From Candidatus Methylomirabilia bacterium (lineage in GTDB: Bacteria; Methylomirabilota; Methylomirabilia; Rokubacteriales; CSP1-6), in assembly GCA_046758385.1 (NCBI GenBank), contig JBHIAB010000001.1:2608-66607 (forward strand): 64,000 nucleotides of DNA, given 5' to 3'. This document shows, piece by piece, positions 1 through 64,000 of the stretch; position 1 is the stretch's first letter; every line of letters begins with the position of its first letter. A program made the position numbers and the translations under genes. The notes under the pieces are model-generated. The model did not search any database. It worked only from the letters and a program-made list of their open reading frames with translations, and was not told where the DNA came from.

Positions 1-881
1 GAGCCCGGGATGGTGGTGATCCGGTGGCCGAGAAGCCCGCCCGTGCAGGATTCGGCGAGGCCGAGCGTCAGGTGCCGCTGGGTGAGGAGCCGTCCGACCA
101 CCGCCTCCAGGTTTTCCCACTCGCGGCCGTAGCAATCGGCGCCCAGCGCCGCAGTGATCTCAGCCTCAGCCTCAGTTAGGGCCGCCTCCACGACGGATAG
201 CGAGGGGCCGCGTGCCCGAAGCCGGACCCAGACCTCACCCCCGACCGGCAGGCAATCAACGGCCACCGGGGCCTCGGGGCCGAGCCAGCCGCCGAGGCGC
301 TCCTCCACGGCGGCAAGATCGCACCCCACAGTCCGGAGCGCCCGAGCGAGCGTAACTCCCTTGTCGCCGAAGTGCTCGCGGGCGAACGGAACGAGGTGGA
401 ACCGCACGAGATCGGCCAGGGCCCCAGAACGTGGCGGGAGCACGGCCACGGCAGACTCACGAGCCCCGAGCACCCAGCCGGGCTCACCGTCTTCCACGGG
501 CCAGAGGGTGGCGCCTTGAGGGACCAGCGCTAGCCGGTCGAGCCGCCTGGGCCGCGGCCGATCCTGCCGGGCGTAGGCTGCCTCCAGCGCGGCAAGGAAC
601 CGTTCGTTGAGAACCAGGCGGGTTCCGGTAACGCGCGCGAGCACCCGGCGGACTACCTCGCCGGTTGAGTCGCCGCTAGCGCTCAGGATCACCACCAGCC
701 CGTAGCCCTCGGTCCCCGAGCGAAGCGCAGCCTCCAGGGCTGCCTCCTCGGCCTCCACCACGCCTCGAGACGCCACCGGAATCCCCTCGGCAGAGAGCGC
801 CAGAGCGACCCGATGCCCAGCCTCGTCCAAGGGCGCAATGACGGAGCCTGGGCTCACGGTGAGGATGAGGCTCCCGGTCAT
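1..881 (-). CDS. cinA: CinA-family protein (competence/damage-inducible protein A-like, PncC-type C-terminal domain); 3' end runs off the window start
   Basis: Not in ORF track (no stop inside window). Manual minus-strand translation from ATG 881..879 gives MTGSLILTVSPGSVIAPLDEAGHRVALALSAEGIPV... and reaches position 1 as ...LTLGLAESCTGGLLGHRITTIPGS. LAESCTGG is the CinA C-terminal domain hallmark. ATGA overlap with pgpA stop. Confidence 0.55.
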   Translation of the reverse strand, partial: MTGSLILTVSPGSVIAPLDEAGHRVALALSAEGIPVASRGVVEAEEAALEAALRSGTEGYGLVVILSASGDSTGEVVRRVLARVTGTRLVLNERFLAALEAAYARQDRPRPRRLDRLALVPQGATLWPVEDGEPGWVLGARESAVAVLPPRSGALADLVRFHLVPFAREHFGDKGVTLARALRTVGCDLAAVEERLGGWLGPEAPVAVDCLPVGGEVWVRLRARGPSLSVVEAALTEAEAEITAALGADCYGREWENLEAVVGRLLTQRHLTLGLAESCTGGLLGHRITTIPG

Positions 882-1399
882 GCGCTCCCCCCGACCAGCG
901 CGCGGAGCCCCCAGAGCAGCGCCAGGGTGTAGGCGCCGGCGATGAGATCGTCGAGCATGATACCAAGCCCCCCAGGCAACGACTCGCTCCGGCTGGCTGG
1001 AAACGGCTTCAGGATATCCAGGAGCCTGAAGAGGACGAAGGCCGACAGGAACAGGACGAGCTCACGTGGGAGCGCGATCACGGAGAGAAACATGCCGGCA
1101 ACCTCATCGACCACCACCAGGTTCGGATCCTTCCGGCCGAGCAGCCGCTCGGCGCGGCCCGAGGCCCACCCACCCAAGATGGTCAAGACGAGGAGAGCCA
1201 GAGCAAGCCCGAGTGGCGAGAACGGGACGATCCACAGGATCGCCAGAGCCAGGAGGCTTCCGGCGGTGCCCGGCACGACGGGCACATACCCCACGCCGCC
1301 CGCAGTGGCGATGAAGAGCGCCACCCGGTCTAGTGCCGTTCCAACTATTTGTGACGACTTTCGCGCTGCGCGCAGTCGCGATGGTTGTCGTAAACGCAA
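878..1399 (-). CDS. pgpA: phosphatidylglycerophosphatase A
   Basis: 173 aa; GGVGYVPVVPGTAGSL motif and multi-TM profile typical of PgpA. Confidence 0.7.
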   Translation of the reverse strand: MRLRQPSRLRAARKSSQIVGTALDRVALFIATAGGVGYVPVVPGTAGSLLALAILWIVPFSPLGLALALLVLTILGGWASGRAERLLGRKDPNLVVVDEVAGMFLSVIALPRELVLFLSAFVLFRLLDILKPFPASRSESLPGGLGIMLDDLIAGAYTLALLWGLRALVGGSA

Positions 1400-1434
1400 G
1401 CAGGTAACAGTCGGCCCAACAAGTTGGAACGGCG

Positions 1435-2781
1435 CTAGGAGGCCAATCGCTCAGCTCCGCCCCGAGATTCCGCCACACCGACGAGCTCGTATCCCTCCAC
1501 CTCCACGATCCTGATGCGCGCGAACCTGCCGGGGACCAGGTGCTGATCGCGAAGGTAGACGATCCCGTCTATCTCAGGTGCCTGGCCGGTCGTGCGCCCC
1601 TCCCAGGAAAAGGCCGGATCCTCGCTCGGTCCATCCACCAGCACGGTCTGAACGCTTCCGACGAGTGCCTGCTGCCGCTCCCACAGGATCCGGTCCTGGT
1701 ATTCCTGGACGAGGTGGGCTCGCTCAGCTATCACCTCGGGCGCCACCTGGTCGGCGATCCCGGCGGCAGGCGTCCCTTCTTCCGCGGAGTAGCTGAAGAC
1801 CCCGAGCCGGTCGAAGCGGACCCCCTCGATGAACTCCAGCAGATTCTGAAACGCTTCCTCGCTCTCCCCCGGGAACCCCACCAGCACCGTGGTCCGAAGT
1901 GTGACCCCGACAATGGCTTCGCGAACAGCCTGGACGAGCTCCCGCATGCGCCGAGCCGTGACGCCGCGGCGCATGGCGCTGAGGATCCCATCGTCGGCGT
2001 GCTGGATCGGCATGTCCACGTAGGGGACAAGCCGCGCTTGCCGCCACTTGGCCATGAGCCGATCGTTGATGTGAGCGGGGTGGAGATACATGGGGCGAAT
2101 CCATGCAATCGGTGTGTCCGAGAGCGCCAGCAGCAGATCTCCGATGTCCCCGTTGGCGGGGAGATCCTTGCCATAGGCGAGAGTGTCCTGGGACACCAGG
2201 ATCGCTTCCTGAACTCCTCGCCGCGCCAGCCCCTCCACCTCGTCCACGATGTCCGCCAGCGGGCGGCTCCGATGGCGTCCGCGAAACTGCGGGATCGCGC
2301 AGAACGCGCATTCCATGTCGCACCCTTCGGCAATCTTCACGTAGGCGTACGGGCCCGGCTGGCTGAGAAGACGCGGGGTCTGGGCGTCGTAGAGATAGCC
2401 TGGCGGGGCGTTGGTGGCCCAGTCCTGACGGCCCGCCTCCTGCCGAACCAGATCCACGATCCGCTCGAGCCCGGCGGTGCCCAAGATCCCGTCCACTTCA
2501 GGAATCTCCTCGAGGATCTCTCGCCCGTAGCGTTGCGGGAGGCAGCCGGTCACGATGAGCGAGCGCGCGCGGCCTCGGCCCTTGAGCCGGGCCAGCTCCA
2601 GGATGGTGCCGACCGACTCCTCCCGCGCGCGGTCAATGAAGGCGCAGGTGTTGACGATAAGGCAATCGGCCTCCGTCGCTCGGGCGACGGCGGCGAAGCC
2701 TGCCCGGTTCAGCATTCCGAGCATCAGCTCAGAATCGACTTGGTTCTTGGGACAACCGAGGGTGGTGAGGTGAATCTTCAT
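1435..2781 (-). CDS. rimO: ribosomal protein S12 methylthiotransferase RimO (radical SAM, MTTase N domain + TRAM)
   Basis: 448 aa. N-term KIHLTTLGCPKNQVDSE matches RimO LGCPKNxVDSE. Radical-SAM CxxxCxxC (CAFCAI). C-terminal TRAM-like segment (EGRTTGQAPEIDGIVY). Confidence 0.7.
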   Translation of the reverse strand: MKIHLTTLGCPKNQVDSELMLGMLNRAGFAAVARATEADCLIVNTCAFIDRAREESVGTILELARLKGRGRARSLIVTGCLPQRYGREILEEIPEVDGILGTAGLERIVDLVRQEAGRQDWATNAPPGYLYDAQTPRLLSQPGPYAYVKIAEGCDMECAFCAIPQFRGRHRSRPLADIVDEVEGLARRGVQEAILVSQDTLAYGKDLPANGDIGDLLLALSDTPIAWIRPMYLHPAHINDRLMAKWRQARLVPYVDMPIQHADDGILSAMRRGVTARRMRELVQAVREAIVGVTLRTTVLVGFPGESEEAFQNLLEFIEGVRFDRLGVFSYSAEEGTPAAGIADQVAPEVIAERAHLVQEYQDRILWERQQALVGSVQTVLVDGPSEDPAFSWEGRTTGQAPEIDGIVYLRDQHLVPGRFARIRIVEVEGYELVGVAESRGGAERLAS

Positions 2782-3063
2782 GGCGTCGAACGCCCTCAGC
2801 GGATGAGGACTGCCACGGGCTTCCCCCTGTCAATCACGACGACCCGCTCGCCCTTCCTGATCAGCGCCAGGTAGTGGGTGAGGCGGTTTTTTCAGCTCCC
2901 GAACCCCGATGATACGCATGTGGCCATTATAGCCACATGACCTTTACTATCAAGGCACCCGCTAAACAGGTTAGCCCGGAGTGCTGGTCGACGTTCCACC
3001 GCTCTGGGAGGCAGGCGAGTCTCCTCGGAGGCGTGAGGCGACTGTGCTGTGTCTGATGACTGT

Positions 3064-3828
3064 CTACTGGGCCATGAATCCCCCGTCGACGATCATCTCT
3101 GCTCCGGTCATGAACGACGACTCGTCGGAGGCCAGAAAGAGGGAGGCATACGCGATCTCGCGGGGATGGGCGATGCGGCCCAGGGGAATGGCAGCCTTGA
3201 ACTCCTCCCGGAGCGCTCGGGTGAGGTAGGGGGCCTGCATGGGCGTATCAACGATGCCGGGGTGGATGATGTTCGACCGGATGTTGTCCTTGGCGAACTG
3301 GATCGCGAGTGACTTGTTCAGGGAGATCAACGCGCCCTTGGCGGCGGTGTAGGCGTCCTGAGCCCGGGTGAAGCCGGCCAGGGCCGAGACCGATCCGACG
3401 AGGATGATGGAGCCCCCGCCGGCCTTCTTGAGGTGAGGGATCCCGTACTTGGTCACCCAGAACGCGGACTTCAGGTTGATGCCCATCACCCGGTCCCAGG
3501 CCGCCTCGTCGGTTTCGAGAACTGAGCGGTCGCGGTCTTTCCAGAGCACGCCGGCATTGTTGTAGAGAACATGGAGGGATCGAAAGGCTTGCACGCCTTC
3601 CTCGACCATCCGCTTGACGTCCTCCTCCACTGCCACATCTCCGACCGCGGCCACCGCCTCGCCGCCCGCCCGCTTCACCAGCTCCACGGTCTCATTGGCC
3701 GCGTCCCGGTTGATGTCAGCCACCACCATCCGCGCCCCGTGCTCGGCGAAGAGGAGCGAGGCTTCACGCCCCATTCCCATCCCCGAGCCCGTGATCAGCG
3801 CCACTCTACCCTGAAGCCTTGCCATCAC
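3064..3828 (-). CDS. SDR-family NAD(P)-dependent oxidoreductase
   Basis: 254 aa. TGSGMGMG glycine-rich dinucleotide motif, NNAG, catalytic YxxxK (YTAAK). Confidence 0.75.
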   Translation of the reverse strand: MMARLQGRVALITGSGMGMGREASLLFAEHGARMVVADINRDAANETVELVKRAGGEAVAAVGDVAVEEDVKRMVEEGVQAFRSLHVLYNNAGVLWKDRDRSVLETDEAAWDRVMGINLKSAFWVTKYGIPHLKKAGGGSIILVGSVSALAGFTRAQDAYTAAKGALISLNKSLAIQFAKDNIRSNIIHPGIVDTPMQAPYLTRALREEFKAAIPLGRIAHPREIAYASLFLASDESSFMTGAEMIVDGGFMAQ

Positions 3829-3887
3829 ACCTCTGCGGAGCGACCCGGCGCATCAGTAAGCTCCTTAAATTCGCTCGAAGTTCCGAA

Positions 3888-4217
3888 TCAGCGCTTGTAG
3901 GCGTTCACCGTGGGTGCGTTGAAGTACGCGAACTCGCGTCCCATGGCCACCTGACCCGCGAGCCACTGCTGATGGTGATGGAGCACCCCTGCTGGGCGGA
4001 GCACCCAGCGCGGCGCCTCCTCGATGGGATCTCCCTCCTCGGTGTAGACGTCGCAGAAGACAAGGGCAGTCTTGGGGAGCCAGGGAATCAGGCGGAGCGT
4101 CGAGAGGTCGGGTGAAATCCGCTTGGAACTCGCCGCTCCGAACACACTCCTTGTTGAACGCCCCGAGAGTATGGGCGTGGCTTGAGAACGACAGACCACA
4201 GGATTTTTGGCTGGCAT
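3888..4217 (-). pseudogene. glutamine synthetase remnant (N-terminal beta-grasp domain only, ~109 aa)
   Basis: FGAASSKRISPDLSTLRLIPWLPKTALVFCDVYTEEGDPIEEAPRWVLRPA...GREFAYF matches the GS N-domain pattern (FDGSSI..SDM.L.PD...DPW...lvfCDV...PR.iL; GpEpEFFlF). It ends with NAYKR (cf. GS NSYKRL) then stop. Far too short for a functional GS (~450-470 aa). Confidence 0.4.
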
Positions 4218-4261
4218 GACACAACGAAGTGTACCAGAAGTGCCGCACTTCCAACGAGCCG

Positions 4262-4759
4262 CTAGGTCGAGCGGTAGTTGCCGAACTGGAGCGCGATCCC
4301 CAGGTCCCTCTCCCGAAGCTTGGCAATGACGGCCTGAAGGTCGTCCCGGCTCTTGGCCGTGACGCGCACCTGATCCTGCTGGATCTGAGCCTGCACCCTG
4401 AGCTTCGTATCCTTGATGAGCTTGACGATCTCCCTGGCCTTCTCCCCCGGAATGCCCTGCTGCAGGCCGATCCTCTGGCGGAGGGCCCCGCCAGCCGCGG
4501 CTTCCACTGCTCCGTAGTCCAGGGCCTTGAGCGGGACACCCCGGCGGTGAAGCCGGGACTGGAGGATGTCCACCACGGCCCTGAGCTTCATGTCGTCGTC
4601 GGCCAACACGGTGAGGGCAGTCTTCTCAACCGTGACCTGGCAGCGTGAGCCTTTGAGATCGTAGCGCTGCTGGATTTCCTTGGTGGTCTGGTTGACCGCG
4701 TTGGTCACTTCCTGCATCTCCACCTTGCAGTACACGTCGAAGGAGTTCTCGGCTGCCAC
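4262..4759 (-). CDS. yajQ: YajQ-family cyclic-di-GMP-binding protein (UPF0234)
   Basis: 165 aa. [31 protein letters not shown] matches the YajQ N-terminus. GTG start. Confidence 0.75.
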
Positions 4760-4761
4760 GC

Positions 4762-4908
4762 TTACTTCACACCAAATAACTTCTGATCACGCGAATCAAG
4801 CATGATCTGTTCGATTACGTCCGGCTTCAACGCCTTTCGCTCAATCTTGTTGCGGATCCTATCGCGATACACCTCCAGGATCCTGTCCTCGTCGAACTTG
4901 TTCCTCAT
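4762..4908 (-). CDS. hypothetical small protein (48 aa), first gene of lower-GC island
   Basis: Manual translation [48 protein letters not shown]. No strong RBS. Below ORF-track length cutoff. Confidence 0.2.
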
Positions 4909-5020
4909 CCGCAAAATGGACGCAAGAGTACGCGAAACTGAAACCCGGTACCGCTACGTCCTTTGACCCTTGTACAGACTGAAAAGGTACACCACGTCTT
5001 CGTCTCTGATCGGATCAGCC

Positions 5021-5257
5021 TTAAGGTATCGGTACGAAAAGGGTCCCCTCCTCGTCTGAAGAGTGTCGGTACCGCCAAACGGTCTTTCTTGGACGTATTT
5101 CGGGAGTCGGGATCTGGCCGAGCCAGGCCGTCGCCGAGTGTTCGCTCGGATATCTCTGGACCGACACGCCAAGAACCTTCAACTTTGGACAGGCAGACAT
5201 CCTCCCATATATGAACGCTTTCACGTCCTCCTCGCTCATACTGACGAGTCGACTCAT
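5021..5257 (-). CDS. hypothetical protein (low-GC island)
   Basis: 78-aa ORF immediately downstream of 5262..5483 on the same strand. Competing ORFs on the other strand. No recognisable domain. Confidence 0.2.
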   Translation of the reverse strand: MSRLVSMSEEDVKAFIYGRMSACPKLKVLGVSVQRYPSEHSATAWLGQIPTPEIRPRKTVWRYRHSSDEEGTLFVPIP

Positions 5258-5261
5258 TGCT

Positions 5262-5483
5262 TCACTTCTCTCTCAAGCGCCTTTGGAACAGCCGAATAAG
5301 CTCCTCAGCACGCCGAATGCTTTCCCTAATAATACTCTCGAAGTTCCTAGGATCATACGGGGTCTGGGGGCTTGGTACGGCGTACGGGGAATAGTCAGCT
5401 TCGTCCCTGAGATTGCGTAGCTCTTTCAGCGCATTCCCTGCCCCATGTTCTGCTCGTACTAGCTGGTCTATCTCCCTGGTCAA
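5262..5483 (-). CDS. hypothetical protein (low-GC island)
   Basis: 73-aa ORF, charged/helical (…RRAEELIRLFQRRLREK). No recognisable domain. Confidence 0.25.
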   Translation of the reverse strand: MTREIDQLVRAEHGAGNALKELRNLRDEADYSPYAVPSPQTPYDPRNFESIIRESIRRAEELIRLFQRRLREK

Positions 5484-5597
5484 CGCGCCGTGATTATCCT
5501 GATCCTAGCGCTTGATAGTGGGCTATTTTGAATCACTTGTGCCATAATACTGGCACGGCGCTATATTTAGGAGCCCCGTAGACGCATCACTTTCCAG

Positions 5598-5626
5598 TTG
5601 ACGTGACCTGATGCGTCCTCTACACT
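5598..5626 (+). promoter_or_regulatory. sigma-70-like promoter (TTGACG-17-TACACT) flanked by paired palindromes, upstream of 5652 gene
   Basis: -35 TTGACG 5598-5603, 17-nt spacer, -10 TACACT 5621-5626. RBS AAGGAGG 5635-5641, 10 nt before ATG 5652. Inverted repeats GACGCATCA(5581-5589)/TGATGCGTC(5609-5617) and CGCATCA(5627-5633)/TGATGCG(5642-5648). Confidence 0.4.
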
Positions 5627-5651
5627 CGCATCATAAGGAGGTGATGCGAGC

Positions 5652-6077
5652 ATGGTTAGGGCGACAGAAGGGGAGCGAGAAATCCTGCGCCAAGCCGCTG
5701 AGGGCGCGGCGGCCATCTTGCCCAAGCTAGAGCAGGATCGGGCCGATCTCGATGACCGGATCGCCTCTCTCAGGGCCGCGATAGCGGCTTGGGAGGCTAT
5801 CTCGGGGAAACGACCGAGGAAGTCGCCTACCCCTGCCTCGGCTGAATCAGCTGAAGCGATACCCTCTCATCCGATCAAGCGCGGACAGGTTGCCCAGCAC
5901 ATTGACGCCATCCTAAAAGCGGGTGGTGACTACGACGAACCGGACCTGAGAAAAGCGATCTTTGACAGGTTCAATGTGGTCTATGGGCGCCCCACGATCT
6001 ACTCGGCATTGCGTCGAGGCCGCAAGATCGGGAGATATGAACAAAAAGAGAAGCGCTGGAGGATGAAGGTTGCGTGA
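5652..6077 (+). CDS. hypothetical protein (141 aa), island-borne
   Basis: Strong RBS and promoter upstream. N-terminal coiled-coil-like segment; C-terminal basic region. No recognisable domain. Confidence 0.5.
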   Translation: MVRATEGEREILRQAAEGAAAILPKLEQDRADLDDRIASLRAAIAAWEAISGKRPRKSPTPASAESAEAIPSHPIKRGQVAQHIDAILKAGGDYDEPDLRKAIFDRFNVVYGRPTIYSALRRGRKIGRYEQKEKRWRMKVA

Positions 6078-6120
6078 ACAACAAGAGGCCGTGATCGGCT
6101 TTTCCAGATCACGGCCCCCG

Positions 6121-6207
6121 TGCCCCCGTAGCTCAGCAGCAGGCTCAGCCATAGAGCACCCGCCTACTGAGCGGAAGGTCGCGCGTTCGAGGCCCGCCGG
6201 GGGCACC
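6121..6207 (+). tRNA. tRNA-like element (probable pseudo-tRNA on a tRNA-Arg(ACG)-like scaffold; anticodon loop CUACUGA = ACU; aberrant 19-nt D-loop; encoded CCA)
   Basis: Acceptor stem GCCCCCG/CGGGGGC, discriminator A + CCA. T-arm GCGCG-TTCGAGG-CCCGC. AGGTC variable loop. Anticodon stem CCCGC/GCGGA. The D-loop carries a ~10-12 nt internal duplication (GCTCAGCAG|GCTCAGCC). Confidence 0.4.
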
Positions 6208-6354
6208 AATTTCAACGGGGTATCCGGTGCGTCAACACCGAACACCCCCAACCCCGACACACCCCGCAGAGAGGAGTCGGGATTGGGGCCGCTAAGCCTC
6301 ACTTTTTTATCACTCTTGCGTGGGTGCTTGTCAAGGGTAAAGGCAAGGCCCACC

Positions 6355-7167
6355 ATGAACGTCCTGAACCCCGAAAGGAAGCTGGCTATTCTCTCCGCAT
6401 TGGTAGAAGGCAACTCCATGCGCTCTATTTCCCGCATGACCGGTGTCCACAAAACAACCATCTTGCGCTTGCTCAAGGAAGTGGGCGATAACTGTGTCAG
6501 GATTCTCGATGAGCGGATGCGCAGCCTGACCTGCCGCGTCATCGAGGGTGACGAGGTCTGGAGTTTCGTCAAAAAGAAGCAGCGGCGGCTGACCGCCGAG
6601 GAAAAGCTGAATCCCGAGTTTGGCGACCAGTACGCCTATATCGCCTTGGACCCGGACACGAAGCTCGTCCCGGTGTTCGTCGTCGGCAAGCGGGACGGTG
6701 CGACCACGTTCCGCTTCGTCCAGCAGCTTCGGCATCGGCTCGCCAATCGCATTCAGATAAGTACCGACGCCTTCCGCCCCTATGTGGAGGCCGTGGAGAG
6801 CGCCTTTGGGGCGGACATCGAATACGCGCAGTTGACCAAGGTCTACGAGGCCGAGAACCCAGGCCCTGGGTGCTATAGTCCGCCCAAAGTCACTGGCGTC
6901 CAGGTTACAGAGATCGCCGGCCGACCGGAGCCGAAGAAGACCTGCACGTCCTACGTCGAGCGGAACAACCTCACCATCCGCATGCAGCTTCGGCGCTTCA
7001 CGCGACTGACCAATGGGTTTAGCAAGAAGCTGGAGAACCTGAAGGCAGCTCTCGCTATTCACTTCGCTCATTACAACTTCTGCCGGATTCACGGCTCGCT
7101 CCGCGTGACCCCGGCGATGCCGCCAGGAGTCACGGACCGCATCTGGAAGTTGGAGGAACTGCTATGA
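6355..7167 (+). CDS. IS1-family transposase, single fused ORF (InsA-like HTH + InsB-like catalytic domain)
   Basis: 270 aa. HTH [23 protein letters not shown] resembles IS1 InsA. Catalytic part aligns to E. coli IS1 InsB blocks ([13 protein letters not shown] ~ DEQWGYVGAKSRQRW; YAYIALD...[11 protein letters not shown] ~ [48 protein letters not shown] ~ [33 protein letters not shown] ~ GHYLNIKHY). Terminal inverted repeats not located. Confidence 0.7.
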   Translation: [270 protein letters not shown]

Positions 7168-8228
7168 GGGCGCAGAAGGAGCGCAAGCTTGACGGCACTC
7201 CCAAGCTGGGCGAGAAACTCCGTATCGGCGGCACGATTGTTCATTTTGGTCGTGCTGAGCGCTTGTATCCGCACTGGCCGATCCCGACCTGTATCATTGT
7301 CGATGGACCATACGGGATCAGCGGATTCCCCGGTGACCCGCCCAGTCATCGGGACTTGCCCGACTGGTATGCCCCTCATGTCGCCGCGTGGTCACGGTAC
7401 TCCATGCCACAAACGACCTTATGGTTCTGGGGCACGGAAATCGGCTGGGCGGTTGTTCATCCGCTGCTAGATCGACATGGCTGGGAATATCGCTCGTGCC
7501 ATATCTGGGACAAAGGACTGACCCACATCGCCGGGAACGCCAACTCCCTCACGCTTCGTAAGTTCCCCGTCGTGACCGAAGTCTGCGTCCAATACGTCAA
7601 GGCGGCCCGCTTCTCCGTGAACGGTCGACAGCTGTCAATGCAAGAGTGGCTTCGATACGAATGGGAAAGATCCGGCTTGCCATTGACGCTCACTAATAAA
7701 GCGTGTGGAGTCTTAAACGCGGCGACCCGGAAATACTTCACCAAGTGCCACCTTTGGTACTATCCCCCCGTCGATGCGTTTGTTCGCTTCGTTAAATACG
7801 CCAACAAGCATGGCCGGCCTGAAGGGCGCCCCTACTTCAGCGTGGATGGGACGCGGCCCCTATCGGGCGAAGAATGGGCGAAGATGCGCGCAAAGTTTCA
7901 CTGCGAGGTCGGCGTCAACAATATCTGGCGCGAATCACCTGTCCGTGGCGAAGAGCGGATTAATGGATTCAGGTCGAGCATGCAGTGGAAGTATGCGAGT
8001 CTCCACGGGAGCCAAAAGCCGTTGCGCCTGATCGAGTTAATCGTGCGGGCCAGCACCGATCCCGGAGACGCAGTGTGGGACCCGTTCGGCGGCCTTTGTA
8101 CGACGGCCGTTGCTTGTCTCAGAGCGGGCCGCCGTTGCTTCAGCGCCGAGATCGTTCCCGAGTTCTACCTCGCCGCCAAAGAAAGGGTGGCCGCGTATGG
8201 CAAGGCCGTCAAAACCAGGACGCGTTGA
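7164..8228 (+). CDS. DNA methyltransferase, beta-class N6-adenine/N4-cytosine (PF01555-type; motif IV before motif I)
   Basis: 354 aa. Motif IV variant IIVDGPYG near the N-terminus. Motif I region ELIVRASTDPGDAVWDPFGGLCTTAVACLRAGRRCFSAEI near the C-terminus. Start overlaps transposase stop (ctATGAgg). Confidence 0.7.
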   Translation: MRAQKERKLDGTPKLGEKLRIGGTIVHFGRAERLYPHWPIPTCIIVDGPYGISGFPGDPPSHRDLPDWYAPHVAAWSRYSMPQTTLWFWGTEIGWAVVHPLLDRHGWEYRSCHIWDKGLTHIAGNANSLTLRKFPVVTEVCVQYVKAARFSVNGRQLSMQEWLRYEWERSGLPLTLTNKACGVLNAATRKYFTKCHLWYYPPVDAFVRFVKYANKHGRPEGRPYFSVDGTRPLSGEEWAKMRAKFHCEVGVNNIWRESPVRGEERINGFRSSMQWKYASLHGSQKPLRLIELIVRASTDPGDAVWDPFGGLCTTAVACLRAGRRCFSAEIVPEFYLAAKERVAAYGKAVKTRTR

Positions 8229-8976
8229 GCCGACCAAGTGGGAACATTATGAGTTATGGAGGCGGGTAATCGAAGCCATCCATGCGCTGCCACTTCATTT
8301 CAAGTCAGCGACCGTCATAGAAGGGATGCTCGTCACGGACATATTCACCCTGAACGCTGCACTTGGAGCAACAATAGAAGAGCAGGTCGTGGCCACCCTC
8401 AATGCCCTGCGTCCAGTATGGGATCCGGACAAGAAACTTCAGACTTTTGGCTTCGTGAGGCAAACGCAGACGTTCCCTGATGTGCTGCTTAGAAGAAAGA
8501 CTGACGGGCAATAGATTCTGATGGGGATCGAACTTAAGGGCTGGTATATGCTCGCGAAGGAAGGCGAACCGAGCTTCAGATTCACGGTTAACGCGAACGC
8601 ATGCAATCCCTGGGATTTGATCGTCGTCGTTCCGTGGGTTCTCTCAAATGTTTTGTCCGGCTCGCCCGTCGTCCATCCGGTATTCATTGACCTTACCCGG
8701 TATACTGCTGAGCAGCGGAACTATTATTGGCAATACGAGCGCGAAGCTAAGGGCGACCTCGGCGTAATCCTTGCGGAAGGTGCCACCACCTATCCCGTCA
8801 AGAGCGACAAGATTTCCGACAAGGCCAAGCATGATCCGAGCAGCAACTTTGGCCGACTGGCTCGGTACGGCATCATGGAAGCGTTCGTCAAAGCCACGAT
8901 GAATACGCCTGTTCGAGGCTTGCCAGCCCATCAATGGTTGGCATTTTTCAAGCGCGGGATCAAAGAACCCGATTGA
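8197..8976 (+). pseudogene. PD-(D/E)xK restriction-endonuclease-like gene interrupted by an in-frame TAG (8512-8514); fragments 8197..8514 and 8521..8976
   Basis: Both ORFs are in the same frame. Upstream fragment ends ...QTFPDVLLRRKTDGQ*. Downstream fragment begins (IL)MGIELKGWYM..., so the stop falls exactly between the PD and ExK catalytic elements (PD-x15-ELK). The gene sits directly downstream of the MTase. Confidence 0.5.
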
Positions 8977-9001
8977 AAATAGCCCAGTACCTAGCGCTTT
9001 A

Positions 9002-9295
9002 TCATAAAGACTGTCGCCCGCGCGGCGTGGTAAGCTCCATAGTATGCACGGGATACGGCGCCGCGCCGCGCCGCACCAACGGGTCCTTGCTCTTAGCGAG
9101 GACTCTCGCGGCTTTGATGAAACCCGTGGCCAGGGCGAATCTGTCCCTGACTATGCTGGTAACTGCGCGCTCTAACCACCTTGCATCCAACGTCTCCACA
9201 TCCGTCAGCGAACGCAGCAGGGCACACTGGGACGACGAGAGTTTCTCGAGCAGCTTCTTGGAAGCGTCCGCCGGCATGCCGCGGCCGATTGTCAC
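9002..9295 (-). CDS. hypothetical protein (97 aa), lower-GC, overlaps lolA stop
   Basis: ORF only; no recognisable domain. 4-bp overlap with lolA suggests co-transcription. Confidence 0.3.
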   Translation of the reverse strand: MTIGRGMPADASKKLLEKLSSSQCALLRSLTDVETLDARWLERAVTSIVRDRFALATGFIKAARVLAKSKDPLVRRGAAPYPVHTMELTTPRGRQSL

Positions 9296-9966
9296 CGACC
9301 CGGATCGAGGGGGACCACGGCCACACCTGGCGGCGGTGTGAAGACGAAGAGCTCATCACCCAGTGTCGGGTTGACCCCGATCTCGGTGAACTGCATGGTC
9401 ACGGTGTTGTCGAACTGGTCGTAGAGCACGGCCTTCCGCACCAGGTACTGCTCTCGGTCCACGGAGAGGATGAGGCGCGTGAGCACCGCGGTGGGCACCT
9501 TCGGCCTCAGGTCGATCAGCGGGTTCCCCGCCTGGTCCACCTTGAGCGGGTTCAAGAAGCGGACCGTGAACTCCTCCCGGACGCGCCCCAGTCCCGCCAG
9601 GAAACTTCCCGCGGGACCCGCGAGGGCCCGCGGCGCATCGCCTACGTTCACCTGATTCAGCTCCGGCGTGTACACCCAGATCGAGGTCCCGTCGGAGACA
9701 ATCTGCTGAGGCGAGGGAGTCTGGTACTCCCACCGCATCCTCCCCGGCTTCTTCAAATAGACGACCCCCTCGGCCTCGATGGTCTGCCCGAAGCTCTTGT
9801 TGAAGGCACTCTGGACGAACTCGGCGCGAAGGGTAGTGATCCGCGCATAGGTCGACTCGAGCCTGGCCACCACCCCATCGAGCGTGAGCGCCGAGGCGAG
9901 GCTGGGGAAAAAGATCAGGACGAGACCAATGACAGCTCGGCCAAGAGGTGCACTGGCTCTCCTCAT
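9292..9966 (-). CDS. lolA: outer-membrane lipoprotein carrier protein LolA
   Basis: 224 aa. Signal peptide, then LolA-like core (KKPGRMRWEYQTPSPQQIVSDGTSIWVYTPELNQV). Confidence 0.7.
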   Translation of the reverse strand: MRRASAPLGRAVIGLVLIFFPSLASALTLDGVVARLESTYARITTLRAEFVQSAFNKSFGQTIEAEGVVYLKKPGRMRWEYQTPSPQQIVSDGTSIWVYTPELNQVNVGDAPRALAGPAGSFLAGLGRVREEFTVRFLNPLKVDQAGNPLIDLRPKVPTAVLTRLILSVDREQYLVRKAVLYDQFDNTVTMQFTEIGVNPTLGDELFVFTPPPGVAVVPLDPGR

Positions 9967-9970
9967 ATGC

Positions 9971-12130
9971 CTAGAGACTGCGGCCCTGCCCGAGCCTGTT
10001 GAGATAGTCGACGCCGACCAGCACCTCGCGGGGCTTGGCGCCGTCGCCGGGGCCGATGATGCGGTCCTGCTCCATCATGTCGATAAAGCGCGCCGCCTTG
10101 GGGTAGCCCAGGCGCAGCCGGCGCTGGAGGAAGGAGATGGAGGCCTGCCGCTGCGCGATCACCAGCTGGACGGCATCCCAGTACATCTCGTCTCGCTCCG
10201 TGCCCTCCCCACCTCCGACCCTCCGCTCCTCGCGGCCAAGCTCAACCTCCTCGTACACCGCCGCCCCCTGCGTGCGGAGAAAGTCGCAGACCGACTGGAC
10301 TTCTTCCTCGGAGACCCAGGCGCCGTGGATCCGGAGCTGACGAGTGGCGCCGGGCGGCACGAAGATCATGTCGCCACGCCCCAGGAGCTGCTCGGCGCCG
10401 TTCGAGTCCAGGATGGTGCGAGAGTCCACCTTGGAGACCACCTGAAAGGCGATCCGCGCGGGGAAATTGGCCTTGATGAGGCCGGTGACCACATCGACGG
10501 ACGGCCGCTGGGTCGCGACGATCAAGTGGATTCCCACGGCCCGGGCGATCTGTGCCAGGCGCACCAGAGAGTGCTGCACCTCCCCCGCCGAGGCCATCAT
10601 GAGGTCTGCCAGCTCATCCACGACCACCACCCAATACGGAAGCCGCTCCGGCGGCTCGACCTCTCGGTTGTAGCTCTCGATGCCGCGGGCGCGACGCCCC
10701 GCCAGGAGGCCGTACCGCTCGTCCATCTTGGCCACGATCCAGCGAAGGCGCGCCGAGGCCTCCCGGGCGTCCGTGACCACCGGTGCCATCAGGTGGGGGG
10801 TCCCTTCGTAGACGCCAAGCTCCAGCCGCTTGGGGTCGATCATCAAGAAGCGCACCTCAGCCGGCGTGGCCTTGAAGAGGATCGAGCAGATCATGGCGTT
10901 GATGCTCACCGACTTCCCCGTCCCGGTCGCGCCGGCGATCAGGAGGTGCGGCATTGTCGTGAGGTCCGTCACGTACGGTTGCCCTGTGATGTCTTTCCCC
11001 AGACCCAACGGGAGCCTCCCTCTGGCCTCCACGAACTCGGTCGAGGTCATGACCTCTCGGAGGTAGACCGTGGCCGGCGCCGGGTTCGGAACCTCGACCC
11101 CCACCGTCCCGCGCCGCGGGATGGGCCCGACCACGCGCACGGCCGCAGCTTTCATCCCCAGAGCCAGGTCGTCGGCGAGGTTCACGACCTGGTTCACCTT
11201 GATCCCCGGGGCTGGCTCGAACTCATAGGCCGTGATGACAGGCCCGGGGTTCACCTGGACGATGCGCCCCTCCACGCCGAAGTCTTCGAGCTTCTTCGTG
11301 AGGACCTCGGCGTTCGCCTGTAGCTCCTCCCGGCTCCACTTGAGCTCGGTGAGGACCGGGGCCTTCAACAGCGCCACGGACGGGAGCTGAAAGGCGGATC
11401 CCTGCCCGTCGCCAAACTCGAACGTTTCCTTCCAGGTGAGCTCCCTAGCAGGCGCGGCCCCGTCAGGTCTCACCGGTCCCGCTCCGAGGGCAGGAAGAGG
11501 CTCAGGGGAAGCTGCCGGCTCGGCGATCCGAGCCGGGGCGACAAGGGGGGGCTCCGTCGGGACCGCCTGAGACACTGCCCGGGGCGCTCTCTTTCCGAAC
11601 AGCCGGCCAAGCCTGGCCCTCAGGCTCCGGGAAAGGATCGCGTACGGAACCTGGGTCAAGCAGAGAAGCCCCACGGGGATCAGGGTCACCAGCAGCAAGA
11701 CCGTGCCGACCTCGCCCACCGTGCGGTCCAGAAGCCTCACCAGGCTCCAGCCCACTATGCCTCCGCCCAAGGCGGGAGACTCCTCAACGGCGGGGGCGGC
11801 CCACCCCATGAGCCCGGTGACGCTGGCGAGAAGGAGGACGAAGCCGACGATACCAGAAAGCCCGGTGGCCAGGCGCAGACGGAAGAACGCGGTCAGCCCG
11901 AAGTGGATCAGGCCCAGAGGGAATAGATAGCTGGCGTAGCCGAAGGCCCAGAAGAACGCCCAGCTCAGCCAGATCCCGACCATCCCGACCGGGCTCAACT
12001 GATCGGCTGGGGGAAGGGAGGGATCGAAGGTGGCCAGAGCGAACATCCAGAACCCGGCAAGGGCCAGGGCCAGGATTGCCTTCACCTCCTTCTGCCACCG
12101 GGGGGCTCGTTGTCCGCTCTTCTTCTTCAT
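9971..12130 (-). CDS. ftsK: DNA translocase FtsK/SpoIIIE
   Basis: 719 aa. N-terminal TM helices, Pro-rich linker, motor domain with Walker A GATGTGKS and Walker B VVVVDELADLM, C-terminal gamma winged-helix. Confidence 0.85.
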   Translation of the reverse strand: MKKKSGQRAPRWQKEVKAILALALAGFWMFALATFDPSLPPADQLSPVGMVGIWLSWAFFWAFGYASYLFPLGLIHFGLTAFFRLRLATGLSGIVGFVLLLASVTGLMGWAAPAVEESPALGGGIVGWSLVRLLDRTVGEVGTVLLLVTLIPVGLLCLTQVPYAILSRSLRARLGRLFGKRAPRAVSQAVPTEPPLVAPARIAEPAASPEPLPALGAGPVRPDGAAPARELTWKETFEFGDGQGSAFQLPSVALLKAPVLTELKWSREELQANAEVLTKKLEDFGVEGRIVQVNPGPVITAYEFEPAPGIKVNQVVNLADDLALGMKAAAVRVVGPIPRRGTVGVEVPNPAPATVYLREVMTSTEFVEARGRLPLGLGKDITGQPYVTDLTTMPHLLIAGATGTGKSVSINAMICSILFKATPAEVRFLMIDPKRLELGVYEGTPHLMAPVVTDAREASARLRWIVAKMDERYGLLAGRRARGIESYNREVEPPERLPYWVVVVDELADLMMASAGEVQHSLVRLAQIARAVGIHLIVATQRPSVDVVTGLIKANFPARIAFQVVSKVDSRTILDSNGAEQLLGRGDMIFVPPGATRQLRIHGAWVSEEEVQSVCDFLRTQGAAVYEEVELGREERRVGGGEGTERDEMYWDAVQLVIAQRQASISFLQRRLRLGYPKAARFIDMMEQDRIIGPGDGAKPREVLVGVDYLNRLGQGRSL

Positions 12131-12139
12131 GCCTCCCTA

Positions 12140-13852
12140 TCACACCTCCAAGATAATTGGGAGGACGATGGGCTTGCGCTGAAAACGTTGGTTGATGAAC
12201 CGGCGAACCGTGCTCCTCACCAGCGACCCCAGGAGCGCTCCGTCAACCGGAGCTTCCGGATCGCACTCGGCGAGGGCCCCACGGATCGCCGCCTTGACTT
12301 CCGCCAGGATCTCTTCCGACTCCCTGACATAGACGAAGCCGCGCGAGGCGATCTCAGGGCCGGCCAGGAGCTCCCCACTCTGCCGGTTCACCGTGAGGGC
12401 TACCACCACCATGCCGTCCTGGGCGAGGAGCTGGCGGTCGCGCAGTACCACGGCGCCCACATCCCCAATGCCTTTGCCATCAACAAAGACCCGGCCGGCG
12501 GGGAACCGTCCGAGCAACCGGCCGGAGGTCTTGGTCAACTCCACCCCGAGGCCGTCCTCGATGACGAAGATCCGGTCGCGGAGAAGTCCCACTGACTCGG
12601 CCAAACGGCCGTGGGCGACCAGGTGTCGATACTCCCCGTGAACCGGAATGAAGTATCGCGGCCGCGTCAGATTCAGCATGAGCTTCAGGTCCTCTTGGCA
12701 GGCGTGACCCGACACGTGCACGAAGGCCACATCCTCCCAGAGCACCTCGGCACCCAGGCGAAAGAGCTGATTGATGACCCGGCCCAGCGGCCGCTCGTTG
12801 CCAGGGATGATCCGCGCCGACAGGACCACCAGGTCCCCCTCTTCGACCTGCATGGTCTTGTGCTCCTCGGCAGCCATGAGCGCGATGGCCGAGTTGGGCT
12901 CCCCCTGGCTCCCGGTGGAGAGGAGGACCTGCCGGTGCGGAGGCAGTTCGGCGAGCTCCTCGAGCCCCACCAGCGTGCCTGCCGGTACCCTCAGAGACCC
13001 CAGCTCGGTGGCGATCCGCACGTTCCCCACCATGCTCATGCCGAGCAGGGCGACTTTCCTGCCGAAGCGGGCAGCCAGCTCCAGCACCTGCTGTATCCGG
13101 TGGATGTGGGAAGCGAAGGTCGCGAGGATAATCCGGCGGGGAGCCTTCTCGAAAAGTGTCGCCAGGGATTGCCCCACCTCCGACTCGGAATGGGTGTGAC
13201 CTGGGCGCTCGACGTTGGTGGAATCCGAGAGGAGAGCGAGGACCCCCCGCTCCCCGATCTCAGCGAACTTCTGGTAATCGACAGGCTTGCCGTCGATGGG
13301 TGTGGCGTCGAGCTTGAAATCGCCAGTGTGAACCACCGTCCCCACGGGGGTCTCGATGGCGAGCCCGATGCCGTCCACGATGGAGTGGGTGACGCGGATC
13401 GCCTCGACACGAAAGGAACCCACCTCGATGACCTCGCGCGGCCGGAGGGGGCGGAGGTCAGCCTGCTCCTGGAGCCCGTGCTCGGCGAGCCGATCGGCTA
13501 CGAAGGCCAGCGTCAGGGGAGTCCCATACACGGGGACGTCGACCTGGTGGAGGAGGTAGGGGAGGGCGCCGATGTGGTCCTCGTGCGCGTGGGTGAGGAT
13601 CACGGCGCGAAACGCCCCCTTCTTGCCAATGAGATAGGCGAAGTCAGGGATCACATAGTCGATCCCGAGCATCTCGTCGTCAGGGAACATGAGGCCACAG
13701 TCGAGTGCCAAGAGGTCGTCCTCGAACTCGACGAGCATCATGTTGATCCCGATCTCGCCCAGGCCGCCGAGCGGGATCAGGCGGACCGCAGGCTCGGCGG
13801 GGAACTCCGGGGGGACGAGCTCGGAGCCACTGGTGGCGGTCACGCGGGGCAA
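12140..13852 (-). CDS. rnj: ribonuclease J (metallo-beta-lactamase/beta-CASP RNase)
   Basis: 570 aa. LIPLGGLGEIGINMM...THAHEDHIGALPYL MBL motif. Length and order typical of RNase J. Confidence 0.85.
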   Translation of the reverse strand: MPRVTATSGSELVPPEFPAEPAVRLIPLGGLGEIGINMMLVEFEDDLLALDCGLMFPDDEMLGIDYVIPDFAYLIGKKGAFRAVILTHAHEDHIGALPYLLHQVDVPVYGTPLTLAFVADRLAEHGLQEQADLRPLRPREVIEVGSFRVEAIRVTHSIVDGIGLAIETPVGTVVHTGDFKLDATPIDGKPVDYQKFAEIGERGVLALLSDSTNVERPGHTHSESEVGQSLATLFEKAPRRIILATFASHIHRIQQVLELAARFGRKVALLGMSMVGNVRIATELGSLRVPAGTLVGLEELAELPPHRQVLLSTGSQGEPNSAIALMAAEEHKTMQVEEGDLVVLSARIIPGNERPLGRVINQLFRLGAEVLWEDVAFVHVSGHACQEDLKLMLNLTRPRYFIPVHGEYRHLVAHGRLAESVGLLRDRIFVIEDGLGVELTKTSGRLLGRFPAGRVFVDGKGIGDVGAVVLRDRQLLAQDGMVVVALTVNRQSGELLAGPEIASRGFVYVRESEEILAEVKAAIRGALAECDPEAPVDGALLGSLVRSTVRRFINQRFQRKPIVLPIILEV

Positions 13853-13925
13853 ACTCCTCTCAGAATGGCGATTTTCTTATCTTACCACCGGGGTCGCCGG
13901 GCCCGAGAATTTCGCCTGACAAGGC

Positions 13926-15152
13926 CTAGCCGGGCGCCGGGGGCAGGGGCGCCTCCTGATCCAGGCGCTTGAGAAGGGTGTCTCGCACGCGTACAAACTC
14001 GGCGCGCTGGGGGACGGGGACAGGCTTCCCCGGCACGAACTTCTCCGAGAGCGCATTCACGAACCGCCCGCGCTTCTTGATCCGGTAGTCAAGGTGCGGA
14101 CCGGTCGACAAGCCCGTGGAGCCCACGTAGCCGATGACCTGACCCTGCTTGACGTGCCTCCCCCGCCCGAGCCCCTTCCGCACCCGGGAGAGGTGATTGT
14201 ACATGGTCTCATACCTAGCCCGGTGCTTCATCATCACCGAGATCCCGTAGCCGCCGTTCCAGCCTGCAAACGTGACGACGCCGTCGGCGACGGCGCGGAC
14301 GGGGGTGCCGGCCGGAGCGGCGTAGTCCACGGCGAGGTGCGGCCGGACACCGCCGAGGATCGGGTGGCGGCGTCGAAAGGTGTAGCCCGAAGTGATCCTG
14401 GTGTACTCGAGTGGCGAGCGAAGAAAGCTCTTGCGCATCGAGCGACCCTCGGGGTCGTAGTGGTCAATCCGGCCGTTCTTCGTGGTGAAGGCGAGGCCGC
14501 TCAGCCGCTGGCCCTCGTGCTCGTACTGCGCGATCAAGATATTCCCGTACTCGACGAACGTGTCGTCGGCGTAGCGCTTCTCCACGAGGAGGCGAAAGCG
14601 GTCTCCAGGCCAGGAATCGGCGGCAAAGTCGAAGTCCCAGGAGAAGATCTGAACGAACTTCAAGACCAGCTGGGGGCCTTCTCCGAGCGCATCCATGCTC
14701 TCGAAGAGGGAGGTCTGGATGGTCCCCGTGACCGGCGCCACCCGTACATCCACGGGGATCGAGATCCGGCGGGCGACCCATCGTTCCTGACGCCGCCAGA
14801 CCTCATAGCGATTCCAGGGAGTGGCTTGATACGCGAGACCGAGCACCCTGCCCTGGTCATTCCGGGTGATCTCGATGCTGTCTCCGGGGCGAACCCGAGT
14901 GAAGTCCACGAGGCCCTTGAGCTCGGCAACGACCCGATGGGCCGTGGCGAGATCGAGGCCCTCGCGCAGCAGCACGTCCAGAAACGTGTCACGAGCTTCG
15001 ATCGTCGCCCGGCTGACCGTGGTGGGCGGCAGTGGCGGAGGGTTCACGAGCGGAGAGGGCGAGCCACCGACCAGCAACCCGGACAGGATCGCCAGAAACA
15101 CCGTCCGGGGAAAAATCCGCCGCGAGCGAATCCGCACGAGGTTTTCTAACAC
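13926..15152 (-). CDS. M23-family metallopeptidase (murein DD-endopeptidase-like)
   Basis: 408 aa. N-terminal TM/signal. C-terminal HLAVDYAAPAGTPVRAVADGVV...GSTGLSTGPHLDY M23 motifs. Confidence 0.75.
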   Translation of the reverse strand: MLENLVRIRSRRIFPRTVFLAILSGLLVGGSPSPLVNPPPLPPTTVSRATIEARDTFLDVLLREGLDLATAHRVVAELKGLVDFTRVRPGDSIEITRNDQGRVLGLAYQATPWNRYEVWRRQERWVARRISIPVDVRVAPVTGTIQTSLFESMDALGEGPQLVLKFVQIFSWDFDFAADSWPGDRFRLLVEKRYADDTFVEYGNILIAQYEHEGQRLSGLAFTTKNGRIDHYDPEGRSMRKSFLRSPLEYTRITSGYTFRRRHPILGGVRPHLAVDYAAPAGTPVRAVADGVVTFAGWNGGYGISVMMKHRARYETMYNHLSRVRKGLGRGRHVKQGQVIGYVGSTGLSTGPHLDYRIKKRGRFVNALSEKFVPGKPVPVPQRAEFVRVRDTLLKRLDQEAPLPPAPG

Positions 15153-15157
15153 ACGCC

Positions 15158-15994
15158 CTACTTCCCCACCAAAGTCTTTTCCGCCTCGAACCAGACGGCT
15201 ACTCGGGCGAACTCGTCAAGCGAGAGCGTTTCCGCCCGGCGGCTCGGGTCGATCCCGGCGGCGCCGAGCCCCGTCCGGGCCGCATCCACGGACACGCGAA
15301 GCCCGCCGGCGAGGGCATTGGCCAAGCTTTTCCGACGGTGGCTGAAGGCCGCCTTGACGACCTGATGAAAAAGCGTGTCGTCGGCCAGCGGCACCCGGGG
15401 CGAAGGGAGAACGGTCAGATGGACCACGGCCGACTCGACCTGGGGTGGCGGCCGGAACGCGACCGGGGGGACGATCACGGCCACGCGGACATCGCAGAAG
15501 AGGTGGCAGAAGACCGACAGGGCGGCGTAGCGCTTGGAGCCCGGGCTCGCGGCGATCCGCTCGGCAACCTCCCGCTGAAACATCAGGACCATCTCCGAGA
15601 CGGCCGCCCGAGCATCGAGGAGTCGCGCCAGGATCGGCTTGGCGACGCTGTAGGGGAGGTTGCCCACCACGACGACTCGACCCCTCGGGGCCGGCCGGAG
15701 GGACGGCAACGCGGTGAAGTCGAACCGGCGCACATCGGCACGTCTGAGCTCAACGTGGGAAAACCGCCTGAGCCGCGGGGCCAGGCGGGCGACAAGCGAC
15801 TCGTCGATCTCCAGAGCGAGGAGCCGGCCGGCTCGCGCAGCCAGAAGCTCGGTGAGAGCGCCCTCGCCGGGGCCAATCTCAACGCAGAGGTCATCCTGGC
15901 CGAGACGGGCCAGGTCCACAACGGCCTGGGCAACTTTCCTGTCCCTCAGGAAGTGCTGGCCGAGGGCTCGGCGCCTCCTCACGGGCTCAGGCAT
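15158..15994 (-). CDS. rsmA: 16S rRNA (adenine1518-N6/adenine1519-N6)-dimethyltransferase RsmA/KsgA
   Basis: 278 aa. LGQHFLRD start motif, VEIGPGEGALT SAM motif, VVGNLPY. Confidence 0.85.
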   Translation of the reverse strand: MPEPVRRRRALGQHFLRDRKVAQAVVDLARLGQDDLCVEIGPGEGALTELLAARAGRLLALEIDESLVARLAPRLRRFSHVELRRADVRRFDFTALPSLRPAPRGRVVVVGNLPYSVAKPILARLLDARAAVSEMVLMFQREVAERIAASPGSKRYAALSVFCHLFCDVRVAVIVPPVAFRPPPQVESAVVHLTVLPSPRVPLADDTLFHQVVKAAFSHRRKSLANALAGGLRVSVDAARTGLGAAGIDPSRRAETLSLDEFARVAVWFEAEKTLVGK

Positions 15995-16625
15995 CCCGCT
16001 GCTGCAGGGCCCGGAGGTCGGCCAGCAGCGCCTGGTGCACTTCCTTCACCTGGCGTGCGGTCGCCTCGCGGGAGCCGGAGTTGTCGATGACGTAGTGGGC
16101 CTGCTTCACCTTCTCGGCGAGCGGCATCTGGCTCCGGATCCGGCTCGCCACCTCGTCCTCAGAAACACCGTCTCTCAGGGTCAGCCGTTTCACCTGGGTC
16201 GCCTCGTCACTTACCACGACCACGAGCCGGTCCGTGTTCCTGACACCGCTCGTCTCGACCAGCAACGCCGCATCGAAGATTGCGAGCCCCTCGAACCCTT
16301 CCGCGATCAGCCCCTCCAGAATACCGGCGTAGCGGGCGCGGATCTCGGGGTGGGTGATCTCTTCCAGGCGCTTGCGCTTCCCCGGATCGTCAAACACCAG
16401 GGCGCCCAGCTTCTTCCGGTCGACCAGGCCGTCGGGTTGAAGGATCCCGCGCCCAAACTCGGCCACGATCCGCTCGTACGCAGCCTCGCCCGGCTCCATC
16501 ACTTCCCGCGCCAAGAGGTCGGCATCGATGATCAGACAGCCCAGGTCTCGGAAGAGCCGCGAGACCGTGCTCTTCCCGGTCGCGATCCCCCCCGTCAGGC
16601 CCACCAGAAGGAACTTGCGCTTCAT
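15987..16625 (-). CDS. coaE: dephospho-CoA kinase
   Basis: 212 aa. GLTGGIATGKST P-loop, CoaE-like layout. Confidence 0.8.
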   Translation of the reverse strand: MKRKFLLVGLTGGIATGKSTVSRLFRDLGCLIIDADLLAREVMEPGEAAYERIVAEFGRGILQPDGLVDRKKLGALVFDDPGKRKRLEEITHPEIRARYAGILEGLIAEGFEGLAIFDAALLVETSGVRNTDRLVVVVSDEATQVKRLTLRDGVSEDEVASRIRSQMPLAEKVKQAHYVIDNSGSREATARQVKEVHQALLADLRALQQRDA

Positions 16626-16644
16626 CGGGGCGCCAGAGTTGACC

Positions 16645-17082
16645 TCAATGCTGGGCGTGAGGCTTGCCCTCCTTTCCCTTGGACCGCAAAGACTTCAGCA
16701 TGGGACCAATGTCTCTGAGGAACGCTTCACAGCCTTGAATCTGTTTCTCCACGTACGCCTTGTCGAACTCTGCAAAGGAGACGTAGTCACCTTTCAGGCG
16801 GTCCCGAAAGAGACGGTTATAAAGTTGACCGTGATGTCTGGGCAGTCGGCCCGCTTTGATTATTTCCCGGTTGAAGGCTGCACGAACCCCACTGTGCTTC
16901 TTGAACTTGTGCCCCTCTTCAAGGAGGAGGGCGCTCACAGCATAGAACAAGGCATAGTACGCGCGGTTCACGGCGAGCGCATGATCCCCGGCCGCCAACT
17001 CGCGTCGCGCGGCATTCAGGCTCTCCGCGGCCCTGCTCCACCAATAACGGATCGCCTGCGTTTTGGGGCTTTGGGAGCTCAT
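16645..17082 (-). CDS. HEPN-domain protein (toxin-like partner of MNT)
   Basis: 145 aa. YYALFYAVSALL...KKHSGVRAAF HEPN-type helical core. 4-bp overlap with upstream MNT gene. Confidence 0.65.
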   Translation of the reverse strand: MSSQSPKTQAIRYWWSRAAESLNAARRELAAGDHALAVNRAYYALFYAVSALLLEEGHKFKKHSGVRAAFNREIIKAGRLPRHHGQLYNRLFRDRLKGDYVSFAEFDKAYVEKQIQGCEAFLRDIGPMLKSLRSKGKEGKPHAQH

Positions 17083-17429
17083 AAACGAATGCCCCTCTTT
17101 TCAATTTCCTCGTGAATGGGCATGGCGGAGACCATGCCGTGATCCCAGGTTTGGCGATCGATGATCAGTTCGCTCAGGTTCGCGTCATACTCAAGATTAA
17201 TCTCGAAGATCACCTGCGAGATCTGATCTTCTGTTTGGACGTCAAGACGATCTTTCAGCACGACCAGGATGTCCACATCGGACTCATCATCAGGCCTCCC
17301 CCAGGCAAGGGACCCAAATAGGACGATCCGATCCACCTCAAACCGGGCCTTCAGCCGGTCACGCGCAGCTTCGAGCGCCGCCCGAAGCCCCACATCTAGC
17401 TTCAGGTCCCTGAGACCCTTCCTGGTCAT
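17079..17429 (-). CDS. minimal nucleotidyltransferase (MNT, Pol-beta superfamily; antitoxin-like)
   Basis: 116 aa. LFGSLAWGRPDDESDVDILVV = GS-x9-13-D.D motif. Confidence 0.7.
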   Translation of the reverse strand: MTRKGLRDLKLDVGLRAALEAARDRLKARFEVDRIVLFGSLAWGRPDDESDVDILVVLKDRLDVQTEDQISQVIFEINLEYDANLSELIIDRQTWDHGMVSAMPIHEEIEKRGIRL

Positions 17430-17469
17430 GTTCCCTCCCCTGCGCTATCACGATCACTCTTACTAGGCT

Positions 17470-18366
17470 CTACGCTCTTCCTTCCTGGTCCATCATCCGT
17501 CTCCTTCTTCGTTCTTCCATTTCTTCCACAATATGTTTACCTCTTGCCTCATCTGCCGGGGAGATCGGAAGAAGACTGAGTGTCAGCGCAGCCCGAGCCA
17601 CCTCCGTCGCTAGTTGTCCTCGGCTGAATTCTGAGAGCACACCATTCTCAGTTACCCAGTCAGCCAAGGCCGCACAACAGTTCCATCTACCCAATGATCC
17701 TTCCGTGCAGCGCCTTACAAGCCACAGTACTACGTCGATGATTTGTAGTCCCACCAATAACTTCGATGTCACCTCGATAGGACACCGGTACGTGTCTACT
17801 TCCTGCATATCAGTCATCCATGAAAACGGGCTGGTCGAAAACGAAAACCTTGTATGCACCCCATACATTTCCTCCATGGCCCTGGCGAACTGACTCTGTT
17901 CATCGTGGATGAATCGGGTTACTTGAAGGCCGGTACCCTCGAGCAGTGTGTGAATACCGCCAACTAACAGACTAAACGCTACTGCATTTGGTGCATCGAG
18001 CTCGCTTCTCCTAAACTTCAACTCCGGGAACTCTTCGGTATGGTCCAAGGCCCAGTCCATCGCGTCCAGTAAAAGCTCTTGGACTCTGCGATCCTTAACT
18101 TTGTTCTGGATATTCCATCGCAGCCGCCTCAGAACACGACGAAACCCTTCAACATCCCCTCTTTCGTAAACCGACCAAAACTCTTCCTGACTCCGCTGGC
18201 TCAGGTTCTCTACGATGACGTGCGCCAAAGATAGCCGGAAAAACCGATTACCGTAGTGCACAGGAGAGACAGCTTGGTTGATCCCACTGTCAAGCAAAGT
18301 GTCTACAATTAAATTGTTCCCGGTATTGCCAGATTCATCGGTATACGCAAGGATTGACTCGCTCAT
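17470..18366 (-). CDS. DUF3800-like protein (uncharacterised, predicted RNase-H-like fold family)
   Basis: 298 aa in a distinctly lower-GC ~1 kb patch. N-terminal AYTDESGNTG (cf. DUF3800 Y.DESG). Later LVGLQIIDVVLWLV (cf. DUF3800 llQlADl). Confidence 0.45.
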   Translation of the reverse strand: MSESILAYTDESGNTGNNLIVDTLLDSGINQAVSPVHYGNRFFRLSLAHVIVENLSQRSQEEFWSVYERGDVEGFRRVLRRLRWNIQNKVKDRRVQELLLDAMDWALDHTEEFPELKFRRSELDAPNAVAFSLLVGGIHTLLEGTGLQVTRFIHDEQSQFARAMEEMYGVHTRFSFSTSPFSWMTDMQEVDTYRCPIEVTSKLLVGLQIIDVVLWLVRRCTEGSLGRWNCCAALADWVTENGVLSEFSRGQLATEVARAALTLSLLPISPADEARGKHIVEEMEERRRRRMMDQEGRA

Positions 18367-18475
18367 GCGTTAGCGCTTCCGATCTGGAAACTCTCCTGAA
18401 TTCTGCACGTCGGCATCCAGAAACCCAATCTACGTACTCCCGTGAATCTTTGCGGACAGCCGAGACATGGAAATG

Positions 18476-21058
18476 TCAAACCTCGGACCAGTCGCGCCCG
18501 GTCTTGATGTCCACGGTCAAGGGGACGGAGAGGGTCATGGCGGATTCCATGGTCTTGCGGGCCAGGGACTCGAGCGTGGGGAGCTCATCCTCGGGGACTT
18601 CGAAGAGCAACTCATCGTGCACCTGGAGCAGCATGCGGCTTCGGAGGCCCCGTGAGCCGAGCGCCTCGGCCATGCGCACCATGGCGATCTTGATCAGGTC
18701 GGAGGCGGTGCCCTGGATCGGGGCATTCATGGCCATCCGCTCGGCCGCGCCACGCGCGTTGGGATTGCCGCTGTTCAGCTCGGGGAGGTAGCGGCGCCGC
18801 CCGAGCAGCGTCGTCACGTAGCCCTTCTCTCGCGCCTCGGTCAGGGTCCTGTCGAGATACGCCTTCACCTTCGGGTGCCGCGTGAAGTAGTCGTCCAGAT
18901 ACTTCTGGGCGTTCTTTTGATCGACTCCTGCGGCCTGAGAGAGGCCAAAAGCCGAGATGCCGTAAATGATGCCAAACCCGATCCCCTTCGCCACGCGCCG
19001 CATCTCCGGCGTGACCGCCTCCGGAGTAGCCCCGAACACCTCCCACGCCGTGCGGGCGTGGATGTCCTCCCCTCGGCGGAAGGCCCCGATCAGTGATTCC
19101 TCGCCAGAGCAGTGAGCCAGGACCCTCAAGTCGATCTGGGAGTAGTCGGCGGCGAGGAAGCGCTGGCCGGCTTCAGGGACGAAGGCCTGGCGGATCCGGC
19201 GTCCCAGGCCGGTCCTCACCGGGATGTTCTGGACGTTCGGTTCCGACGACGACAATCTGCCCGTTGCGGTGACGAGCTGGTTGAAGGAAGTGTGAATGCG
19301 GCCGGTCCGCGGGTGGATCAGCCCGGGCAAGGCATCCGCATAGGTGGACTTGAGCTTGGCCAGGGTGCGGTGCTCGAGGAGTTTGGCCGGGAGGGGGTGG
19401 CCCAGGGCCAGCTGCTCGAGCACCTCCGCGTCGGTGGAGTAGCCGGTCTTGGTGCGCTTGACCGGTGGCAGCTTGAGCCTCTCGAAGAGCACCCGAGCGA
19501 GCTGCCTCGGGGAGTTGATATTGAACGGCTCGCCGGCCAAGGTGTGAATCTCTCGGGTGAGCCTGTCCAGATCACGCTCGAGCTCCTTGGCAAAGCCCTG
19601 GAGGCGCTCGGGATCCACCCGGATGCCGTCGAGCTCCATGCGGGCCAGGACCGGCACGAGCGGCCGTTCCACCTCCTCGTACAGTCCGAGGAGCCCGTGC
19701 TCCGCCAGGAGTGCCGAGGCCTCTGACCAGTAGCGCCAGACCCAGCGTGCCCGCTCGCCCGCTCGGGCCGCCACCTCCTCGGCGGGCGCGCCCGCAGACG
19801 GAGCAGCCACGGGCTCCTCCCCGAACTGCTCGAGACAGACCTCCTCGAGCGGGTAGCGAGCACGCGCAGAGTTGACCAGATACGCGGCCACGGCCGAATC
19901 CTCGAAGCGCGGCAGGGGGAGCCCGCGTGCCAGGATCCACTGAAGCGTGAGCTTCAGGTCGTGACCGATGAGCGGGTGCCCGCCCGGATCCGGGAGGGCC
20001 TCGCACACTGGGAGGAAGGCTCGGCCGATGCCCGGGTGAAAGAGGCCCAGGCCGAGAATCACCGGATCCGGCGCCCCTCCCTGCCCCACCCACTCCACCC
20101 CGATGGGGTCTCCGGGGGGGAGCTGGCGGAGGCACTCAACCAGCGCTTCAGGAGAGAGGAGGATTCGCACGGCCTCGGCCGGCAGCTCGATTCGCGGGGC
20201 GGGGAGCTGGCGGAGAAGGCTTGAGAACTCCAGCTCAGTCCAGATGGCGCGGAGCCGGACCACGTCAGGTTCCTGGCGCTTGAAAGCCTCCATCTCTAAG
20301 TCGAGCGGGACCCGCCGACTGATGGTGGCCAGTTCCCGTGAGAGGCTCACCTGCTTTCGGTTGGCGGCCAGAGCCTCCCGAAGCTTGCCGCCGCCCACCA
20401 GGAGGAGGTTCTCGTAGACCCGCTCGATGGTCCCAAACTGCCCCAGGAGCTTTCGGGCAGTGGTCTCGCCGATCCCGGGCACGCCCGGAATGTTGTCGAT
20501 TGCATCCCCCATCAGCGCCAGGAGATCCGGGATCCCGGCCGGCGGTACGCCCCAGCGCTCATGGACCTTGGCCTCGTCGTAGACGACCCGCTCGCCCGTG
20601 CGCCCGACCACCGAGAGGACGCGGACCTTGGGTCCGACGAGCTGGAGCATGTCCTTGTCCGCCGTGACCAGGACCAGCTCGACCGGGAGGTTTCGGACTC
20701 GATCCACGACAGTCCCCAGGATGTCGTCAGCCTCATAGCCGGCCACTTCGAGGACCGGAATCCTGAGCGCCTCGATCACGGCCTTCACGTGCGGGATCTG
20801 GACAGCCAGATCTGCCGGCATCCCCGGGCGGGTCTCCTTGTAGCGCTCGAAGGCTTCGTGCCTGAAGGTCGGGCCCGGCGCGTCCCACGCGACGCCGATG
20901 TACTCCGGCTGCTCTTCCCTGAGGAGCTTCCAGAGCATGGTGCCGATGCCGAAGACGGCGTGGGTGGGGACCCCGCGAGACGTGGAGAGGTAGCCGAGGG
21001 CGTGGTAGGCGCGGTAGAGGTGAGAGGGCCCGTCGATCAGAAAGAAGCGCGGTGTCAT
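18476..21058 (-). CDS. polA: DNA polymerase I
   Basis: Real start MTPRFFLIDGPSHLYRAYHA (5'-3' exo domain) at 21058, not at 21628. C-terminal palm motifs ...LLQVHDELLFEV. 861 aa. ATGA overlap with glnE stop. Confidence 0.9.
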   Translation of the reverse strand: MTPRFFLIDGPSHLYRAYHALGYLSTSRGVPTHAVFGIGTMLWKLLREEQPEYIGVAWDAPGPTFRHEAFERYKETRPGMPADLAVQIPHVKAVIEALRIPVLEVAGYEADDILGTVVDRVRNLPVELVLVTADKDMLQLVGPKVRVLSVVGRTGERVVYDEAKVHERWGVPPAGIPDLLALMGDAIDNIPGVPGIGETTARKLLGQFGTIERVYENLLLVGGGKLREALAANRKQVSLSRELATISRRVPLDLEMEAFKRQEPDVVRLRAIWTELEFSSLLRQLPAPRIELPAEAVRILLSPEALVECLRQLPPGDPIGVEWVGQGGAPDPVILGLGLFHPGIGRAFLPVCEALPDPGGHPLIGHDLKLTLQWILARGLPLPRFEDSAVAAYLVNSARARYPLEEVCLEQFGEEPVAAPSAGAPAEEVAARAGERARWVWRYWSEASALLAEHGLLGLYEEVERPLVPVLARMELDGIRVDPERLQGFAKELERDLDRLTREIHTLAGEPFNINSPRQLARVLFERLKLPPVKRTKTGYSTDAEVLEQLALGHPLPAKLLEHRTLAKLKSTYADALPGLIHPRTGRIHTSFNQLVTATGRLSSSEPNVQNIPVRTGLGRRIRQAFVPEAGQRFLAADYSQIDLRVLAHCSGEESLIGAFRRGEDIHARTAWEVFGATPEAVTPEMRRVAKGIGFGIIYGISAFGLSQAAGVDQKNAQKYLDDYFTRHPKVKAYLDRTLTEAREKGYVTTLLGRRRYLPELNSGNPNARGAAERMAMNAPIQGTASDLIKIAMVRMAEALGSRGLRSRMLLQVHDELLFEVPEDELPTLESLARKTMESAMTLSVPLTVDIKTGRDWSEV

Positions 21059-24000
21059 GGCGAGAACACTCGCTCGAAGATCTCCCGCACCTCGGCGGTG
21101 CACCGCTTGTAGTCGGCCAGGAACTCGGAGCGGCCCGGCAACCCCAGGGCTTTCGCCACTCGCCGAGGCATGGGACCGGCGATCTCGATGCCGTCGGGCG
21201 GACGCCCGCCAAAGAGCCGGAGGGAGGCCGAGACTCTGCGGAGGAAGCGATAATGGTCTGCCAGGACCGAGGCGTCCCGCTCCGAGAGAAGTCCCTGCCT
21301 CTCGATGGCCCGGAGCGCAGCAGGGGTGTTCGCGCGCCGAATCGTCGGGCACCGCTCTCCATGGGAGAGCTGAAGCGTCTGGACAATGAACTCGACGTCC
21401 ACGAGGCCCCCCCGACCATACTTGACGGACAGGCGCCCCGGGCCTTCCTTCCCCAACTCGTGCTCCATGCGCTGGCGGAGGTCGCGGATCTCCTTGAGTT
21501 CCGCGCCAGTGAGCGGCCCACGGTAGACAATCTCCCGGACCAGGCGCTGCACCCGGCGCGCCAGGCGAGGGGCACCCGAGACCACCCGGGCGCGGGTGAG
21601 GGACTGGCGCTCCCAGAGGTCCGCCCACTCGCGATAATAGCTATCCAGAGCGGCCAGGCTCGATGCAAAGCCGCTGCCCCTGCTGCCCGGGCGAAGCCGG
21701 AGATCCACAGGGTAGACCACGCCCGCCGAAGTGATATCGCCCAAGAGGCTCGACAGCCGCTCGACGGCCCGATCGTAGAACTCATGGGCGCGATCGCCAT
21801 CGTCGTAAATGACGAAGAGGTCGAGATCGGACCCCGTGGTGAGCTCCCGGCCGCCGAGCTTCCCGAGCCCAACGACGACCGCCGGCGCCCACCGCCCGTC
21901 GTCCTTGAGGGGTCCCCCACTTTCTTCGCTCAGCAAGAACAGGGCAAGCGCCCAGGCCACATCCACCGCGGCCTCGGCCAGGGCTGTCAGCTCGCGCGAG
22001 AACCCTTCGATGGACGTCACGCCCAGGAGAAAGCGCCAGGTAACCTCCAGCTCCTCGGCTTGCTTCGTACGGCGCAGCCGGTCCTTCCGCTCGCCGAGGC
22101 TCAACCCCCGAGCCAGCGCCGGAGCGAGCGCGCCCTTGAAGGCGGCCCTGGTCTTGGGCTCCGCCAGTCTGAGGGAATCGGCCAGGCGGGTAAGGAGCTC
22201 AGGCTGGAGGGTCAGGAGCTGAGCGAGCGGTTCCCCACGCGCGCAGAGTCGGACCACGTTGCCCATGAGCTCAGGCCGGCGGGCGAGGAGCTCGAGGTAG
22301 GCGGTGCGGGGCCCGACGGCGGCCACGAAGCGCTCGAACTGATTGAGCGCCTCATCCGGGTCCGGGCTCTGCCAGAGCGCATCCAGAAGCGTGGGGAACA
22401 TCCGGTTGAGCGCCTGGGCGGCGGGTGCCGGGTACGGGATCAGGGGCCTGCCCTCCAGGATGAGCTTGAAGTTCTGGCGGGCTCGTTCCGGGTCGGCAAA
22501 GCCGGTGGCCCGAAGGGCCGTCGCCGAGGGGATGCGGAACCGCCTGGGCTCGGCGGGCGGCGCCTCGAAGAAGCGTGCGAACGCCCGGTGCACTTGTTGT
22601 GTGATGCCTCGGTACCGGGCGCCGAAGGCCTGCGCGGCCCGCGCTGGCGGAAGCATGAAGGCCAGGCGCCGGGCCAGGCGACCGAGCGCCTCCGGGTCTC
22701 GAGGGAGCGTGTGGGTCTGGAACTCGTGAAGGATCTGCAACCGGTGCTCGACGGTACGAAGGAAGGTGTAGCCCTCCGTCAGCCTGCGCCCGAGGTCGGG
22801 GAAGAGATAGCCACGCTCCGTCAATCGGAAGATCGCGCGGAGCGTGTTGCGCTCCCTGAGCCAGGGATCGTCTCCTCCGTAGAGGAGCTGGAGCGCCTGC
22901 ACCAGAAACTCCACCTCGCGGATTCCGCCGATTCCCAGCTTGACGTTCAGGCGCTCGTGGCCCTTGGCCCGGAGGGAGAGGTCGATCTCCCCCTTCATGG
23001 CCCGAATCTGGGCCACGATCTCTGGGTCCACAGCCGGGCGGTAGACGAAAGGGCGGATCAAATCCATGAACTCACGCCCCACCCGAGCGTCGCCGGCGCA
23101 CGGGCGCGCCTTGATGAGAGCCTGTCGCTCCCAGAGCTCGGCGCGGTCGGCGAGGTAGGTGCGATAGGTGGCGAGCGAGAGAACCAACGGGCCCATCCGG
23201 CCTTCCGGACGCAGGCGGAGATCGACCCGAAAGGCGTGCCCTTCCTCGGTGGGGGACTCGAGCGCCGCCACGATGGCTTCGGCCACGCGTGTGAAGTGCT
23301 CGACATTGGGCAGGACGCCGTCGGAGCCGCCGCTGGTCTCCCCATCCTCCGAATACACGAACACCAGGTCGATGTCGGAGGAATAGTTCAGCTCCTCGCC
23401 ACCCAGCTTTCCCATGGCGATGATGGCGAGGTTGGCCTCGGCGCCGCCCTCCGCCATGGGCGACCCGTACCGGGCCCGGCCCCGCTCCGAGGCCCAGCGC
23501 CAGGCCGCCTCCAGGCAGACATCCGCCAGTCGCGAAAGCTCTTCGGTGGTGACCGTGAGGTCGGCATCCCCGAGGAGGTCCCGCGCCCCGATCCGGAGCA
23601 GGTGGCGGTACTTGAAGCGCCGGAGGACGTTCCACCAGGCCTCGCGCCGGGAGAACGGAGCGAGGTTTTGCGCCAGCTCGCTCGCCAGCTCGTCGCGAAG
23701 ACGCTGGCGCATCGTGGCTGGCTCCAAAAGCCACGGCAAGAGCACCGGATGGCGGCGGAGCGTGTCCGCCAGAAACTGGCTCCCGCCGCCAAGGGTGGCC
23801 AGCAGCGGAACCGTCCCGGGATGCTCGCGAAGTGTGGCATAAAAGACCGCCCGATCCACCTGACCTGCCAGGCGCTCCAGATTGTTGAGCGCCATGTCGG
23901 GATCGGGGGATTCGGCCAGGGCCCGGAGGAGTCGGGGCAGGACGGGAGTTAGCAGATCCGCCTCGCGTGGGCTCGGCGTCAGGCCCGCGAGGTTCCGGAG

Positions 24001-24108
24001 CGCGCCACGGGGGTTAGCGAAGCCAAGGGCGGCCAGCGCCCGCCGCGCCCGGGCATCTTCGGGAGCCGCCTCGCAGAGCCAACGGCCGTCGCCGATCTCC
24101 GACCCCAC
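21055..24108 (-). CDS. glnE: bifunctional glutamine synthetase adenylyltransferase/adenylyl-removing enzyme
   Basis: 1017 aa. Duplicated nucleotidyltransferase + GlnE domains, PDMALNNLERLAG-type blocks. Confidence 0.85.
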   Translation of the reverse strand: MGSEIGDGRWLCEAAPEDARARRALAALGFANPRGALRNLAGLTPSPREADLLTPVLPRLLRALAESPDPDMALNNLERLAGQVDRAVFYATLREHPGTVPLLATLGGGSQFLADTLRRHPVLLPWLLEPATMRQRLRDELASELAQNLAPFSRREAWWNVLRRFKYRHLLRIGARDLLGDADLTVTTEELSRLADVCLEAAWRWASERGRARYGSPMAEGGAEANLAIIAMGKLGGEELNYSSDIDLVFVYSEDGETSGGSDGVLPNVEHFTRVAEAIVAALESPTEEGHAFRVDLRLRPEGRMGPLVLSLATYRTYLADRAELWERQALIKARPCAGDARVGREFMDLIRPFVYRPAVDPEIVAQIRAMKGEIDLSLRAKGHERLNVKLGIGGIREVEFLVQALQLLYGGDDPWLRERNTLRAIFRLTERGYLFPDLGRRLTEGYTFLRTVEHRLQILHEFQTHTLPRDPEALGRLARRLAFMLPPARAAQAFGARYRGITQQVHRAFARFFEAPPAEPRRFRIPSATALRATGFADPERARQNFKLILEGRPLIPYPAPAAQALNRMFPTLLDALWQSPDPDEALNQFERFVAAVGPRTAYLELLARRPELMGNVVRLCARGEPLAQLLTLQPELLTRLADSLRLAEPKTRAAFKGALAPALARGLSLGERKDRLRRTKQAEELEVTWRFLLGVTSIEGFSRELTALAEAAVDVAWALALFLLSEESGGPLKDDGRWAPAVVVGLGKLGGRELTTGSDLDLFVIYDDGDRAHEFYDRAVERLSSLLGDITSAGVVYPVDLRLRPGSRGSGFASSLAALDSYYREWADLWERQSLTRARVVSGAPRLARRVQRLVREIVYRGPLTGAELKEIRDLRQRMEHELGKEGPGRLSVKYGRGGLVDVEFIVQTLQLSHGERCPTIRRANTPAALRAIERQGLLSERDASVLADHYRFLRRVSASLRLFGGRPPDGIEIAGPMPRRVAKALGLPGRSEFLADYKRCTAEVREIFERVFSP

Positions 24109-24165
24109 CCGTGGGGCCCTCCTGTCACTGCTCGGTCCGGACAGCTCCCGCCCCCGGCGGACCCC

Positions 24166-24516
<351 letters not shown>

Positions 24517-25983
24517 TCAGCGTCCCAGGCGCTTGACCGCTTTCCGATAGAGGGCGACGTACTCCCGCGCCGACGCCTCCCAGGAAAAGTCCTCTGCCAT
24601 CCCGCTGCGGATGAGCTGACGCCACCGCTCCGGCTGACGATAGACGGCCACCGCCCTCCGCACGGCCTCCACGAGCCCTCCCGCGCTGAAGGCGTCGAAC
24701 CCGAAACCGGTTCCGGCACCCGTGGCGGGGTCGAACTCCATCACCGTGTCGGCGAGCCCACCCGTCCGGCGCACCACAGGGACCGTGCCGTAGCGGAGGC
24801 CGATGAGCTGGCCAAGTCCACAGGGCTCGTAGCGAGACGGCATCAGGAAGCAATCGGCTCCGGCGTAAATCCGTCGCGCCAGCACGGAGTCAAACCCGAT
24901 CTCCACGGCCACCTGCCCCCGGTGCCGCGCGGCGGCCTCAGCGAGCGTCTGCTCGACCTCTGGCTCACCGGAGCCGAGAAGCACCAGCTGGCATCCCATC
25001 TCCAGCAGCTCGGGAAGCGCCGCCAGCACCAGATCGAGCCCTTTCTGCTCGGCCAGGCGCGTCACCATCCCGAGCAGTGGGGCGGACTCGTCCTGAAGCC
25101 CCAGCTCTTCCTGGAGCGTGCTCTTGCAGGCCCGCTTGCCCTCCACGTCCTTTGCCGTATAGCACTGGGGTATCTCGGCGTCTGTCGCAGGGTTCCAGAC
25201 CTCGTAGTCGATGCCATTGACGACTCCAGAGAGATCCCGGGTCCGTTCCTGGAGGACTCCCTCGAGCCCACAGCCAGACTCGGGCGTCTGGATCTCGCGG
25301 GCATAGGTGGGACTCACCGCGTTCAGGAGGTCGGAGAACACCAGGCCGCCCTTGAGGAAGCTGATCTTGCCGTAAAACTCGATCCCAGCCGGCGTGAAAA
25401 GATCCCAACCCAGCCCGGTCATGGGCATGTCGTAGTGCCAGAACAACCCCTGGTAGGCAAGATTGTGAACGGTGAAGAGCGTGGCCACCGGAGCCAGAAC
25501 GGGGTCATCCCGGTAGAGGGTCTCCAGGTAGACGGGAATCAGTCCCGTCTGCCAGTCGTTGACATGAATCACATGGGGCGCCCAACCCAACGCGCGGACC
25601 GCCTCCACCGCGCCCCGGCAGAAGAAGAGGAAGCGCTCGCAGTTGTCCCAGTAATCGCCATCGGGGGTCGTGTAGAGCCCGTCACGGTCGTAGTAGTGGT
25701 CATTCACGAGGAAGTAGACGGGAATCTTCCGCCCCATCCGCCCCTCGAGCAGCGCGCCCTCCACCTGCCGGTCGGCGATCGGCACCTGGACCCTGGAGAG
25801 GACGGGAGTCAAGGTGGGCGCGTGCCGTTCGATCCCGCGGTGCTTCGGCATCAGCACCCGGACATCGTGCCCCAGCACCTCCAGGGCTTTGGGAAGCGCG
25901 CCCGCCACATCGCCGAGTCCCCCGGTTTTGGCAAAGGGCTCCACTTCAGAGGCAATCAAGAGAATGCGCAAACGCTGAGGCAC
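24517..25983 (-). CDS. glgA: glycogen synthase (ADP-glucose type)
   Basis: 488 aa. N-terminal IASEVEPFAKTGGLGDV (KTGGL motif). GT-B fold length. Confidence 0.85.
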   Translation of the reverse strand: MPQRLRILLIASEVEPFAKTGGLGDVAGALPKALEVLGHDVRVLMPKHRGIERHAPTLTPVLSRVQVPIADRQVEGALLEGRMGRKIPVYFLVNDHYYDRDGLYTTPDGDYWDNCERFLFFCRGAVEAVRALGWAPHVIHVNDWQTGLIPVYLETLYRDDPVLAPVATLFTVHNLAYQGLFWHYDMPMTGLGWDLFTPAGIEFYGKISFLKGGLVFSDLLNAVSPTYAREIQTPESGCGLEGVLQERTRDLSGVVNGIDYEVWNPATDAEIPQCYTAKDVEGKRACKSTLQEELGLQDESAPLLGMVTRLAEQKGLDLVLAALPELLEMGCQLVLLGSGEPEVEQTLAEAAARHRGQVAVEIGFDSVLARRIYAGADCFLMPSRYEPCGLGQLIGLRYGTVPVVRRTGGLADTVMEFDPATGAGTGFGFDAFSAGGLVEAVRRAVAVYRQPERWRQLIRSGMAEDFSWEASAREYVALYRKAVKRLGR

Positions 25984-26074
25984 TGGATCCCCCCGGCGGG
26001 ATTAACACCAGCATTATCCCCGCCCCCCCGCGGCTTTGTCAACGCCGCGCGGGACTCCCACAACGAGCGGTTTT

Positions 26075-27745
26075 TTAAACCTGCTCGAGAATGGGGAAGA
26101 CGAGCGCAGTGATGTGGGAGCTGATCCGCTTGAGGTTCGTCAACACGTCGAGGTGGATCTCGGAGGTCTCCATCGACTCGGCCAGTCCCGCCCGGAGGCG
26201 GGCCAGGTGGGATTCCCGTAGTTCACGCTCCCGCTGGCGCACGATCGGCCGCTGATCCAGCACCTCCTGGGCCAGGCCCCGGTCGTTGGCCGCGAAGGTC
26301 GCGATGGCGCGCTCCAGGTTCTTGGCGACCATGGCGTGAAAGTCCACGATCTCGGCCTCCCCGGCTTCCGAGAACCGCCGCCCCTGATAGAGCTTCTTTC
26401 GGGCCAGCTCCATCAGGTTCTTGTCGATGATGTCGCCGATGTTTTCCAAGTTTCCGATGAACGAGATCAACGCAATCTCCCGACTCGACAGATCGGGGGA
26501 CATGGTCTCCCGGCTGAGGCGCGTCAGGAAGAGCTTGATCTCCCGCTCCAGGTAGTCCACCTGGTCGTCCCGCCGCTCTACGTCCTCCAGGAGCTCCTGG
26601 CTGTTGGTACGGAAGACCGGGATGACGTCGCGGAGCATCCCCTGCACGACGTCGGCTATTCGAAGAGCTTCGCGCGTGGCCTGGCCGAGGGCCAGGGACG
26701 GCTGGTCCTGGGAGCGCTCGTCCAAGTAACGAGTCTTGAAGGGGTTCTCGCCCTGCTCCTGGTCGGGGACCAGCACCGTGATCAGGCGCGCCGCGAGGGC
26801 GGCGAACGGCAGAAAGAAGGCGCTGATCCCCACGTTGAAGAGGGTGTGGGCGTTGGCGATCTGCCGGGCCGGGGCCGCCGCGCTCCAGGTGACCCACTCG
26901 CTGAAGGGACCGATGAAGGGAAAGATGAGCGCCACCCCCAGCACTTTGAAGGCGATGTGGGCCGCGGCGACCCGTTTGGCATCGGTGGTGGTGCCGACGG
27001 AGGCGGTCAGGGCCGTTACGCAGGTGCCGATGTTGGCGCCCAGCACGATGGCTACTGCGCCAACAGTCGGGAGAAGCCCCTGGCTGGCCAGCGTGATGGC
27101 GAGCCCGATGGTCGCCGCTGACGAGTGCACCAGGGCGCTGAACCCCGCTGCGGCCAGCACGCCGAGCACGGGGCTGTCCCCCAGCGCCATGAAGAGTTGT
27201 TGAGCCAGCGGGTTGTCGCGGAGCGGGGCCATGCCTTCCAGCATCACCTTGAGGCCTAGAAAGATGAGCCCGAATCCCAGGAGCGCTTGGCCCATGTCCC
27301 GCACCGGACGGCGCCGCGCGAAGAAGATCACCGAGAATCCGGCCCCCACGAGGAGGAGGGCGTAGTCGGTGATCTTGAAGGCGATGAGCTGAACCGTGAA
27401 GGTGGTGCCGATGTCGGCCCCCAGGATCACCCCCAGGGTGTGGGCGAAGGGCATGAGCCCCGCGGAGACGAAGCCGATGAGCATGACCGTGGTGGCGGAG
27501 GAGGACTGGATGATGGCCGTCGCCAGGGCGCCGGAGAGGACCGCCATGAGACGGCTGCGCGTCAGGCCGGTCAGGAGGGTGTGAAGGCGGCCCCCCGCAG
27601 CCCGCTGGAGCCCCTCCCCCGTGAGCTGAATGCCGTAGAGAAGCAGCGCCATCCCGCCGAACAGCGCCAGCAGCACCACGGCTAAAGCCTCGGAGGGGGG
27701 CTCACGCCCCCCTTCCGAACCTCCCCCCATCGGCTGCGCGGGCAA
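26075..27745 (-). CDS. Na+/phosphate cotransporter family protein (NptA-like with C-terminal PhoU-like domains)
   Basis: 556 aa. Duplicated Na_Pi_cotrans membrane repeats (QSSSATT), C-terminal soluble PhoU-like helices. N-terminal start uncertain; 44-nt overlap with next gene. Confidence 0.7.
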   Translation of the reverse strand: MPAQPMGGGSEGGREPPSEALAVVLLALFGGMALLLYGIQLTGEGLQRAAGGRLHTLLTGLTRSRLMAVLSGALATAIIQSSSATTVMLIGFVSAGLMPFAHTLGVILGADIGTTFTVQLIAFKITDYALLLVGAGFSVIFFARRRPVRDMGQALLGFGLIFLGLKVMLEGMAPLRDNPLAQQLFMALGDSPVLGVLAAAGFSALVHSSAATIGLAITLASQGLLPTVGAVAIVLGANIGTCVTALTASVGTTTDAKRVAAAHIAFKVLGVALIFPFIGPFSEWVTWSAAAPARQIANAHTLFNVGISAFFLPFAALAARLITVLVPDQEQGENPFKTRYLDERSQDQPSLALGQATREALRIADVVQGMLRDVIPVFRTNSQELLEDVERRDDQVDYLEREIKLFLTRLSRETMSPDLSSREIALISFIGNLENIGDIIDKNLMELARKKLYQGRRFSEAGEAEIVDFHAMVAKNLERAIATFAANDRGLAQEVLDQRPIVRQRERELRESHLARLRAGLAESMETSEIHLDVLTNLKRISSHITALVFPILEQV

Positions 27746-28358
27746 AGCCCGCGCTCGGAGACGCGTGAGCCAGATGGGCGGTCTCGTTCAAGGTGATCAG
27801 TCGGGGTGGGCGCACGACGGTGAGCGAGGCGTTGTCGACCCTGAGGCGCCAGAGCCTGTTGAGCGAAAGACCCAGGAGGTGGCAGAGGTAGGTGCTAATG
27901 ACGCCCCCGTGTGAGACCACCAGCACCTCGCCCCCATCCGGATGATTGGCGACAATCTGCTCGACCACAGCCAGCACCCGCGTCGCGACCTCAGCCAGCC
28001 GCTCCGAGGCGGGAGGCGGGCAGTCCAACGGAGCCAGAAGCCACTGGAGGTAAGGATCCCCGTCTCCCGCTCGGACCTCCTCCACCGTTCGTCCCTCCCA
28101 GGCGCCGAGCGACAGCTCACGGAGGTCATCCAGCACGCTCAGGGGGACGCCGAGCCCTTCTACAGCGATCTCCGCTGTCTCCACGGCGCGCCTGAGGGGG
28201 CTCACATAGGCCGTGGCCAGACGCCGGCCGCGGAGCGCCCGACCCAGGGCCAGCGCCTGGCTGCGCCCAAGTTCTGAAAGGCCGACGTCGATGCTTCCCT
28301 GAAAGCGCCGGGCGGCGTTCCACACACTCTGCCCGTGACGGGCCAAGAGCAGGGTCAT
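27702..28358 (-). CDS. histidine phosphatase family protein (phosphoglycerate mutase-like)
   Basis: 218 aa. LLLARHGQSVWN (RHG catalytic motif), later SHGG. Confidence 0.7.
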   Translation of the reverse strand: MTLLLARHGQSVWNAARRFQGSIDVGLSELGRSQALALGRALRGRRLATAYVSPLRRAVETAEIAVEGLGVPLSVLDDLRELSLGAWEGRTVEEVRAGDGDPYLQWLLAPLDCPPPASERLAEVATRVLAVVEQIVANHPDGGEVLVVSHGGVISTYLCHLLGLSLNRLWRLRVDNASLTVVRPPRLITLNETAHLAHASPSAGFARAADGGRFGRGA

Positions 28359-29782
28359 CGCGCGACCTGCCGTTCGATCGCCGCCTGGGCCACCCTCAAG
28401 CGGGCCAGGGTCCTGTCCTTTCCCAGGAGCGCCATCACCTGAAAGATGGGGGGGCTGACCGTCTTCCCCGTCAGCGCAAGGCGTGTGGGCTGGGCGAGGT
28501 CCACCAACTTGAGCTCCAACTCCCCGGCCAAGCCGCGGTAGAGCGTCTCCAGAACCTCCGGCTCGAACCGCTCCTGGCCCTCGAGGCGCTTCACGAGCAC
28601 TCTCAGGCGCGGCAGCACCTCCGGGGTGAAGAACTTGCCAACGGCCCGAGGGTCATAGCCTTCCGGCTCGGCAAAGTAGAAGCGCCCATGGTCCACCATG
28701 TCGACGTAGGTGGAGGCCCGCTCCCTGAGGCTCGCGGCGACGCGGGTCAGCCATCGCCGATCCTCCGGGACCGGAACCCCGGCGCGCTCCAGAAACGGGA
28801 CCAACTCCTCCGCCAGCCGCTCAGCCACGGCTTGCTTCATCCAGTGATTGGAGAGCCATTCGAGCTTGGCGCGGTCGAAGACCGCTCCCGCGGCACCCAC
28901 GTGGGCGAGGTCGAAGTGCTCGATCAGCTCATCCTGAGAGAAGATCTCCTGATCGCCGTGAGACCAACCGAGCCGTGCGAGGTAGTTCACCATGGCTTCG
29001 GGAAGGATCCCCGCCTCGCGGAACGCCAGCACCGACGTGGCGCCGTGCCGCTTGGAGAGGCGGCTGCGGTCCGGGCCCAGGATCATGGGGATGTGGCCGA
29101 AGGCCGGCGAGGGGTATCCCAGGGCCTGGTAGCAGAGGATCTGCTTGGGAGTGTTGGAGAGGTGGTCGTTGCCGCGGATGACGTGGGTGATCTTCATGGT
29201 CACGTCGTCCACCACCACGCAGAAATTGTAGGTGGGGGTCCCGTCCGTGCGGACCAGAATCCAGTCGTCGAGCTGGGCATGATCGAAGCTGACCTCGCCG
29301 TGGATCAGGTCCTGAACGACGGTCTGTCCGGCCAGCGGAATCCGGAGGCGGAGGGCGTGGGGGACAGAGGCCGACACCCCTCGGTCCCGGCAGCGCCCGG
29401 AATACCGGAACGTCGCGCCGCGGGCCTGCGTGGCCCGGCGCTCGGCTTCTAGCTCATCCGGTGCGCACTCACAGCGATAGGCTTTGCCCTCGGCGAGGAG
29501 GCGCTCGGCATGGGCCCGGTAGATCTCCATGCGCTCGGTCTGGCGGTAGCCGGGGGTCGGGGGCCCCTCATCCCAGTCCAGGCCGAGCCACCTGAGCGCG
29601 TCGAGGATGGAGGCGATGAACTCCTCCGTGGAGCGTGAGCGATCGGTGTCCTCGATCCGGAGAATGAAGGTGCCCTTGTGGCGGCGCGCGAAAAGCCAGT
29701 TGAAGAGCGCCGTGCGTGCGCCACCGACATGGAGGTGTCCGGTGGGGCTGGGAGCGAAGCGGACACGAACCGGCTCAGCCAT
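28355..29782 (-). CDS. gltX: glutamate--tRNA ligase
   Basis: Start taken at MAEPVRVRFAPSPTGHLHVGGARTALFNW (HIGH motif). KMSKS-region LSKR present. Confidence 0.85.
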   Translation of the reverse strand: MAEPVRVRFAPSPTGHLHVGGARTALFNWLFARRHKGTFILRIEDTDRSRSTEEFIASILDALRWLGLDWDEGPPTPGYRQTERMEIYRAHAERLLAEGKAYRCECAPDELEAERRATQARGATFRYSGRCRDRGVSASVPHALRLRIPLAGQTVVQDLIHGEVSFDHAQLDDWILVRTDGTPTYNFCVVVDDVTMKITHVIRGNDHLSNTPKQILCYQALGYPSPAFGHIPMILGPDRSRLSKRHGATSVLAFREAGILPEAMVNYLARLGWSHGDQEIFSQDELIEHFDLAHVGAAGAVFDRAKLEWLSNHWMKQAVAERLAEELVPFLERAGVPVPEDRRWLTRVAASLRERASTYVDMVDHGRFYFAEPEGYDPRAVGKFFTPEVLPRLRVLVKRLEGQERFEPEVLETLYRGLAGELELKLVDLAQPTRLALTGKTVSPPIFQVMALLGKDRTLARLRVAQAAIERQVAR

Positions 29783-29843
29783 ACACCTCAGCCCCTTTCG
29801 CATCAGGCTCAATCTCGTATCTTAACATTGCACGCCGAACGAC

Positions 29844-30953
29844 TCAGTGGAGCCGCGTTACGACCTCGCGCACGGCGCGCCCGACGGTTTCGACCTCGCG
29901 CTCGGTGAGCTCGGGGAAGCACGGCAAGGAGAGAACCTCCCGCGAGGCCTGCCAGGCCCCGGGAAAGGCGCGCTCCCCGCCCGGGGACACGCGCTGGAAC
30001 AGGCGCTGGGCGGAAAGAGGCAGGGGGTAATGATGCGCAGTTCCGACCCCGAGGTCAGCCAGTCCCTTCGCCAGGGCATCGCGCTCGGGCGAGCGAACCG
30101 TATAGAGGTGGTAGACATGGCTCGCCGGGGGCCGCTCGATCGGCAATGCCAGGGGCAGCCCCTCGAAGAGGGCGGTGTAGCGGGCGGCGAGCTGGCGCCG
30201 GGCCTCGATCCAGCCATCGAGGCGGTCCAGCTTGACCCGGAGGATGGCGGCCTGGAGCTCGTCCAGCCGGCTGGACCAGCCCAGCTCAAGGTGGTGGTAC
30301 TTCTCCCGTGCGCCGTGATCGCGCAGGAGCCTCACGCGCTCAGCCAGCTCGTCCCGGTCGGTCACTACCATGCCCGCATCCCCGCACGCGCCGAGGTTCT
30401 TCGTTGGGAAGAACGAGAAGCAGGCCAAGTCTCCCCAGCTCCCGATGGGCCGTCCCGCATAGGCCGCCCCGACAGCCTGAGCCGCGTCCTCGACGACGGC
30501 GACCCGGCGCTCCCGAGCGACCTCGGTGAGCCGGTCCATCGCGGCCGGATGGCCGTAGAGGTGGACGGCCACGATCGCCCGCGTGCGGGGAGTCAGGACG
30601 CGCACCACCTGGGCAGGATCGAGAGTGAAGGTGTCGAGGTCGATGTCGACGAAGACGGGGGTGGCGCCAACGTGAAGAATGGTGGAGGCAGAGGCGACGA
30701 AGGAGAAGGCCGGCGTGATCACCTCATCCCCAGGGCCGACGCCGAGAGCCCGAAGGGAGAGCGCCAGGGCATCGGTCCCCGAAGCCACCCCAACGCCGTG
30801 GCCGACGGCGCACCGGACGGCAACCTCGGCCTCCAGCGCTGCCCCCTCCGGGCCCTTGATGAAGCGCCCGGAGCTCAGCACGCGACCGGCGGCTTCGAGC
30901 AGCTCCTCTCGGAGCTGGGCATGCTGGCGGATGAGATCGACGGTCGGAATCAT
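29844..30953 (-). CDS. DegT/DnrJ/EryC1/StrS-family PLP-dependent aminotransferase (sugar aminotransferase)
   Basis: 369 aa. Family-typical blocks (FSFFPTKNLGACGDAGMVVT, HLYG...). Confidence 0.75.
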   Translation of the reverse strand: MIPTVDLIRQHAQLREELLEAAGRVLSSGRFIKGPEGAALEAEVAVRCAVGHGVGVASGTDALALSLRALGVGPGDEVITPAFSFVASASTILHVGATPVFVDIDLDTFTLDPAQVVRVLTPRTRAIVAVHLYGHPAAMDRLTEVARERRVAVVEDAAQAVGAAYAGRPIGSWGDLACFSFFPTKNLGACGDAGMVVTDRDELAERVRLLRDHGAREKYHHLELGWSSRLDELQAAILRVKLDRLDGWIEARRQLAARYTALFEGLPLALPIERPPASHVYHLYTVRSPERDALAKGLADLGVGTAHHYPLPLSAQRLFQRVSPGGERAFPGAWQASREVLSLPCFPELTEREVETVGRAVREVVTRLH

Positions 30954-33097
30954 CGGAGCCCTACCGCCCCGGCCCCCCTGCCGAGCTGACCAAGCCCCAG
31001 GAGGTTCACCATGAACCGGATCTCGTCATCATCGTCCTCGCGGTCGATGTACTCCACCGCGACGTCGAAACACTGGCAGTGGTAGTTCAGGCCGAAGCGG
31101 TTCTCCACGATCGTGTCGGTCCGGATGTCCCAGTTGGTCCCGAAGCGGAAGCTGATGGCACGGGTGAGGCCGGCCGTGAGTTCTCCCCGGATGAACTCGA
31201 TTCGATCCGGGTCGCTGAAGCGGCTCCCCACGGTGGCGGTGATGTTCCGGATGGTGGTCGTGAGGTCGCTGTTGATGGTCTGGACCCCGTCGCCGTAGAC
31301 GTCGAAGCTCGCGTCCCCCCGGAACCTCAAGATCCGGTTGGGCTCCACGATCAGCTCGCCCTGAAGATCCCTCAGCGGTCTCTTGTCCTCAAGGAAGTCC
31401 AGGGTCTGGTTGAGCTGGAAACGGAGCAGCTCCCACCGCACCGCTTCCTGTCCAGCGTTCGCCACCGTCTTGGCATTGAGCCGGTTAGTGAGCGAATAGG
31501 TGATCTGGCCGATCTTCGGAATGTTATCCACTCCGAGGTCGGCCTGCGGAAGTCCGGTGGGGTTCACGACGCCCTGGCCGGCATCGTACTGGGGAATCTT
31601 GCTCTGGTTCACGCCCTGGATCAGTGAGTAGTTCACCCGGGGCTCGATCACGTGCTGAAGGAGTGCTATGCCGCCGACCCCGCCCACATCGAAGATCCGG
31701 GAGGCGCGGGCCGCCGCATCAGCGCCGAGCTCGCCCAGGAGCCGGGCGCGCGCCTCGTCCTCAGTCACCTCCACGCCGCCGCCGCCTCGGGTAACCCGCT
31801 GACCAACCACGGTCTTGTCGTAGATGGTTGCCCGCCCGCCCGCGAACGGGGTGATCGTGAAGAGCCCGCCCAGCGGGAGCGGGAGCAGGACCCGGGGGTG
31901 AAGGTCGGCCCGGAGACCGTCAGAGCCCACGTCTCGGACGAAGTTCACGAAGCTCGACTCCACTTCGTAGAGCAGTCCGGGCACCCCCGGCACCGGCTGA
32001 GGCATGGCGTCCAGACGCAGCTCGGGGAGCCGCTGGAGCTCCACGGGACGGTTGGTGGTCAGATCCTGATACCAGAGCGCGCTGCCGGCGAAGTTCCAGG
32101 ACTCCCAACGCCGGGTCAGGGAGAGGGTGGATTCCATGCGCTGCAGGCTGCGCTCGCCGAGCCGATCGCCGAACACGCGGAAGAACTCGTCGCTCGACAC
32201 CGCGTTGATATCGGCCGCGAACGACAGGCCCGGCGAGATGTCCCAGCCGTGTCTCAGGAAGAAGTTCCCGCGGTCATCGTCGTCCTTGAAGGTCTCCCGG
32301 ATGAAGAAGCCGCCGGCCGAGCCTCTGCTCGACTCTGAGAGGACGTAGCGGTACTCGCCTGAGGCGCCCACACCGAGGCTGCTGAAGGTCTCCAGTGAGA
32401 GGGTGAGGTCCTCGCTGTCCGAGATAGCCCAGTAGAACGGCACCTGGGTGAACACCCCCTTGCGCGAGGAGTTCCCGATGGTAGGGAACAGAAAGCCGGT
32501 CTGGCGTTCGCGGCGGAGGGCCGCGGCGAAGTAAGGGAACCAGGGGATCAAGGGGATGTTCCGAACCCAGAACGAGCCACCGCGGCCCCAGAGGTAGTCG
32601 TCGAGATACGCCGTGGCCTCCCGGGCGTGGATGGACCACGGGGGTGGGTCAGCCTCGCAAGTCGTGAAGACCCCGTCCTGGATCTTGTAGACGCGCTCCG
32701 CAACCCGCGCCATCCGCTTGCCCGAAAGTCGGTAGTAGGGTGGAAAGAAGGCCGACCCGTTGTGGACGACGCCGGTGCGGGTCTTCACGTTGTACTCGAT
32801 CCGCTCTCCGCGCAGGCGGTCCTCCTCATCGATGAACTCCGCATTTCCGAGCGCCACGGCCTCACCGGTTTCTCGGTTGAGCTCCACCCGGTCGGCGGTG
32901 AGCCGGCTCTTTCCCTGGATGATGTCGACGTTGCCCGTCGCGATCAGCAACCCGTCCTCGCCTACCTGCTCGAGCCGATCGGCCTGGATCCTCACCTCGC
33001 CGCTAGGTTCCCGAAGGGTCAGGGGCTCCTGGGCAAAGGCGGGAAGTGCCGAGACCAGCCAGACAGTGGCGAGTGCCAGGGTGTTGGGTCGCATCAT
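30950..33097 (-). CDS. lptD: LPS-assembly protein LptD (OstA family)
   Basis: 715 aa. Signal peptide, OstA N-domain, large beta-barrel with aromatic-rich strands. Confidence 0.75.
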   Translation of the reverse strand: MMRPNTLALATVWLVSALPAFAQEPLTLREPSGEVRIQADRLEQVGEDGLLIATGNVDIIQGKSRLTADRVELNRETGEAVALGNAEFIDEEDRLRGERIEYNVKTRTGVVHNGSAFFPPYYRLSGKRMARVAERVYKIQDGVFTTCEADPPPWSIHAREATAYLDDYLWGRGGSFWVRNIPLIPWFPYFAAALRRERQTGFLFPTIGNSSRKGVFTQVPFYWAISDSEDLTLSLETFSSLGVGASGEYRYVLSESSRGSAGGFFIRETFKDDDDRGNFFLRHGWDISPGLSFAADINAVSSDEFFRVFGDRLGERSLQRMESTLSLTRRWESWNFAGSALWYQDLTTNRPVELQRLPELRLDAMPQPVPGVPGLLYEVESSFVNFVRDVGSDGLRADLHPRVLLPLPLGGLFTITPFAGGRATIYDKTVVGQRVTRGGGGVEVTEDEARARLLGELGADAAARASRIFDVGGVGGIALLQHVIEPRVNYSLIQGVNQSKIPQYDAGQGVVNPTGLPQADLGVDNIPKIGQITYSLTNRLNAKTVANAGQEAVRWELLRFQLNQTLDFLEDKRPLRDLQGELIVEPNRILRFRGDASFDVYGDGVQTINSDLTTTIRNITATVGSRFSDPDRIEFIRGELTAGLTRAISFRFGTNWDIRTDTIVENRFGLNYHCQCFDVAVEYIDREDDDDEIRFMVNLLGLGQLGRGAGAVGLR

Positions 33098-33129
33098 CGC
33101 AAGTGCTTGAGAGTTCTACAAAAAAGGGA

Positions 33130-34449
33130 TTACATGCTATCAGCGCCTCTCTCGATTCCGCAAGGAATATCCCGGCTTCCCCCGGAGAGAGCCAGCACAT
33201 CGGCCACGCAGAAGAGCGAGCCACAAACACAAACGACAGGGGTCGTGGGCGGCGCGAGGGCCAGGGATAGGGCTTCAGCGACGGTGTCGGCCACCTCCAC
33301 CCCCGCCTCGGTGGGGGGCAGGAGGCCCTGAAGTTCCCTGGGCTGGGTGGCCCGGGGGTTGGAGGATGCCGTGAGGATCAGCCGACTCGCCAGCGGCGTG
33401 AGGGCCTTCAGAATCCCGGCCTTGTCCTTGTCGGCCGAGATGCCGACGACCAGGGTCGTCGGCACTCCGCCGAAGAAGTCCCGAAGGGAGGTTGCCAGCG
33501 CCTGGGCGCCTCCGGGGTTGTGGGCCCCGTCCAGGACCACCCAGGGGTCTCGCCCCGTTAGCTGGAATCGCCCAGGCCAGCGCACTCCGGCAAGCCCTTG
33601 GCGAATCGCCTCCTCCTTCACCTCGATCCCTGAGGACGACAGCGCCCTGACCGCCTGGACGGCGAGCAGGGCATTCCCGGGCTGAAAGCTCCCGAGGAGC
33701 GGCAGGAAGATCTCGCCGAGTCGCCAACCTGGGCCGGAGAGGGTCAGTTGCTGGCCCGAGAGGTCGCGCGCCTCCACCGAAGCGGACAGTTCGCGCCCGT
33801 CCAGGAGGAGTGGGACGCCCGCCGCCTGGGCCTGCCCGATGACCAGAGGGGTCACCTCGGCGGCCTGGGTCGCCGAGACTGCCATCCCGCTCCGGATGAT
33901 GGCGATCTTCTCCCGGGCAATGTCCTCGATCCGCCAGCCGAGGTAAACCTGGTGATCGTAGTCGATTCGCGTGACCACCTCCACGAGCGGCGTCCCGACG
34001 GTGGTCGCATCGAGGCGACCACCCAGCCCCACCTCCAGGACCGCGACCTCCACGTCCTGCCGCGCGAAGTGATCGAGCGCCAGCGCCGTGGCAGCTTCGA
34101 ACATGGTGACGTTGAGGCGCGCGATCAGGGTTCCCAGAGCCTCCACCCCGTCAGCAACGTCCTCCTCGGGAATAGCCGCTCCATCCACTCGGATCCGCTC
34201 GCGAAAGGAGCAAAGGTGGGGCGAGCTGTAGAGGCCGACTCGGAGGCCTAGAGCCTTGAGAATGGCGGCAATCATCACCGCCACCGAGCCTTTGCCGTTG
34301 GTGCCTCCGACTTGGACGATCTGGAAACGCCCTTCAGGGCGACCCAGGGCCTCCAGCATGGTCTCGATCCGCTCCCGGCCCGGTCGCATGCCAGCCTGCT
34401 CTCCTCCCCTGAGGCCGAGGAGGCGAGAGACAGCTTCCCGGTAGGTCAT
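33130..34449 (-). CDS. folC: bifunctional folylpolyglutamate synthase/dihydrofolate synthase
   Basis: 439 aa. VGGTNGKGS P-loop, Mur-ligase-like architecture. Confidence 0.8.
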   Translation of the reverse strand: MTYREAVSRLLGLRGGEQAGMRPGRERIETMLEALGRPEGRFQIVQVGGTNGKGSVAVMIAAILKALGLRVGLYSSPHLCSFRERIRVDGAAIPEEDVADGVEALGTLIARLNVTMFEAATALALDHFARQDVEVAVLEVGLGGRLDATTVGTPLVEVVTRIDYDHQVYLGWRIEDIAREKIAIIRSGMAVSATQAAEVTPLVIGQAQAAGVPLLLDGRELSASVEARDLSGQQLTLSGPGWRLGEIFLPLLGSFQPGNALLAVQAVRALSSSGIEVKEEAIRQGLAGVRWPGRFQLTGRDPWVVLDGAHNPGGAQALATSLRDFFGGVPTTLVVGISADKDKAGILKALTPLASRLILTASSNPRATQPRELQGLLPPTEAGVEVADTVAEALSLALAPPTTPVVCVCGSLFCVADVLALSGGSRDIPCGIERGADSM

Positions 34450-35306
34450 GGAAGCGGAAAGGCGGGACGATCGGCGAAGAAGGCGAGAATTCGGCAGAGG
34501 AGGTCCCTGAGCTCCCGGCGCTCCACCACCCGATCCACCTGGCCGTGATCCAGGAGGAACTCGGAGCGCTGGAAGCCCTCGGGGAGCGGCTGGCGAATGG
34601 TCTCGGAGATGACCCGCGGGCCGGCGAACCCGATGAGGGCCCGCGGCTCGGCCAGGATCAGGTCCCCGAGCATGGCCAAGCTCGCGGTCACGCCTCCGGT
34701 GGTCGGGTCGGTCAGGATGGAGATGTAGGGCACACGCTCCTCGCCCAGCCGCTGGAGCGCCGCGGACGTTTTCGCCATCTGCATGAGCGAAAGGATTCCC
34801 TCCTGCATCCGGGCCCCGCCCGAAGCGCAGATCACGACGAGCGGCGTTCGCTTCTGGATGGCCAGCTCGATGGCCCGGGTCACCTTCTCCCCCACTACCG
34901 AGGCCATGCTCCCGCCCAAGAAGTCGAAATCGAAGACGCAGAGCACCACCGAGAAGTCTCCGATCCGGCCAATCCCAGAGACCACTGCTTCCTCGAGCCC
35001 GGTTTTCTCGCTGGCGGCACGCAGGCGGTCGCGGTAGCGCTTGGTGTCGCGGAAACCGAGTGGGTCCTGAGAGCGGAGGCCCTGGTCGCGCTCTTCGAAC
35101 GAGCCGGGGTCGACCAAGAGCGCGATCCGCTCACGGCTCCCGATGCGGAAAGGGTAGCGGCACTTGGGGCAGATCCGCCCGGCACGCTCTACCTCGGCAC
35201 GGTAGACGATCTCCTTGCACGAGTTGCACTTGATCCAGAGCCCCTCGGGCATGACGACCCTGCGGGGCCCTGCCTCACCCTCTCTCCGCTTCCAAAACCA
35301 CGCCAT
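34446..35306 (-). CDS. accD: acetyl-CoA carboxylase carboxyltransferase subunit beta
   Basis: 286 aa. N-terminal Zn-ribbon CNSCKEIVY...CPKCRY. CT-beta core. Confidence 0.85.
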   Translation of the reverse strand: MAWFWKRREGEAGPRRVVMPEGLWIKCNSCKEIVYRAEVERAGRICPKCRYPFRIGSRERIALLVDPGSFEERDQGLRSQDPLGFRDTKRYRDRLRAASEKTGLEEAVVSGIGRIGDFSVVLCVFDFDFLGGSMASVVGEKVTRAIELAIQKRTPLVVICASGGARMQEGILSLMQMAKTSAALQRLGEERVPYISILTDPTTGGVTASLAMLGDLILAEPRALIGFAGPRVISETIRQPLPEGFQRSEFLLDHGQVDRVVERRELRDLLCRILAFFADRPAFPLP

Positions 35307-35477
35307 ATGCCTCGGAGGGGGGCTACGCCCCCCTACCCTCGATCATCGGAGGGGGCCTCGACGGCCCCCTCCGAGGCCTCCCCCATGGATTGCGCGGGCC
35401 AAGCCCGCGCTCGAAGGCAGCCAACTCATGCTCCCGAGGAGGACCAAGCGAGGCGGGCTGCCCGCGGCGCACGGCCG

Positions 35478-36284
35478 TCACCGCGCGGTCTTCCTCAGGG
35501 GGGCTTTGAGAGAGGCGATGAAGCGGCCGACCTCGGGCACGAGGGCCTCGCTTCCCGCGTGGGCTTCCACCTCCCTGACGATGGCGGAGCCCACGATGAT
35601 GCCGTCGACGTACGGGGCCAGCGCGCTCACCTGCTCGGGAGTGGAGATTCCGAAACCGACGCAGAGGGGCTTGGTGGTGATGGCCCTCAGGTCGGCGAGA
35701 TAACGGGCCAGATCGGGAGGCAGTTCAGCGCGCGCCCCGGTCACCCCCGTGAGCGAGACCGCATAGATGAAGCCCCGGCTCCTTCTGGCGATCATCCGCA
35801 TGCGCTCGGGCGACGAGGTAGGAGCCACCAGGTGGATCAGGTCGAGACCGACCACGCGCGCCTCGGCGGACAGCTCACCAGCCTCCTCCGGCGGCAGGTC
35901 GGCGACAATCACGCCGTCCACTCCAGCGTCAGCGGCGGCCCGGGCAAAAGCCTTGAGGCCGAAGGAAAAGAGCGGGTTGGCGTAAGTGAGAAGTGCCACG
36001 GGGACCGCCACCCCACCCCGTACCTCTCTGAGCAGCTCCAGGACCCGGAGCAGCGTTGTGCCGCCTGCGAGGGCGCGCTGAGACGCGCGCTGAATCACCG
36101 TCCCGTCAGCCAGCGGATCCGAGAAAGGGACACCCAGCTCGATGAGATCGGCCCCCTGACGGGTTGCTTCCTGGAGGAGCCGCCGGGTGATCGCAAGGGA
36201 CGGGTCCCCGGCGGAGAAGTACGGGATCAGCGCCCGCTCCCCCCTGGCGCGCAGCCGGGCAAAGGCTCGTTCAATGCGGCTCAC
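35478..36284 (-). CDS. trpA: tryptophan synthase alpha chain
   Basis: 268 aa. ALIPYFSAGDP...ADLIELGVPFSDPLADG. Confidence 0.85.
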   Translation of the reverse strand: MSRIERAFARLRARGERALIPYFSAGDPSLAITRRLLQEATRQGADLIELGVPFSDPLADGTVIQRASQRALAGGTTLLRVLELLREVRGGVAVPVALLTYANPLFSFGLKAFARAAADAGVDGVIVADLPPEEAGELSAEARVVGLDLIHLVAPTSSPERMRMIARRSRGFIYAVSLTGVTGARAELPPDLARYLADLRAITTKPLCVGFGISTPEQVSALAPYVDGIIVGSAIVREVEAHAGSEALVPEVGRFIASLKAPLRKTAR

Positions 36285-36287
36285 GGA

Positions 36288-37498
<1,211 letters not shown>

Positions 37499-37502
<4 letters not shown>

Positions 37503-38116
37503 CGGGCAGCTCTAGCGCGCGTGATGAAGCGATGAAGCTTCTCGGGATCTTTTTTGCCCGGGCGCGCCTCCACGCCCGAGTTCACGTCCACCGCATAGGG
37601 GTGACCGATCTCGATGGCTTGGGCGACGTTCTCTGGTGTGAGGCCGGCAGACAGGATGATCCGCCCCTTGAGAGCGGCCTGGCTGGCCAGCTCCCACTGG
37701 ATCGGTGTTCGGCGCTCCCCATCGCTCCACCGGGCCGGGCTGTCCAGGAGGAAGGCCGAGACCCGGTAGCCCGCGAGCCGATCGAGGTCGGCAGCGCTCC
37801 CCAGCTTGATCGTCTTGATGACCGGAAGGCGGTAGTCGGTGAGCGACTCGGGCGGCTCCTCGCCGTGGAACTGAAGGGCGGCGAGGTGTGCCATCTCAGC
37901 CACGGCCTTGACGTGGCCCGCCGGGTGGTCCCAAAAGACGCCAACGGGCGTGACGAAGGGTGGCAAGGCCTCGACAATGGCCGCTGCGGCAGCAGGGGTG
38001 ATGTAGCGGGGAGTCCCTTCGACGAAGATGAAGCCCAGTGCATCCGCGCCCACGTCCACGGCAAGCCGCGCATCCTCGAGGTCCGTGATCCCGCAAATCT
38101 TCACCTTAGTCCTCAT
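37499..38116 (-). CDS. trpF: phosphoribosylanthranilate isomerase
   Basis: 205 aa. [28 protein letters not shown]. Confidence 0.8.
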
Positions 38117-38920
38117 GGGAGGTCCTCCACCAGCGCGAGCTCGCGGACCTTGGCGGCAAGGTCGGGCGCCTTCACCAGCGCCTCGCCCACCAGGACCGCG
38201 TGAGCCCCGGCGGCAACCACGCGCTCCACGTCTCTCCGCGTGAAGAAACCGCTCTCGCTCACCACCACCGGCCCCGGCGGAACCAGCGGAAGCAGTGAGA
38301 GCGAAGTTTCGAGCCGCGTCTCGAAGGTGTGGAGGTTCCGGTTGTTGATCCCGATGATCGACGCCCCGGCCGACAGCGCGAGGTCCAGCTCCCCCTGCGT
38401 GTGAACCTCCACCAGCGCCCCGAGACCCAGCCCTTTGGCGACGTGGAGGAGCTCGCCGAGCCGGGAAGGGTCGAGTGCCGCGACGATGAGCAGCACGGCG
38501 TCGGCGCCCGAGGCGCGTGCCTCCCAGAGCTGATACTCATCGAGGATGAAGTCCTTTCGGAGGAGCGGCACGGCGACGACCGATCGCACCTCGCCGAGGA
38601 GCTCGATCCGTCCCCGAAAGTACCGCTCGTCGGTCAGGACCGAGAGGGCGGCAGCACCGCTGGTCGCCGCGGTCTCGGCGTAGGTGAGAGGGTCGAGGCC
38701 CTCCGCCAGCACGCCACGGGACGGCGATGCGGTCTTGAGCTCGGCGATGAGCCTCACCTGGCGGGGGCCTGCCGGGTGAAGGGCCGCCTCGAAGTCGCGG
38801 GGAGGCGAGAGGGAGCGACACCGGGCCTCGATGTCGGCCAGTGGCCGATCTCGCTTCTGCCGAGCAAGTTCCTCGCGCTTGTAGCGAAGGATCTCGTCCA
38901 GAACACCCACGGCCAGGCTC
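38113..38920 (-). CDS. trpC: indole-3-glycerol phosphate synthase
   Basis: ORF-track N-terminal extension rejected; probable GTG start at 38920 (…VGVLDEILRYKREE). IAELKTASPSRG and IGINNRNL blocks. Confidence 0.8.
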
Positions 38921-40202
38921 AGTAATCGGCGCGGTGGCGCTCCCCGACCCGGGGGGGGCGGAGCTCGACCCGGCGGAGTTGCTCTAGGACGTGCTCGCGG
39001 ATGGTACGGGGCGGCGGCAGGTCGCGCACCACCTTGCCCTGTCTCATCAACGGCTTGATGAGCGGCTCCACCAGACCACCGCACTCGCACCGCTCGACAG
39101 GCTTGTGCGCCGGCACCACGACGCTCCGGAAACAGGCCCGGCAGCGATAGACCTGCTTGGACCCCGAGCGCTTGCCGCGCTTGGCCATGGGCTTGCCGTC
39201 AATTTCCATGATGTCCAGCGCGAAGTTCAGCGCCGGGGCGTTGGCAATGGAGGTCCCCACGCCGTAGGCATCCACCAGAGGATTGAGCCTCAGAACCTCT
39301 TCCTCGTCGATCCCCCCGGAGGCAATGAGCTTCACGTGCTCGAAGCCACGGGAGTCCAGCTCCCAGCGGACCTCCTCCAGAAGCCGGAAGAAGTCCCCGC
39401 GGCGGGACGAAGGCGTGTCCAGGCGCACAGCGTAGAGGTCCTTGCCCAGCGCCTCGGCGACCCGGATGGCTTCGAACTTCTCGTCCTGCAGGGTGTCGAT
39501 GAGGGCCACGCGGCGCACTTTGGGTTCGATGATCTCGTGAAACGCCTTCAGCGCCTCTGTTGTGTCTCCCACCATGAGGACCAGGGCGTGGGGGATCGTG
39601 CCCATGGGGTCGGCCTCGATCAGCTCCGCCGACTTGGTGACGGCCACGCCATCGCACCCCCCGATGAAGGCGTTCCGCTCGATCATCGGGGCGAGGGCCG
39701 GGTGCATACGACGAGCCCCGAAGGAGATCACCTGGCGCTCGCCGGCGGCCTTCTTGCACCGCGCGGCCTTGGTGGCGATGCCAGAGGCCTGGCAGAGGAG
39801 GCCCAGAAGAGCGGTCTCGTAGTGCGCCCATTCCACGTACGCGCCTTCAACAGCCAGCACCGGTTCGTAGGCGCCAAAGAGCGTACCCTCGTCCATGCTC
39901 CACACGTCCACCGCCAACCCTTCGAGGAGGGCCGCGACCTCTTCGACGCCGGCCAGGATGCCCCACTGCCAGCTACCGGGAAGGCCCTTCAGGCGGACCT
40001 CGGCCTTGGCGCGCTTGCGGTCGCCCAGGTGGCGGAGAATCTCCACCGTCCGGCCGAAGTAAATGTCGTGCACCCGGCCCGACTTGATGTCCGCGTCAGT
40101 AGCGAGGTGGAAGGTCCGATTGGGGGGCCGATTCGGCACAGGGCCGTCCTCCTGGGAGACAGAGGTGCCCTTCATTCTTCCAGACCCCCAACTAAAAGTC
40201 AA
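38919..40202 (-). CDS. nicotinate phosphoribosyltransferase-family protein with C-terminal Zn-ribbon
   Basis: 427 aa. NAPRTase-family layout. C-terminal CRACFRSVV...CECGG. Confidence 0.65.
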   Translation of the reverse strand: MTFSWGSGRMKGTSVSQEDGPVPNRPPNRTFHLATDADIKSGRVHDIYFGRTVEILRHLGDRKRAKAEVRLKGLPGSWQWGILAGVEEVAALLEGLAVDVWSMDEGTLFGAYEPVLAVEGAYVEWAHYETALLGLLCQASGIATKAARCKKAAGERQVISFGARRMHPALAPMIERNAFIGGCDGVAVTKSAELIEADPMGTIPHALVLMVGDTTEALKAFHEIIEPKVRRVALIDTLQDEKFEAIRVAEALGKDLYAVRLDTPSSRRGDFFRLLEEVRWELDSRGFEHVKLIASGGIDEEEVLRLNPLVDAYGVGTSIANAPALNFALDIMEIDGKPMAKRGKRSGSKQVYRCRACFRSVVVPAHKPVERCECGGLVEPLIKPLMRQGKVVRDLPPPRTIREHVLEQLRRVELRPPRVGERHRADY

Positions 40203-40247
40203 CGAAACTCGGGTGTTTGGGGATGGAGAGGGCCGGATCGAGGCCGA

Positions 40248-41114
40248 TCAGTCAAGCTTGAGACCGCGGAGGTGCGCCCTTAAGGCTTCGGCAAGGTCCG
40301 GGCGGGCCAGGGAGAGCTCCACCGTGGCCGTGACGAACCCGAGCTTGTCCCCGGTGTCGTAGCGCTTGCCTTCGAAGGCCACGGCGTAGAGCGGGCGGTG
40401 TGAGCGGAGGGCTCTCAGGCCATTGGTCACCTGAATCTCACCCCGGGAATCCGGTGGCGTCTGGGCGAGAATAGGGAAAATGTCCGGGGTGAGGACATAC
40501 CGTCCGATGATCGCCAGGTCTGACGGCGCCTCTTCAGGCGCCGGCTTCTCCACCAGATCCAAGACTTCGTAGACGTTTGTGGCGAGCGGCTTGGGCTGGA
40601 TCACCCCGTACCGGTGGATCTGGTCCCGGGGGATATGCTCGACCGCAACGACCGGACCCTGGCACTGCCCGTAGACGTCGAGCAGTTGACGCATGCAAGG
40701 GGTTTCGGCCACGACGATGTCGTCGCTCAAGAGGACGGCGAAGGGCTCCTCGCCAACCAGGGACCGGGCGGATAGGATGGCATGTCCGAGCCCGAGCGGC
40801 TCCTTCTGGCGCACGTAGGAGACCGAGGCCAGATCCGAGATTGTCCTGATCTGGGCCAGTTCCTTGGCCTTGCCCCGGTGCTGGAGGTAGTGTTCCAGCT
40901 CGAATGCCAAATCGAAGTGGTCCTCGATGGCCCGTTTCCCCCGCCCCGTGACGATGACGATCTCGTCAAGCCCCGAGGCCACGGCTTCCTCCACCACGTA
41001 CTGGATGGTGGGTTTGTCCACCAGCGGGAGCATCTCCTTGGGCAGGGCCTTCGTGGCCGGGAGGAACCGGGTGCCCAGCCCGGCAGCGGGGAACACGGCC
41101 TTCCGAATCCTCAC
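40248..41114 (-). CDS. galU: UTP--glucose-1-phosphate uridylyltransferase
   Basis: 288 aa. KAVFPAAGLGTRFLPATKALPKEMLPLVDKP N-terminal signature. Confidence 0.85.
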   Translation of the reverse strand: MRIRKAVFPAAGLGTRFLPATKALPKEMLPLVDKPTIQYVVEEAVASGLDEIVIVTGRGKRAIEDHFDLAFELEHYLQHRGKAKELAQIRTISDLASVSYVRQKEPLGLGHAILSARSLVGEEPFAVLLSDDIVVAETPCMRQLLDVYGQCQGPVVAVEHIPRDQIHRYGVIQPKPLATNVYEVLDLVEKPAPEEAPSDLAIIGRYVLTPDIFPILAQTPPDSRGEIQVTNGLRALRSHRPLYAVAFEGKRYDTGDKLGFVTATVELSLARPDLAEALRAHLRGLKLD

Positions 41115-41306
41115 AGAGAGCCTCCTCGGTCAGGCATCTCGGGCCGAAGATATACGACGCGCGCGAGAAAGGGAAGGTGGGGGCCAACCGGTCGTCGGTC
41201 AGGCTGCCGGCGCCTTTTTTTATGGGTTACACCGGACAGCGTTCTATGATGCTCGCAGGCGACCACCCGGCTCGTCCGGGCAGCCGAAGGCACGAAGGTC
41301 ACGAGG

Positions 41307-42020
41307 GTGAAAGGGTACTCACACATCCGGCTGGGCGTGGGCCTGCTGGGCGGCCTCATCGCCGTGCTTCTCGCGATGCTTCCCTCCCGAGGTACTCTCC
41401 TTAGCAGCAAGTTTCGCAACGCGAGTCCACCCCCTGTCACATGGACGGAGCTCCCGGTCTCAGGCCCGGAGAAGAAAGCAAGATCAGAAGAGTCGGCCTC
41501 CGTTGATCGGCGAGAGCCAGTCGTCTTACCCACGCCTAAGGCTACGTATACGCTTCATCTCGGCCCCTTCGTGATCGCGAGGGAGGCCGATGACGCCGAG
41601 GCCAGGCTGAACGAGCTCGGCATGTCCACTATGCGGTACCGTCAGCCTTCGAGCAGCGCCCTCTACGCCGTGAAAGTGGGCGAGTTCAGGACGCTTGCCC
41701 GAGCCATAGAGACCACGAAGCACCTCGCGCTCCGCCATCCCGCCCTGCGGCTAGGTAAGCTGGAGACTACGGCCGGGGGAGCATTGACCATCGTGGCGGA
41801 CAGCCTCTATCCCCTTCGGGAAGCCGTGGCCCTAGCCGTGGAGCTGCGAAAGGAAGGGTTTGCGGCTCAGGTCAAGACCGCGGAGGGAGCGGCCCCAGTG
41901 TTTGTCGTGCGGCCCAAGCAGACCTATGATCTCCAGACCGCCCAGGAGATGAGCCGGCAGTTCCACGCCCAACGCTTGCCGAACGCCGTCGTACTGGTGA
42001 AGCCCAGCCCGTCACGCTGA
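41307..42020 (+). CDS. membrane protein with SPOR-like domain(s)
   Basis: 237 aa. N-terminal TM helix. YAVKVGEFRTLARAIETTKHL... SPOR-like repeat. Confidence 0.5.
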   Translation: MKGYSHIRLGVGLLGGLIAVLLAMLPSRGTLLSSKFRNASPPPVTWTELPVSGPEKKARSEESASVDRREPVVLPTPKATYTLHLGPFVIAREADDAEARLNELGMSTMRYRQPSSSALYAVKVGEFRTLARAIETTKHLALRHPALRLGKLETTAGGALTIVADSLYPLREAVALAVELRKEGFAAQVKTAEGAAPVFVVRPKQTYDLQTAQEMSRQFHAQRLPNAVVLVKPSPSR

Positions 42021-42587
42021 GTCGCGAGGTTCATCTTTGAGCTGATGCCGCCAGATCGCCTGACGGATGGTGGCGAGAAACGGCTCGGCGTGGAAGGGTT
42101 TTTCGATAAAGGCGGAGGCCCCTTTATTCAGAGCCTCCTGAGCGAACTCTCGGGTCGCATAGGCCGTGATCATCACCACGTGCACCGCCGGGTTGGCACG
42201 CTTTGCAACCTCCAGGACCTGAAGCCCGCTCAGATGGGGCATCACGATGTCGCACACGATGACGTCAAAGGCACTGCTCTCTAGAACCCTCGCGGCCTCC
42301 CGGCTGTCACTGGTGGACTGGGGAGCATAGCCCGCCTGCTCGAGCAGATCCACCATGACCTCGAGGGTCTTGGGCTCGTCGTCAATCACCAGAATTCGGG
42401 GATTCTCCACCTTCTTCCCCCTGGCGTGATGCCTCCACCGCCATACTAACGTGACCCCGTCTCTGGGACAAAAAAACTCTTGAGGGATCCCGATCCTCAT
42501 CGTCCTGCCTTCCCAAACCCTGGAGCAGCTCACGACGCTCGTCGTCCTCTTCAAGTTCCTCCGGTAGCAAGCTCCCCCACCCCTCAT
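42012..42587 (-). CDS. response-regulator receiver-domain protein (CheY-like, stand-alone)
   Basis: RILVIDDEPKT...DVIVCDIVMP receiver motifs. True start probably downstream of the ORF-track M. Confidence 0.6.
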   Translation of the reverse strand: MRGGGACYRRNLKRTTSVVSCSRVWEGRTMRIGIPQEFFCPRDGVTLVWRWRHHARGKKVENPRILVIDDEPKTLEVMVDLLEQAGYAPQSTSDSREAARVLESSAFDVIVCDIVMPHLSGLQVLEVAKRANPAVHVVMITAYATREFAQEALNKGASAFIEKPFHAEPFLATIRQAIWRHQLKDEPRDSA

Positions 42588-43018
42588 CTTCCCGCCTCTC
42601 CCAAACCCCGAAGTAGCTCACGGCAGCGATCGAGGACGGAGCCCGCTTCCTCGACGGCGACGCGCGCCTCATCCTCCGTATACAGCCTTTGCGGAGGGGC
42701 CCCCGTTTCCTCGTCCCCGTAAAAGCTCACCTCCCGCTCGCGCCGAAGCCGACGGGAGATAGACGCGACCCGGTCGATCTCCTTCCCGAAGGGTTCTGGG
42801 AACTTCTCCCGGTGATCCTTCAGGATGATCCCCACATCGTGGATCCGGGGGACCTCGACGCCCGCGATCCTCAAAGCAGCTTTCAAGGCCAGCTCCACGA
42901 CCTCCTGCGACCTTCGGACGACCAGGTTCCACACTCCCCGCCGGTGAAGACCCTCCGCCTCCAGGAGAATGTCCCCTGCCTGGGTGAGAAGGCCCTCCGC
43001 CATCTCACGGTTCGTCAT
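42584..43018 (-). CDS. HEPN-domain protein (module 2)
   Basis: 144 aa helical. 4-bp overlap with upstream MNT. Paralogous in layout to 51664..52089. Confidence 0.65.
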   Translation of the reverse strand: MTNREMAEGLLTQAGDILLEAEGLHRRGVWNLVVRRSQEVVELALKAALRIAGVEVPRIHDVGIILKDHREKFPEPFGKEIDRVASISRRLRREREVSFYGDEETGAPPQRLYTEDEARVAVEEAGSVLDRCRELLRGLGEAGR

Positions 43019-43551
43019 AGCTCGAAGATCTCCCCGGGCACGTAGTCCGGTTTCAGCTCCCAGTAGCGGATCCTCCCCCGTTTCAAGCGTCGGGCCCCGA
43101 GGCGATCGAGGGAGCTCCGGAGATGCGCCAATATCGCCGAAAAGAACCCCTCACGGTCGAAGAGGATCACGGCATCCTCGACCAGGTCCAAGTAGAGAGG
43201 TGTGAGCCGCTCAGCCTCTTCGGGGCTCTTCAGAACAGGACTGAAGTCCGTGAGGACCCCTTGTTTGCGCAGCGCCGCTAACCGAGGGGCTAAAAGGTCA
43301 TCAGCTGCGCTCAGCCGCTCCTGCCGCGCAAGTCGTCCTCTGGGCAAATCCCTTGCGATGATGAGGAGGTCGATGTCAGACACGGAGGTCGCCTCCCGCC
43401 GGGCCACGGAGCCGAAGAGAACAACCGCGACGAGGGATTCCCCAAGGAGCCCCTTCAAAGCGTCGGTGTAATCAACGGCGAGCTCCCGGAGAGCCCGGTT
43501 GTGTTCCGCTGTCTCCATCCCGCTCTTCCCCTGGTCCAAGAGTTCCCTCAC
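43015..43551 (-). CDS. MNT nucleotidyltransferase (module 2)
   Basis: 178 aa. LFGSVARREATSVSDIDLLII motif. C-terminus YWELKPDYVPGEIFEL nearly identical to the 52086..52604 paralog (YWVLKPDLRPGEIIEL). Confidence 0.7.
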   Translation of the reverse strand: MRELLDQGKSGMETAEHNRALRELAVDYTDALKGLLGESLVAVVLFGSVARREATSVSDIDLLIIARDLPRGRLARQERLSAADDLLAPRLAALRKQGVLTDFSPVLKSPEEAERLTPLYLDLVEDAVILFDREGFFSAILAHLRSSLDRLGARRLKRGRIRYWELKPDYVPGEIFEL

Positions 43552-43583
43552 AGCTGCCCATCAGCCTCACGATAACCTGGATG

Positions 43584-43870
43584 TCAGATAGGCCTTACGA
43601 AAGCGAAGTGTTTGAACGGGGGAAGCGGCGGCTCGACAAGCGTGGCCAGTTCGACCAGGCTCAAGGCTCCTTGCCGCGGCTCTGCCTCGTAAAGCACCCG
43701 GGCATCGCGCAGGATCTCAAAAGCCAGCGTTGGCTTCAGGCGCGGTGAAAACAGGTGAATATCAGGCTTACACGCCGGGACCAAGGCCTGAACCTCTCGT
43801 AGGGCGAGGAGGGGATCATCTGGACCCGCGGCGAACACGAGAAGATCGAGATCGGAGATTGCCGTCCCTT
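43584..43870 (-). pseudogene. N-terminally truncated MNT nucleotidyltransferase remnant
   Basis: Frame open from TAA at ~43871. Reads SFIPCQGTAISDLDLLVFAAGPDDP... The SD.DLLV half of the MNT motif is present, but the GSxxRG half and any ATG are missing. Confidence 0.4.
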
Positions 43871-43994
43871 GACACGGAATGAACGATTATTCGCTGGATG
43901 GCTTCAGTTGACCCCCGGCTAAAGACGCTTCCTCCATCTCTTCCTTCACGCCGGTCATGGCGAGGCCCGAGGGTGTAGCTGCCGAGACAGAGGA

Positions 43995-44435
43995 TCAGCG
44001 GACACGCTCGTCGATCCGGCCCAGGATCTCCGTGATCCCCTGGAGAATCGGCCGGGTGGCCTCCTGGGTTTCCCGGATGAGCTGGCGGGTGGCCTCAGTC
44101 TCACGAGTGATCAGCTCCTGGGTCTCCCGGCTCATCTGCTGGAGAAGCTGGCGATTGCCTTCGGCCTCACGAACGATCAACTCCTGGGTCTCCCGGATGA
44201 GCTGGCGGCTGGCCTCCGTCTCACGAGTGATCAGCTCCTGGATCTCCCGGCTCATCTGCTGGAGAAGCTGGCGATTGCCTTCGGCCTCACGAACGATTAG
44301 CTCCTGGGTCTCCCGAATGAGGCCGCCGATCTCTCGCCGGGTCAGGCGGCCATTGTAGACCGAGAAGACGCCGACAATGAGCCCGAAGATGGTGATGCCG
44401 GACGCGAAGAGGGTGAAGATCTCAACAAAACTCAT
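43995..44435 (-). CDS. membrane-anchored coiled-coil protein with two 40-aa tandem repeats
   Basis: Start taken at MSFVEIFTLFASGITIFGLIVGVF (TM helix). Then LIRETQELIVREAEGNRQLLQQMSRE(I/T)QELITRETEA(S/T)RQ appears twice. Encoded by a near-perfect 120-bp tandem DNA repeat. Confidence 0.5.
   Translation of the reverse strand: MSFVEIFTLFASGITIFGLIVGVFSVYNGRLTRREIGGLIRETQELIVREAEGNRQLLQQMSREIQELITRETEASRQLIRETQELIVREAEGNRQLLQQMSRETQELITRETEATRQLIRETQEATRPILQGITEILGRIDERVR
44062..44330. repeat. 120-bp tandem direct repeat (~2.2 copies, ~1 mismatch between full copies) inside CDS 43995..44435
   Basis: 44101-44160 vs 44221-44280 differ at one base. 44062-44100 vs 44182-44220 and 44161-44181 vs 44281-44301 extend the period. 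Confidence 0.85.
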
Positions 44436-44458
44436 GGGTCTTCGCCCCTTCGCACATT

Positions 44459-44710
44459 CTAGGGCGAGCAAGGGTGCCAAGCAAGTTCATGGAGGAAGCC
44501 TTTCCCGAACCCGACACGTTCCGTCTCCACCAAGGGAGAGAACTCAAACATTCGATCGATCAGGCGCTTCTCATCCTCCCCTCGCAAGCCGACGAAGATG
44601 TCGTAATCGCTCCCCCGGGACCAATCCCCTCTGGCCATCGAGCCGAAGAGGACCACAAACTCCAGCTCCTCGCCACGCCTGTCCAGCAGATGCCGCAGAA
44701 AGCGCTCCAA
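44459..44710 (-). CDS. MNT nucleotidyltransferase (solo, TTG start)
   Basis: LFGSMARGDWSRGSDYDIFV motif. No ATG in frame upstream up to TAA. No HEPN partner directly downstream. Confidence 0.55.
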   Translation of the reverse strand: MERFLRHLLDRRGEELEFVVLFGSMARGDWSRGSDYDIFVGLRGEDEKRLIDRMFEFSPLVETERVGFGKGFLHELAWHPCSP

Positions 44711-44916
44711 TTTTTCAACCTCAGGGCGATCCGATAACGCCCGCAGCGGCGAAGGCCACTGTTCGTCGAGCTTCGGCCCCGTGCGCCCTCGAATCTTAGC
44801 ATAAAGCGCAAGGCCAGAGATCAGCCAGGCTGCGGCAGCGCGTATTTAGAACTACTCAGAATGTCGGAGAAAGGCCCGCCCCAGAACGTCACCGTCTTCA
44901 AGCAGGCCGAGGATGC

Positions 44917-45780
44917 TCACATGGCGACTCTGGCTGAGGTCTTCAGGATGATCTGCCGAGAGACCTGAGTGCCTGGGACGACCGGAATAGTGACCACGCG
45001 GGTGACTGTCGTGGCCCCGGACGTGTGAGTGGCGCTCACCACGTCGACTCCGCCGGGGATTGTAAATCTAAAGGGCGCGTTGCCGTCGGTGGCCGTCTCT
45101 TTCGTATCGTTCAGGACTTGCTCGCCGTCTTGTGCCGAGAAGATTTCGACGGTCAGGCCATTCGGCTGGGGGATGTCGTTGACGATGACGGTCACGATCA
45201 GCGTGCTGGTAACCTGGACCGGTGACTGAGAGTTAGCCAGGCCGGGAGGTCTGACCGGGAATTCGATGTCGTCCCCCGTACCCAGCGCGCCGTCCGGCCC
45301 TGCGCTAATGATCTGCCCGGCCTGGTTTGTCTGCCCCTGGGTAGGGTCAGCCGTGTAGGAATATGGCCGACCCCAAGCGTCCACAAAGAGTTCGTTCGGG
45401 TCAAATTGGCCAAGGAGGTACGGGCCGCGCCACCCGGTGCCGACCCCGCCCACATGCTCGTTGGTACCGTCGGCCGTGTGGAAGGCCGGTTGGTTCCCCT
45501 GGACCAAAAGCTCGGATAAGGTCGTAGGCAGCCGTCCCATGTCCCCCAGGTAGCCGAACTTCCCTCTCTCCGGATTCCCCACGATCGCTCTGAAAATCTC
45601 TTCGATCTCGGTCCGGGTCGCCTCCTCGTTGGAGGACTGAAAGGCCTGGAACGCCAGCGGAGTGATGAGGGCAGCCAAGATGGCCACGACGGCGAGCCCG
45701 ATCACTATCTCGATCAGGGTGAAACCATGCCTTCGCCAGAAGGGGAAACCTCTCAACCACAAGATGGGCAAACGCATCAT
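44917..45780 (-). CDS. type II secretion/type IV filament pseudopilin, GspG-like (paralog 1)
   Basis: Prepilin N-terminus ...RRHG|FTLIEIVIGLAVVAILAALITP (Glu+5). GspG-domain motifs WRGPYL, DAWGRPYSY, SAGPDGALGTGDDIEF. Confidence 0.7.
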   Translation of the reverse strand: MMRLPILWLRGFPFWRRHGFTLIEIVIGLAVVAILAALITPLAFQAFQSSNEEATRTEIEEIFRAIVGNPERGKFGYLGDMGRLPTTLSELLVQGNQPAFHTADGTNEHVGGVGTGWRGPYLLGQFDPNELFVDAWGRPYSYTADPTQGQTNQAGQIISAGPDGALGTGDDIEFPVRPPGLANSQSPVQVTSTLIVTVIVNDIPQPNGLTVEIFSAQDGEQVLNDTKETATDGNAPFRFTIPGGVDVVSATHTSGATTVTRVVTIPVVPGTQVSRQIILKTSARVAM

Positions 45781-45785
45781 TCCCT

Positions 45786-46622
45786 TCAATCCGGAATTGC
45801 GCACGGGTTCGCGGTGACCGAGACAACGGCACCGGTCAACATCCGGACCTCCTTGAGGACCGACTGTCCAGCGTGGACCGGCACGATGACGGTGCGGGCG
45901 ACGGTGCTGCACGGCCCACCCCCGCCGCCCCCCTGTCCGGTGTGGGCGACCACGAGGGCGTGTAGCCCATGGGTCACGTTCTCGAACACGAAGCCGTCAA
46001 ACCTCAAACCACCCGGCAGGTGCTTCCGGGTGGGAGTGACAGCCTGCTCTCCGTCAAGCGGCGAGTAAAGTTTCGCCGTAGCGCCCAGCGGGCCTGGGAT
46101 CTGATTTCCGAGGACTGAGACGAACAGCCTCCCCGTGGTGGGCGGCGCGTGAAGGGGGAACACGATGTCATCCGTCGTTCCCGAGACGCCGTCCGGCCCC
46201 AGGCTGATGATCTGGCCATTTTGAAAATCGAAGGGCCGACCCCAGGAGTCCAGGAAGAGGTCGGCGGTGGAGAAGAAGCTTTTCAGATATGGGCCTCGCC
46301 AGCCGGTCCCGAGCTTCCCGACGTGCTCGATGCCGCCGTCGGCCGTGTGGAAGGCGAGTTGATTGCCCTGTTCGACGAGCTCGGAAAGGCTCGTGGGCAG
46401 CCGCCCCATGTCCCCCAGGTAGCCGAACTCGCCCTGGGCGGGATTCCCAAAGATGGCCCGGAAGATCTCTTCTGCCTTCTCTTGCGTCTCTCGCTCCCTG
46501 TCGGCTTCGACGAGGCCGAAGAGGTTCGGGGCCATGAGCCCTATCACGGCGGCCAACACAGCAAGAACGATGACCACCTCGATGAGGGTGAACCCCTGAG
46601 AACGATCTCTTGGCTGCTTCAT
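45786..46622 (-). CDS. pseudopilin, GspG-like (paralog 2)
   Basis: MKQPRDRSQG|FTLIEVVIVLAVLA; WRGPYL, DSWGRPFDF, SLGPDGVSGTTDDIVFP. Gly-rich C-terminus. Confidence 0.7.
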   Translation of the reverse strand: MKQPRDRSQGFTLIEVVIVLAVLAAVIGLMAPNLFGLVEADRERETQEKAEEIFRAIFGNPAQGEFGYLGDMGRLPTSLSELVEQGNQLAFHTADGGIEHVGKLGTGWRGPYLKSFFSTADLFLDSWGRPFDFQNGQIISLGPDGVSGTTDDIVFPLHAPPTTGRLFVSVLGNQIPGPLGATAKLYSPLDGEQAVTPTRKHLPGGLRFDGFVFENVTHGLHALVVAHTGQGGGGGGPCSTVARTVIVPVHAGQSVLKEVRMLTGAVVSVTANPCAIPD

Positions 46623-48364
46623 GGCTGGAGAGGCGGATTCAGAACGCATGAGAACGTGATGGTTGGGCGCCCGCTGATCCTGTTCGGCTTGGGCTTCTTC
46701 GGCTTCTTGCCCTTCTTATGGTCGTCATCATCGTCGTCGTCGTGTCCTTTCCCATGCCCACCACTCGAGGACGCGTTTTCCGCTAGGACGACGCCGGTGA
46801 TGGTGGGGCGGCCGCTGATACGGATCCGCCCATGCGCGGCGACGAGTCCGGTGAGAGGTTTGCTGGAGCTGATCTTGATCTCGTCGCCGGCCACCAACAG
46901 CGTATCGGTGAGGTGGGCGGTCATTGTGGGGCGTCCCGAGACTTTGATGTCTCCTGTGGCGAGTACAGTGACCCTCCACGATAACGCGCCGCTCCCCGCG
47001 CGACCCGAAATCTTGGCGTCCCCCTCGAAGAAATAGGTTCCATCGACGGCGGTCTTGCCGCTGAACGTCCACTTGGCAGGGTGCCCCGGCCGATATTTCC
47101 AGCCCTGGAACTTCTGTCCTTTGTGCAACGTTGCGAGGTGCTTCGGCGGGTCGTCGCCGTCGAAGACCTCCCCATTGGATTTCAGGTGAAACACCTGCCC
47201 GACGGGAAGATCGACCTTGGCGGCGGTCAGGAAGTCAGCCGGGTCGATCGCGGGGATGTCTTTTGGATCGAATCCTCCTCCGACACCGGGCCCGCCTATA
47301 TCTACCTTCTTTGAAGCCGAGAACTTCCCGCTGGCAGTAGCGTCCCCGGCGATCGACACGCGATCACGAATCTTGAGATCTCCATTCGCGTGGACGTTCC
47401 CACACTGTCCATTGATCGTTGCCCGGTCGTCGATCTTGAGATCCCCGTTCACCAGTATGGCGTCGGTCACGTTGAAGGCAATTAGCCCCACCGGGATCTT
47501 GACGTCGAGCCGGTTGACGATGTTCGACTTCAGGGCCACGTGCAAGGCTTCTGTCAGGGGGCGCCCGCCGAACTCGATCTCGGCGAACCTGACCCCCGCG
47601 GGCACAGAATCGAAGACGATGGTGACTTCGGATCCGTCGGGCCCCACCACCGTGGTCGGCTGACTGACGAGACTCACCTGCTGGCCGTCCTCCGGGAAGA
47701 AGAGGGTCGCGGTGACGTTCTTCGCGGGGTTCTTGCTCCTGCCCACAGTGACGGTCAAGAAGAGATGCCCTGCGTCCTGAAATGGTTCGGAGCTGATGTC
47801 GTCGCCGGTATCGAACAGGCCGTCTGGCCCAGCGCTGGTGATCTGACCGATCCGCACGGTCAGGGAGACGCCTCCGGAGGTCGGATCGGTGGACGGTACC
47901 GTGACCTCGGGGCAGGTGTAGCGAAAGCGGTTGCCCCAGCCGTCCTCCAGATGCTCATTCGTGAAAATCATCTCCTTGAAGTACGGCCCCTGCCACCCCA
48001 TCCCGAGCCCGCCCCGATTCGCGGTGTCGAAAAGCGCGGTCGAAGGGTTGAAACTGGAATCGCAGAGGGTGTGAGGCCCTTGGAGATTGTTCAGTTCTTC
48101 CAGGCTCTTCGGGACCCGGCCCACGTCGCCGATGAAGCCGAAGGTTGCCTCCCCGGGGATCCCGGCGATCACCTCCACTAGCTTGGCCAGCTTGCGGCGG
48201 GTCGCTTCTTCGTTTGAGACCGTGATGTCGAGAACCAGCGGGAGCGCCAGGGCGGCCCCCGTCGCAGCGAGGGCGAGGAGCACCAGCAGCCCGAGGAGCG
48301 TGAAGCCCCTGGTCCCTACGCTTCCTCCCACCTCATCGGTCACCCGTCGAGAGCCAAGTTCCAC
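46619..48364 (-). CDS. giant pseudopilin-like protein (581 aa) with beta-helix-like repeat domain and acidic/basic tail
   Basis: N-term ...VGTRG|FTLLGLLVLLALAATGA (Gly not Glu at +5). WQGPYF, DGWGNRFRY, SAGPDGLFDTGDDIS GspG motifs. Then repeated GDLKI/ISGRPTIT units. Tail GHGKGHDDDDDDDHKKGKKPKKPKPN. Confidence 0.6.
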   Translation of the reverse strand: MELGSRRVTDEVGGSVGTRGFTLLGLLVLLALAATGAALALPLVLDITVSNEEATRRKLAKLVEVIAGIPGEATFGFIGDVGRVPKSLEELNNLQGPHTLCDSSFNPSTALFDTANRGGLGMGWQGPYFKEMIFTNEHLEDGWGNRFRYTCPEVTVPSTDPTSGGVSLTVRIGQITSAGPDGLFDTGDDISSEPFQDAGHLFLTVTVGRSKNPAKNVTATLFFPEDGQQVSLVSQPTTVVGPDGSEVTIVFDSVPAGVRFAEIEFGGRPLTEALHVALKSNIVNRLDVKIPVGLIAFNVTDAILVNGDLKIDDRATINGQCGNVHANGDLKIRDRVSIAGDATASGKFSASKKVDIGGPGVGGGFDPKDIPAIDPADFLTAAKVDLPVGQVFHLKSNGEVFDGDDPPKHLATLHKGQKFQGWKYRPGHPAKWTFSGKTAVDGTYFFEGDAKISGRAGSGALSWRVTVLATGDIKVSGRPTMTAHLTDTLLVAGDEIKISSSKPLTGLVAAHGRIRISGRPTITGVVLAENASSSGGHGKGHDDDDDDDHKKGKKPKKPKPNRISGRPTITFSCVLNPPLQP

Positions 48365-48432
48365 CGCGCATCTACGATCTTTCGCTGGCAGGCCCTATCT
48401 CCCCTGACCTTATCCTCTCCCCCGGTCTATCG

Positions 48433-49059
48433 CTATTTGAGCCGGCTGCAGATGTCATCTCCGCCTGGAGCCGGCCCCGAATCCGCCGGGGAGTCGGGAT
48501 CGGTGTCGATGGTCCCATCCGGCCCCGCCGAGCAGGTCCACACCACCTTCGCCGGAGAGTCTGCGGGATTCGCATTGCCGATGTTTACCAGATAGCGGTT
48601 CCCCCAGGGGTCCTCAGTGATTTTCTCCAGGTACGGCCCCCGCCAACGAAACCGACCGTTCGAGGAGTATGGGGTGGTCCCGGGGGCGTTCTTGATCAGA
48701 TGATCCTCAAGATCGTCGGCCTTTCCCGGTGTGAACCATTTGTTGTTACCGGGGGGGTTGTCGATAGGATCGTTGCCCGGCCCTTGGAGGATGTCGAAGT
48801 CAGGGGTTCCTGTGGTCCGCGTGCCATCCGTATAGATCGGGAAATGGCCCACGTCTCGGGTGAGGCGGATGATGCTCGCCCCGATGACCTTGACATCTCC
48901 CTCGGCCTTTTCTCTCTTGGCATCTTCCACGTAGCTGATCACCATAGGAGTGATCGCCCCCAGGAGCAGGCCGATCACCGCCAGGACGACGATCATCTCC
49001 AAGAGGCTGATTCCCAACTCCCCTCCGAACTTCCGTCTCCTCATGCTTATCAGCTCCAT
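48433..49059 (-). CDS. gspG: pseudopilin, closest to canonical GspG
   Basis: G|ISLLEMIVVLAVIGLLLGAITP; WRGPYLEKITEDPWGNRYLV; SAGPDGTIDTDPD. Confidence 0.7.
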   Translation of the reverse strand: MELISMRRRKFGGELGISLLEMIVVLAVIGLLLGAITPMVISYVEDAKREKAEGDVKVIGASIIRLTRDVGHFPIYTDGTRTTGTPDFDILQGPGNDPIDNPPGNNKWFTPGKADDLEDHLIKNAPGTTPYSSNGRFRWRGPYLEKITEDPWGNRYLVNIGNANPADSPAKVVWTCSAGPDGTIDTDPDSPADSGPAPGGDDICSRLK

Positions 49060-49094
49060 TCCTTCAAGGATTGGAAAGTCTCGCGGGCTCCCGA

Positions 49095-49832
49095 TCAGGC
49101 TCCGGGCAAGATCGCGCTCGCCCTTCCCAGGTTCTTCCCTATATCATCAGATCCGGCGGCGACACTTTCCCGGTTCAGAGGCGTCTCGAGCAAACGGTCT
49201 GGGCCAACGGAGAGGATCCAGCCGTTGCCCAACACCCGCATGATCTCTGATAATCCCGCCTGACCCCGAATCGCGACCTCGCCGCCAAAGATCAGGGGTA
49301 GAACATTGATGATGTAGGCCCGGTCCCATGGGTCACTGATGACGGGTTCCATGTAGGGGCCCTGCCAGTCGGGAAAGTCGACCACACTCGGCCTTCTGAC
49401 CAGGTAGTCGTTGATGTCCAGGGCAGTGCTCGGAGAAAAATTCACGCAGCTCCGGCCGATAAAAACGGTGGCATCGAAGAAGCCGATGTTCAAGAAGTCC
49501 GGGAGGGGCGTGCCGAGCGTCGGATCTATAGATGTCGGCACCCCAGATTGGAGGAAGCACGGTCCGGCCCCCCCGACCACCCCGATCTTTTCCTCCCCGG
49601 GCCACTGGCGCGTGTCCTGGCGGAACTTCATCATGGCGTTGGCAAGGGTCAACAGCTCTCTGGCAGCCTTGGTCTCCTTCGCCTCCTCGATCCGATCCAT
49701 CGTCATGGGAATGGCTACGGACGCGACGATCGTGGTCATCGCGACGACCGCCGTAGTCTCGTAGAGGGTCACCCCGCGGCAATCCCTGAAGCGGGCGAGA
49801 AGGAATCTGAGCGTTCTGACGATGCGTCTCAT
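49095..49832 (-). CDS. pseudopilin, GspG-like (paralog 5)
   Basis: ...DCRG|VTLYETTAVVAMTTIVASVAIP; WQGPYMEPVISDPWDRAYIINV; SVGPDRLL. Confidence 0.7.
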   Translation of the reverse strand: MRRIVRTLRFLLARFRDCRGVTLYETTAVVAMTTIVASVAIPMTMDRIEEAKETKAARELLTLANAMMKFRQDTRQWPGEEKIGVVGGAGPCFLQSGVPTSIDPTLGTPLPDFLNIGFFDATVFIGRSCVNFSPSTALDINDYLVRRPSVVDFPDWQGPYMEPVISDPWDRAYIINVLPLIFGGEVAIRGQAGLSEIMRVLGNGWILSVGPDRLLETPLNRESVAAGSDDIGKNLGRASAILPGA

Positions 49833-50029
49833 GGCGTTGTCTTCTCGACATCTCTAACTGAGAGCGCACTCAAATGCGTCACGATTATAGCTGCACCCAA
49901 AGAATGGGGCCGGGGGGAGAGGAAGCGATGCCGCTCCCCCCGGTAAAGTCCCCCAAACGCCTTCTTCCAAGAAGTACTGGCGCGGCGCTGCTAAGACCCG
50001 CCTCGTGTCTTATGCGCTACTACTTGTCC

Positions 50030-50701
50030 CTAGTTTTGGACGATCTTCTTGCCGAGGCTCCGGCCGATGTCGTTACCATTCGGATCCAAGTCCGAATCTA
50101 CAAAGTCGGTGGTCAGGGTCTGGTCGGATCCACCCGAGATGACCCACCCGTAGCCCAAGTAATTGTGGGCACCCAAGTCCTCGGCGTCAAACAACGGGCG
50201 GGGGTTAAAGATATAGGCACGGCCCCAGGGATCCGCGGTGATCGGATCCATGTAGGGTCCATTCCAGTTGGAATAGCCTGAGGGCCCAGTGCTCGCCGAC
50301 AAGTAGGTGTTGAGGTCCACGGGCGGAGCGCAGGTATTATTGCCAAGGCAGGTGTTGGGAGTCAGGGTGAGGTCTGTCAGAGCGGGCAGTGGGGCGCTGC
50401 CGCTAACGAGGAAGATTGTTTGGTCTGGGATCCCATCGTTGCCGCTGGTATCCATCTCGAGTTCCCCAGGCCACTTTCCCGTGTCGTTGAAGAAGCTAAA
50501 GGCAGCCTTGAAGATGGTTTCCGTCTCCTGCTTCGCGGCAGTGCCCTCGGCGCTCTGAATCTGCTGGAGGGCCACAGGCACCGCGACGGCGGCGATAATC
50601 CCCGCCATGGCGACCGCCGCCGTGATCTCGTAGAGGCTGATGCCTCGTGAATCCCTGAGGTGCCTCAGCAACGCCTTGAACATTCTGGCCATCCGTCCCA
50701 T
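50030..50701 (-). CDS. pseudopilin, GspG-like (paralog 6)
   Basis: ...DSRG|ISLYEITAAVAMAGIIAAVAVP; WNGPYMDPITADPWGRAYIF. RBS GGAGGG 7 nt upstream of ATG 50701. Confidence 0.7.
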   Translation of the reverse strand: MGRMARMFKALLRHLRDSRGISLYEITAAVAMAGIIAAVAVPVALQQIQSAEGTAAKQETETIFKAAFSFFNDTGKWPGELEMDTSGNDGIPDQTIFLVSGSAPLPALTDLTLTPNTCLGNNTCAPPVDLNTYLSASTGPSGYSNWNGPYMDPITADPWGRAYIFNPRPLFDAEDLGAHNYLGYGWVISGGSDQTLTTDFVDSDLDPNGNDIGRSLGKKIVQN

Positions 50702-50753
50702 CTTCTCACCCTCCTTGTCTCGAGAGCTTCTCTCGAGATGTTATGGGTTTGCG

Positions 50754-51524
50754 TTAACTGACGCCAGACTGAACCTTCTCAATCCGCTTGCCAAGATTTT
50801 GCCCGACATCGTCTGTCGCAGGTGCGAGCACGGAGTCGGTCAGCCTTGTCTGGAGCAGCCGATCCGGCCCCACACTGAGGACCCAGGCATATCCCAGATC
50901 CCCCCCGGTCTCGATGGCCCCGGTAACGGCGTCCGGCGTGCCCGCGGCCCCGACACCGGCTGTGATCGCCTCGGCGAACATCAAGGGGAGGACATTGATG
51001 ACGTACGCCTGATTCCAGGGGTCAGCCGTAATGGGCTCCATGTAGGGACCCTGCCAGCTGGGGTAATCCACCGGGTTAGGCTTTCTGACCAGGTAGTCGT
51101 TGATGTTCAGGGCATTGGTGTGGCTGAAGGTCGCGCAGAGAGATGCCTGAGGCAGAAAGTCGCCGGTATCGATCGTTCCGATCTCAGCGCGCGTCAGCGT
51201 GGGAAGAAGCGCGCTCGTCTGTGGATCACTTCCTGGCCTCCCCGTCTGGAGGAAGCACGATGTGCCATCGGTCCTGATCTCCACCTCGCCGGGCATCCGG
51301 CCTGTGTCCTCGAAGAAGCTCGCGATAGCTTTGGTGATGATGGTCACTTCCTGGGCGGCCTTGGCACTCTTGGCTGCCTCTATCTTGTCCAGCGCCACCG
51401 GCAGAGCCACCGCCGCGAGGATGGCGGTCATGGCGACGACCGCCGTGGTCTCGTAAAGCGTGACCCCGCGGACATCCTTGAGGTGTCGGATAAGACCCCT
51501 GAGCAATCTCGTTACGGGCTTCAT
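50754..51524 (-). CDS. pseudopilin, GspG-like (paralog 7, promoter-proximal)
   Basis: Start chosen at MKPVTRLL (51524), preceded by GGAGG and the sigma-54 promoter. ...DVRG|VTLYETTAVVAMTAILAAVALP; WQGPYMEPITADPWNQAYVINV; SVGPDRLL. Confidence 0.7.
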   Translation of the reverse strand: MKPVTRLLRGLIRHLKDVRGVTLYETTAVVAMTAILAAVALPVALDKIEAAKSAKAAQEVTIITKAIASFFEDTGRMPGEVEIRTDGTSCFLQTGRPGSDPQTSALLPTLTRAEIGTIDTGDFLPQASLCATFSHTNALNINDYLVRKPNPVDYPSWQGPYMEPITADPWNQAYVINVLPLMFAEAITAGVGAAGTPDAVTGAIETGGDLGYAWVLSVGPDRLLQTRLTDSVLAPATDDVGQNLGKRIEKVQSGVS

Positions 51525-51555
51525 GTCCTTTGTCCTCCGCCGGTTGAGGCAGATA

Positions 51556-51571
51556 GCAATCATCGGGCCAG
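51556..51571 (-). promoter_or_regulatory. sigma-54 (RpoN) -24/-12 promoter
   Basis: Minus-strand reading CTGGCCCGATGATTGCT against consensus TGGCACG-N4-TTGCW. GG..GC spacing exactly 12. About 20-nt leader with GGAGG before ATG 51524. Confidence 0.5.
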
Positions 51572-51663
51572 CGTTAAGTGCTTGATTTCTTGGGGAAAAC
51601 GCCTCGAACAATAAGAGGAGAAAGCTACAAAATTTGGGAGTTCCCTACAAATCTTGAGGATCA

Positions 51664-52089
51664 TTAATCAGGGCCGTATCGATCGATAGCGGCCCGGACG
51701 GTGTCCAACACCCGCCTTGCCTTTGCCAGGGCGTCTCCCCCGTCTTCCGCATCGAAGAGCTGGCTAGCCGGGACCCCATCCGGTGACCCATAAAAGGCAG
51801 GCTCCCGGTCTAACGCCAAGCTGTCAGAGTCATAGGCCAGCCGGTCCGCCGCCTTCCGGTCAAGGACTTTCCTGCGGGCCAGCTCTTTTTTGATCAGCCG
51901 TCCAAGCAGGTGAGATTTCGGATACTCGATGCCCCACAGACGGAACAGGCCCTTGATCGCCAGCTCTGCGGCCTCCTGACACTTGCGTACCACTCGATGA
52001 TAATGTTCTGCCCGCTGAGACCCCTCGGCTTCTCTCAGGATGATCTCAGCGTCCGCCAGATACGATCGAGCGGCTCTGTCGTTCCTCAT
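51664..52089 (-). CDS. HEPN-domain protein (module 3)
   Basis: 141 aa helical. 4-bp overlap with MNT. Paralogous layout to 42584..43018. Confidence 0.65.
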   Translation of the reverse strand: MRNDRAARSYLADAEIILREAEGSQRAEHYHRVVRKCQEAAELAIKGLFRLWGIEYPKSHLLGRLIKKELARRKVLDRKAADRLAYDSDSLALDREPAFYGSPDGVPASQLFDAEDGGDALAKARRVLDTVRAAIDRYGPD

Positions 52090-52604
52090 AGCTCGATGAT
52101 CTCGCCGGGCCTGAGATCAGGCTTCAGCACCCAATACCAGCTCCCGTCGGGGAGAGACTTCTTTCGGGATCCCAGGGCACGCAATCGTTCGCGGACGACC
52201 TCCAATTCCTTGCGGAATTGTTCTCTGGGGTCGTAAAGAATCACCGCTTCTTCCACCATGTCGAGGAAGATGAGGGGGTGCGCCCTTGCTTCCTCCTCTG
52301 AAAGGGCAAGGAAGGCGGGTTCAAGGGGTCGGCCGCACGCCTCTAGGTCGCGATACTCTCTGCTTTCCCGAACCTCAGCCAGTAAGGGAAGAAAGCTCTT
52401 GGTCCTCTTGGCATAGCTCTTGGGAGGGTTCTGAAGGATAACCAAGATGTCTAAATCGCTACCCGGCCGATCAGTCCCTCTGGCGGCAGAGCCGAAGAGC
52501 GCCACCGCAATGAGCTGTTCCCCCAGGGCGTGCTTCAACGCGGCGCTGACCTTCCTCGCCAGAGCCATCACCTTCTCGGTATGACCCGGGAACTTTGTGC
52601 TCAT
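52086..52604 (-). CDS. MNT nucleotidyltransferase (module 3)
   Basis: Start at MSTKFPGHTEK (52604). LFGSAARGTDRPGSDLDILVIL. C-term YWVLKPDLRPGEIIEL. The ORF-track N-terminal extension (…GEGEGEGEG…) is translation of the palindromic repeat and is rejected. Confidence 0.7.
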   Translation of the reverse strand: MSTKFPGHTEKVMALARKVSAALKHALGEQLIAVALFGSAARGTDRPGSDLDILVILQNPPKSYAKRTKSFLPLLAEVRESREYRDLEACGRPLEPAFLALSEEEARAHPLIFLDMVEEAVILYDPREQFRKELEVVRERLRALGSRKKSLPDGSWYWVLKPDLRPGEIIEL

Positions 52605-52638
52605 GTTTGGATTCTTCCGGGTTCGACGTGGCTGCTGT

Positions 52639-52689
52639 CCTTCCCCCTCACCCTCGCCCTCTCCCCCAAAGGACCCAAAGGGGAGAGGG
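52639..52689. repeat. GC-rich palindromic intergenic repeat, copy 1 (CCCTCACCC..GCCCTCTCCCC-loop-GGGGAGAGGG)
   Basis: Perfect 10-bp inverted repeat with 13-nt loop, preceded by conserved CCCCTCACCCTCGCCCTCTCCC. Confidence 0.6.
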
Positions 52690-52705
52690 AACTCTGTCGA
52701 GGAGG

Positions 52706-54106
52706 TCAGCCGCCCTTGAAGCGCTCGGGGTCGATCCCATACTTTTTGACCCGGTACCACAGGCTCCGCTCGTTGATCCCGAGCCGCTTGGCGGCAACGG
52801 CCTGGACCCCTCGCGCTTCCCGGAGGGCTTCGATAATCCGTTCCCGCTCTAATGCGGCAAGGCGCTCGTCCAGGGAGCCTGCCGCCGCGGAACTCTCGGT
52901 CGCCGGCGCGGAGGGGTGGAGGTGCAGGGGGAGGTCTTCCTTCTGGATAAGCTCTCCCTCGGCCATGATCGCCGCGCGCTCGATGCAGTTTCGAAGCTCG
53001 CGGACGTTTCCCGGCCAGAAGTAGGCCATGAGCCGCTCCATCGCCTCACCGGACAGTCCCCTCACGTTCCTGTCCTCGGTGTCGGCGATCTCCTGGAGGA
53101 AACGCTCCACGAGGAGCGGGATGTCCCCCACCCGCTCTCGGAGCGGCGGAAGGACGATGGCGAAGACATTGAGGCGGTAGTAGAGGTCCTCCCTGAACTC
53201 CTTCCGTCGGACCGAGTCCGCCAGATCCTTGTTGGTGGCCGCGATGACGCGGACATCCACCCGAATCGGCTTGGTGCCCCCGACGCGGTAGATCTCCTGG
53301 TTCTCGATGGCCCGGAGGATCTTGGCCTGGGTCGTGAGGGCCATGTCTCCCACCTCGTCCAGGAAGAGGGTGCCCCCGTGGGCGAGCTCAAATTTGCCCG
53401 GCCTTTGCGCCGTGGCCCCGGTGAAGGCTCCCCGCTCGTGGCCGAAGAGCTCCGACTCGAGGAGACCGTCCGGGATGGCGGCGCAGTTGACCTTCACCAG
53501 CGGAGCCTCTCGTCTCGGGCCGTTTCGATGGACCAACTCGGCCACCAGCTCCTTCCCCGTCCCCGACTCCCCCTGGATGAGGACTGTCGCCTGGCTCCGG
53601 ACCACCTTCTCCAGGAGCACGAAGACCTCTTGCATCCGGCCGCTCTGCCCGATGATGCCGGGGAAGTCATACCGCCGCTGGAGGCGCTCACGGAGCTCTC
53701 GGACCTCGCGCTGCAGTAGCCGCTTCTCCAGCGCTCGAGCGATCACCACTTCCAACTCGTTCACCCTGAACGGTTTGGTGAAGAAATCGTAGGCCCCCCG
53801 AGCCAGGGCTTCCATGGCCTGCTGTTTAGTGGCTACCCCCGACATCACGATAACGATCAGATCCGGCGCGAAGGCCTTGGCCCGGCTTACGAACTCGATC
53901 CCGGAGAGTCCGGGAAGCTTCACGTCGGTCACGGCGATGTCGATAGTTTGAGAGCGCAGGCACTCGAGGGCCTTTTCGGCGGTCGAGGAAACCTCCACCG
54001 CATAGCCTTGCTTTGTCAGGGCTTCTTGAAGGGCGAAACGGACAGACTCCTCATCCTCCACCACGAGGATGGCGATGGACTCCGGCGCCACGCTACGCTC
54101 GGTCAT
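52706..54106 (-). CDS. sigma-54-dependent response regulator (NtrC/PilR family: REC + AAA+ + HTH)
   Basis: 466 aa. REC (LVVEDEESVRFAL...DIAVTDVKLPG). AAA+ with GESGTGKE Walker A and GAFTGA sigma-54 contact motif. C-terminal Fis-type HTH. Confidence 0.85.
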   Translation of the reverse strand: MTERSVAPESIAILVVEDEESVRFALQEALTKQGYAVEVSSTAEKALECLRSQTIDIAVTDVKLPGLSGIEFVSRAKAFAPDLIVIVMSGVATKQQAMEALARGAYDFFTKPFRVNELEVVIARALEKRLLQREVRELRERLQRRYDFPGIIGQSGRMQEVFVLLEKVVRSQATVLIQGESGTGKELVAELVHRNGPRREAPLVKVNCAAIPDGLLESELFGHERGAFTGATAQRPGKFELAHGGTLFLDEVGDMALTTQAKILRAIENQEIYRVGGTKPIRVDVRVIAATNKDLADSVRRKEFREDLYYRLNVFAIVLPPLRERVGDIPLLVERFLQEIADTEDRNVRGLSGEAMERLMAYFWPGNVRELRNCIERAAIMAEGELIQKEDLPLHLHPSAPATESSAAAGSLDERLAALERERIIEALREARGVQAVAAKRLGINERSLWYRVKKYGIDPERFKGG

Positions 54107-54143
54107 CGTGGGTCGCTCTCCGACCGTGTTAGCCTTGATCCGC

Positions 54144-54190
54144 CCTGCACCCTCACCCCAGCCCTCTCCCTGAAAGGGAGAGGGAGAGGA
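54144..54190. repeat. GC-rich palindromic intergenic repeat, copy 2
   Basis: CCTGCACCCTCACCCCAGCCCTCTCCC TGAAA GGGAGAGGG; 9-bp IR. Confidence 0.6.
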
Positions 54191-55708
54191 TCAAGAGGCC
54201 GTCGTGCCCTTAACGGGCAGGAGTATGGCGAACTCTGTGCCATGATCATGCGAGCTCCTTGCCTTGATCTCCCCCCCGTGATCGGCGACGGCACGATAGG
54301 CGATGGGGAGGCCAAGGCCGGACCCCTCCTTCTTCGTCGTGTAGAAGAGGGTGAAGATCCGGTCCAGATCCTCGGCCGGGATGTAGGAGCCGCTGTTGAT
54401 GACACGCACGGCGATGACCTGCCCGGGTTCTATGTCGGCCGGGGCTTCCTCCTGGCTTACGGCCACCGCAATCCGGCCACCCGCCGGGGTGGCCTCGAAG
54501 GCATTGATAATGATGTTCACGAACGCCTGGCTCAGACGATCCGGATTGCCCGAGATGGGAGGAAGGGAGGAGGGGATGAGCTTCTCCAGCTCCACCCCCT
54601 TCTCCCAAAAGCGCATCTCGCTCCATACCGTCGACACAGCGTCCGCCACGAGACTCTCGACCTGGCAGAGGACCGGTTCCCGGACCTGCACCTGGGCCAG
54701 CGTCCTGATCTCGTCGGTGAGGCGCCGGACCCGCTCCAGCTCCGCTTCGATTCGTTCCACGTAACGACGGTCGGGGCTATCCGGAGCAATAGTGTCGCCA
54801 ATAAGGTCGGTGAGGGTCTGAACCGCAAGGACGCTGCCGCCGATCTCATGGACGATGCTGGCCCCCAGCGCCCCCAACGCGGCCAGTTGATCCACGCGAC
54901 GGATCTCTCTCTCAATGGCCTGAACCTGAGCGAGATCCTGAATGGCGAGGATCGCCGCCCGGCTCTCTCCTATGTGCGAGTCTACCGGGCCAATGGTTCC
55001 CCTCACCATCACGCGTCTGCCATCCCGCAAGGCCAGAATGAGATGAGGGAGCGTCGTCGGCGTCTCGGCCGTGAAAGCCTCGCGCAACGCCCGAAGGAGC
55101 TGGGCCTGTCCCTCGCTCGGTTCCAGGACTTCCCACATTGTCTTCCCCACCAACTGCTCTGGCGCCAGACCGAGTATCCGACGGGCTTCGGCGTTGGCAT
55201 CCAGGATCTCCCCGGCGGGGCTGAGGGTGATGATTCCCTCCGGGAGGCGGTCGAGGATGTCTGTAGCCCTGGCGTACTTCTCAAAGGAGAGGAGGAGGTA
55301 GTTCAGGCGGTTGGTAAGCCCGGAGATTTCATCGGTTTCGCGCGCCGGCGGGCGCTCGGCCGAAGAAGGCATCGTCTGCTCCAGCCGGCCAAGCATCTGG
55401 CGGATGGGGTGAACGATGGCGACCGCGATGGCAATCCCGAGGAGAAGAGCCAGCCCTCCCCCGACACCGATCACCCATAAGGTGGTTTCCCGAAGCGCCT
55501 GGGCCTCAGCAATGGGGAGAAGCGCAAAAACGCCGGCGCCCAGCGACTGAGTCGTGAGGCGGATGGCCCACAACCCCACGGCCATGGCAAGTCCCATGAG
55601 GACCAGGGGGAGGAACACGATCAGACGGATGCCGGTCAGCCGTCTGGCCCGTCCAATGACGCGGCGAAGGGTAAGCCCCTGCCGCCTGTCAGCTACCTGC
55701 GATTTCAT
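54191..55708 (-). CDS. sensor histidine kinase with PAS domain (PilS/NtrB-like partner of the sigma-54 regulator)
   Basis: 505 aa. Two TM helices, PAS-like segment, H-box LAALGALGASIVHEIGGSV. ATP-binding N/G1/G2 boxes (INAFEAT, GSGLGL). Confidence 0.8.
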   Translation of the reverse strand: MKSQVADRRQGLTLRRVIGRARRLTGIRLIVFLPLVLMGLAMAVGLWAIRLTTQSLGAGVFALLPIAEAQALRETTLWVIGVGGGLALLLGIAIAVAIVHPIRQMLGRLEQTMPSSAERPPARETDEISGLTNRLNYLLLSFEKYARATDILDRLPEGIITLSPAGEILDANAEARRILGLAPEQLVGKTMWEVLEPSEGQAQLLRALREAFTAETPTTLPHLILALRDGRRVMVRGTIGPVDSHIGESRAAILAIQDLAQVQAIEREIRRVDQLAALGALGASIVHEIGGSVLAVQTLTDLIGDTIAPDSPDRRYVERIEAELERVRRLTDEIRTLAQVQVREPVLCQVESLVADAVSTVWSEMRFWEKGVELEKLIPSSLPPISGNPDRLSQAFVNIIINAFEATPAGGRIAVAVSQEEAPADIEPGQVIAVRVINSGSYIPAEDLDRIFTLFYTTKKEGSGLGLPIAYRAVADHGGEIKARSSHDHGTEFAILLPVKGTTAS

Positions 55709-55732
55709 GCCGGGTGGAGGTGATTTTCCCCC

Positions 55733-55775
55733 TCACCCCGCCCTCTCCCCCAGTGGGGGCGAGCGACAATGGGCC
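55733..55775. repeat. GC-rich palindromic intergenic repeat, copy 3 (degenerate stem)
   Basis: TTTTCCCCCTCACCCCGCCCTCTCCCCC AGT GGGGGCGAG. Confidence 0.5.
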
Positions 55776-55825
55776 AGTGGGGGCCGGATTCCTTCGGATC
55801 AGGGTTAAAAGACTGCTCAGAATAT

Positions 55826-55993
55826 GAGAGAGGTCACGACGCCAAACCACGTGACAGTCACGGAGGTCACCACGATGGCGACCAGCCATTTGAAACTCTT
55901 GTCGATCCGGCCCTCCACCTCCCGCTGCGATTCCGCTATCGCCTTTCGCAGCTCGCCGATCTCGGAAATGACGCGCTCAAAGCCCTGCTCCAT
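55826..55993 (-). CDS. small membrane protein (55 aa), unannotated in ORF track
   Basis: GGAGG 7 nt upstream of ATG 55993. MEQGFERVISEIGELRKAIAESQREVEGRIDKSFKWLVAIVVTSVTVTWFGVVTSLIF: amphipathic helix + C-terminal TM. Confidence 0.35.
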
Positions 55994-56071
55994 GTCTTAT
56001 CCTCCTGTTCCATGTTCGCTTCGCTCTATCCAACCATCTGGCTTCAGCGGGAAGCCGCGCTTCGGCTCCTT

Positions 56072-56638
56072 TCAACGCTCGGCCTCGAAGATGGGAATGG
56101 CCTCTCCCTCGAGCTCGATTCGACGGCGCCGGCCAGCCCGTTCCAGCACCACCCCGTCGGGACGGATCTCCACGACCCGCTCCTCCCCGAGCCGCTCTCC
56201 CTCGCTCAAGAGACGGCCATCGATGGAGGCCACTTTCTCTGAGCCCGAGATGATGACAGCCTTCACGGTGTAGGAAGGAAGCGGGGCGGGCGGAGGCGGG
56301 GGAGGCAACGGCTTGGCGACGGGACTCTTGGCACTCTTGGGGGCACGGAGGGCCCGCTCCTCCTCAGCCGTCAGGAACGGATCTCGTCCCCAAGTCCCCT
56401 CGAACCGCTTGAGCCACAATGCGTAGTCATCCCTGGCAAGGATGGCGACCGCAGTGCGAGAGGGAGTGGAGCTAGGTCCGGGCTCGTCAAGCCTTGCCGG
56501 TGCTTGAGCAACTGGCCGCCGGGCCGGAGACCGCCCCCTGAACCTTTTTGTGAGGGGCGAGGTGAAGAAGGCCCACACCATCGTTGCCAGCAGCAGGACC
56601 GTAATGACGATGCGCCGGATCTCCACTACTTCCCCCAC
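56072..56638 (-). CDS. PilP/GspC-like secretin-interacting protein
   Basis: 188 aa. N-terminal TM, Pro-rich linker (PPPPPPAP). C-terminal beta-domain YTVKAVIISGSEKVASIDGRLLSEGERLGEERVVEIRPDGVVL. Confidence 0.45.
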   Translation of the reverse strand: MGEVVEIRRIVITVLLLATMVWAFFTSPLTKRFRGRSPARRPVAQAPARLDEPGPSSTPSRTAVAILARDDYALWLKRFEGTWGRDPFLTAEEERALRAPKSAKSPVAKPLPPPPPPAPLPSYTVKAVIISGSEKVASIDGRLLSEGERLGEERVVEIRPDGVVLERAGRRRRIELEGEAIPIFEAER

Positions 56639-57270
56639 CGGAAGGTCCTGAGTTGCATCTCCGTACCGAGCTGGCCGTCTTCGTGCTGCACCTGCACGGA
56701 TTCCACTGCCACATACATGGAAAGGCTGCGGAGGCCTTCGAGAAACCGTACGAGATGGCGATAGCGATGAACCGCCCTCAGCCGGATGATCAAGGGGCTG
56801 GCCGTGAGTCCACGGGGCACTCTGAAGGATGAAGATCGTGGACGTTCAGAGCGTGAGGGACCCCGGGACCGACGCCCGCGAGATGCTTCCCCATCGCTTG
56901 GGGGGCTTTGAAGGTTGAGGCTGACGAGTTGCATGCCGGCCGAGCGAGCCAGATCTGCCACGGCCTCCAGAGCGCTGGGGAGAGCCTGCTCGGGAGGGAA
57001 GCGATCTCGCAGGCGGGCCTCCAACTGCTTCCAGAGCTTCCGCTCCTCCTCACCGACGGGTGGCACCGAACGTTGCTGCTCACGCACCACTCGGCGCTCT
57101 GTCTCCCCACGGGCTAATTGGGCCTTGAGCATCCTGATCTCTCGATACTTTGGGGCCACGAGTCCCAGGTATCCCCCGACCGCAAGGAGGCCGAGAAGCC
57201 CCATCACCATCGCGGCCTGTGCCTTGAAGGGCAAGCGCTGGAAATTGGGAAGCTGGGGTAGCTGAGGCAC
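56626..57270 (-). CDS. PilO/GspM-like inner-membrane assembly protein
   Basis: 214 aa. Single N-terminal TM, coiled coil, periplasmic domain. Position between PilMN-like and PilP-like genes. Confidence 0.45.
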   Translation of the reverse strand: MPQLPQLPNFQRLPFKAQAAMVMGLLGLLAVGGYLGLVAPKYREIRMLKAQLARGETERRVVREQQRSVPPVGEEERKLWKQLEARLRDRFPPEQALPSALEAVADLARSAGMQLVSLNLQSPPSDGEASRGRRSRGPSRSERPRSSSFRVPRGLTASPLIIRLRAVHRYRHLVRFLEGLRSLSMYVAVESVQVQHEDGQLGTEMQLRTFRWGK

Positions 57271-58830
57271 TTACCGCAGCTCTTTCAAGTGAAGTGTCAG
57301 TTCGAAGGCGAGGCGGTCCTCCTCGGCCGTGACCATCTCTTGGGTCGATTGGGGTGGCTGGGCCTTGCGCCGGAGGTCTCTCGCCCGCCTCCCCTCTTTG
57401 CTCCGGCGCTGGCTCGTCTGGACCTCGGGCCTCAGTGCCCCGTACCTCACCTCGAAAAAGAACGGCGAATCCCCGAGGCCGAAGTAGAAGCGGTTGAACT
57501 CTGATTGAGCCCTGGCGATATCGGCGAACTCCACGGCCCCTGTGAGCCTCATACGAGTGCCAGCTTTATCCCTGGACAGGGCCAGCTCTTCCAGGCGCAG
57601 ATGATCCGGGGCCAGGCGGCTTATCTCCTTCAGGACATCGGCCAGCGGCGGCCCCCCCAAGGGGTCTTGGGTGAGCAGGTGGATTCGCTGGCGCTGGATC
57701 TCCCGCTCCCGCAGGATCCGTTCAACCCCCCTGACCCTGGCCAGATGTGTCTGTTTCGCCGCGGTCCTGACTGCCAGGGCCCGGCGATAACTCGCCACCT
57801 CCCAAGCAGCACCCCAGAAGGAATAGCCCAAAGAAAGGACAAGCAGCGCCGCAACGACCCCGCCTACCGTCTTCAACAGCCGTGACTGCCGCGCTTCGAC
57901 AATGGATCGAGGCAGGAGGTTAGCGGTCTCGCGAGAGGACAGCATCGCCACCCCCAGAGGGAGGAGAAAGGCCCCTGCGGGAACACCCGCCAGCTCCTCG
58001 GTCTCCGGCGGAAGGACTCCCCGAATCGCCTCGTTGAGGTTGAACACCGACACTCCGGGGAGACGGGCTTCGACCTCGGGAAGGACCCGCTCGAAATTGG
58101 CGTCTACGCTCCCCACCACCACGGCGCCGACGGGCTCTCCCTTCGAGGCGACCGTGTATTGGCGGACTGTTCGCTGAAATTCGGTCACGAACCACTCGCT
58201 GAGCTGGAGACCGGGAACCGCGAGCTGAGGGATCTCTCGCGTCAGCCGGATCGTCCCCCTTTCGACCACGGTGACGGTAAGCGCGCGGAACCCCCAGTGA
58301 ACGACCGCCGTGGGGCGGTCCAACGAGAATGGCGAGAGAGAGCGCGCCACCTCCAGTGAAGCCAACGGTGCCGTGGTCACCAAGTGAGGGATGAGACGGG
58401 CGTCCAGCAGGGCGGACAGGGGTTGGTCCACCTCCTTCCGCGGGACCGCAACCACCAGCACCTCATCCTTCCGGACCGCGTCCTCGGTCTGCCCGAGTGT
58501 CTGGTGCCCCACGAGCAGATTCCCCCCGAGCTCCCGAGCCAGCCCTCGTTCCAGGTAGAGCTGTCGCTCCCTCCCGGTCATGGAGGGAAGGACCTCGATG
58601 CGGTGGGTCGAGTCAGGAGGAGACAAAACCAGATGGGCCTGCCGCCCCGTGATCCCTCCCTCGACCATCAGGGACTTGAGGAGGGCTCCGTCCAAGGTCC
58701 CCGCGGGGACCGCTCTGGCCGTGGCCTTGAGGATGGTGGGTGGATCAGTGCTGCGATCCACCTCCACGGCGATCAACCGCGTGGCGGCGATCTCCAGCCC
58801 GATGGTTCGGTGTGAGGTCAGCACCGCCAT
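57271..58830 (-). CDS. PilM-PilN-like fusion (GspL-like) assembly protein
   Basis: 519 aa. N-terminal actin-like PilM segment (IGLEIAATRLIAVEV). Internal TM (VGGVVAALLVLSLGYSFWGAAW). PilN-like C-terminus. Confidence 0.55.
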   Translation of the reverse strand: MAVLTSHRTIGLEIAATRLIAVEVDRSTDPPTILKATARAVPAGTLDGALLKSLMVEGGITGRQAHLVLSPPDSTHRIEVLPSMTGRERQLYLERGLARELGGNLLVGHQTLGQTEDAVRKDEVLVVAVPRKEVDQPLSALLDARLIPHLVTTAPLASLEVARSLSPFSLDRPTAVVHWGFRALTVTVVERGTIRLTREIPQLAVPGLQLSEWFVTEFQRTVRQYTVASKGEPVGAVVVGSVDANFERVLPEVEARLPGVSVFNLNEAIRGVLPPETEELAGVPAGAFLLPLGVAMLSSRETANLLPRSIVEARQSRLLKTVGGVVAALLVLSLGYSFWGAAWEVASYRRALAVRTAAKQTHLARVRGVERILREREIQRQRIHLLTQDPLGGPPLADVLKEISRLAPDHLRLEELALSRDKAGTRMRLTGAVEFADIARAQSEFNRFYFGLGDSPFFFEVRYGALRPEVQTSQRRSKEGRRARDLRRKAQPPQSTQEMVTAEEDRLAFELTLHLKELR

Positions 58831-58840
58831 TACCTCAGTC

Positions 58841-60058
58841 TCATCGGCCCGTGTATCTCATTTTCCCCAGGATTGAATAGATGGGGAGGTAGACGGACAG
58901 GATGGAGCCCAAGACGACGACGGCCATGACGGCAATGACGGCGGGCTCGATGAGGGCAAAGAGCCGTCGAACGGTGTCGGGTACTTCACGGTCGTAGTAC
59001 TGAGAGATCTTGGCCAGACTGTCGCCCAGGTTGCCGGACATCTCCCCGGTGGAGACCATTCTGACCACGAGGGGCGGAAACTCTCCGGAGAGCCGGAGGG
59101 CGTCGGTAAAGGACATCCCTGCCACCACTCGCTCACGTACCCGGGCCACCCCTCGGGCGATCACTGCGTTCCCCACGACCCGCTCCAGGACCATCAGGGT
59201 TAGCGCGAACTCCACTCCCGCTCGGTGAAGGGTTTCCAGGAAGTGCGCAAAGCGGCTCATGGCAATCTTCTGAAGGAGACCCCCGACGACTGGCACCTGC
59301 AGTTTGACGCGATCGACGAGAAGCCGGCCAGCCGGCACCCTCACCGCCAGTCGGACGGCCACGACAAGTCCGAAGATCCCGAGGAAGACAAGCATCCAGT
59401 TGGCTGCCATGAAATCGCCAATCGCCAGGACGATCTTGGTGGGAAGAGGCATGGGGGCCCCGGTCTTGGCGAGGAGCCCCTTGAATTTTGGCAGGACGAA
59501 CGTAAAGAGGACCGTCGCCAGGATCCCCAGGGCCGTCATGAGAAGGGCGGGGTAGATGCTGGCCTGGCGGAGCTGGCTCGCCAACCCCTCCTGCCACTCC
59601 AGGGAGGCCACCAGCTCCATGAGCACCGCGTCGAGCTTTCCAGAGGCCTCGCCAGCACGGACGGTGGCCACATAGACCTCTGAGAATACCTTGGGCAGGC
59701 TCGCCATGGCCTCCGAGAGCATGACCCCTCTCTCCAGCTTCTGAACGAGGATCTCCGTGACGGTCCTGACGCGCGGGCTAGCCTCTCTGGCGTACTCCTT
59801 GAGAGCAGGGAGCAGCGGGACCCCGGCGGACAAGATGGTGCCCAGATGTACGGTGAAGAGAATGAGCTCCCTGCGGGAGATTCGACCCACGGACTCTCGA
59901 GGCTGCCGCGTCGCTCTCGGGGCCCGCTCCTGGACGGAGATGACGTAGAGCCCCCTGTCCGAAAGCATGGAATCCACCTGATCTTCGGTGGGGGCGTCCA
60001 TCACCCCGGTCACGGTCTTCCCCATCTCATCCTTGGCTCTGTAAGCAAACTGCGGCAT
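58841..60058 (-). CDS. gspF: type II secretion/type IV pilus platform protein GspF/PilC
   Basis: Start at MPQFAYRAKDEMGK (60058). Duplicated T2SSF domains, three TM segments. Confidence 0.85.
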   Translation of the reverse strand: MPQFAYRAKDEMGKTVTGVMDAPTEDQVDSMLSDRGLYVISVQERAPRATRQPRESVGRISRRELILFTVHLGTILSAGVPLLPALKEYAREASPRVRTVTEILVQKLERGVMLSEAMASLPKVFSEVYVATVRAGEASGKLDAVLMELVASLEWQEGLASQLRQASIYPALLMTALGILATVLFTFVLPKFKGLLAKTGAPMPLPTKIVLAIGDFMAANWMLVFLGIFGLVVAVRLAVRVPAGRLLVDRVKLQVPVVGGLLQKIAMSRFAHFLETLHRAGVEFALTLMVLERVVGNAVIARGVARVRERVVAGMSFTDALRLSGEFPPLVVRMVSTGEMSGNLGDSLAKISQYYDREVPDTVRRLFALIEPAVIAVMAVVVLGSILSVYLPIYSILGKMRYTGR

Positions 60059-60069
60059 CTTCCGGATTC

Positions 60070-61737
60070 CTACTCGATGGAATGCGTGACCCGGATGATC
60101 TCGTCCAGGGTCGTGATCCCGGCCGCCACCTTTTTCATGCCGTCCTCGAGCATGGTCTCCATCCCTTGCTCCCGGGCGACTTTCAGGAGAAGTCCCGGCT
60201 CGGCTTTTTGGGTAATGAGCTGACCGACCTGCGGGCTCGCCAGGAGAATCTCGAAGATCGCAATCCGGCCCCGGTATCCGGTGAAGTTGCATGCCCCACA
60301 CCCCTTGCCCTCGTAGAAGGTCGCAATCGCCTGGGCCGTCGGTCCCGCTCGGGCCAACAGCTCATCGTCGGGAGTGACCTCGGCCTTGCAGTTCCGGCAG
60401 ATGACCCGGACTAGACGCTGGGCAAGAACGGCGAGGAGGGAGGATGCCACGAGGAAGGGCTCGACTCCCATCTCCAGCATGCGGGGAATCGTTCCGACGG
60501 CATCGTTGGTGTGAAACGTGCTGAAGACGAGGTGTCCGGTCAGGGCAGCCCGCACCGTGGTCTCGACCGTTTCCAGATCTCGCATCTCCCCCACGAGGAT
60601 GATGTCCGGGTCGTGGCGAAGAACCGAGCGAAGTCCCGACGCGAAGGTCAGCCCCGCCCGCGGGTTGATCTGAGATTGCCGGATCAGCGGGATCTCGTAC
60701 TCCACTGGATCCTCGAGGGTGATGATGTTGACCTCCAGCGAGTTGATGTGCGAGAGGGCCGAGTAGAGGGTGGTGGTTTTCCCCGAGCCGGTCGGCCCAG
60801 TCACAAGGATCAAGCCATAGGGCTTTTGAATAAGCCGCTTGAAGATGGCCAGGTGCTCCTGTGAAAACCCGAGCTGCTCGAGGCCAAAGCTTCGGCTCTT
60901 ATCGAGGACACGGATGACCAGGTTTTCCCCGTGGATGGTGGGAAACGTCGAGACTCTCAGGTCCAACCGATGGGGACCCTCGTAGTACTGAATGCGGCCA
61001 TCCTGAGGGACGCGGCTCTCGGAGATGTTCAGATTGGCAAGGATTTTCACGCGGGTGACGATCCCCGAGTGAAGAGAGCTGGGAATGGTCGGACCCGAAT
61101 AGAGGATCCCGTCGAGTCGGAATCGCGTGCGAACCGTCCTCTCGTCGGGTTCGATATGGATATCGGTGGCACCGTCCTGGGCGGCCTTCCTGAATAGGTC
61201 GTCAACGACTTGAACAATGGGAGTCTCGACGCTCACGCTGCCCGCTGCTCCCGCCGCGCGACCCTCCGCCTGCTGGATTTCCTCTTCCGTGGCCCCCTTG
61301 CGTCCCGCCTGCCCGGAATAGAATTTGTTGATCACCTGACGAATCTGGCTTTCCTTGGCAGACACCACCTTGATGAAGCGCTGGGTAGTCCGCTGAAGCT
61401 CGTCGATCGCGGCCACATCAAAAATATTGGCCATGGCCACCGTCAGGGAGAACTCCTCCTGGGAGATCGGGACCAACGTGTGTTTCTTTGCGAAGGTGTC
61501 TGGGACGAGCGCAAACAGGTCGGGGTCAAAGTCATGTTTGTCGAGGTCGATATGGGGAATGCCGGCCTGCTCGGCCAGGGCCTGGGAGAGGTCGTCGGCC
61601 GTGGCAAAGCCCATGCGGATCAGCACCTCTCCGAACAGCTCACCCGAGGTCCGCGCCTCACGCAGGGTCGCGTCACGCTGCTCTTTCGTTATCACCCCGG
61701 TCTCGACCAGGTACTCCCCAAGCGGCTTCCGAGCCAT
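60070..61737 (-). CDS. gspE: type II secretion/MSHA-type assembly ATPase GspE/MshE with N-terminal MshEN (c-di-GMP-binding) domain
   Basis: 555 aa. Walker A GPTGSGKTTTLY, Asp box, Walker B, tetracysteine CRNCKAEV...GKGCGAC. N-term has two MshEN-type motifs (PLGEYLVETGVITKEQRDATLREA and LFGEVLIRMGFATADDLSQALAEQ). Confidence 0.9.
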   Translation of the reverse strand: MARKPLGEYLVETGVITKEQRDATLREARTSGELFGEVLIRMGFATADDLSQALAEQAGIPHIDLDKHDFDPDLFALVPDTFAKKHTLVPISQEEFSLTVAMANIFDVAAIDELQRTTQRFIKVVSAKESQIRQVINKFYSGQAGRKGATEEEIQQAEGRAAGAAGSVSVETPIVQVVDDLFRKAAQDGATDIHIEPDERTVRTRFRLDGILYSGPTIPSSLHSGIVTRVKILANLNISESRVPQDGRIQYYEGPHRLDLRVSTFPTIHGENLVIRVLDKSRSFGLEQLGFSQEHLAIFKRLIQKPYGLILVTGPTGSGKTTTLYSALSHINSLEVNIITLEDPVEYEIPLIRQSQINPRAGLTFASGLRSVLRHDPDIILVGEMRDLETVETTVRAALTGHLVFSTFHTNDAVGTIPRMLEMGVEPFLVASSLLAVLAQRLVRVICRNCKAEVTPDDELLARAGPTAQAIATFYEGKGCGACNFTGYRGRIAIFEILLASPQVGQLITQKAEPGLLLKVAREQGMETMLEDGMKKVAAGITTLDEIIRVTHSIE

Positions 61738-61840
61738 CTGGACCGTTCCTCTCTGTCACGTCGGTTAGGAGGGGTTCTGCGTTCAAACACACCATTATAC
61801 CAGGAATTTTAGCAACTTGAGCGATCCAGAACCCGGCGCC

Positions 61841-63007
61841 TCAGCGGCCGCGGGCGAGAAACCGAAGGCGCTCTCTCACTTTCGCGACCAGGGGGGCATG
61901 GCGCTCAGAGGCCAACTCGACGAACTTCTGGTAGTGCCGCTCTGCTTTCTCCCTGTGCCCGCGACGTTCCCAGAGGAGCGCGACGTTGTAATGGGCCTCG
62001 GCCAGCGTGGGATCGTACCGGAGCGCCTCCCCGAACGCCTCCAGCGCATCGTTGTGGCGTTCGGCCAGCAAGAAGATGATCCCGAGGTTGGTGTGGCTCT
62101 CCACGTTGGCGGGGTTGATCCGAAGGGCCTGCTTGAAGAGGTCGATGGCCTCCCGATACTGTCCCTTGCGGTAACGAATCACGCCCAGGTTGTTCAGGGC
62201 CTTCTCGTACTTCGGGTCCAGGGCGAGAGCTTGCTCAAAGGCCTCGATGGCCTGATCCAGCCGCCCGCTCTCTTTCAACGCCACCCCCAGGTTATTGAAT
62301 GCCGCAGGGTTGCGAGGATCCGCCGCAATCGACTTCTGGTACTCCTCGACCGCCCGGTCGAGCTGGCCCGTCCGCTGAGAGCGGAGTGCGGCCGCAAAGA
62401 ACTTGGTAGCCCCCTTCTCCTCATCGGGTCGAATCTCCACGATGGTCGGCGAGGACGGCTTCCTGGCCGGGCGCGGACGAGCCATGGGAGGAGGCGGCGG
62501 AGGTGCCTCGACTTTCGCCGGGCTGGGAGCGGGAGGCGGGGCCTTCTCGGCCTCCTTGGCCTCCGGGAGCGCCGCCTTCACTCGGCTAAGGGCGACCTCC
62601 CGGCGAGGGTCGGTGCGGGGGGTCGACCTGGCAGGTGGTTGCTTGACCGGGGGCCGTGGTTTCTCCGCCAGTGCGGCCTCGAGAGCCGCCCGAACCTCGG
62701 GGATCGTGGTGCCCTCCTCCGACTTCGGGGCCGGGGCAGGGGCCTGTGCCAGCGGTGTCTTTGATTCGACGATCAGGAAAGGCTGCGCGGGAGCCCTCAC
62801 GCGCGCGGGCTTCGGTCGAATCAGATAAAGCCCGCCGATCAGGAGCAGGCCGACCAGACCCATGCTGCCTACCAGGAGGACGAGCCTCCGCGCGGATGCT
62901 CCGCCCCAGCCCGGGAGCGCCGACAATGGCCGCTTGACAGAGAATGGAGGCAGTCTCCGAACGGCTCCCTGCTGCGCCCTCTTCAGCGCCTCGGTGATCA
63001 GGCTCAC
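61841..63007 (-). CDS. TPR-repeat membrane protein (MshN/PilF-like)
   Basis: 388 aa. N-terminal TM, Pro/Ala-rich linker. At least 5 TPR units (AAFNNLGVALKESGRLDQAIEAFEQALALDP...). Confidence 0.65.
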   Translation of the reverse strand: MSLITEALKRAQQGAVRRLPPFSVKRPLSALPGWGGASARRLVLLVGSMGLVGLLLIGGLYLIRPKPARVRAPAQPFLIVESKTPLAQAPAPAPKSEEGTTIPEVRAALEAALAEKPRPPVKQPPARSTPRTDPRREVALSRVKAALPEAKEAEKAPPPAPSPAKVEAPPPPPPMARPRPARKPSSPTIVEIRPDEEKGATKFFAAALRSQRTGQLDRAVEEYQKSIAADPRNPAAFNNLGVALKESGRLDQAIEAFEQALALDPKYEKALNNLGVIRYRKGQYREAIDLFKQALRINPANVESHTNLGIIFLLAERHNDALEAFGEALRYDPTLAEAHYNVALLWERRGHREKAERHYQKFVELASERHAPLVAKVRERLRFLARGR

Positions 63008-64000
63008 GGCCGGTGGGCGTTTCCGGGGCTGTCGACGACCCGTACGACCCTGACCGCTTCAAACCCCATCTCTGCCGTGAGCCGATCCCGGGTCTCGTTG
63101 GCCTCAGCCAGCTCCAGGAAGCGCCCCACGAGAACCCCGTAGTTCGGCTCGCCACGCTCACCAGCCCTGACGGCGACGAACGGACGATAGCCACGCACGG
63201 AGAGCCGCTGCTCCACCTCCCGTGCCTGGTCCTCGGTGGGATATGCCCCGACCAGGAGCGTAAACGGTTGGTCACCCTTGCCCCGCTCTGCATCGGACGA
63301 GGGCTCGACGCCCGGCGAAGACGTGGAGGAGGCAGGGCCCCAATCCCACCCCTTGGATGCCAGCCACCCGGCCGCGAACGCAAGGACGACCATGCCCGCG
63401 ATCCAAAGGGGGAGGGCCCGCCGCGGCACCGGGCCGGCCGGCCCCACACTGACCTCGTGGCTCAGGCTCTTGATGGCCTTGTGCGCCCGTCCCCGGGTGA
63501 TGTGGGTGGAGTGGTCCACGAACCCTTGAAGGAGGGCCCGATCGCAGGCCAGGTTGATCAGGCGAGGGACGCCACGCGAGAAGCGGTAGATAGCCTCAAG
63601 GGCTCCCGACGAGAGCGTCACCTCCCCGCTCCCGCCGGCCACCATTAGCCGATGATAGATGTACTGGCAGGTCTCCTGGAATGGGAGCGGCCGAAGCTGG
63701 CAGCGGACGGACACCCGCTGGTTGAGCTGCTTGAGCTCGGGCGTGGCCAAGAGATCCAGGAGGCCCAGCTGGCCCACCAGGATGATCTGGATGAGCTTCT
63801 CCCGCTCGGTCTCCAGGTTGGAGAGGAGCCGGATCTGTTCCAGGAGCGTCGGCGAGAGGTCCTGGGATTCGTCGATGATGAGGACCGCGTTCTGGCCTTC
63901 CGTGAGTGACCGAATGAGGAAATCATTGAGCTCGTCGATCAGCTCCTTCTTCGTGCTGCCGCTGCCAGTGAGGCCGAAGTCATGAAGCACGGCGCGAAGC
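63004..64000 (-). CDS. ExeA/GspA/MshM-like AAA ATPase with C-terminal SPOR domain; 5' (N-terminal) part beyond window end
   Basis: LIIDESQDLSPTLLEQIRLLSNLETEREKLIQIILVGQLGL...RGVPRLINLACDRALL ExeA blocks (Walker B onward). Walker A not in window. TM, then SPOR-like LLVGAYPTEDQAREVEQRLSVRGYRPFVAV. Confidence 0.7.
   Translation of the reverse strand, partial: LRAVLHDFGLTGSGSTKKELIDELNDFLIRSLTEGQNAVLIIDESQDLSPTLLEQIRLLSNLETEREKLIQIILVGQLGLLDLLATPELKQLNQRVSVRCQLRPLPFQETCQYIYHRLMVAGGSGEVTLSSGALEAIYRFSRGVPRLINLACDRALLQGFVDHSTHITRGRAHKAIKSLSHEVSVGPAGPVPRRALPLWIAGMVVLAFAAGWLASKGWDWGPASSTSSPGVEPSSDAERGKGDQPFTLLVGAYPTEDQAREVEQRLSVRGYRPFVAVRAGERGEPNYGVLVGRFLELAEANETRDRLTAEMGFEAVRVVRVVDSPGNAHRP

Follow-up and report, generated by a model that had tools for sequence, protein, structure and literature searches.

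What kind of machine is encoded by the pilus-like assembly genes at the end of this DNA, and what does its filament do? An earlier note on the whole 64,000-nt stretch analysed here (the window) had read them as an MSHA/T2SS-like hybrid lacking a secretin and a prepilin peptidase. All eight genes that it named (ExeA/MshM-like protein, TPR protein, ATPase, platform, PilM-PilN, PilO, PilP-like protein and micro-ORF) were found on the minus strand, correctly called and in the order given (Table 1). The region makes up most of a ~21-kb type IV filament (TFF) locus of an uncultured member of the Methylomirabilota (Rokubacteria), which is apparently complete; completeness is only apparent because the window contains neither a retraction ATPase nor a prepilin peptidase. 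That the locus encodes a TFF machine is near certain. We consider it reasonably probable that its place is in the T4aP/MSH/T2SS branch of the TFF superfamily and that it produces a surface adhesive filament that is MSHA-like in role, the uncertain part of this reading being whether the product is an adhesive pilus on the surface or a pseudopilus for secretion.

Table 1. Features of the filament locus (window coordinates; arrows in pilin motifs mark the leader cut)
Feature	Position	Strand	Evidence
MshL-type secretin gene	~64277 to at least 65763 (extrapolated; outside the window, ~276 nt past its end)		L002; upstream of ExeA-like gene
ExeA/GspA/MshM-like AAA+ ATPase	63004..64000	-	AAA_22 E 3.7e-12, SPOR E 1.6e-7
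MshN-like TPR protein	61841..63007	-	TPR_11 E 3.7e-35
PilB/GspE/MshE-family assembly ATPase, N-terminal MshEN domain	60070..61737	-	T2SSE E 2e-124, MshEN E 1e-21
Inner-membrane platform, GspF/PilC/MshG family	58841..60058	-	T2SSF x2, E 7e-44
PilM-PilN fusion (MshI-like), 519 aa	57271..58830	-	AlphaFold model and Foldseek; Pfam families of relatives
PilO/GspM/MshJ-like protein	56626..57270	-	Pfam PilO 23.3 bits (cut-off 22)
MshK/PilP/GspC-class protein	56072..56638	-	Weak T2SSB, CdsD_C, GspC_delta matches
Micro-ORF, 58 aa	55817..55993	-	Conserved; hydrophobic C-terminal (tail-anchor-like) stretch
Membrane PAS histidine kinase	54191..55708	-	PAS, HisKA, HATPase_c
NtrC-family sigma-54-dependent response regulator	52706..54106	-	Response_reg, Sigma54_activat, HTH_8
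Sigma-54 (-24/-12) promoter-like element TGGCCCGATGATTGCT	51555..51570	-	~30 nt upstream of first pilin ATG
Pilin 7, 256 aa	50754..51524	-	T2SSG 28.3 bits; RG↓VTLYE
Pilin 6, 223 aa, paralogue of pilins 5 and 7	50030..50701	-	T2SSG 23.8 bits; RG↓ISLYE
Pilin 5, 245 aa, paralogue	49095..49832	-	T2SSG 32.2 bits, TIGR01710 47 bits; RG↓VTLYE
Pilin 4, 208 aa	48433..49059 (MAG gene call start 49044)	-	T2SSG 31.3 bits; LG↓ISLLE
Pilin 3, 581 aa	46619..48364	-	RG↓FTLLG; weak bactofilin-like repeat match
Pilin 2, ~278 aa from ATGA-overlapped start	45786..46622	-	N_methyl 30.3 bits, T2SSG 17 bits (below threshold); QG↓FTLIE
Pilin 1, ~287 aa from Met45 of listed ORF	44917..45780	-	N_methyl, T2SSG 23.6 bits; HG↓FTLIE

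No secretin gene is present inside the window, whose remaining ORFs are housekeeping genes. This absence is an edge effect, since a contig (L002) that is 100% identical to window positions 58845-64000 (5,156 nt) extends beyond 64000 and bears a secretin ORF directly upstream of the ExeA-like gene, ending 18 nt before its start. The visible 495 aa comprise STN, Secretin_N_2 and Secretin domains, the architecture of MshL in Aeromonas and Legionella and unlike that of GspD; MshL is also the best NCBIfam model (234.6 bits), and identity to Aeromonas MshL is 29.7%. Annotation beyond the window edge, which the earlier note had recommended, thus removed the claim that the block lacks a secretin, and a single block encodes all core parts except the prepilin peptidase. 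The peptidase is indeed missing from the window (best tblastn match with E. coli GspO, E 0.14), but this is no oddity, as the note had implied, because all MSH loci lack one and MSH is a single-locus system (Denise et al. 2019, PMC6668835).

The two genes following the secretin were also examined. The ExeA-like protein has an AAA+ domain followed by a transmembrane (TM) helix and a periplasmic SPOR domain; its gene is cut by the window end, so that the N-terminal 89 aa lie outside, and the full protein in L002 has 417 aa. Residues 1-246 are 42.6% identical to Aeromonas MshM, and the TIGR03015 score (306.5 bits) is under the cut-off of 324.5. The TPR gene shares its first 4 nt with the end of the ExeA-like gene. 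Its product opens with the motif (V/M)SLIxxALK, common to MshN of Aeromonas and Legionella; a hydrophobic (TM-like) stretch and a linker rich in Pro and Ala lead on to TPR repeats at the C-terminus, and the protein is 23% identical to Aeromonas MshN (E 7e-7). The resemblance of this pair to MSHA, on which the earlier note had relied, is therefore borne out, along with secretin type and gene order.

These parts also bear on a different reading, which we regard as unlikely, as are the part roles that it implies: a divergent type II secretion system (T2SS), in which a short periplasmic GspG-like pseudopilus pushes folded exoproteins through the secretin, with PilM-N serving as GspL, PilO as GspM, the MshK-like protein as GspC and the ExeA/TPR pair as GspA/GspB. 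The AAA+, TM and peptidoglycan-binding topology is that of ExeA/GspA and not of the short MshM, and the locus lacks PilT. However, the secretin is MshL-type, without the N0 and three Secretin_N domains of GspD, and family model searches found neither GspH/I/J/K equivalogs nor a GspC with HR and PDZ domains.

Among the alignment proteins, the PilM-PilN fusion had no Pfam match, but its AlphaFold model (pLDDT 78) fits P. aeruginosa PilM (Foldseek E 8e-17) much more closely than GspL (E 6.5e-8), which counts against a T2SS. In the model, an actin-like cytoplasmic domain is joined by a long helix (308-387) to an alpha/beta domain at the C-terminus; we read the helix as a probable TM segment plus coiled coil, and the last domain as a putative periplasmic, PilN-like one. 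Pfam PilM_2 is present in 57 of 80 remote relatives, and PilN in 19. With hhalign, the protein matched Aeromonas MshI (probability 72%, E 3.5e-5) and gave no match to E. coli GspL. The fusion proposed previously stands; the label GspL-like gives way to PilM/MshI-like. PilO is kept at 46-52% identity in three relatives (L005-L007). The PilP-like protein starts with a hydrophobic (TM-like) stretch, continues with a Pro-rich linker and ends in a small domain of the secretin-contacting class. In hhalign comparisons it matched Aeromonas MshK with 93% probability (E 2.6e-7); for the Legionella protein that occupies the MshK position, the probability was 75%.

The best NCBIfam model for the ATPase is PilB (568.9 bits), ahead of GspE (552 bits), each under its own cut-off, and identity to Aeromonas MshE is 38.3%. 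In neighbour-joining trees with few references and an unresolved backbone, the ATPase fell outside all MshE, GspE and PilB/PilF reference clades tested, including a 100%-supported canonical GspE clade, a further point against the T2SS. The phylogeny that had been suggested earlier thus assigns it to none of these groups, and places it in a 95%-supported clade with ATPases from uncultured phyla, which carry the label PilB in their sources. For one of them (L023), a PilS-type 6TM-domain kinase and a sigma-54 regulator are found within ~3.5 kb. The MshEN domain scores 53.3 with the c-di-GMP motif model NF053729 (cut-off 38) but departs from the relaxed motif in three places, one of them the Gln of motif 1, so that binding of c-di-GMP, which has been studied for MshE (PMC4624765, PMC5013675), and gating of the ATPase by it are no more than possible. 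The platform scored 300.8 bits with TIGR02120, under the cut-off of 424; its identity is 30.2% with Aeromonas MshG and 29.1% with E. coli GspF.

The pilins include points in favor of a T2SS. Seven pilin genes follow the kinase and regulator, and GspG is the best family for six, with Pfam T2SSG over its gathering score in five and TIGR01710 at 37-66 bits (cut-off 88.85). Pilins 1, 2 and 4 align with E. coli GspG over its whole length (residues 6-135, 5-136 and 2-134), pilin 4 being the most GspG-like (TIGR01710 65.7 bits); pilins 1 and 2 carry a C-terminal extension after the GspG-like core. MshA-like matches were absent from the array, and MSH pilins of Aeromonas and Legionella have the N-methyl motif only, with no GspG signature, in agreement with the earlier description of these pilins as GspG-like and not MshA-like. 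GspG-like pilins, a hallmark of T2SS pseudopili, and the position of the ATPase outside the MshE clade both count against an adhesive filament. Pilin 3, which had no NCBIfam match, contains glycine-rich repeats and an Asp/His/Lys-rich stretch near its C-terminus, and lacks Glu at +5, as do GspK and PilX-type tip subunits; it is a candidate tip or adhesin subunit.

The array nevertheless differs from a pseudopilin set. At 208 to 581 aa, its members are 1.5 to 4 times as large as GspG; pilins 5, 6 and 7 are paralogues with long leaders. That of pilin 7 is basic and 20 aa long, followed by a GspG-like WxGPY...DPWxxAY core; every named one of its 62 relatives comes from Rokubacteria/Methylomirabilia, several being annotated GspG or PulG. 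A near-identical contig from a metagenome-assembled genome (MAG) differs from the locus by 10 SNPs, all inside pilins and six of them in pilin 6, where four change amino acids. Large size, paralogy and the placement of the SNPs hint at an exposed filament more than at a short pseudopilus in the periplasm. The structure model of the pilin was poor, and the fold search gave no significant match.

Another possibility is that the locus belongs to an ordinary retractile type IVa pilus (T4aP) for twitching or DNA uptake, with PilT, PilD and the true major pilin encoded elsewhere and the GspG-like genes as minor pilins; we find this distinctly unlikely. Twitching-motility genes have been reported in Rokubacteria (Becraft et al. 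2017, PMC5712423), which favors it, as do the PilM fold, the PilB score, and the clade and neighborhood of the ATPase. Beside the PAS kinase (best NCBIfam match AtoS-like, under cut-off) lies a sigma-54 activator whose role is PilR-like by context, and TGGCCCGATGATTGCT is the best sigma-54 promoter match, and the only one with a single mismatch, in 64 kb. Sigma-54 and two-component control of pilin genes is classical for T4aP. However, the element precedes the GspG-like array, suggesting that these pilins are the main subunits; the window lacks PilT, PilD and a T4a-type major pilin; the secretin is short, with no AMIN domains shown and a PilQ score of 188.8 bits (cut-off 284); and the ExeA/TPR pair and single-locus organisation are foreign to T4aP (PMC6668835).

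The locus is kept in four relatives (L005, L006, L007 and L019). L005 and L019 keep the ATPase and platform genes linked to the two-component system and the pilins; the L006 contig ends inside the regulator gene. In L005 the first pilin gene is preceded by a matching element, TGGCTCGATTGTTGCT, conserved between genomes whose proteins are only ~50% identical. Because of this linkage and the promoter match, we consider the array functionally tied to the assembly block, contrary to the possibility, raised earlier, that it is unlinked. Micro-ORF homologues (27-40% identity; one in L005, two in L006) lie directly upstream of the kinase gene, and small unnamed ORFs fill this position in L019. The window order (secretin-ExeA-TPR-ATPase-platform-PilMN-PilO-PilP) and that of relatives (ATPase-platform-PilMN-PilO-PilP-secretin-ExeA-TPR) are both rotations of mshI-J-K-L-M-N-E-G, the order of the Aeromonas locus (L008) and also, up to mshE, of the Legionella one (L009). 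One relative (L020) has ATPase-platform-pilins-PilMN-PilO-PilP-secretin, colinear with gspE-F-G..K-L-M-x-D of Comamonas and Methylosinus, as expected of a T2SS.

An assembly artefact or a decaying, functionless remnant is highly improbable. The source is a MAG, and L019 retains just ATPase, platform, regulators and pilins at the site, but all ORFs are intact with operon-like overlaps, two independent assemblies agree (99.93-100% identity, the former for the copy in GCA_046758825.1), and every protein is found at 45-77% identity in other genomes. Because the combination of features is shared by several Rokubacteria genomes and by a second locus (L022), it is, judged by these sequences, a stable lineage-typical variant and not a chimera. 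The word hybrid, as used earlier, suits an MSHA-like outer-membrane module and gene order joined to GspG-like pilins; it does not suit a chimera of MSHA and T2SS, given an ATPase of neither the MshE nor the GspE clade and a PilM-N that is not GspL-like.

We therefore return to the adhesive surface filament, the most likely product on sequence grounds, which would be sigma-54-expressed and may be gated by c-di-GMP. The kinase/activator pair would turn on the pilin operon via sigma-54, and a peptidase encoded elsewhere would remove the pilin leaders by cleavage at G↓(F/V/I)(T/S)L(I/L/Y)E. Polymerisation on the platform would be powered by the ATPase, and the ExeA-SPOR/TPR pair would aid secretin assembly through the peptidoglycan layer. 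Pilin 3 and the pilins with C-terminal extra domains might act as tip or adhesive subunits of a filament serving attachment.

Among known systems, MSHA of Vibrio cholerae and Aeromonas (mshHIJKLMNEGF-BACDOPQ) shares with the locus its single-locus organisation without peptidase, the secretin directly followed by MshM- and MshN-like proteins, the MshI-, MshJ- and MshK-like alignment proteins, the MshEN domain and the rotated order. It differs in its ATPase clade, its MshA/B/C/D-type pilins, an MshM without the extra TM helix and SPOR domain, separate genes for PilM and PilN (in Aeromonas), and the lack of an embedded sigma-54 two-component system; BLAST against the Aeromonas locus detected no counterpart of MshH, F, O, P or Q. 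MSH has been found only in Gamma- and Epsilonproteobacteria and Chrysiogenetes (Denise et al., PMC6668835), whereas the host here belongs to the Methylomirabilota. The T2SS (GspC-O with GspA/GspB; Aeromonas Exe) shares the DPWGxxY pilin core, one large pilin without Glu+5, the GspE/GspF-family motor and platform, the ExeA-like topology and the lack of a retraction ATPase. It differs in secretin, ATPase clade, GspH/I/J/K, GspC and GspL, and in its smaller, fewer pilins; the peptidoglycan-binding domain of ExeA is PF01471, in place of SPOR. The T4aP (PilBCMNOPQ with PilSR; Myxococcus, Geobacter, Thermus) has the PilM fold with PilN/PilO-like partners, a PilB-like ATPase and the same mode of pilin control, but differs in secretin, accessory pair, dispersed PilT, PilD and major pilin, and an ATPase from which the well-supported clade found here stands apart (Myxococcus/Geobacter PilB, Thermus PilF). 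A further related system is the paralogous L022, on another contig of GCA_046758825.1 and with a counterpart in NC10 Methylomirabilis-type contigs (L021), which has pilins with faint T2SSG matches, an MshEN ATPase, platform, PilM-N fusion, PilO, PilP-like protein, STN and Secretin_N_2 secretin, AAA_22 and SPOR protein, and TPR protein. Its ATPase is just 52% identical, it has two pilins instead of seven and no embedded two-component system, two Wzy_C and TPR proteins precede it, and its order (ATPase-platform-...-secretin-ExeA-TPR) is not rotated. Rather than being a new kind of machine, the locus mixes features from three textbook systems.

The minus-strand genes from 64000 to 44917 are co-oriented and form one long series with small gaps or overlaps, in a window whose G+C is about 0.6-0.69. 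Exact copies of the encoded proteins are titled "MAG: ... [Candidatus Methylomirabilia bacterium]", which identifies the source as a Methylomirabilota/Rokubacteria MAG. The assembly block that an earlier note had described in this series is real, its gene calls and gene order being supported by Pfam and NCBIfam, and the locus as a whole can securely be called an assembly machine of the type IV filament superfamily (TFF). The labels in public databases are inconsistent: the ATPase is named GspE/PulE, PilB or "Flp pilus assembly complex ATPase component TadA", the pilins GspG, PulG or hypothetical, and the PilM-PilN fusion PilM or hypothetical.

Genes of the filament locus and the evidence for their assignment (window positions)
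Feature	Position	Strand	Basis or remark
AAA_22 + SPOR protein (ExeA-like)	63004-64000	-	Pfam, NCBIfam; N-terminus beyond window end
TPR protein (MshN-like)	61841-63007	-	Pfam, NCBIfam
T2SSE-family ATPase with MshEN domain	60070-61737	-	Pfam, NCBIfam
T2SSF platform protein	58841-60058	-	Pfam, NCBIfam
PilM-PilN fusion (PilM-N), 519 aa	57271-58830	-	no Pfam match; structure model and relatives
PilO (marginal)	56626-57270	-	Pfam
MshK/PilP-like protein, 188 aa	56072-56638	-	weak T2SSB, CdsD_C and GspC matches
Micro-ORF, 58 aa	55817-55993	-	conserved; directly upstream of the kinase gene in related contigs L005 and L006
PAS histidine kinase	54191-55708	-	Pfam
NtrC-type sigma-54 response regulator	52706-54106	-	Pfam
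Seven genes with class III (prepilin) signal sequences	44917-51524	-	Pfam, NCBIfam

The block had been reported to lack a secretin, but this absence is an effect of the window edge, because a 6,919-nt Logan contig (L002) that is 100% identical to window positions 58845-64000 reaches 1,763 nt further and carries a secretin gene directly upstream of the ExeA-like gene. The ExeA-like gene is complete on this contig (417 aa), and the 3' end of the secretin gene lies 18 nt upstream of it, with 495 aa visible. The secretin is about 520 aa in the related Rokubacteria contigs L005, L006 and L007, where it adjoins the ExeA-like gene each time, as it does in L022, a second filament locus in MAG GCA_046758825.1. 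Its Pfam architecture, STN + Secretin_N_2 + Secretin, is the same as that of MshL from Aeromonas caviae and Legionella adelaidensis and unlike that of GspD from two T2SS loci (N0, three copies of Secretin_N, and Secretin). The best NCBIfam model was TIGR02519 (MshL), at 234.6 bits (230.1 for L005) with a cut-off of 250.2; the GspD model TIGR02517 gave 188-202 bits (cut-off 351), with no Secretin_N domains, and the PilQ model TIGR02515 gave 188.8 bits (cut-off 284.35), with no AMIN domain reported. Identity to Aeromonas MshL was 29.7%.

A model of the 519-aa protein was built from 12 homologues (pLDDT 78), and its residues 1-300 matched Pseudomonas aeruginosa PilM (Foldseek E 8e-17) and also Thermus PilM, whereas the match to the GspL cytoplasmic domain was far weaker (Foldseek E 6.5e-8). 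In our reading, the long helix and C-terminal alpha/beta domain of the model are arranged like PilN. When 1.84 billion representatives were searched with a profile, 1,821 relatives were obtained at E <=1e-3, mostly about 500 aa in length, and among 80 that were sampled, Pfam PilM_2 was present in 57 and PilN in 19. Because of the match to the PilM fold and the occurrence of both domains in relatives, we regard the protein as a PilM-PilN fusion. Its N-domain was linked to Aeromonas MshI by hhalign (72%, E 3.5e-5), and no link was found to E. coli GspL (hhalign probability 0.2%). Together with the PilO match in Pfam, these results indicate that a PilM/N/O/P alignment complex is present at the locus, with PilM and PilN fused. 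The C-terminal domain of the 188-aa protein matched Aeromonas MshK (121 aa; hhalign 93%, E 2.6e-7), and also, by hhalign, the protein at the MshK position of the Legionella msh-like locus.

ExeA has a peptidoglycan-binding role. The ExeA-like protein is 42.6% identical to Aeromonas MshM over residues 1-246, the AAA domain, and the TPR protein is 23% identical to Aeromonas MshN and has in common with MshN of Aeromonas and Legionella the N-terminal motif MS(L/V)(I/L)xxxLK with a hydrophobic stretch after it. No similarity of E. coli K-12 GspA or GspB to this ExeA/TPR pair was detectable.

The ATPase, previously labelled GspE/MshE, belongs to the PilB/GspE/MshE family but to neither the MshE nor the GspE clade. 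In a neighbour-joining tree (379 core columns, 29 sequences, 300 bootstraps), clades of 100% were obtained for MshE (Aeromonas and Legionella), canonical GspE (E. coli, P. aeruginosa and Ralstonia), Myxococcus/Geobacter PilB and Thermus/Deinococcus PilF. The window ATPase fell outside canonical GspE and, despite its MshEN domain, outside MshE, and was also apart from the Myxococcus/Geobacter and Thermus clades. The separate clade to which it belongs, at 95%, comprises ATPases of Rokubacteria, NC10, Brocadiales, Nitrospinae and Latescibacterota, of one deltaproteobacterial MAG and of a contig without assignment; environmental ATPases labelled PilB grouped with the window protein. TIGR02538 (PilB) was its best model (568.9 bits, cut-off 675.65), TIGR02533 (GspE) gave 552 bits (cut-off 630), and identity to Aeromonas MshE was 38.3% over the full length. 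A tree of 18 sequences had paired the ATPase, at 68%, with GspE from the Methylosinus T2SS locus; since this pairing vanished with the denser sampling of the 29-sequence tree, we reject its description as an atypical T2SS ATPase. The platform protein is 30.2% identical to Aeromonas MshG and 29.1% to E. coli GspF, values that assign it at family level only. The ATPase passes the NCBIfam model for the MshE-related c-di-GMP motif (53.3 bits, cut-off 38) yet misses the relaxed 24-residue tandem motif of Wang et al. (2016; PMC5013675) at three positions, including the Gln of motif 1, so that c-di-GMP binding is plausible from the sequence and we do not accept it as a settled feature.

The pilins had been called GspG-like rather than MshA-like, and the domain content agrees: five of the seven exceed the Pfam T2SSG gathering score, and T2SSG is absent from ten pilin-region proteins scanned in the Aeromonas and Legionella loci, although nine of these have the N-methyl motif. 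GspG is the best NCBIfam model for six of the seven, always under its cut-off (TIGR01710, at best 65.7 bits against 88.85), and three align with the full length of E. coli GspG by BLAST, while alignments with Aeromonas Msh pilins are confined to the N-terminal 30-50 residues. Matches to GspH and GspJ were limited to the N-terminal helix, the GspI and GspK models matched none of the window pilins, and one pilin (pilin 3, 581 aa) is without Glu+5, as is GspK. The AlphaFold model of pilin 7 had a pLDDT of 67 and a disordered C-terminal third; a Foldseek search of it against the PDB returned nothing below E = 1 (longest alignment PulG, 5wda, TM 0.46), and a profile search of PDB sequences with the pilin matched the generic N-terminal pilin helix and nothing else. 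Because the fold searches were uninformative, the label GspG-like is drawn from Pfam, NCBIfam and BLAST only. The family of pilins 5, 6 and 7 has 62 relatives, and all those with organism names are Rokubacteria/Methylomirabilia. Pilin 3 (46619-48364, minus strand) also has glycine-rich repeats and the stretch ...GHGKGHDDDDDDDHKKGKKPKKPKPN... near its C-terminus, and on these features it could be a candidate tip adhesin or a metal- or mineral-binding subunit.

Comparison of the window with a near-identical MAG contig, JBHIAZ010000060.1 (L003), gave 10 differences in 13,957 positions (99.93% identity) and no indels. The assembly genes were identical, and all 10 SNPs lay in pilin genes, within window positions 48137-50374: six in pilin 6, causing four amino-acid changes, one silent change in pilin 5, and a further three, close to the end of the L003 contig, in pilin 3. 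In this small sample, the clustering may have arisen by diversification of exposed subunits at the level of strains, or through mis-assembly of paralogues.

The earlier note had allowed for a GspG-like array functionally unlinked to the assembly genes, a case that the promoter region of the pilin genes argues against. The best match to the sigma-54 consensus in the window, TGGCCCGATGATTGCT (51570-51555, one mismatch), precedes the ATG of the first pilin gene by about 30 nt, and in L005 the first pilin gene is preceded by TGGCTCGATTGTTGCT. Matches to the pattern in total (68 found, 77 expected) were not above chance, and weight is therefore given only to this single best site, conserved in L005. 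The conserved element and the adjacent sigma-54 activator together tie the pilin array to the locus. Upstream of the element in both genomes are TTTGTAG / CTACAAA heptads (window 51600-51660, minus strand, TTTGTAGggaactcccaaaTTTTGTAG; L005 about 10560-10590, CTACAAAATTTGCAG), which may be a candidate binding site of the activator. A nucleotidyltransferase/HEPN pair (52086-52604 / 51664-52089) sits between the response regulator gene and the pilin operon, at a position that is empty in L005 and in L019, a relative with the same trp/accD flank. Further pairs of this toxin-antitoxin-like kind were seen at 43015-43551 / 42584-43018 and, by eye only, at 17082-17444 / 16648-17100.

Just after the last pilin gene, a 161-aa protein (43995-44480, minus strand) has an N-terminal hydrophobic stretch and tandem repeats of about 22 residues, RETQELI(V/T)REAEGNRQLLQQMS..., and it faintly matches a family of Leptospira named "sigma 54-regulated protein". 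A stand-alone receiver-domain protein (42012-42587, minus strand) and a protein (41307-42020, plus strand) whose counterpart in L019 has a SPOR domain flank the pilin end of the locus in the window and in L019 alike, and may belong to the filament system.

ORF survey and tblastn revealed no Peptidase_A24-like ORF in the window, nor in eight loci that are related to it or overlap with it, and tblastn with E. coli GspO gave nothing better than E 0.14 in the same set. The reported lack of a prepilin peptidase in the window is thus correct as an absence but not as an oddity; it is expected at this kind of locus, because MSH systems are encoded at a single locus without one (Denise et al., 2019; PMC6668835). 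Neither PilT nor PilD was found in the window, whose other ORFs are housekeeping genes, an IS-like element and toxin-antitoxin-like pairs. An origin as phage, plasmid or defence island was rejected on account of the housekeeping flanks (trp, accD, polA, glnE), which are syntenic with L019. Away from the locus, window positions 4800-9300 have a G+C of about 0.58-0.60, compared with 0.64-0.69 in adjoining 2-kb blocks, and contain an IS-like DDE transposase ORF (6067-7167) and an ORF (7023-8225) whose DPPS and FGG motifs give it, by eye, the look of an N4/N6 DNA methyltransferase; this low-GC island is probably a mobile insertion.

The same genes as in the window locus are found in L005, L006 and L007, at 45-76% identity, and a profile search of genome contigs with the PilM-N alignment returned a single locus, L007. 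MAG GCA_046758825.1 has, in addition to the L003 copy, the paralogous locus L022 on another contig (JBHIAZ010000018.1, 3278-20189), which is preceded by two Wzy_C + TPR proteins (about 685 aa) and runs through two pilins, an ATPase 52% identical to that of the window, a platform protein and a 407-aa protein to PilM-N, PilO, a PilP-like protein, an STN/Secretin_N_2 secretin, an AAA_22 + SPOR protein and a TPR protein. The Wzy_C + TPR proteins could be candidate pilin O-glycosylation enzymes. An NC10-type contig (L021) holds the start of this arrangement (Wzy_C/TPR protein, two pilins, ATPase, platform) and then ends. An unassigned contig (L020) encodes an ATPase, platform, four pilins, PilM-N, PilO, a PilP-like protein and an MshL-type secretin; neither an AAA_22 nor a TPR gene adjoins. 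In L019 (JGI 3300035310 contig, 10001-21356), an ATPase, platform, three small ORFs, kinase, regulator and five pilins are flanked by trp/accD as in the window, and PilM-N, PilO, PilP, secretin, ExeA and TPR genes are absent from the site; so this block of alignment and secretin genes can be moved or dispensed with at the trp/accD site. Relative to the trp genes, the whole L019 locus is inverted in comparison with the window.

These relatives also bear on the "MSHA/T2SS hybrid" of the earlier note, a fair description of the features but not of a chimera. A chimera was rejected because the parts list is stable: the same parts recur in L005-L007 and in the paralogous L022, L020 has the set given above, and the named relatives of pilins 5, 6 and 7 are all from Rokubacteria/Methylomirabilia. 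The locus is a lineage-typical variant inside the known T4aP/MSH/T2SS radiation, and is not a new kind of machine. The bolder proposal, that the locus forms a distinct TFF family together with its orthologues in Rokubacteria and the second locus in Methylomirabilota, and that this family combines an MSH-type outer-membrane module (MshL-type secretin, MshM/ExeA, MshN), GspG-type subunits and a PilB-grade ATPase, surviving as an intermediate between T4aP/MSH and T2SS, seems to us improbable; if true, it could show the origin of the T2SS pseudopilus and of the GspA/B secretin-assembly module.

For the product of the locus, we favour an adhesive surface filament over a secretion pseudopilus, because the locus is like MSH in its organisation and its outer-membrane module, the fusion has the fold of PilM rather than GspL, regulation through sigma-54 and a two-component system resembles that of pili, and the pilins are large, multiplied and provided with extensions. 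The restriction of all 10 SNPs to pilin genes points the same way, within the limits of a small sample and with mis-assembly as an alternative. That the locus is instead a T2SS with a secretion pseudopilus, as its GspG-type subunits, the ExeA-like topology of the AAA_22 + SPOR protein and the lack of PilT in the window would suggest, is unlikely on this evidence.

The classification of the TFF superfamily is drawn mainly from Proteobacteria; Denise et al. (2019; PMC6668835) left 884 "generic" systems unclassified and found MSH outside Gammaproteobacteria in few groups only, and a one-line mention of twitching genes is the only published remark on Rokubacteria pili that we found (PMC5712423). 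With this locus comes a conserved and apparently complete case from an uncultured phylum of soil and groundwater, and in it an MSH-type secretin module is found together with GspG-type subunits and a PilB-grade motor. This co-occurrence bears on the branching of MSH and T2SS from T4aP, and on how well labels such as "GspG" predict function. The inconsistency of automatic annotations here ("GspG", "TadA", "PilB", "GspE") is a practical warning, and where parts seem to be missing at a window edge, overlapping contigs deserve checking.

The known systems used for comparison were the msh locus of A. caviae, the msh-like locus of L. adelaidensis (MshL named by PGAP), and T2SS loci of Comamonas, Methylosinus and E. 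coli K-12. The gene order is L-M-N-E-G-I-J-K in the window, E-G-I-J-K-L-M-N in L005-L007 and L022, and I-J-K-L-M-N-E-G in Aeromonas, so that the three are rotations of one cycle, mshIJKLMNEG; the V. cholerae msh locus also reads I-J-K-L-M-N-E-G (PMC4624765). The locus resembles MSH in this rotated order, its MshM-type AAA_22 ATPase next to the secretin, its MshI/J/K/N-type accessory proteins, its single locus without a prepilin peptidase, and a secretin with the Pfam architecture of MshL, if with a TIGR02519 score under the cut-off. It differs from MSH in the clade of its ATPase, in having T2SSG-type pilins in the window in place of an MshA major pilin and MshB/C/D-type pilins, and in the extra TM helix and SPOR domain of its ExeA-like protein, both absent from MshM (roughly 300 aa). 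This topology, AAA_22 with a TM helix and SPOR, is that of ExeA/GspA, a likeness to T2SS; unlike T2SS, the locus has a secretin without N0 and repeated Secretin_N, an ATPase outside canonical GspE, no minor pseudopilins GspH, I, J or K beyond N-terminal-helix matches, and a PilM-like fusion instead of GspL, with the GspM model at 16 bits and GspC_delta at 32 bits against a cut-off of 150. With T4aP it has in common the PilM, PilN, PilO and PilP alignment complex, here with the first two fused, and it differs in a secretin that is not PilQ (TIGR02515 under cut-off, no AMIN reported). In defining features, then, the locus stands apart from MSH by its ATPase clade and pilins, from T2SS by its secretin, GspL and minor pseudopilins, and from T4aP by PilQ and PilA.
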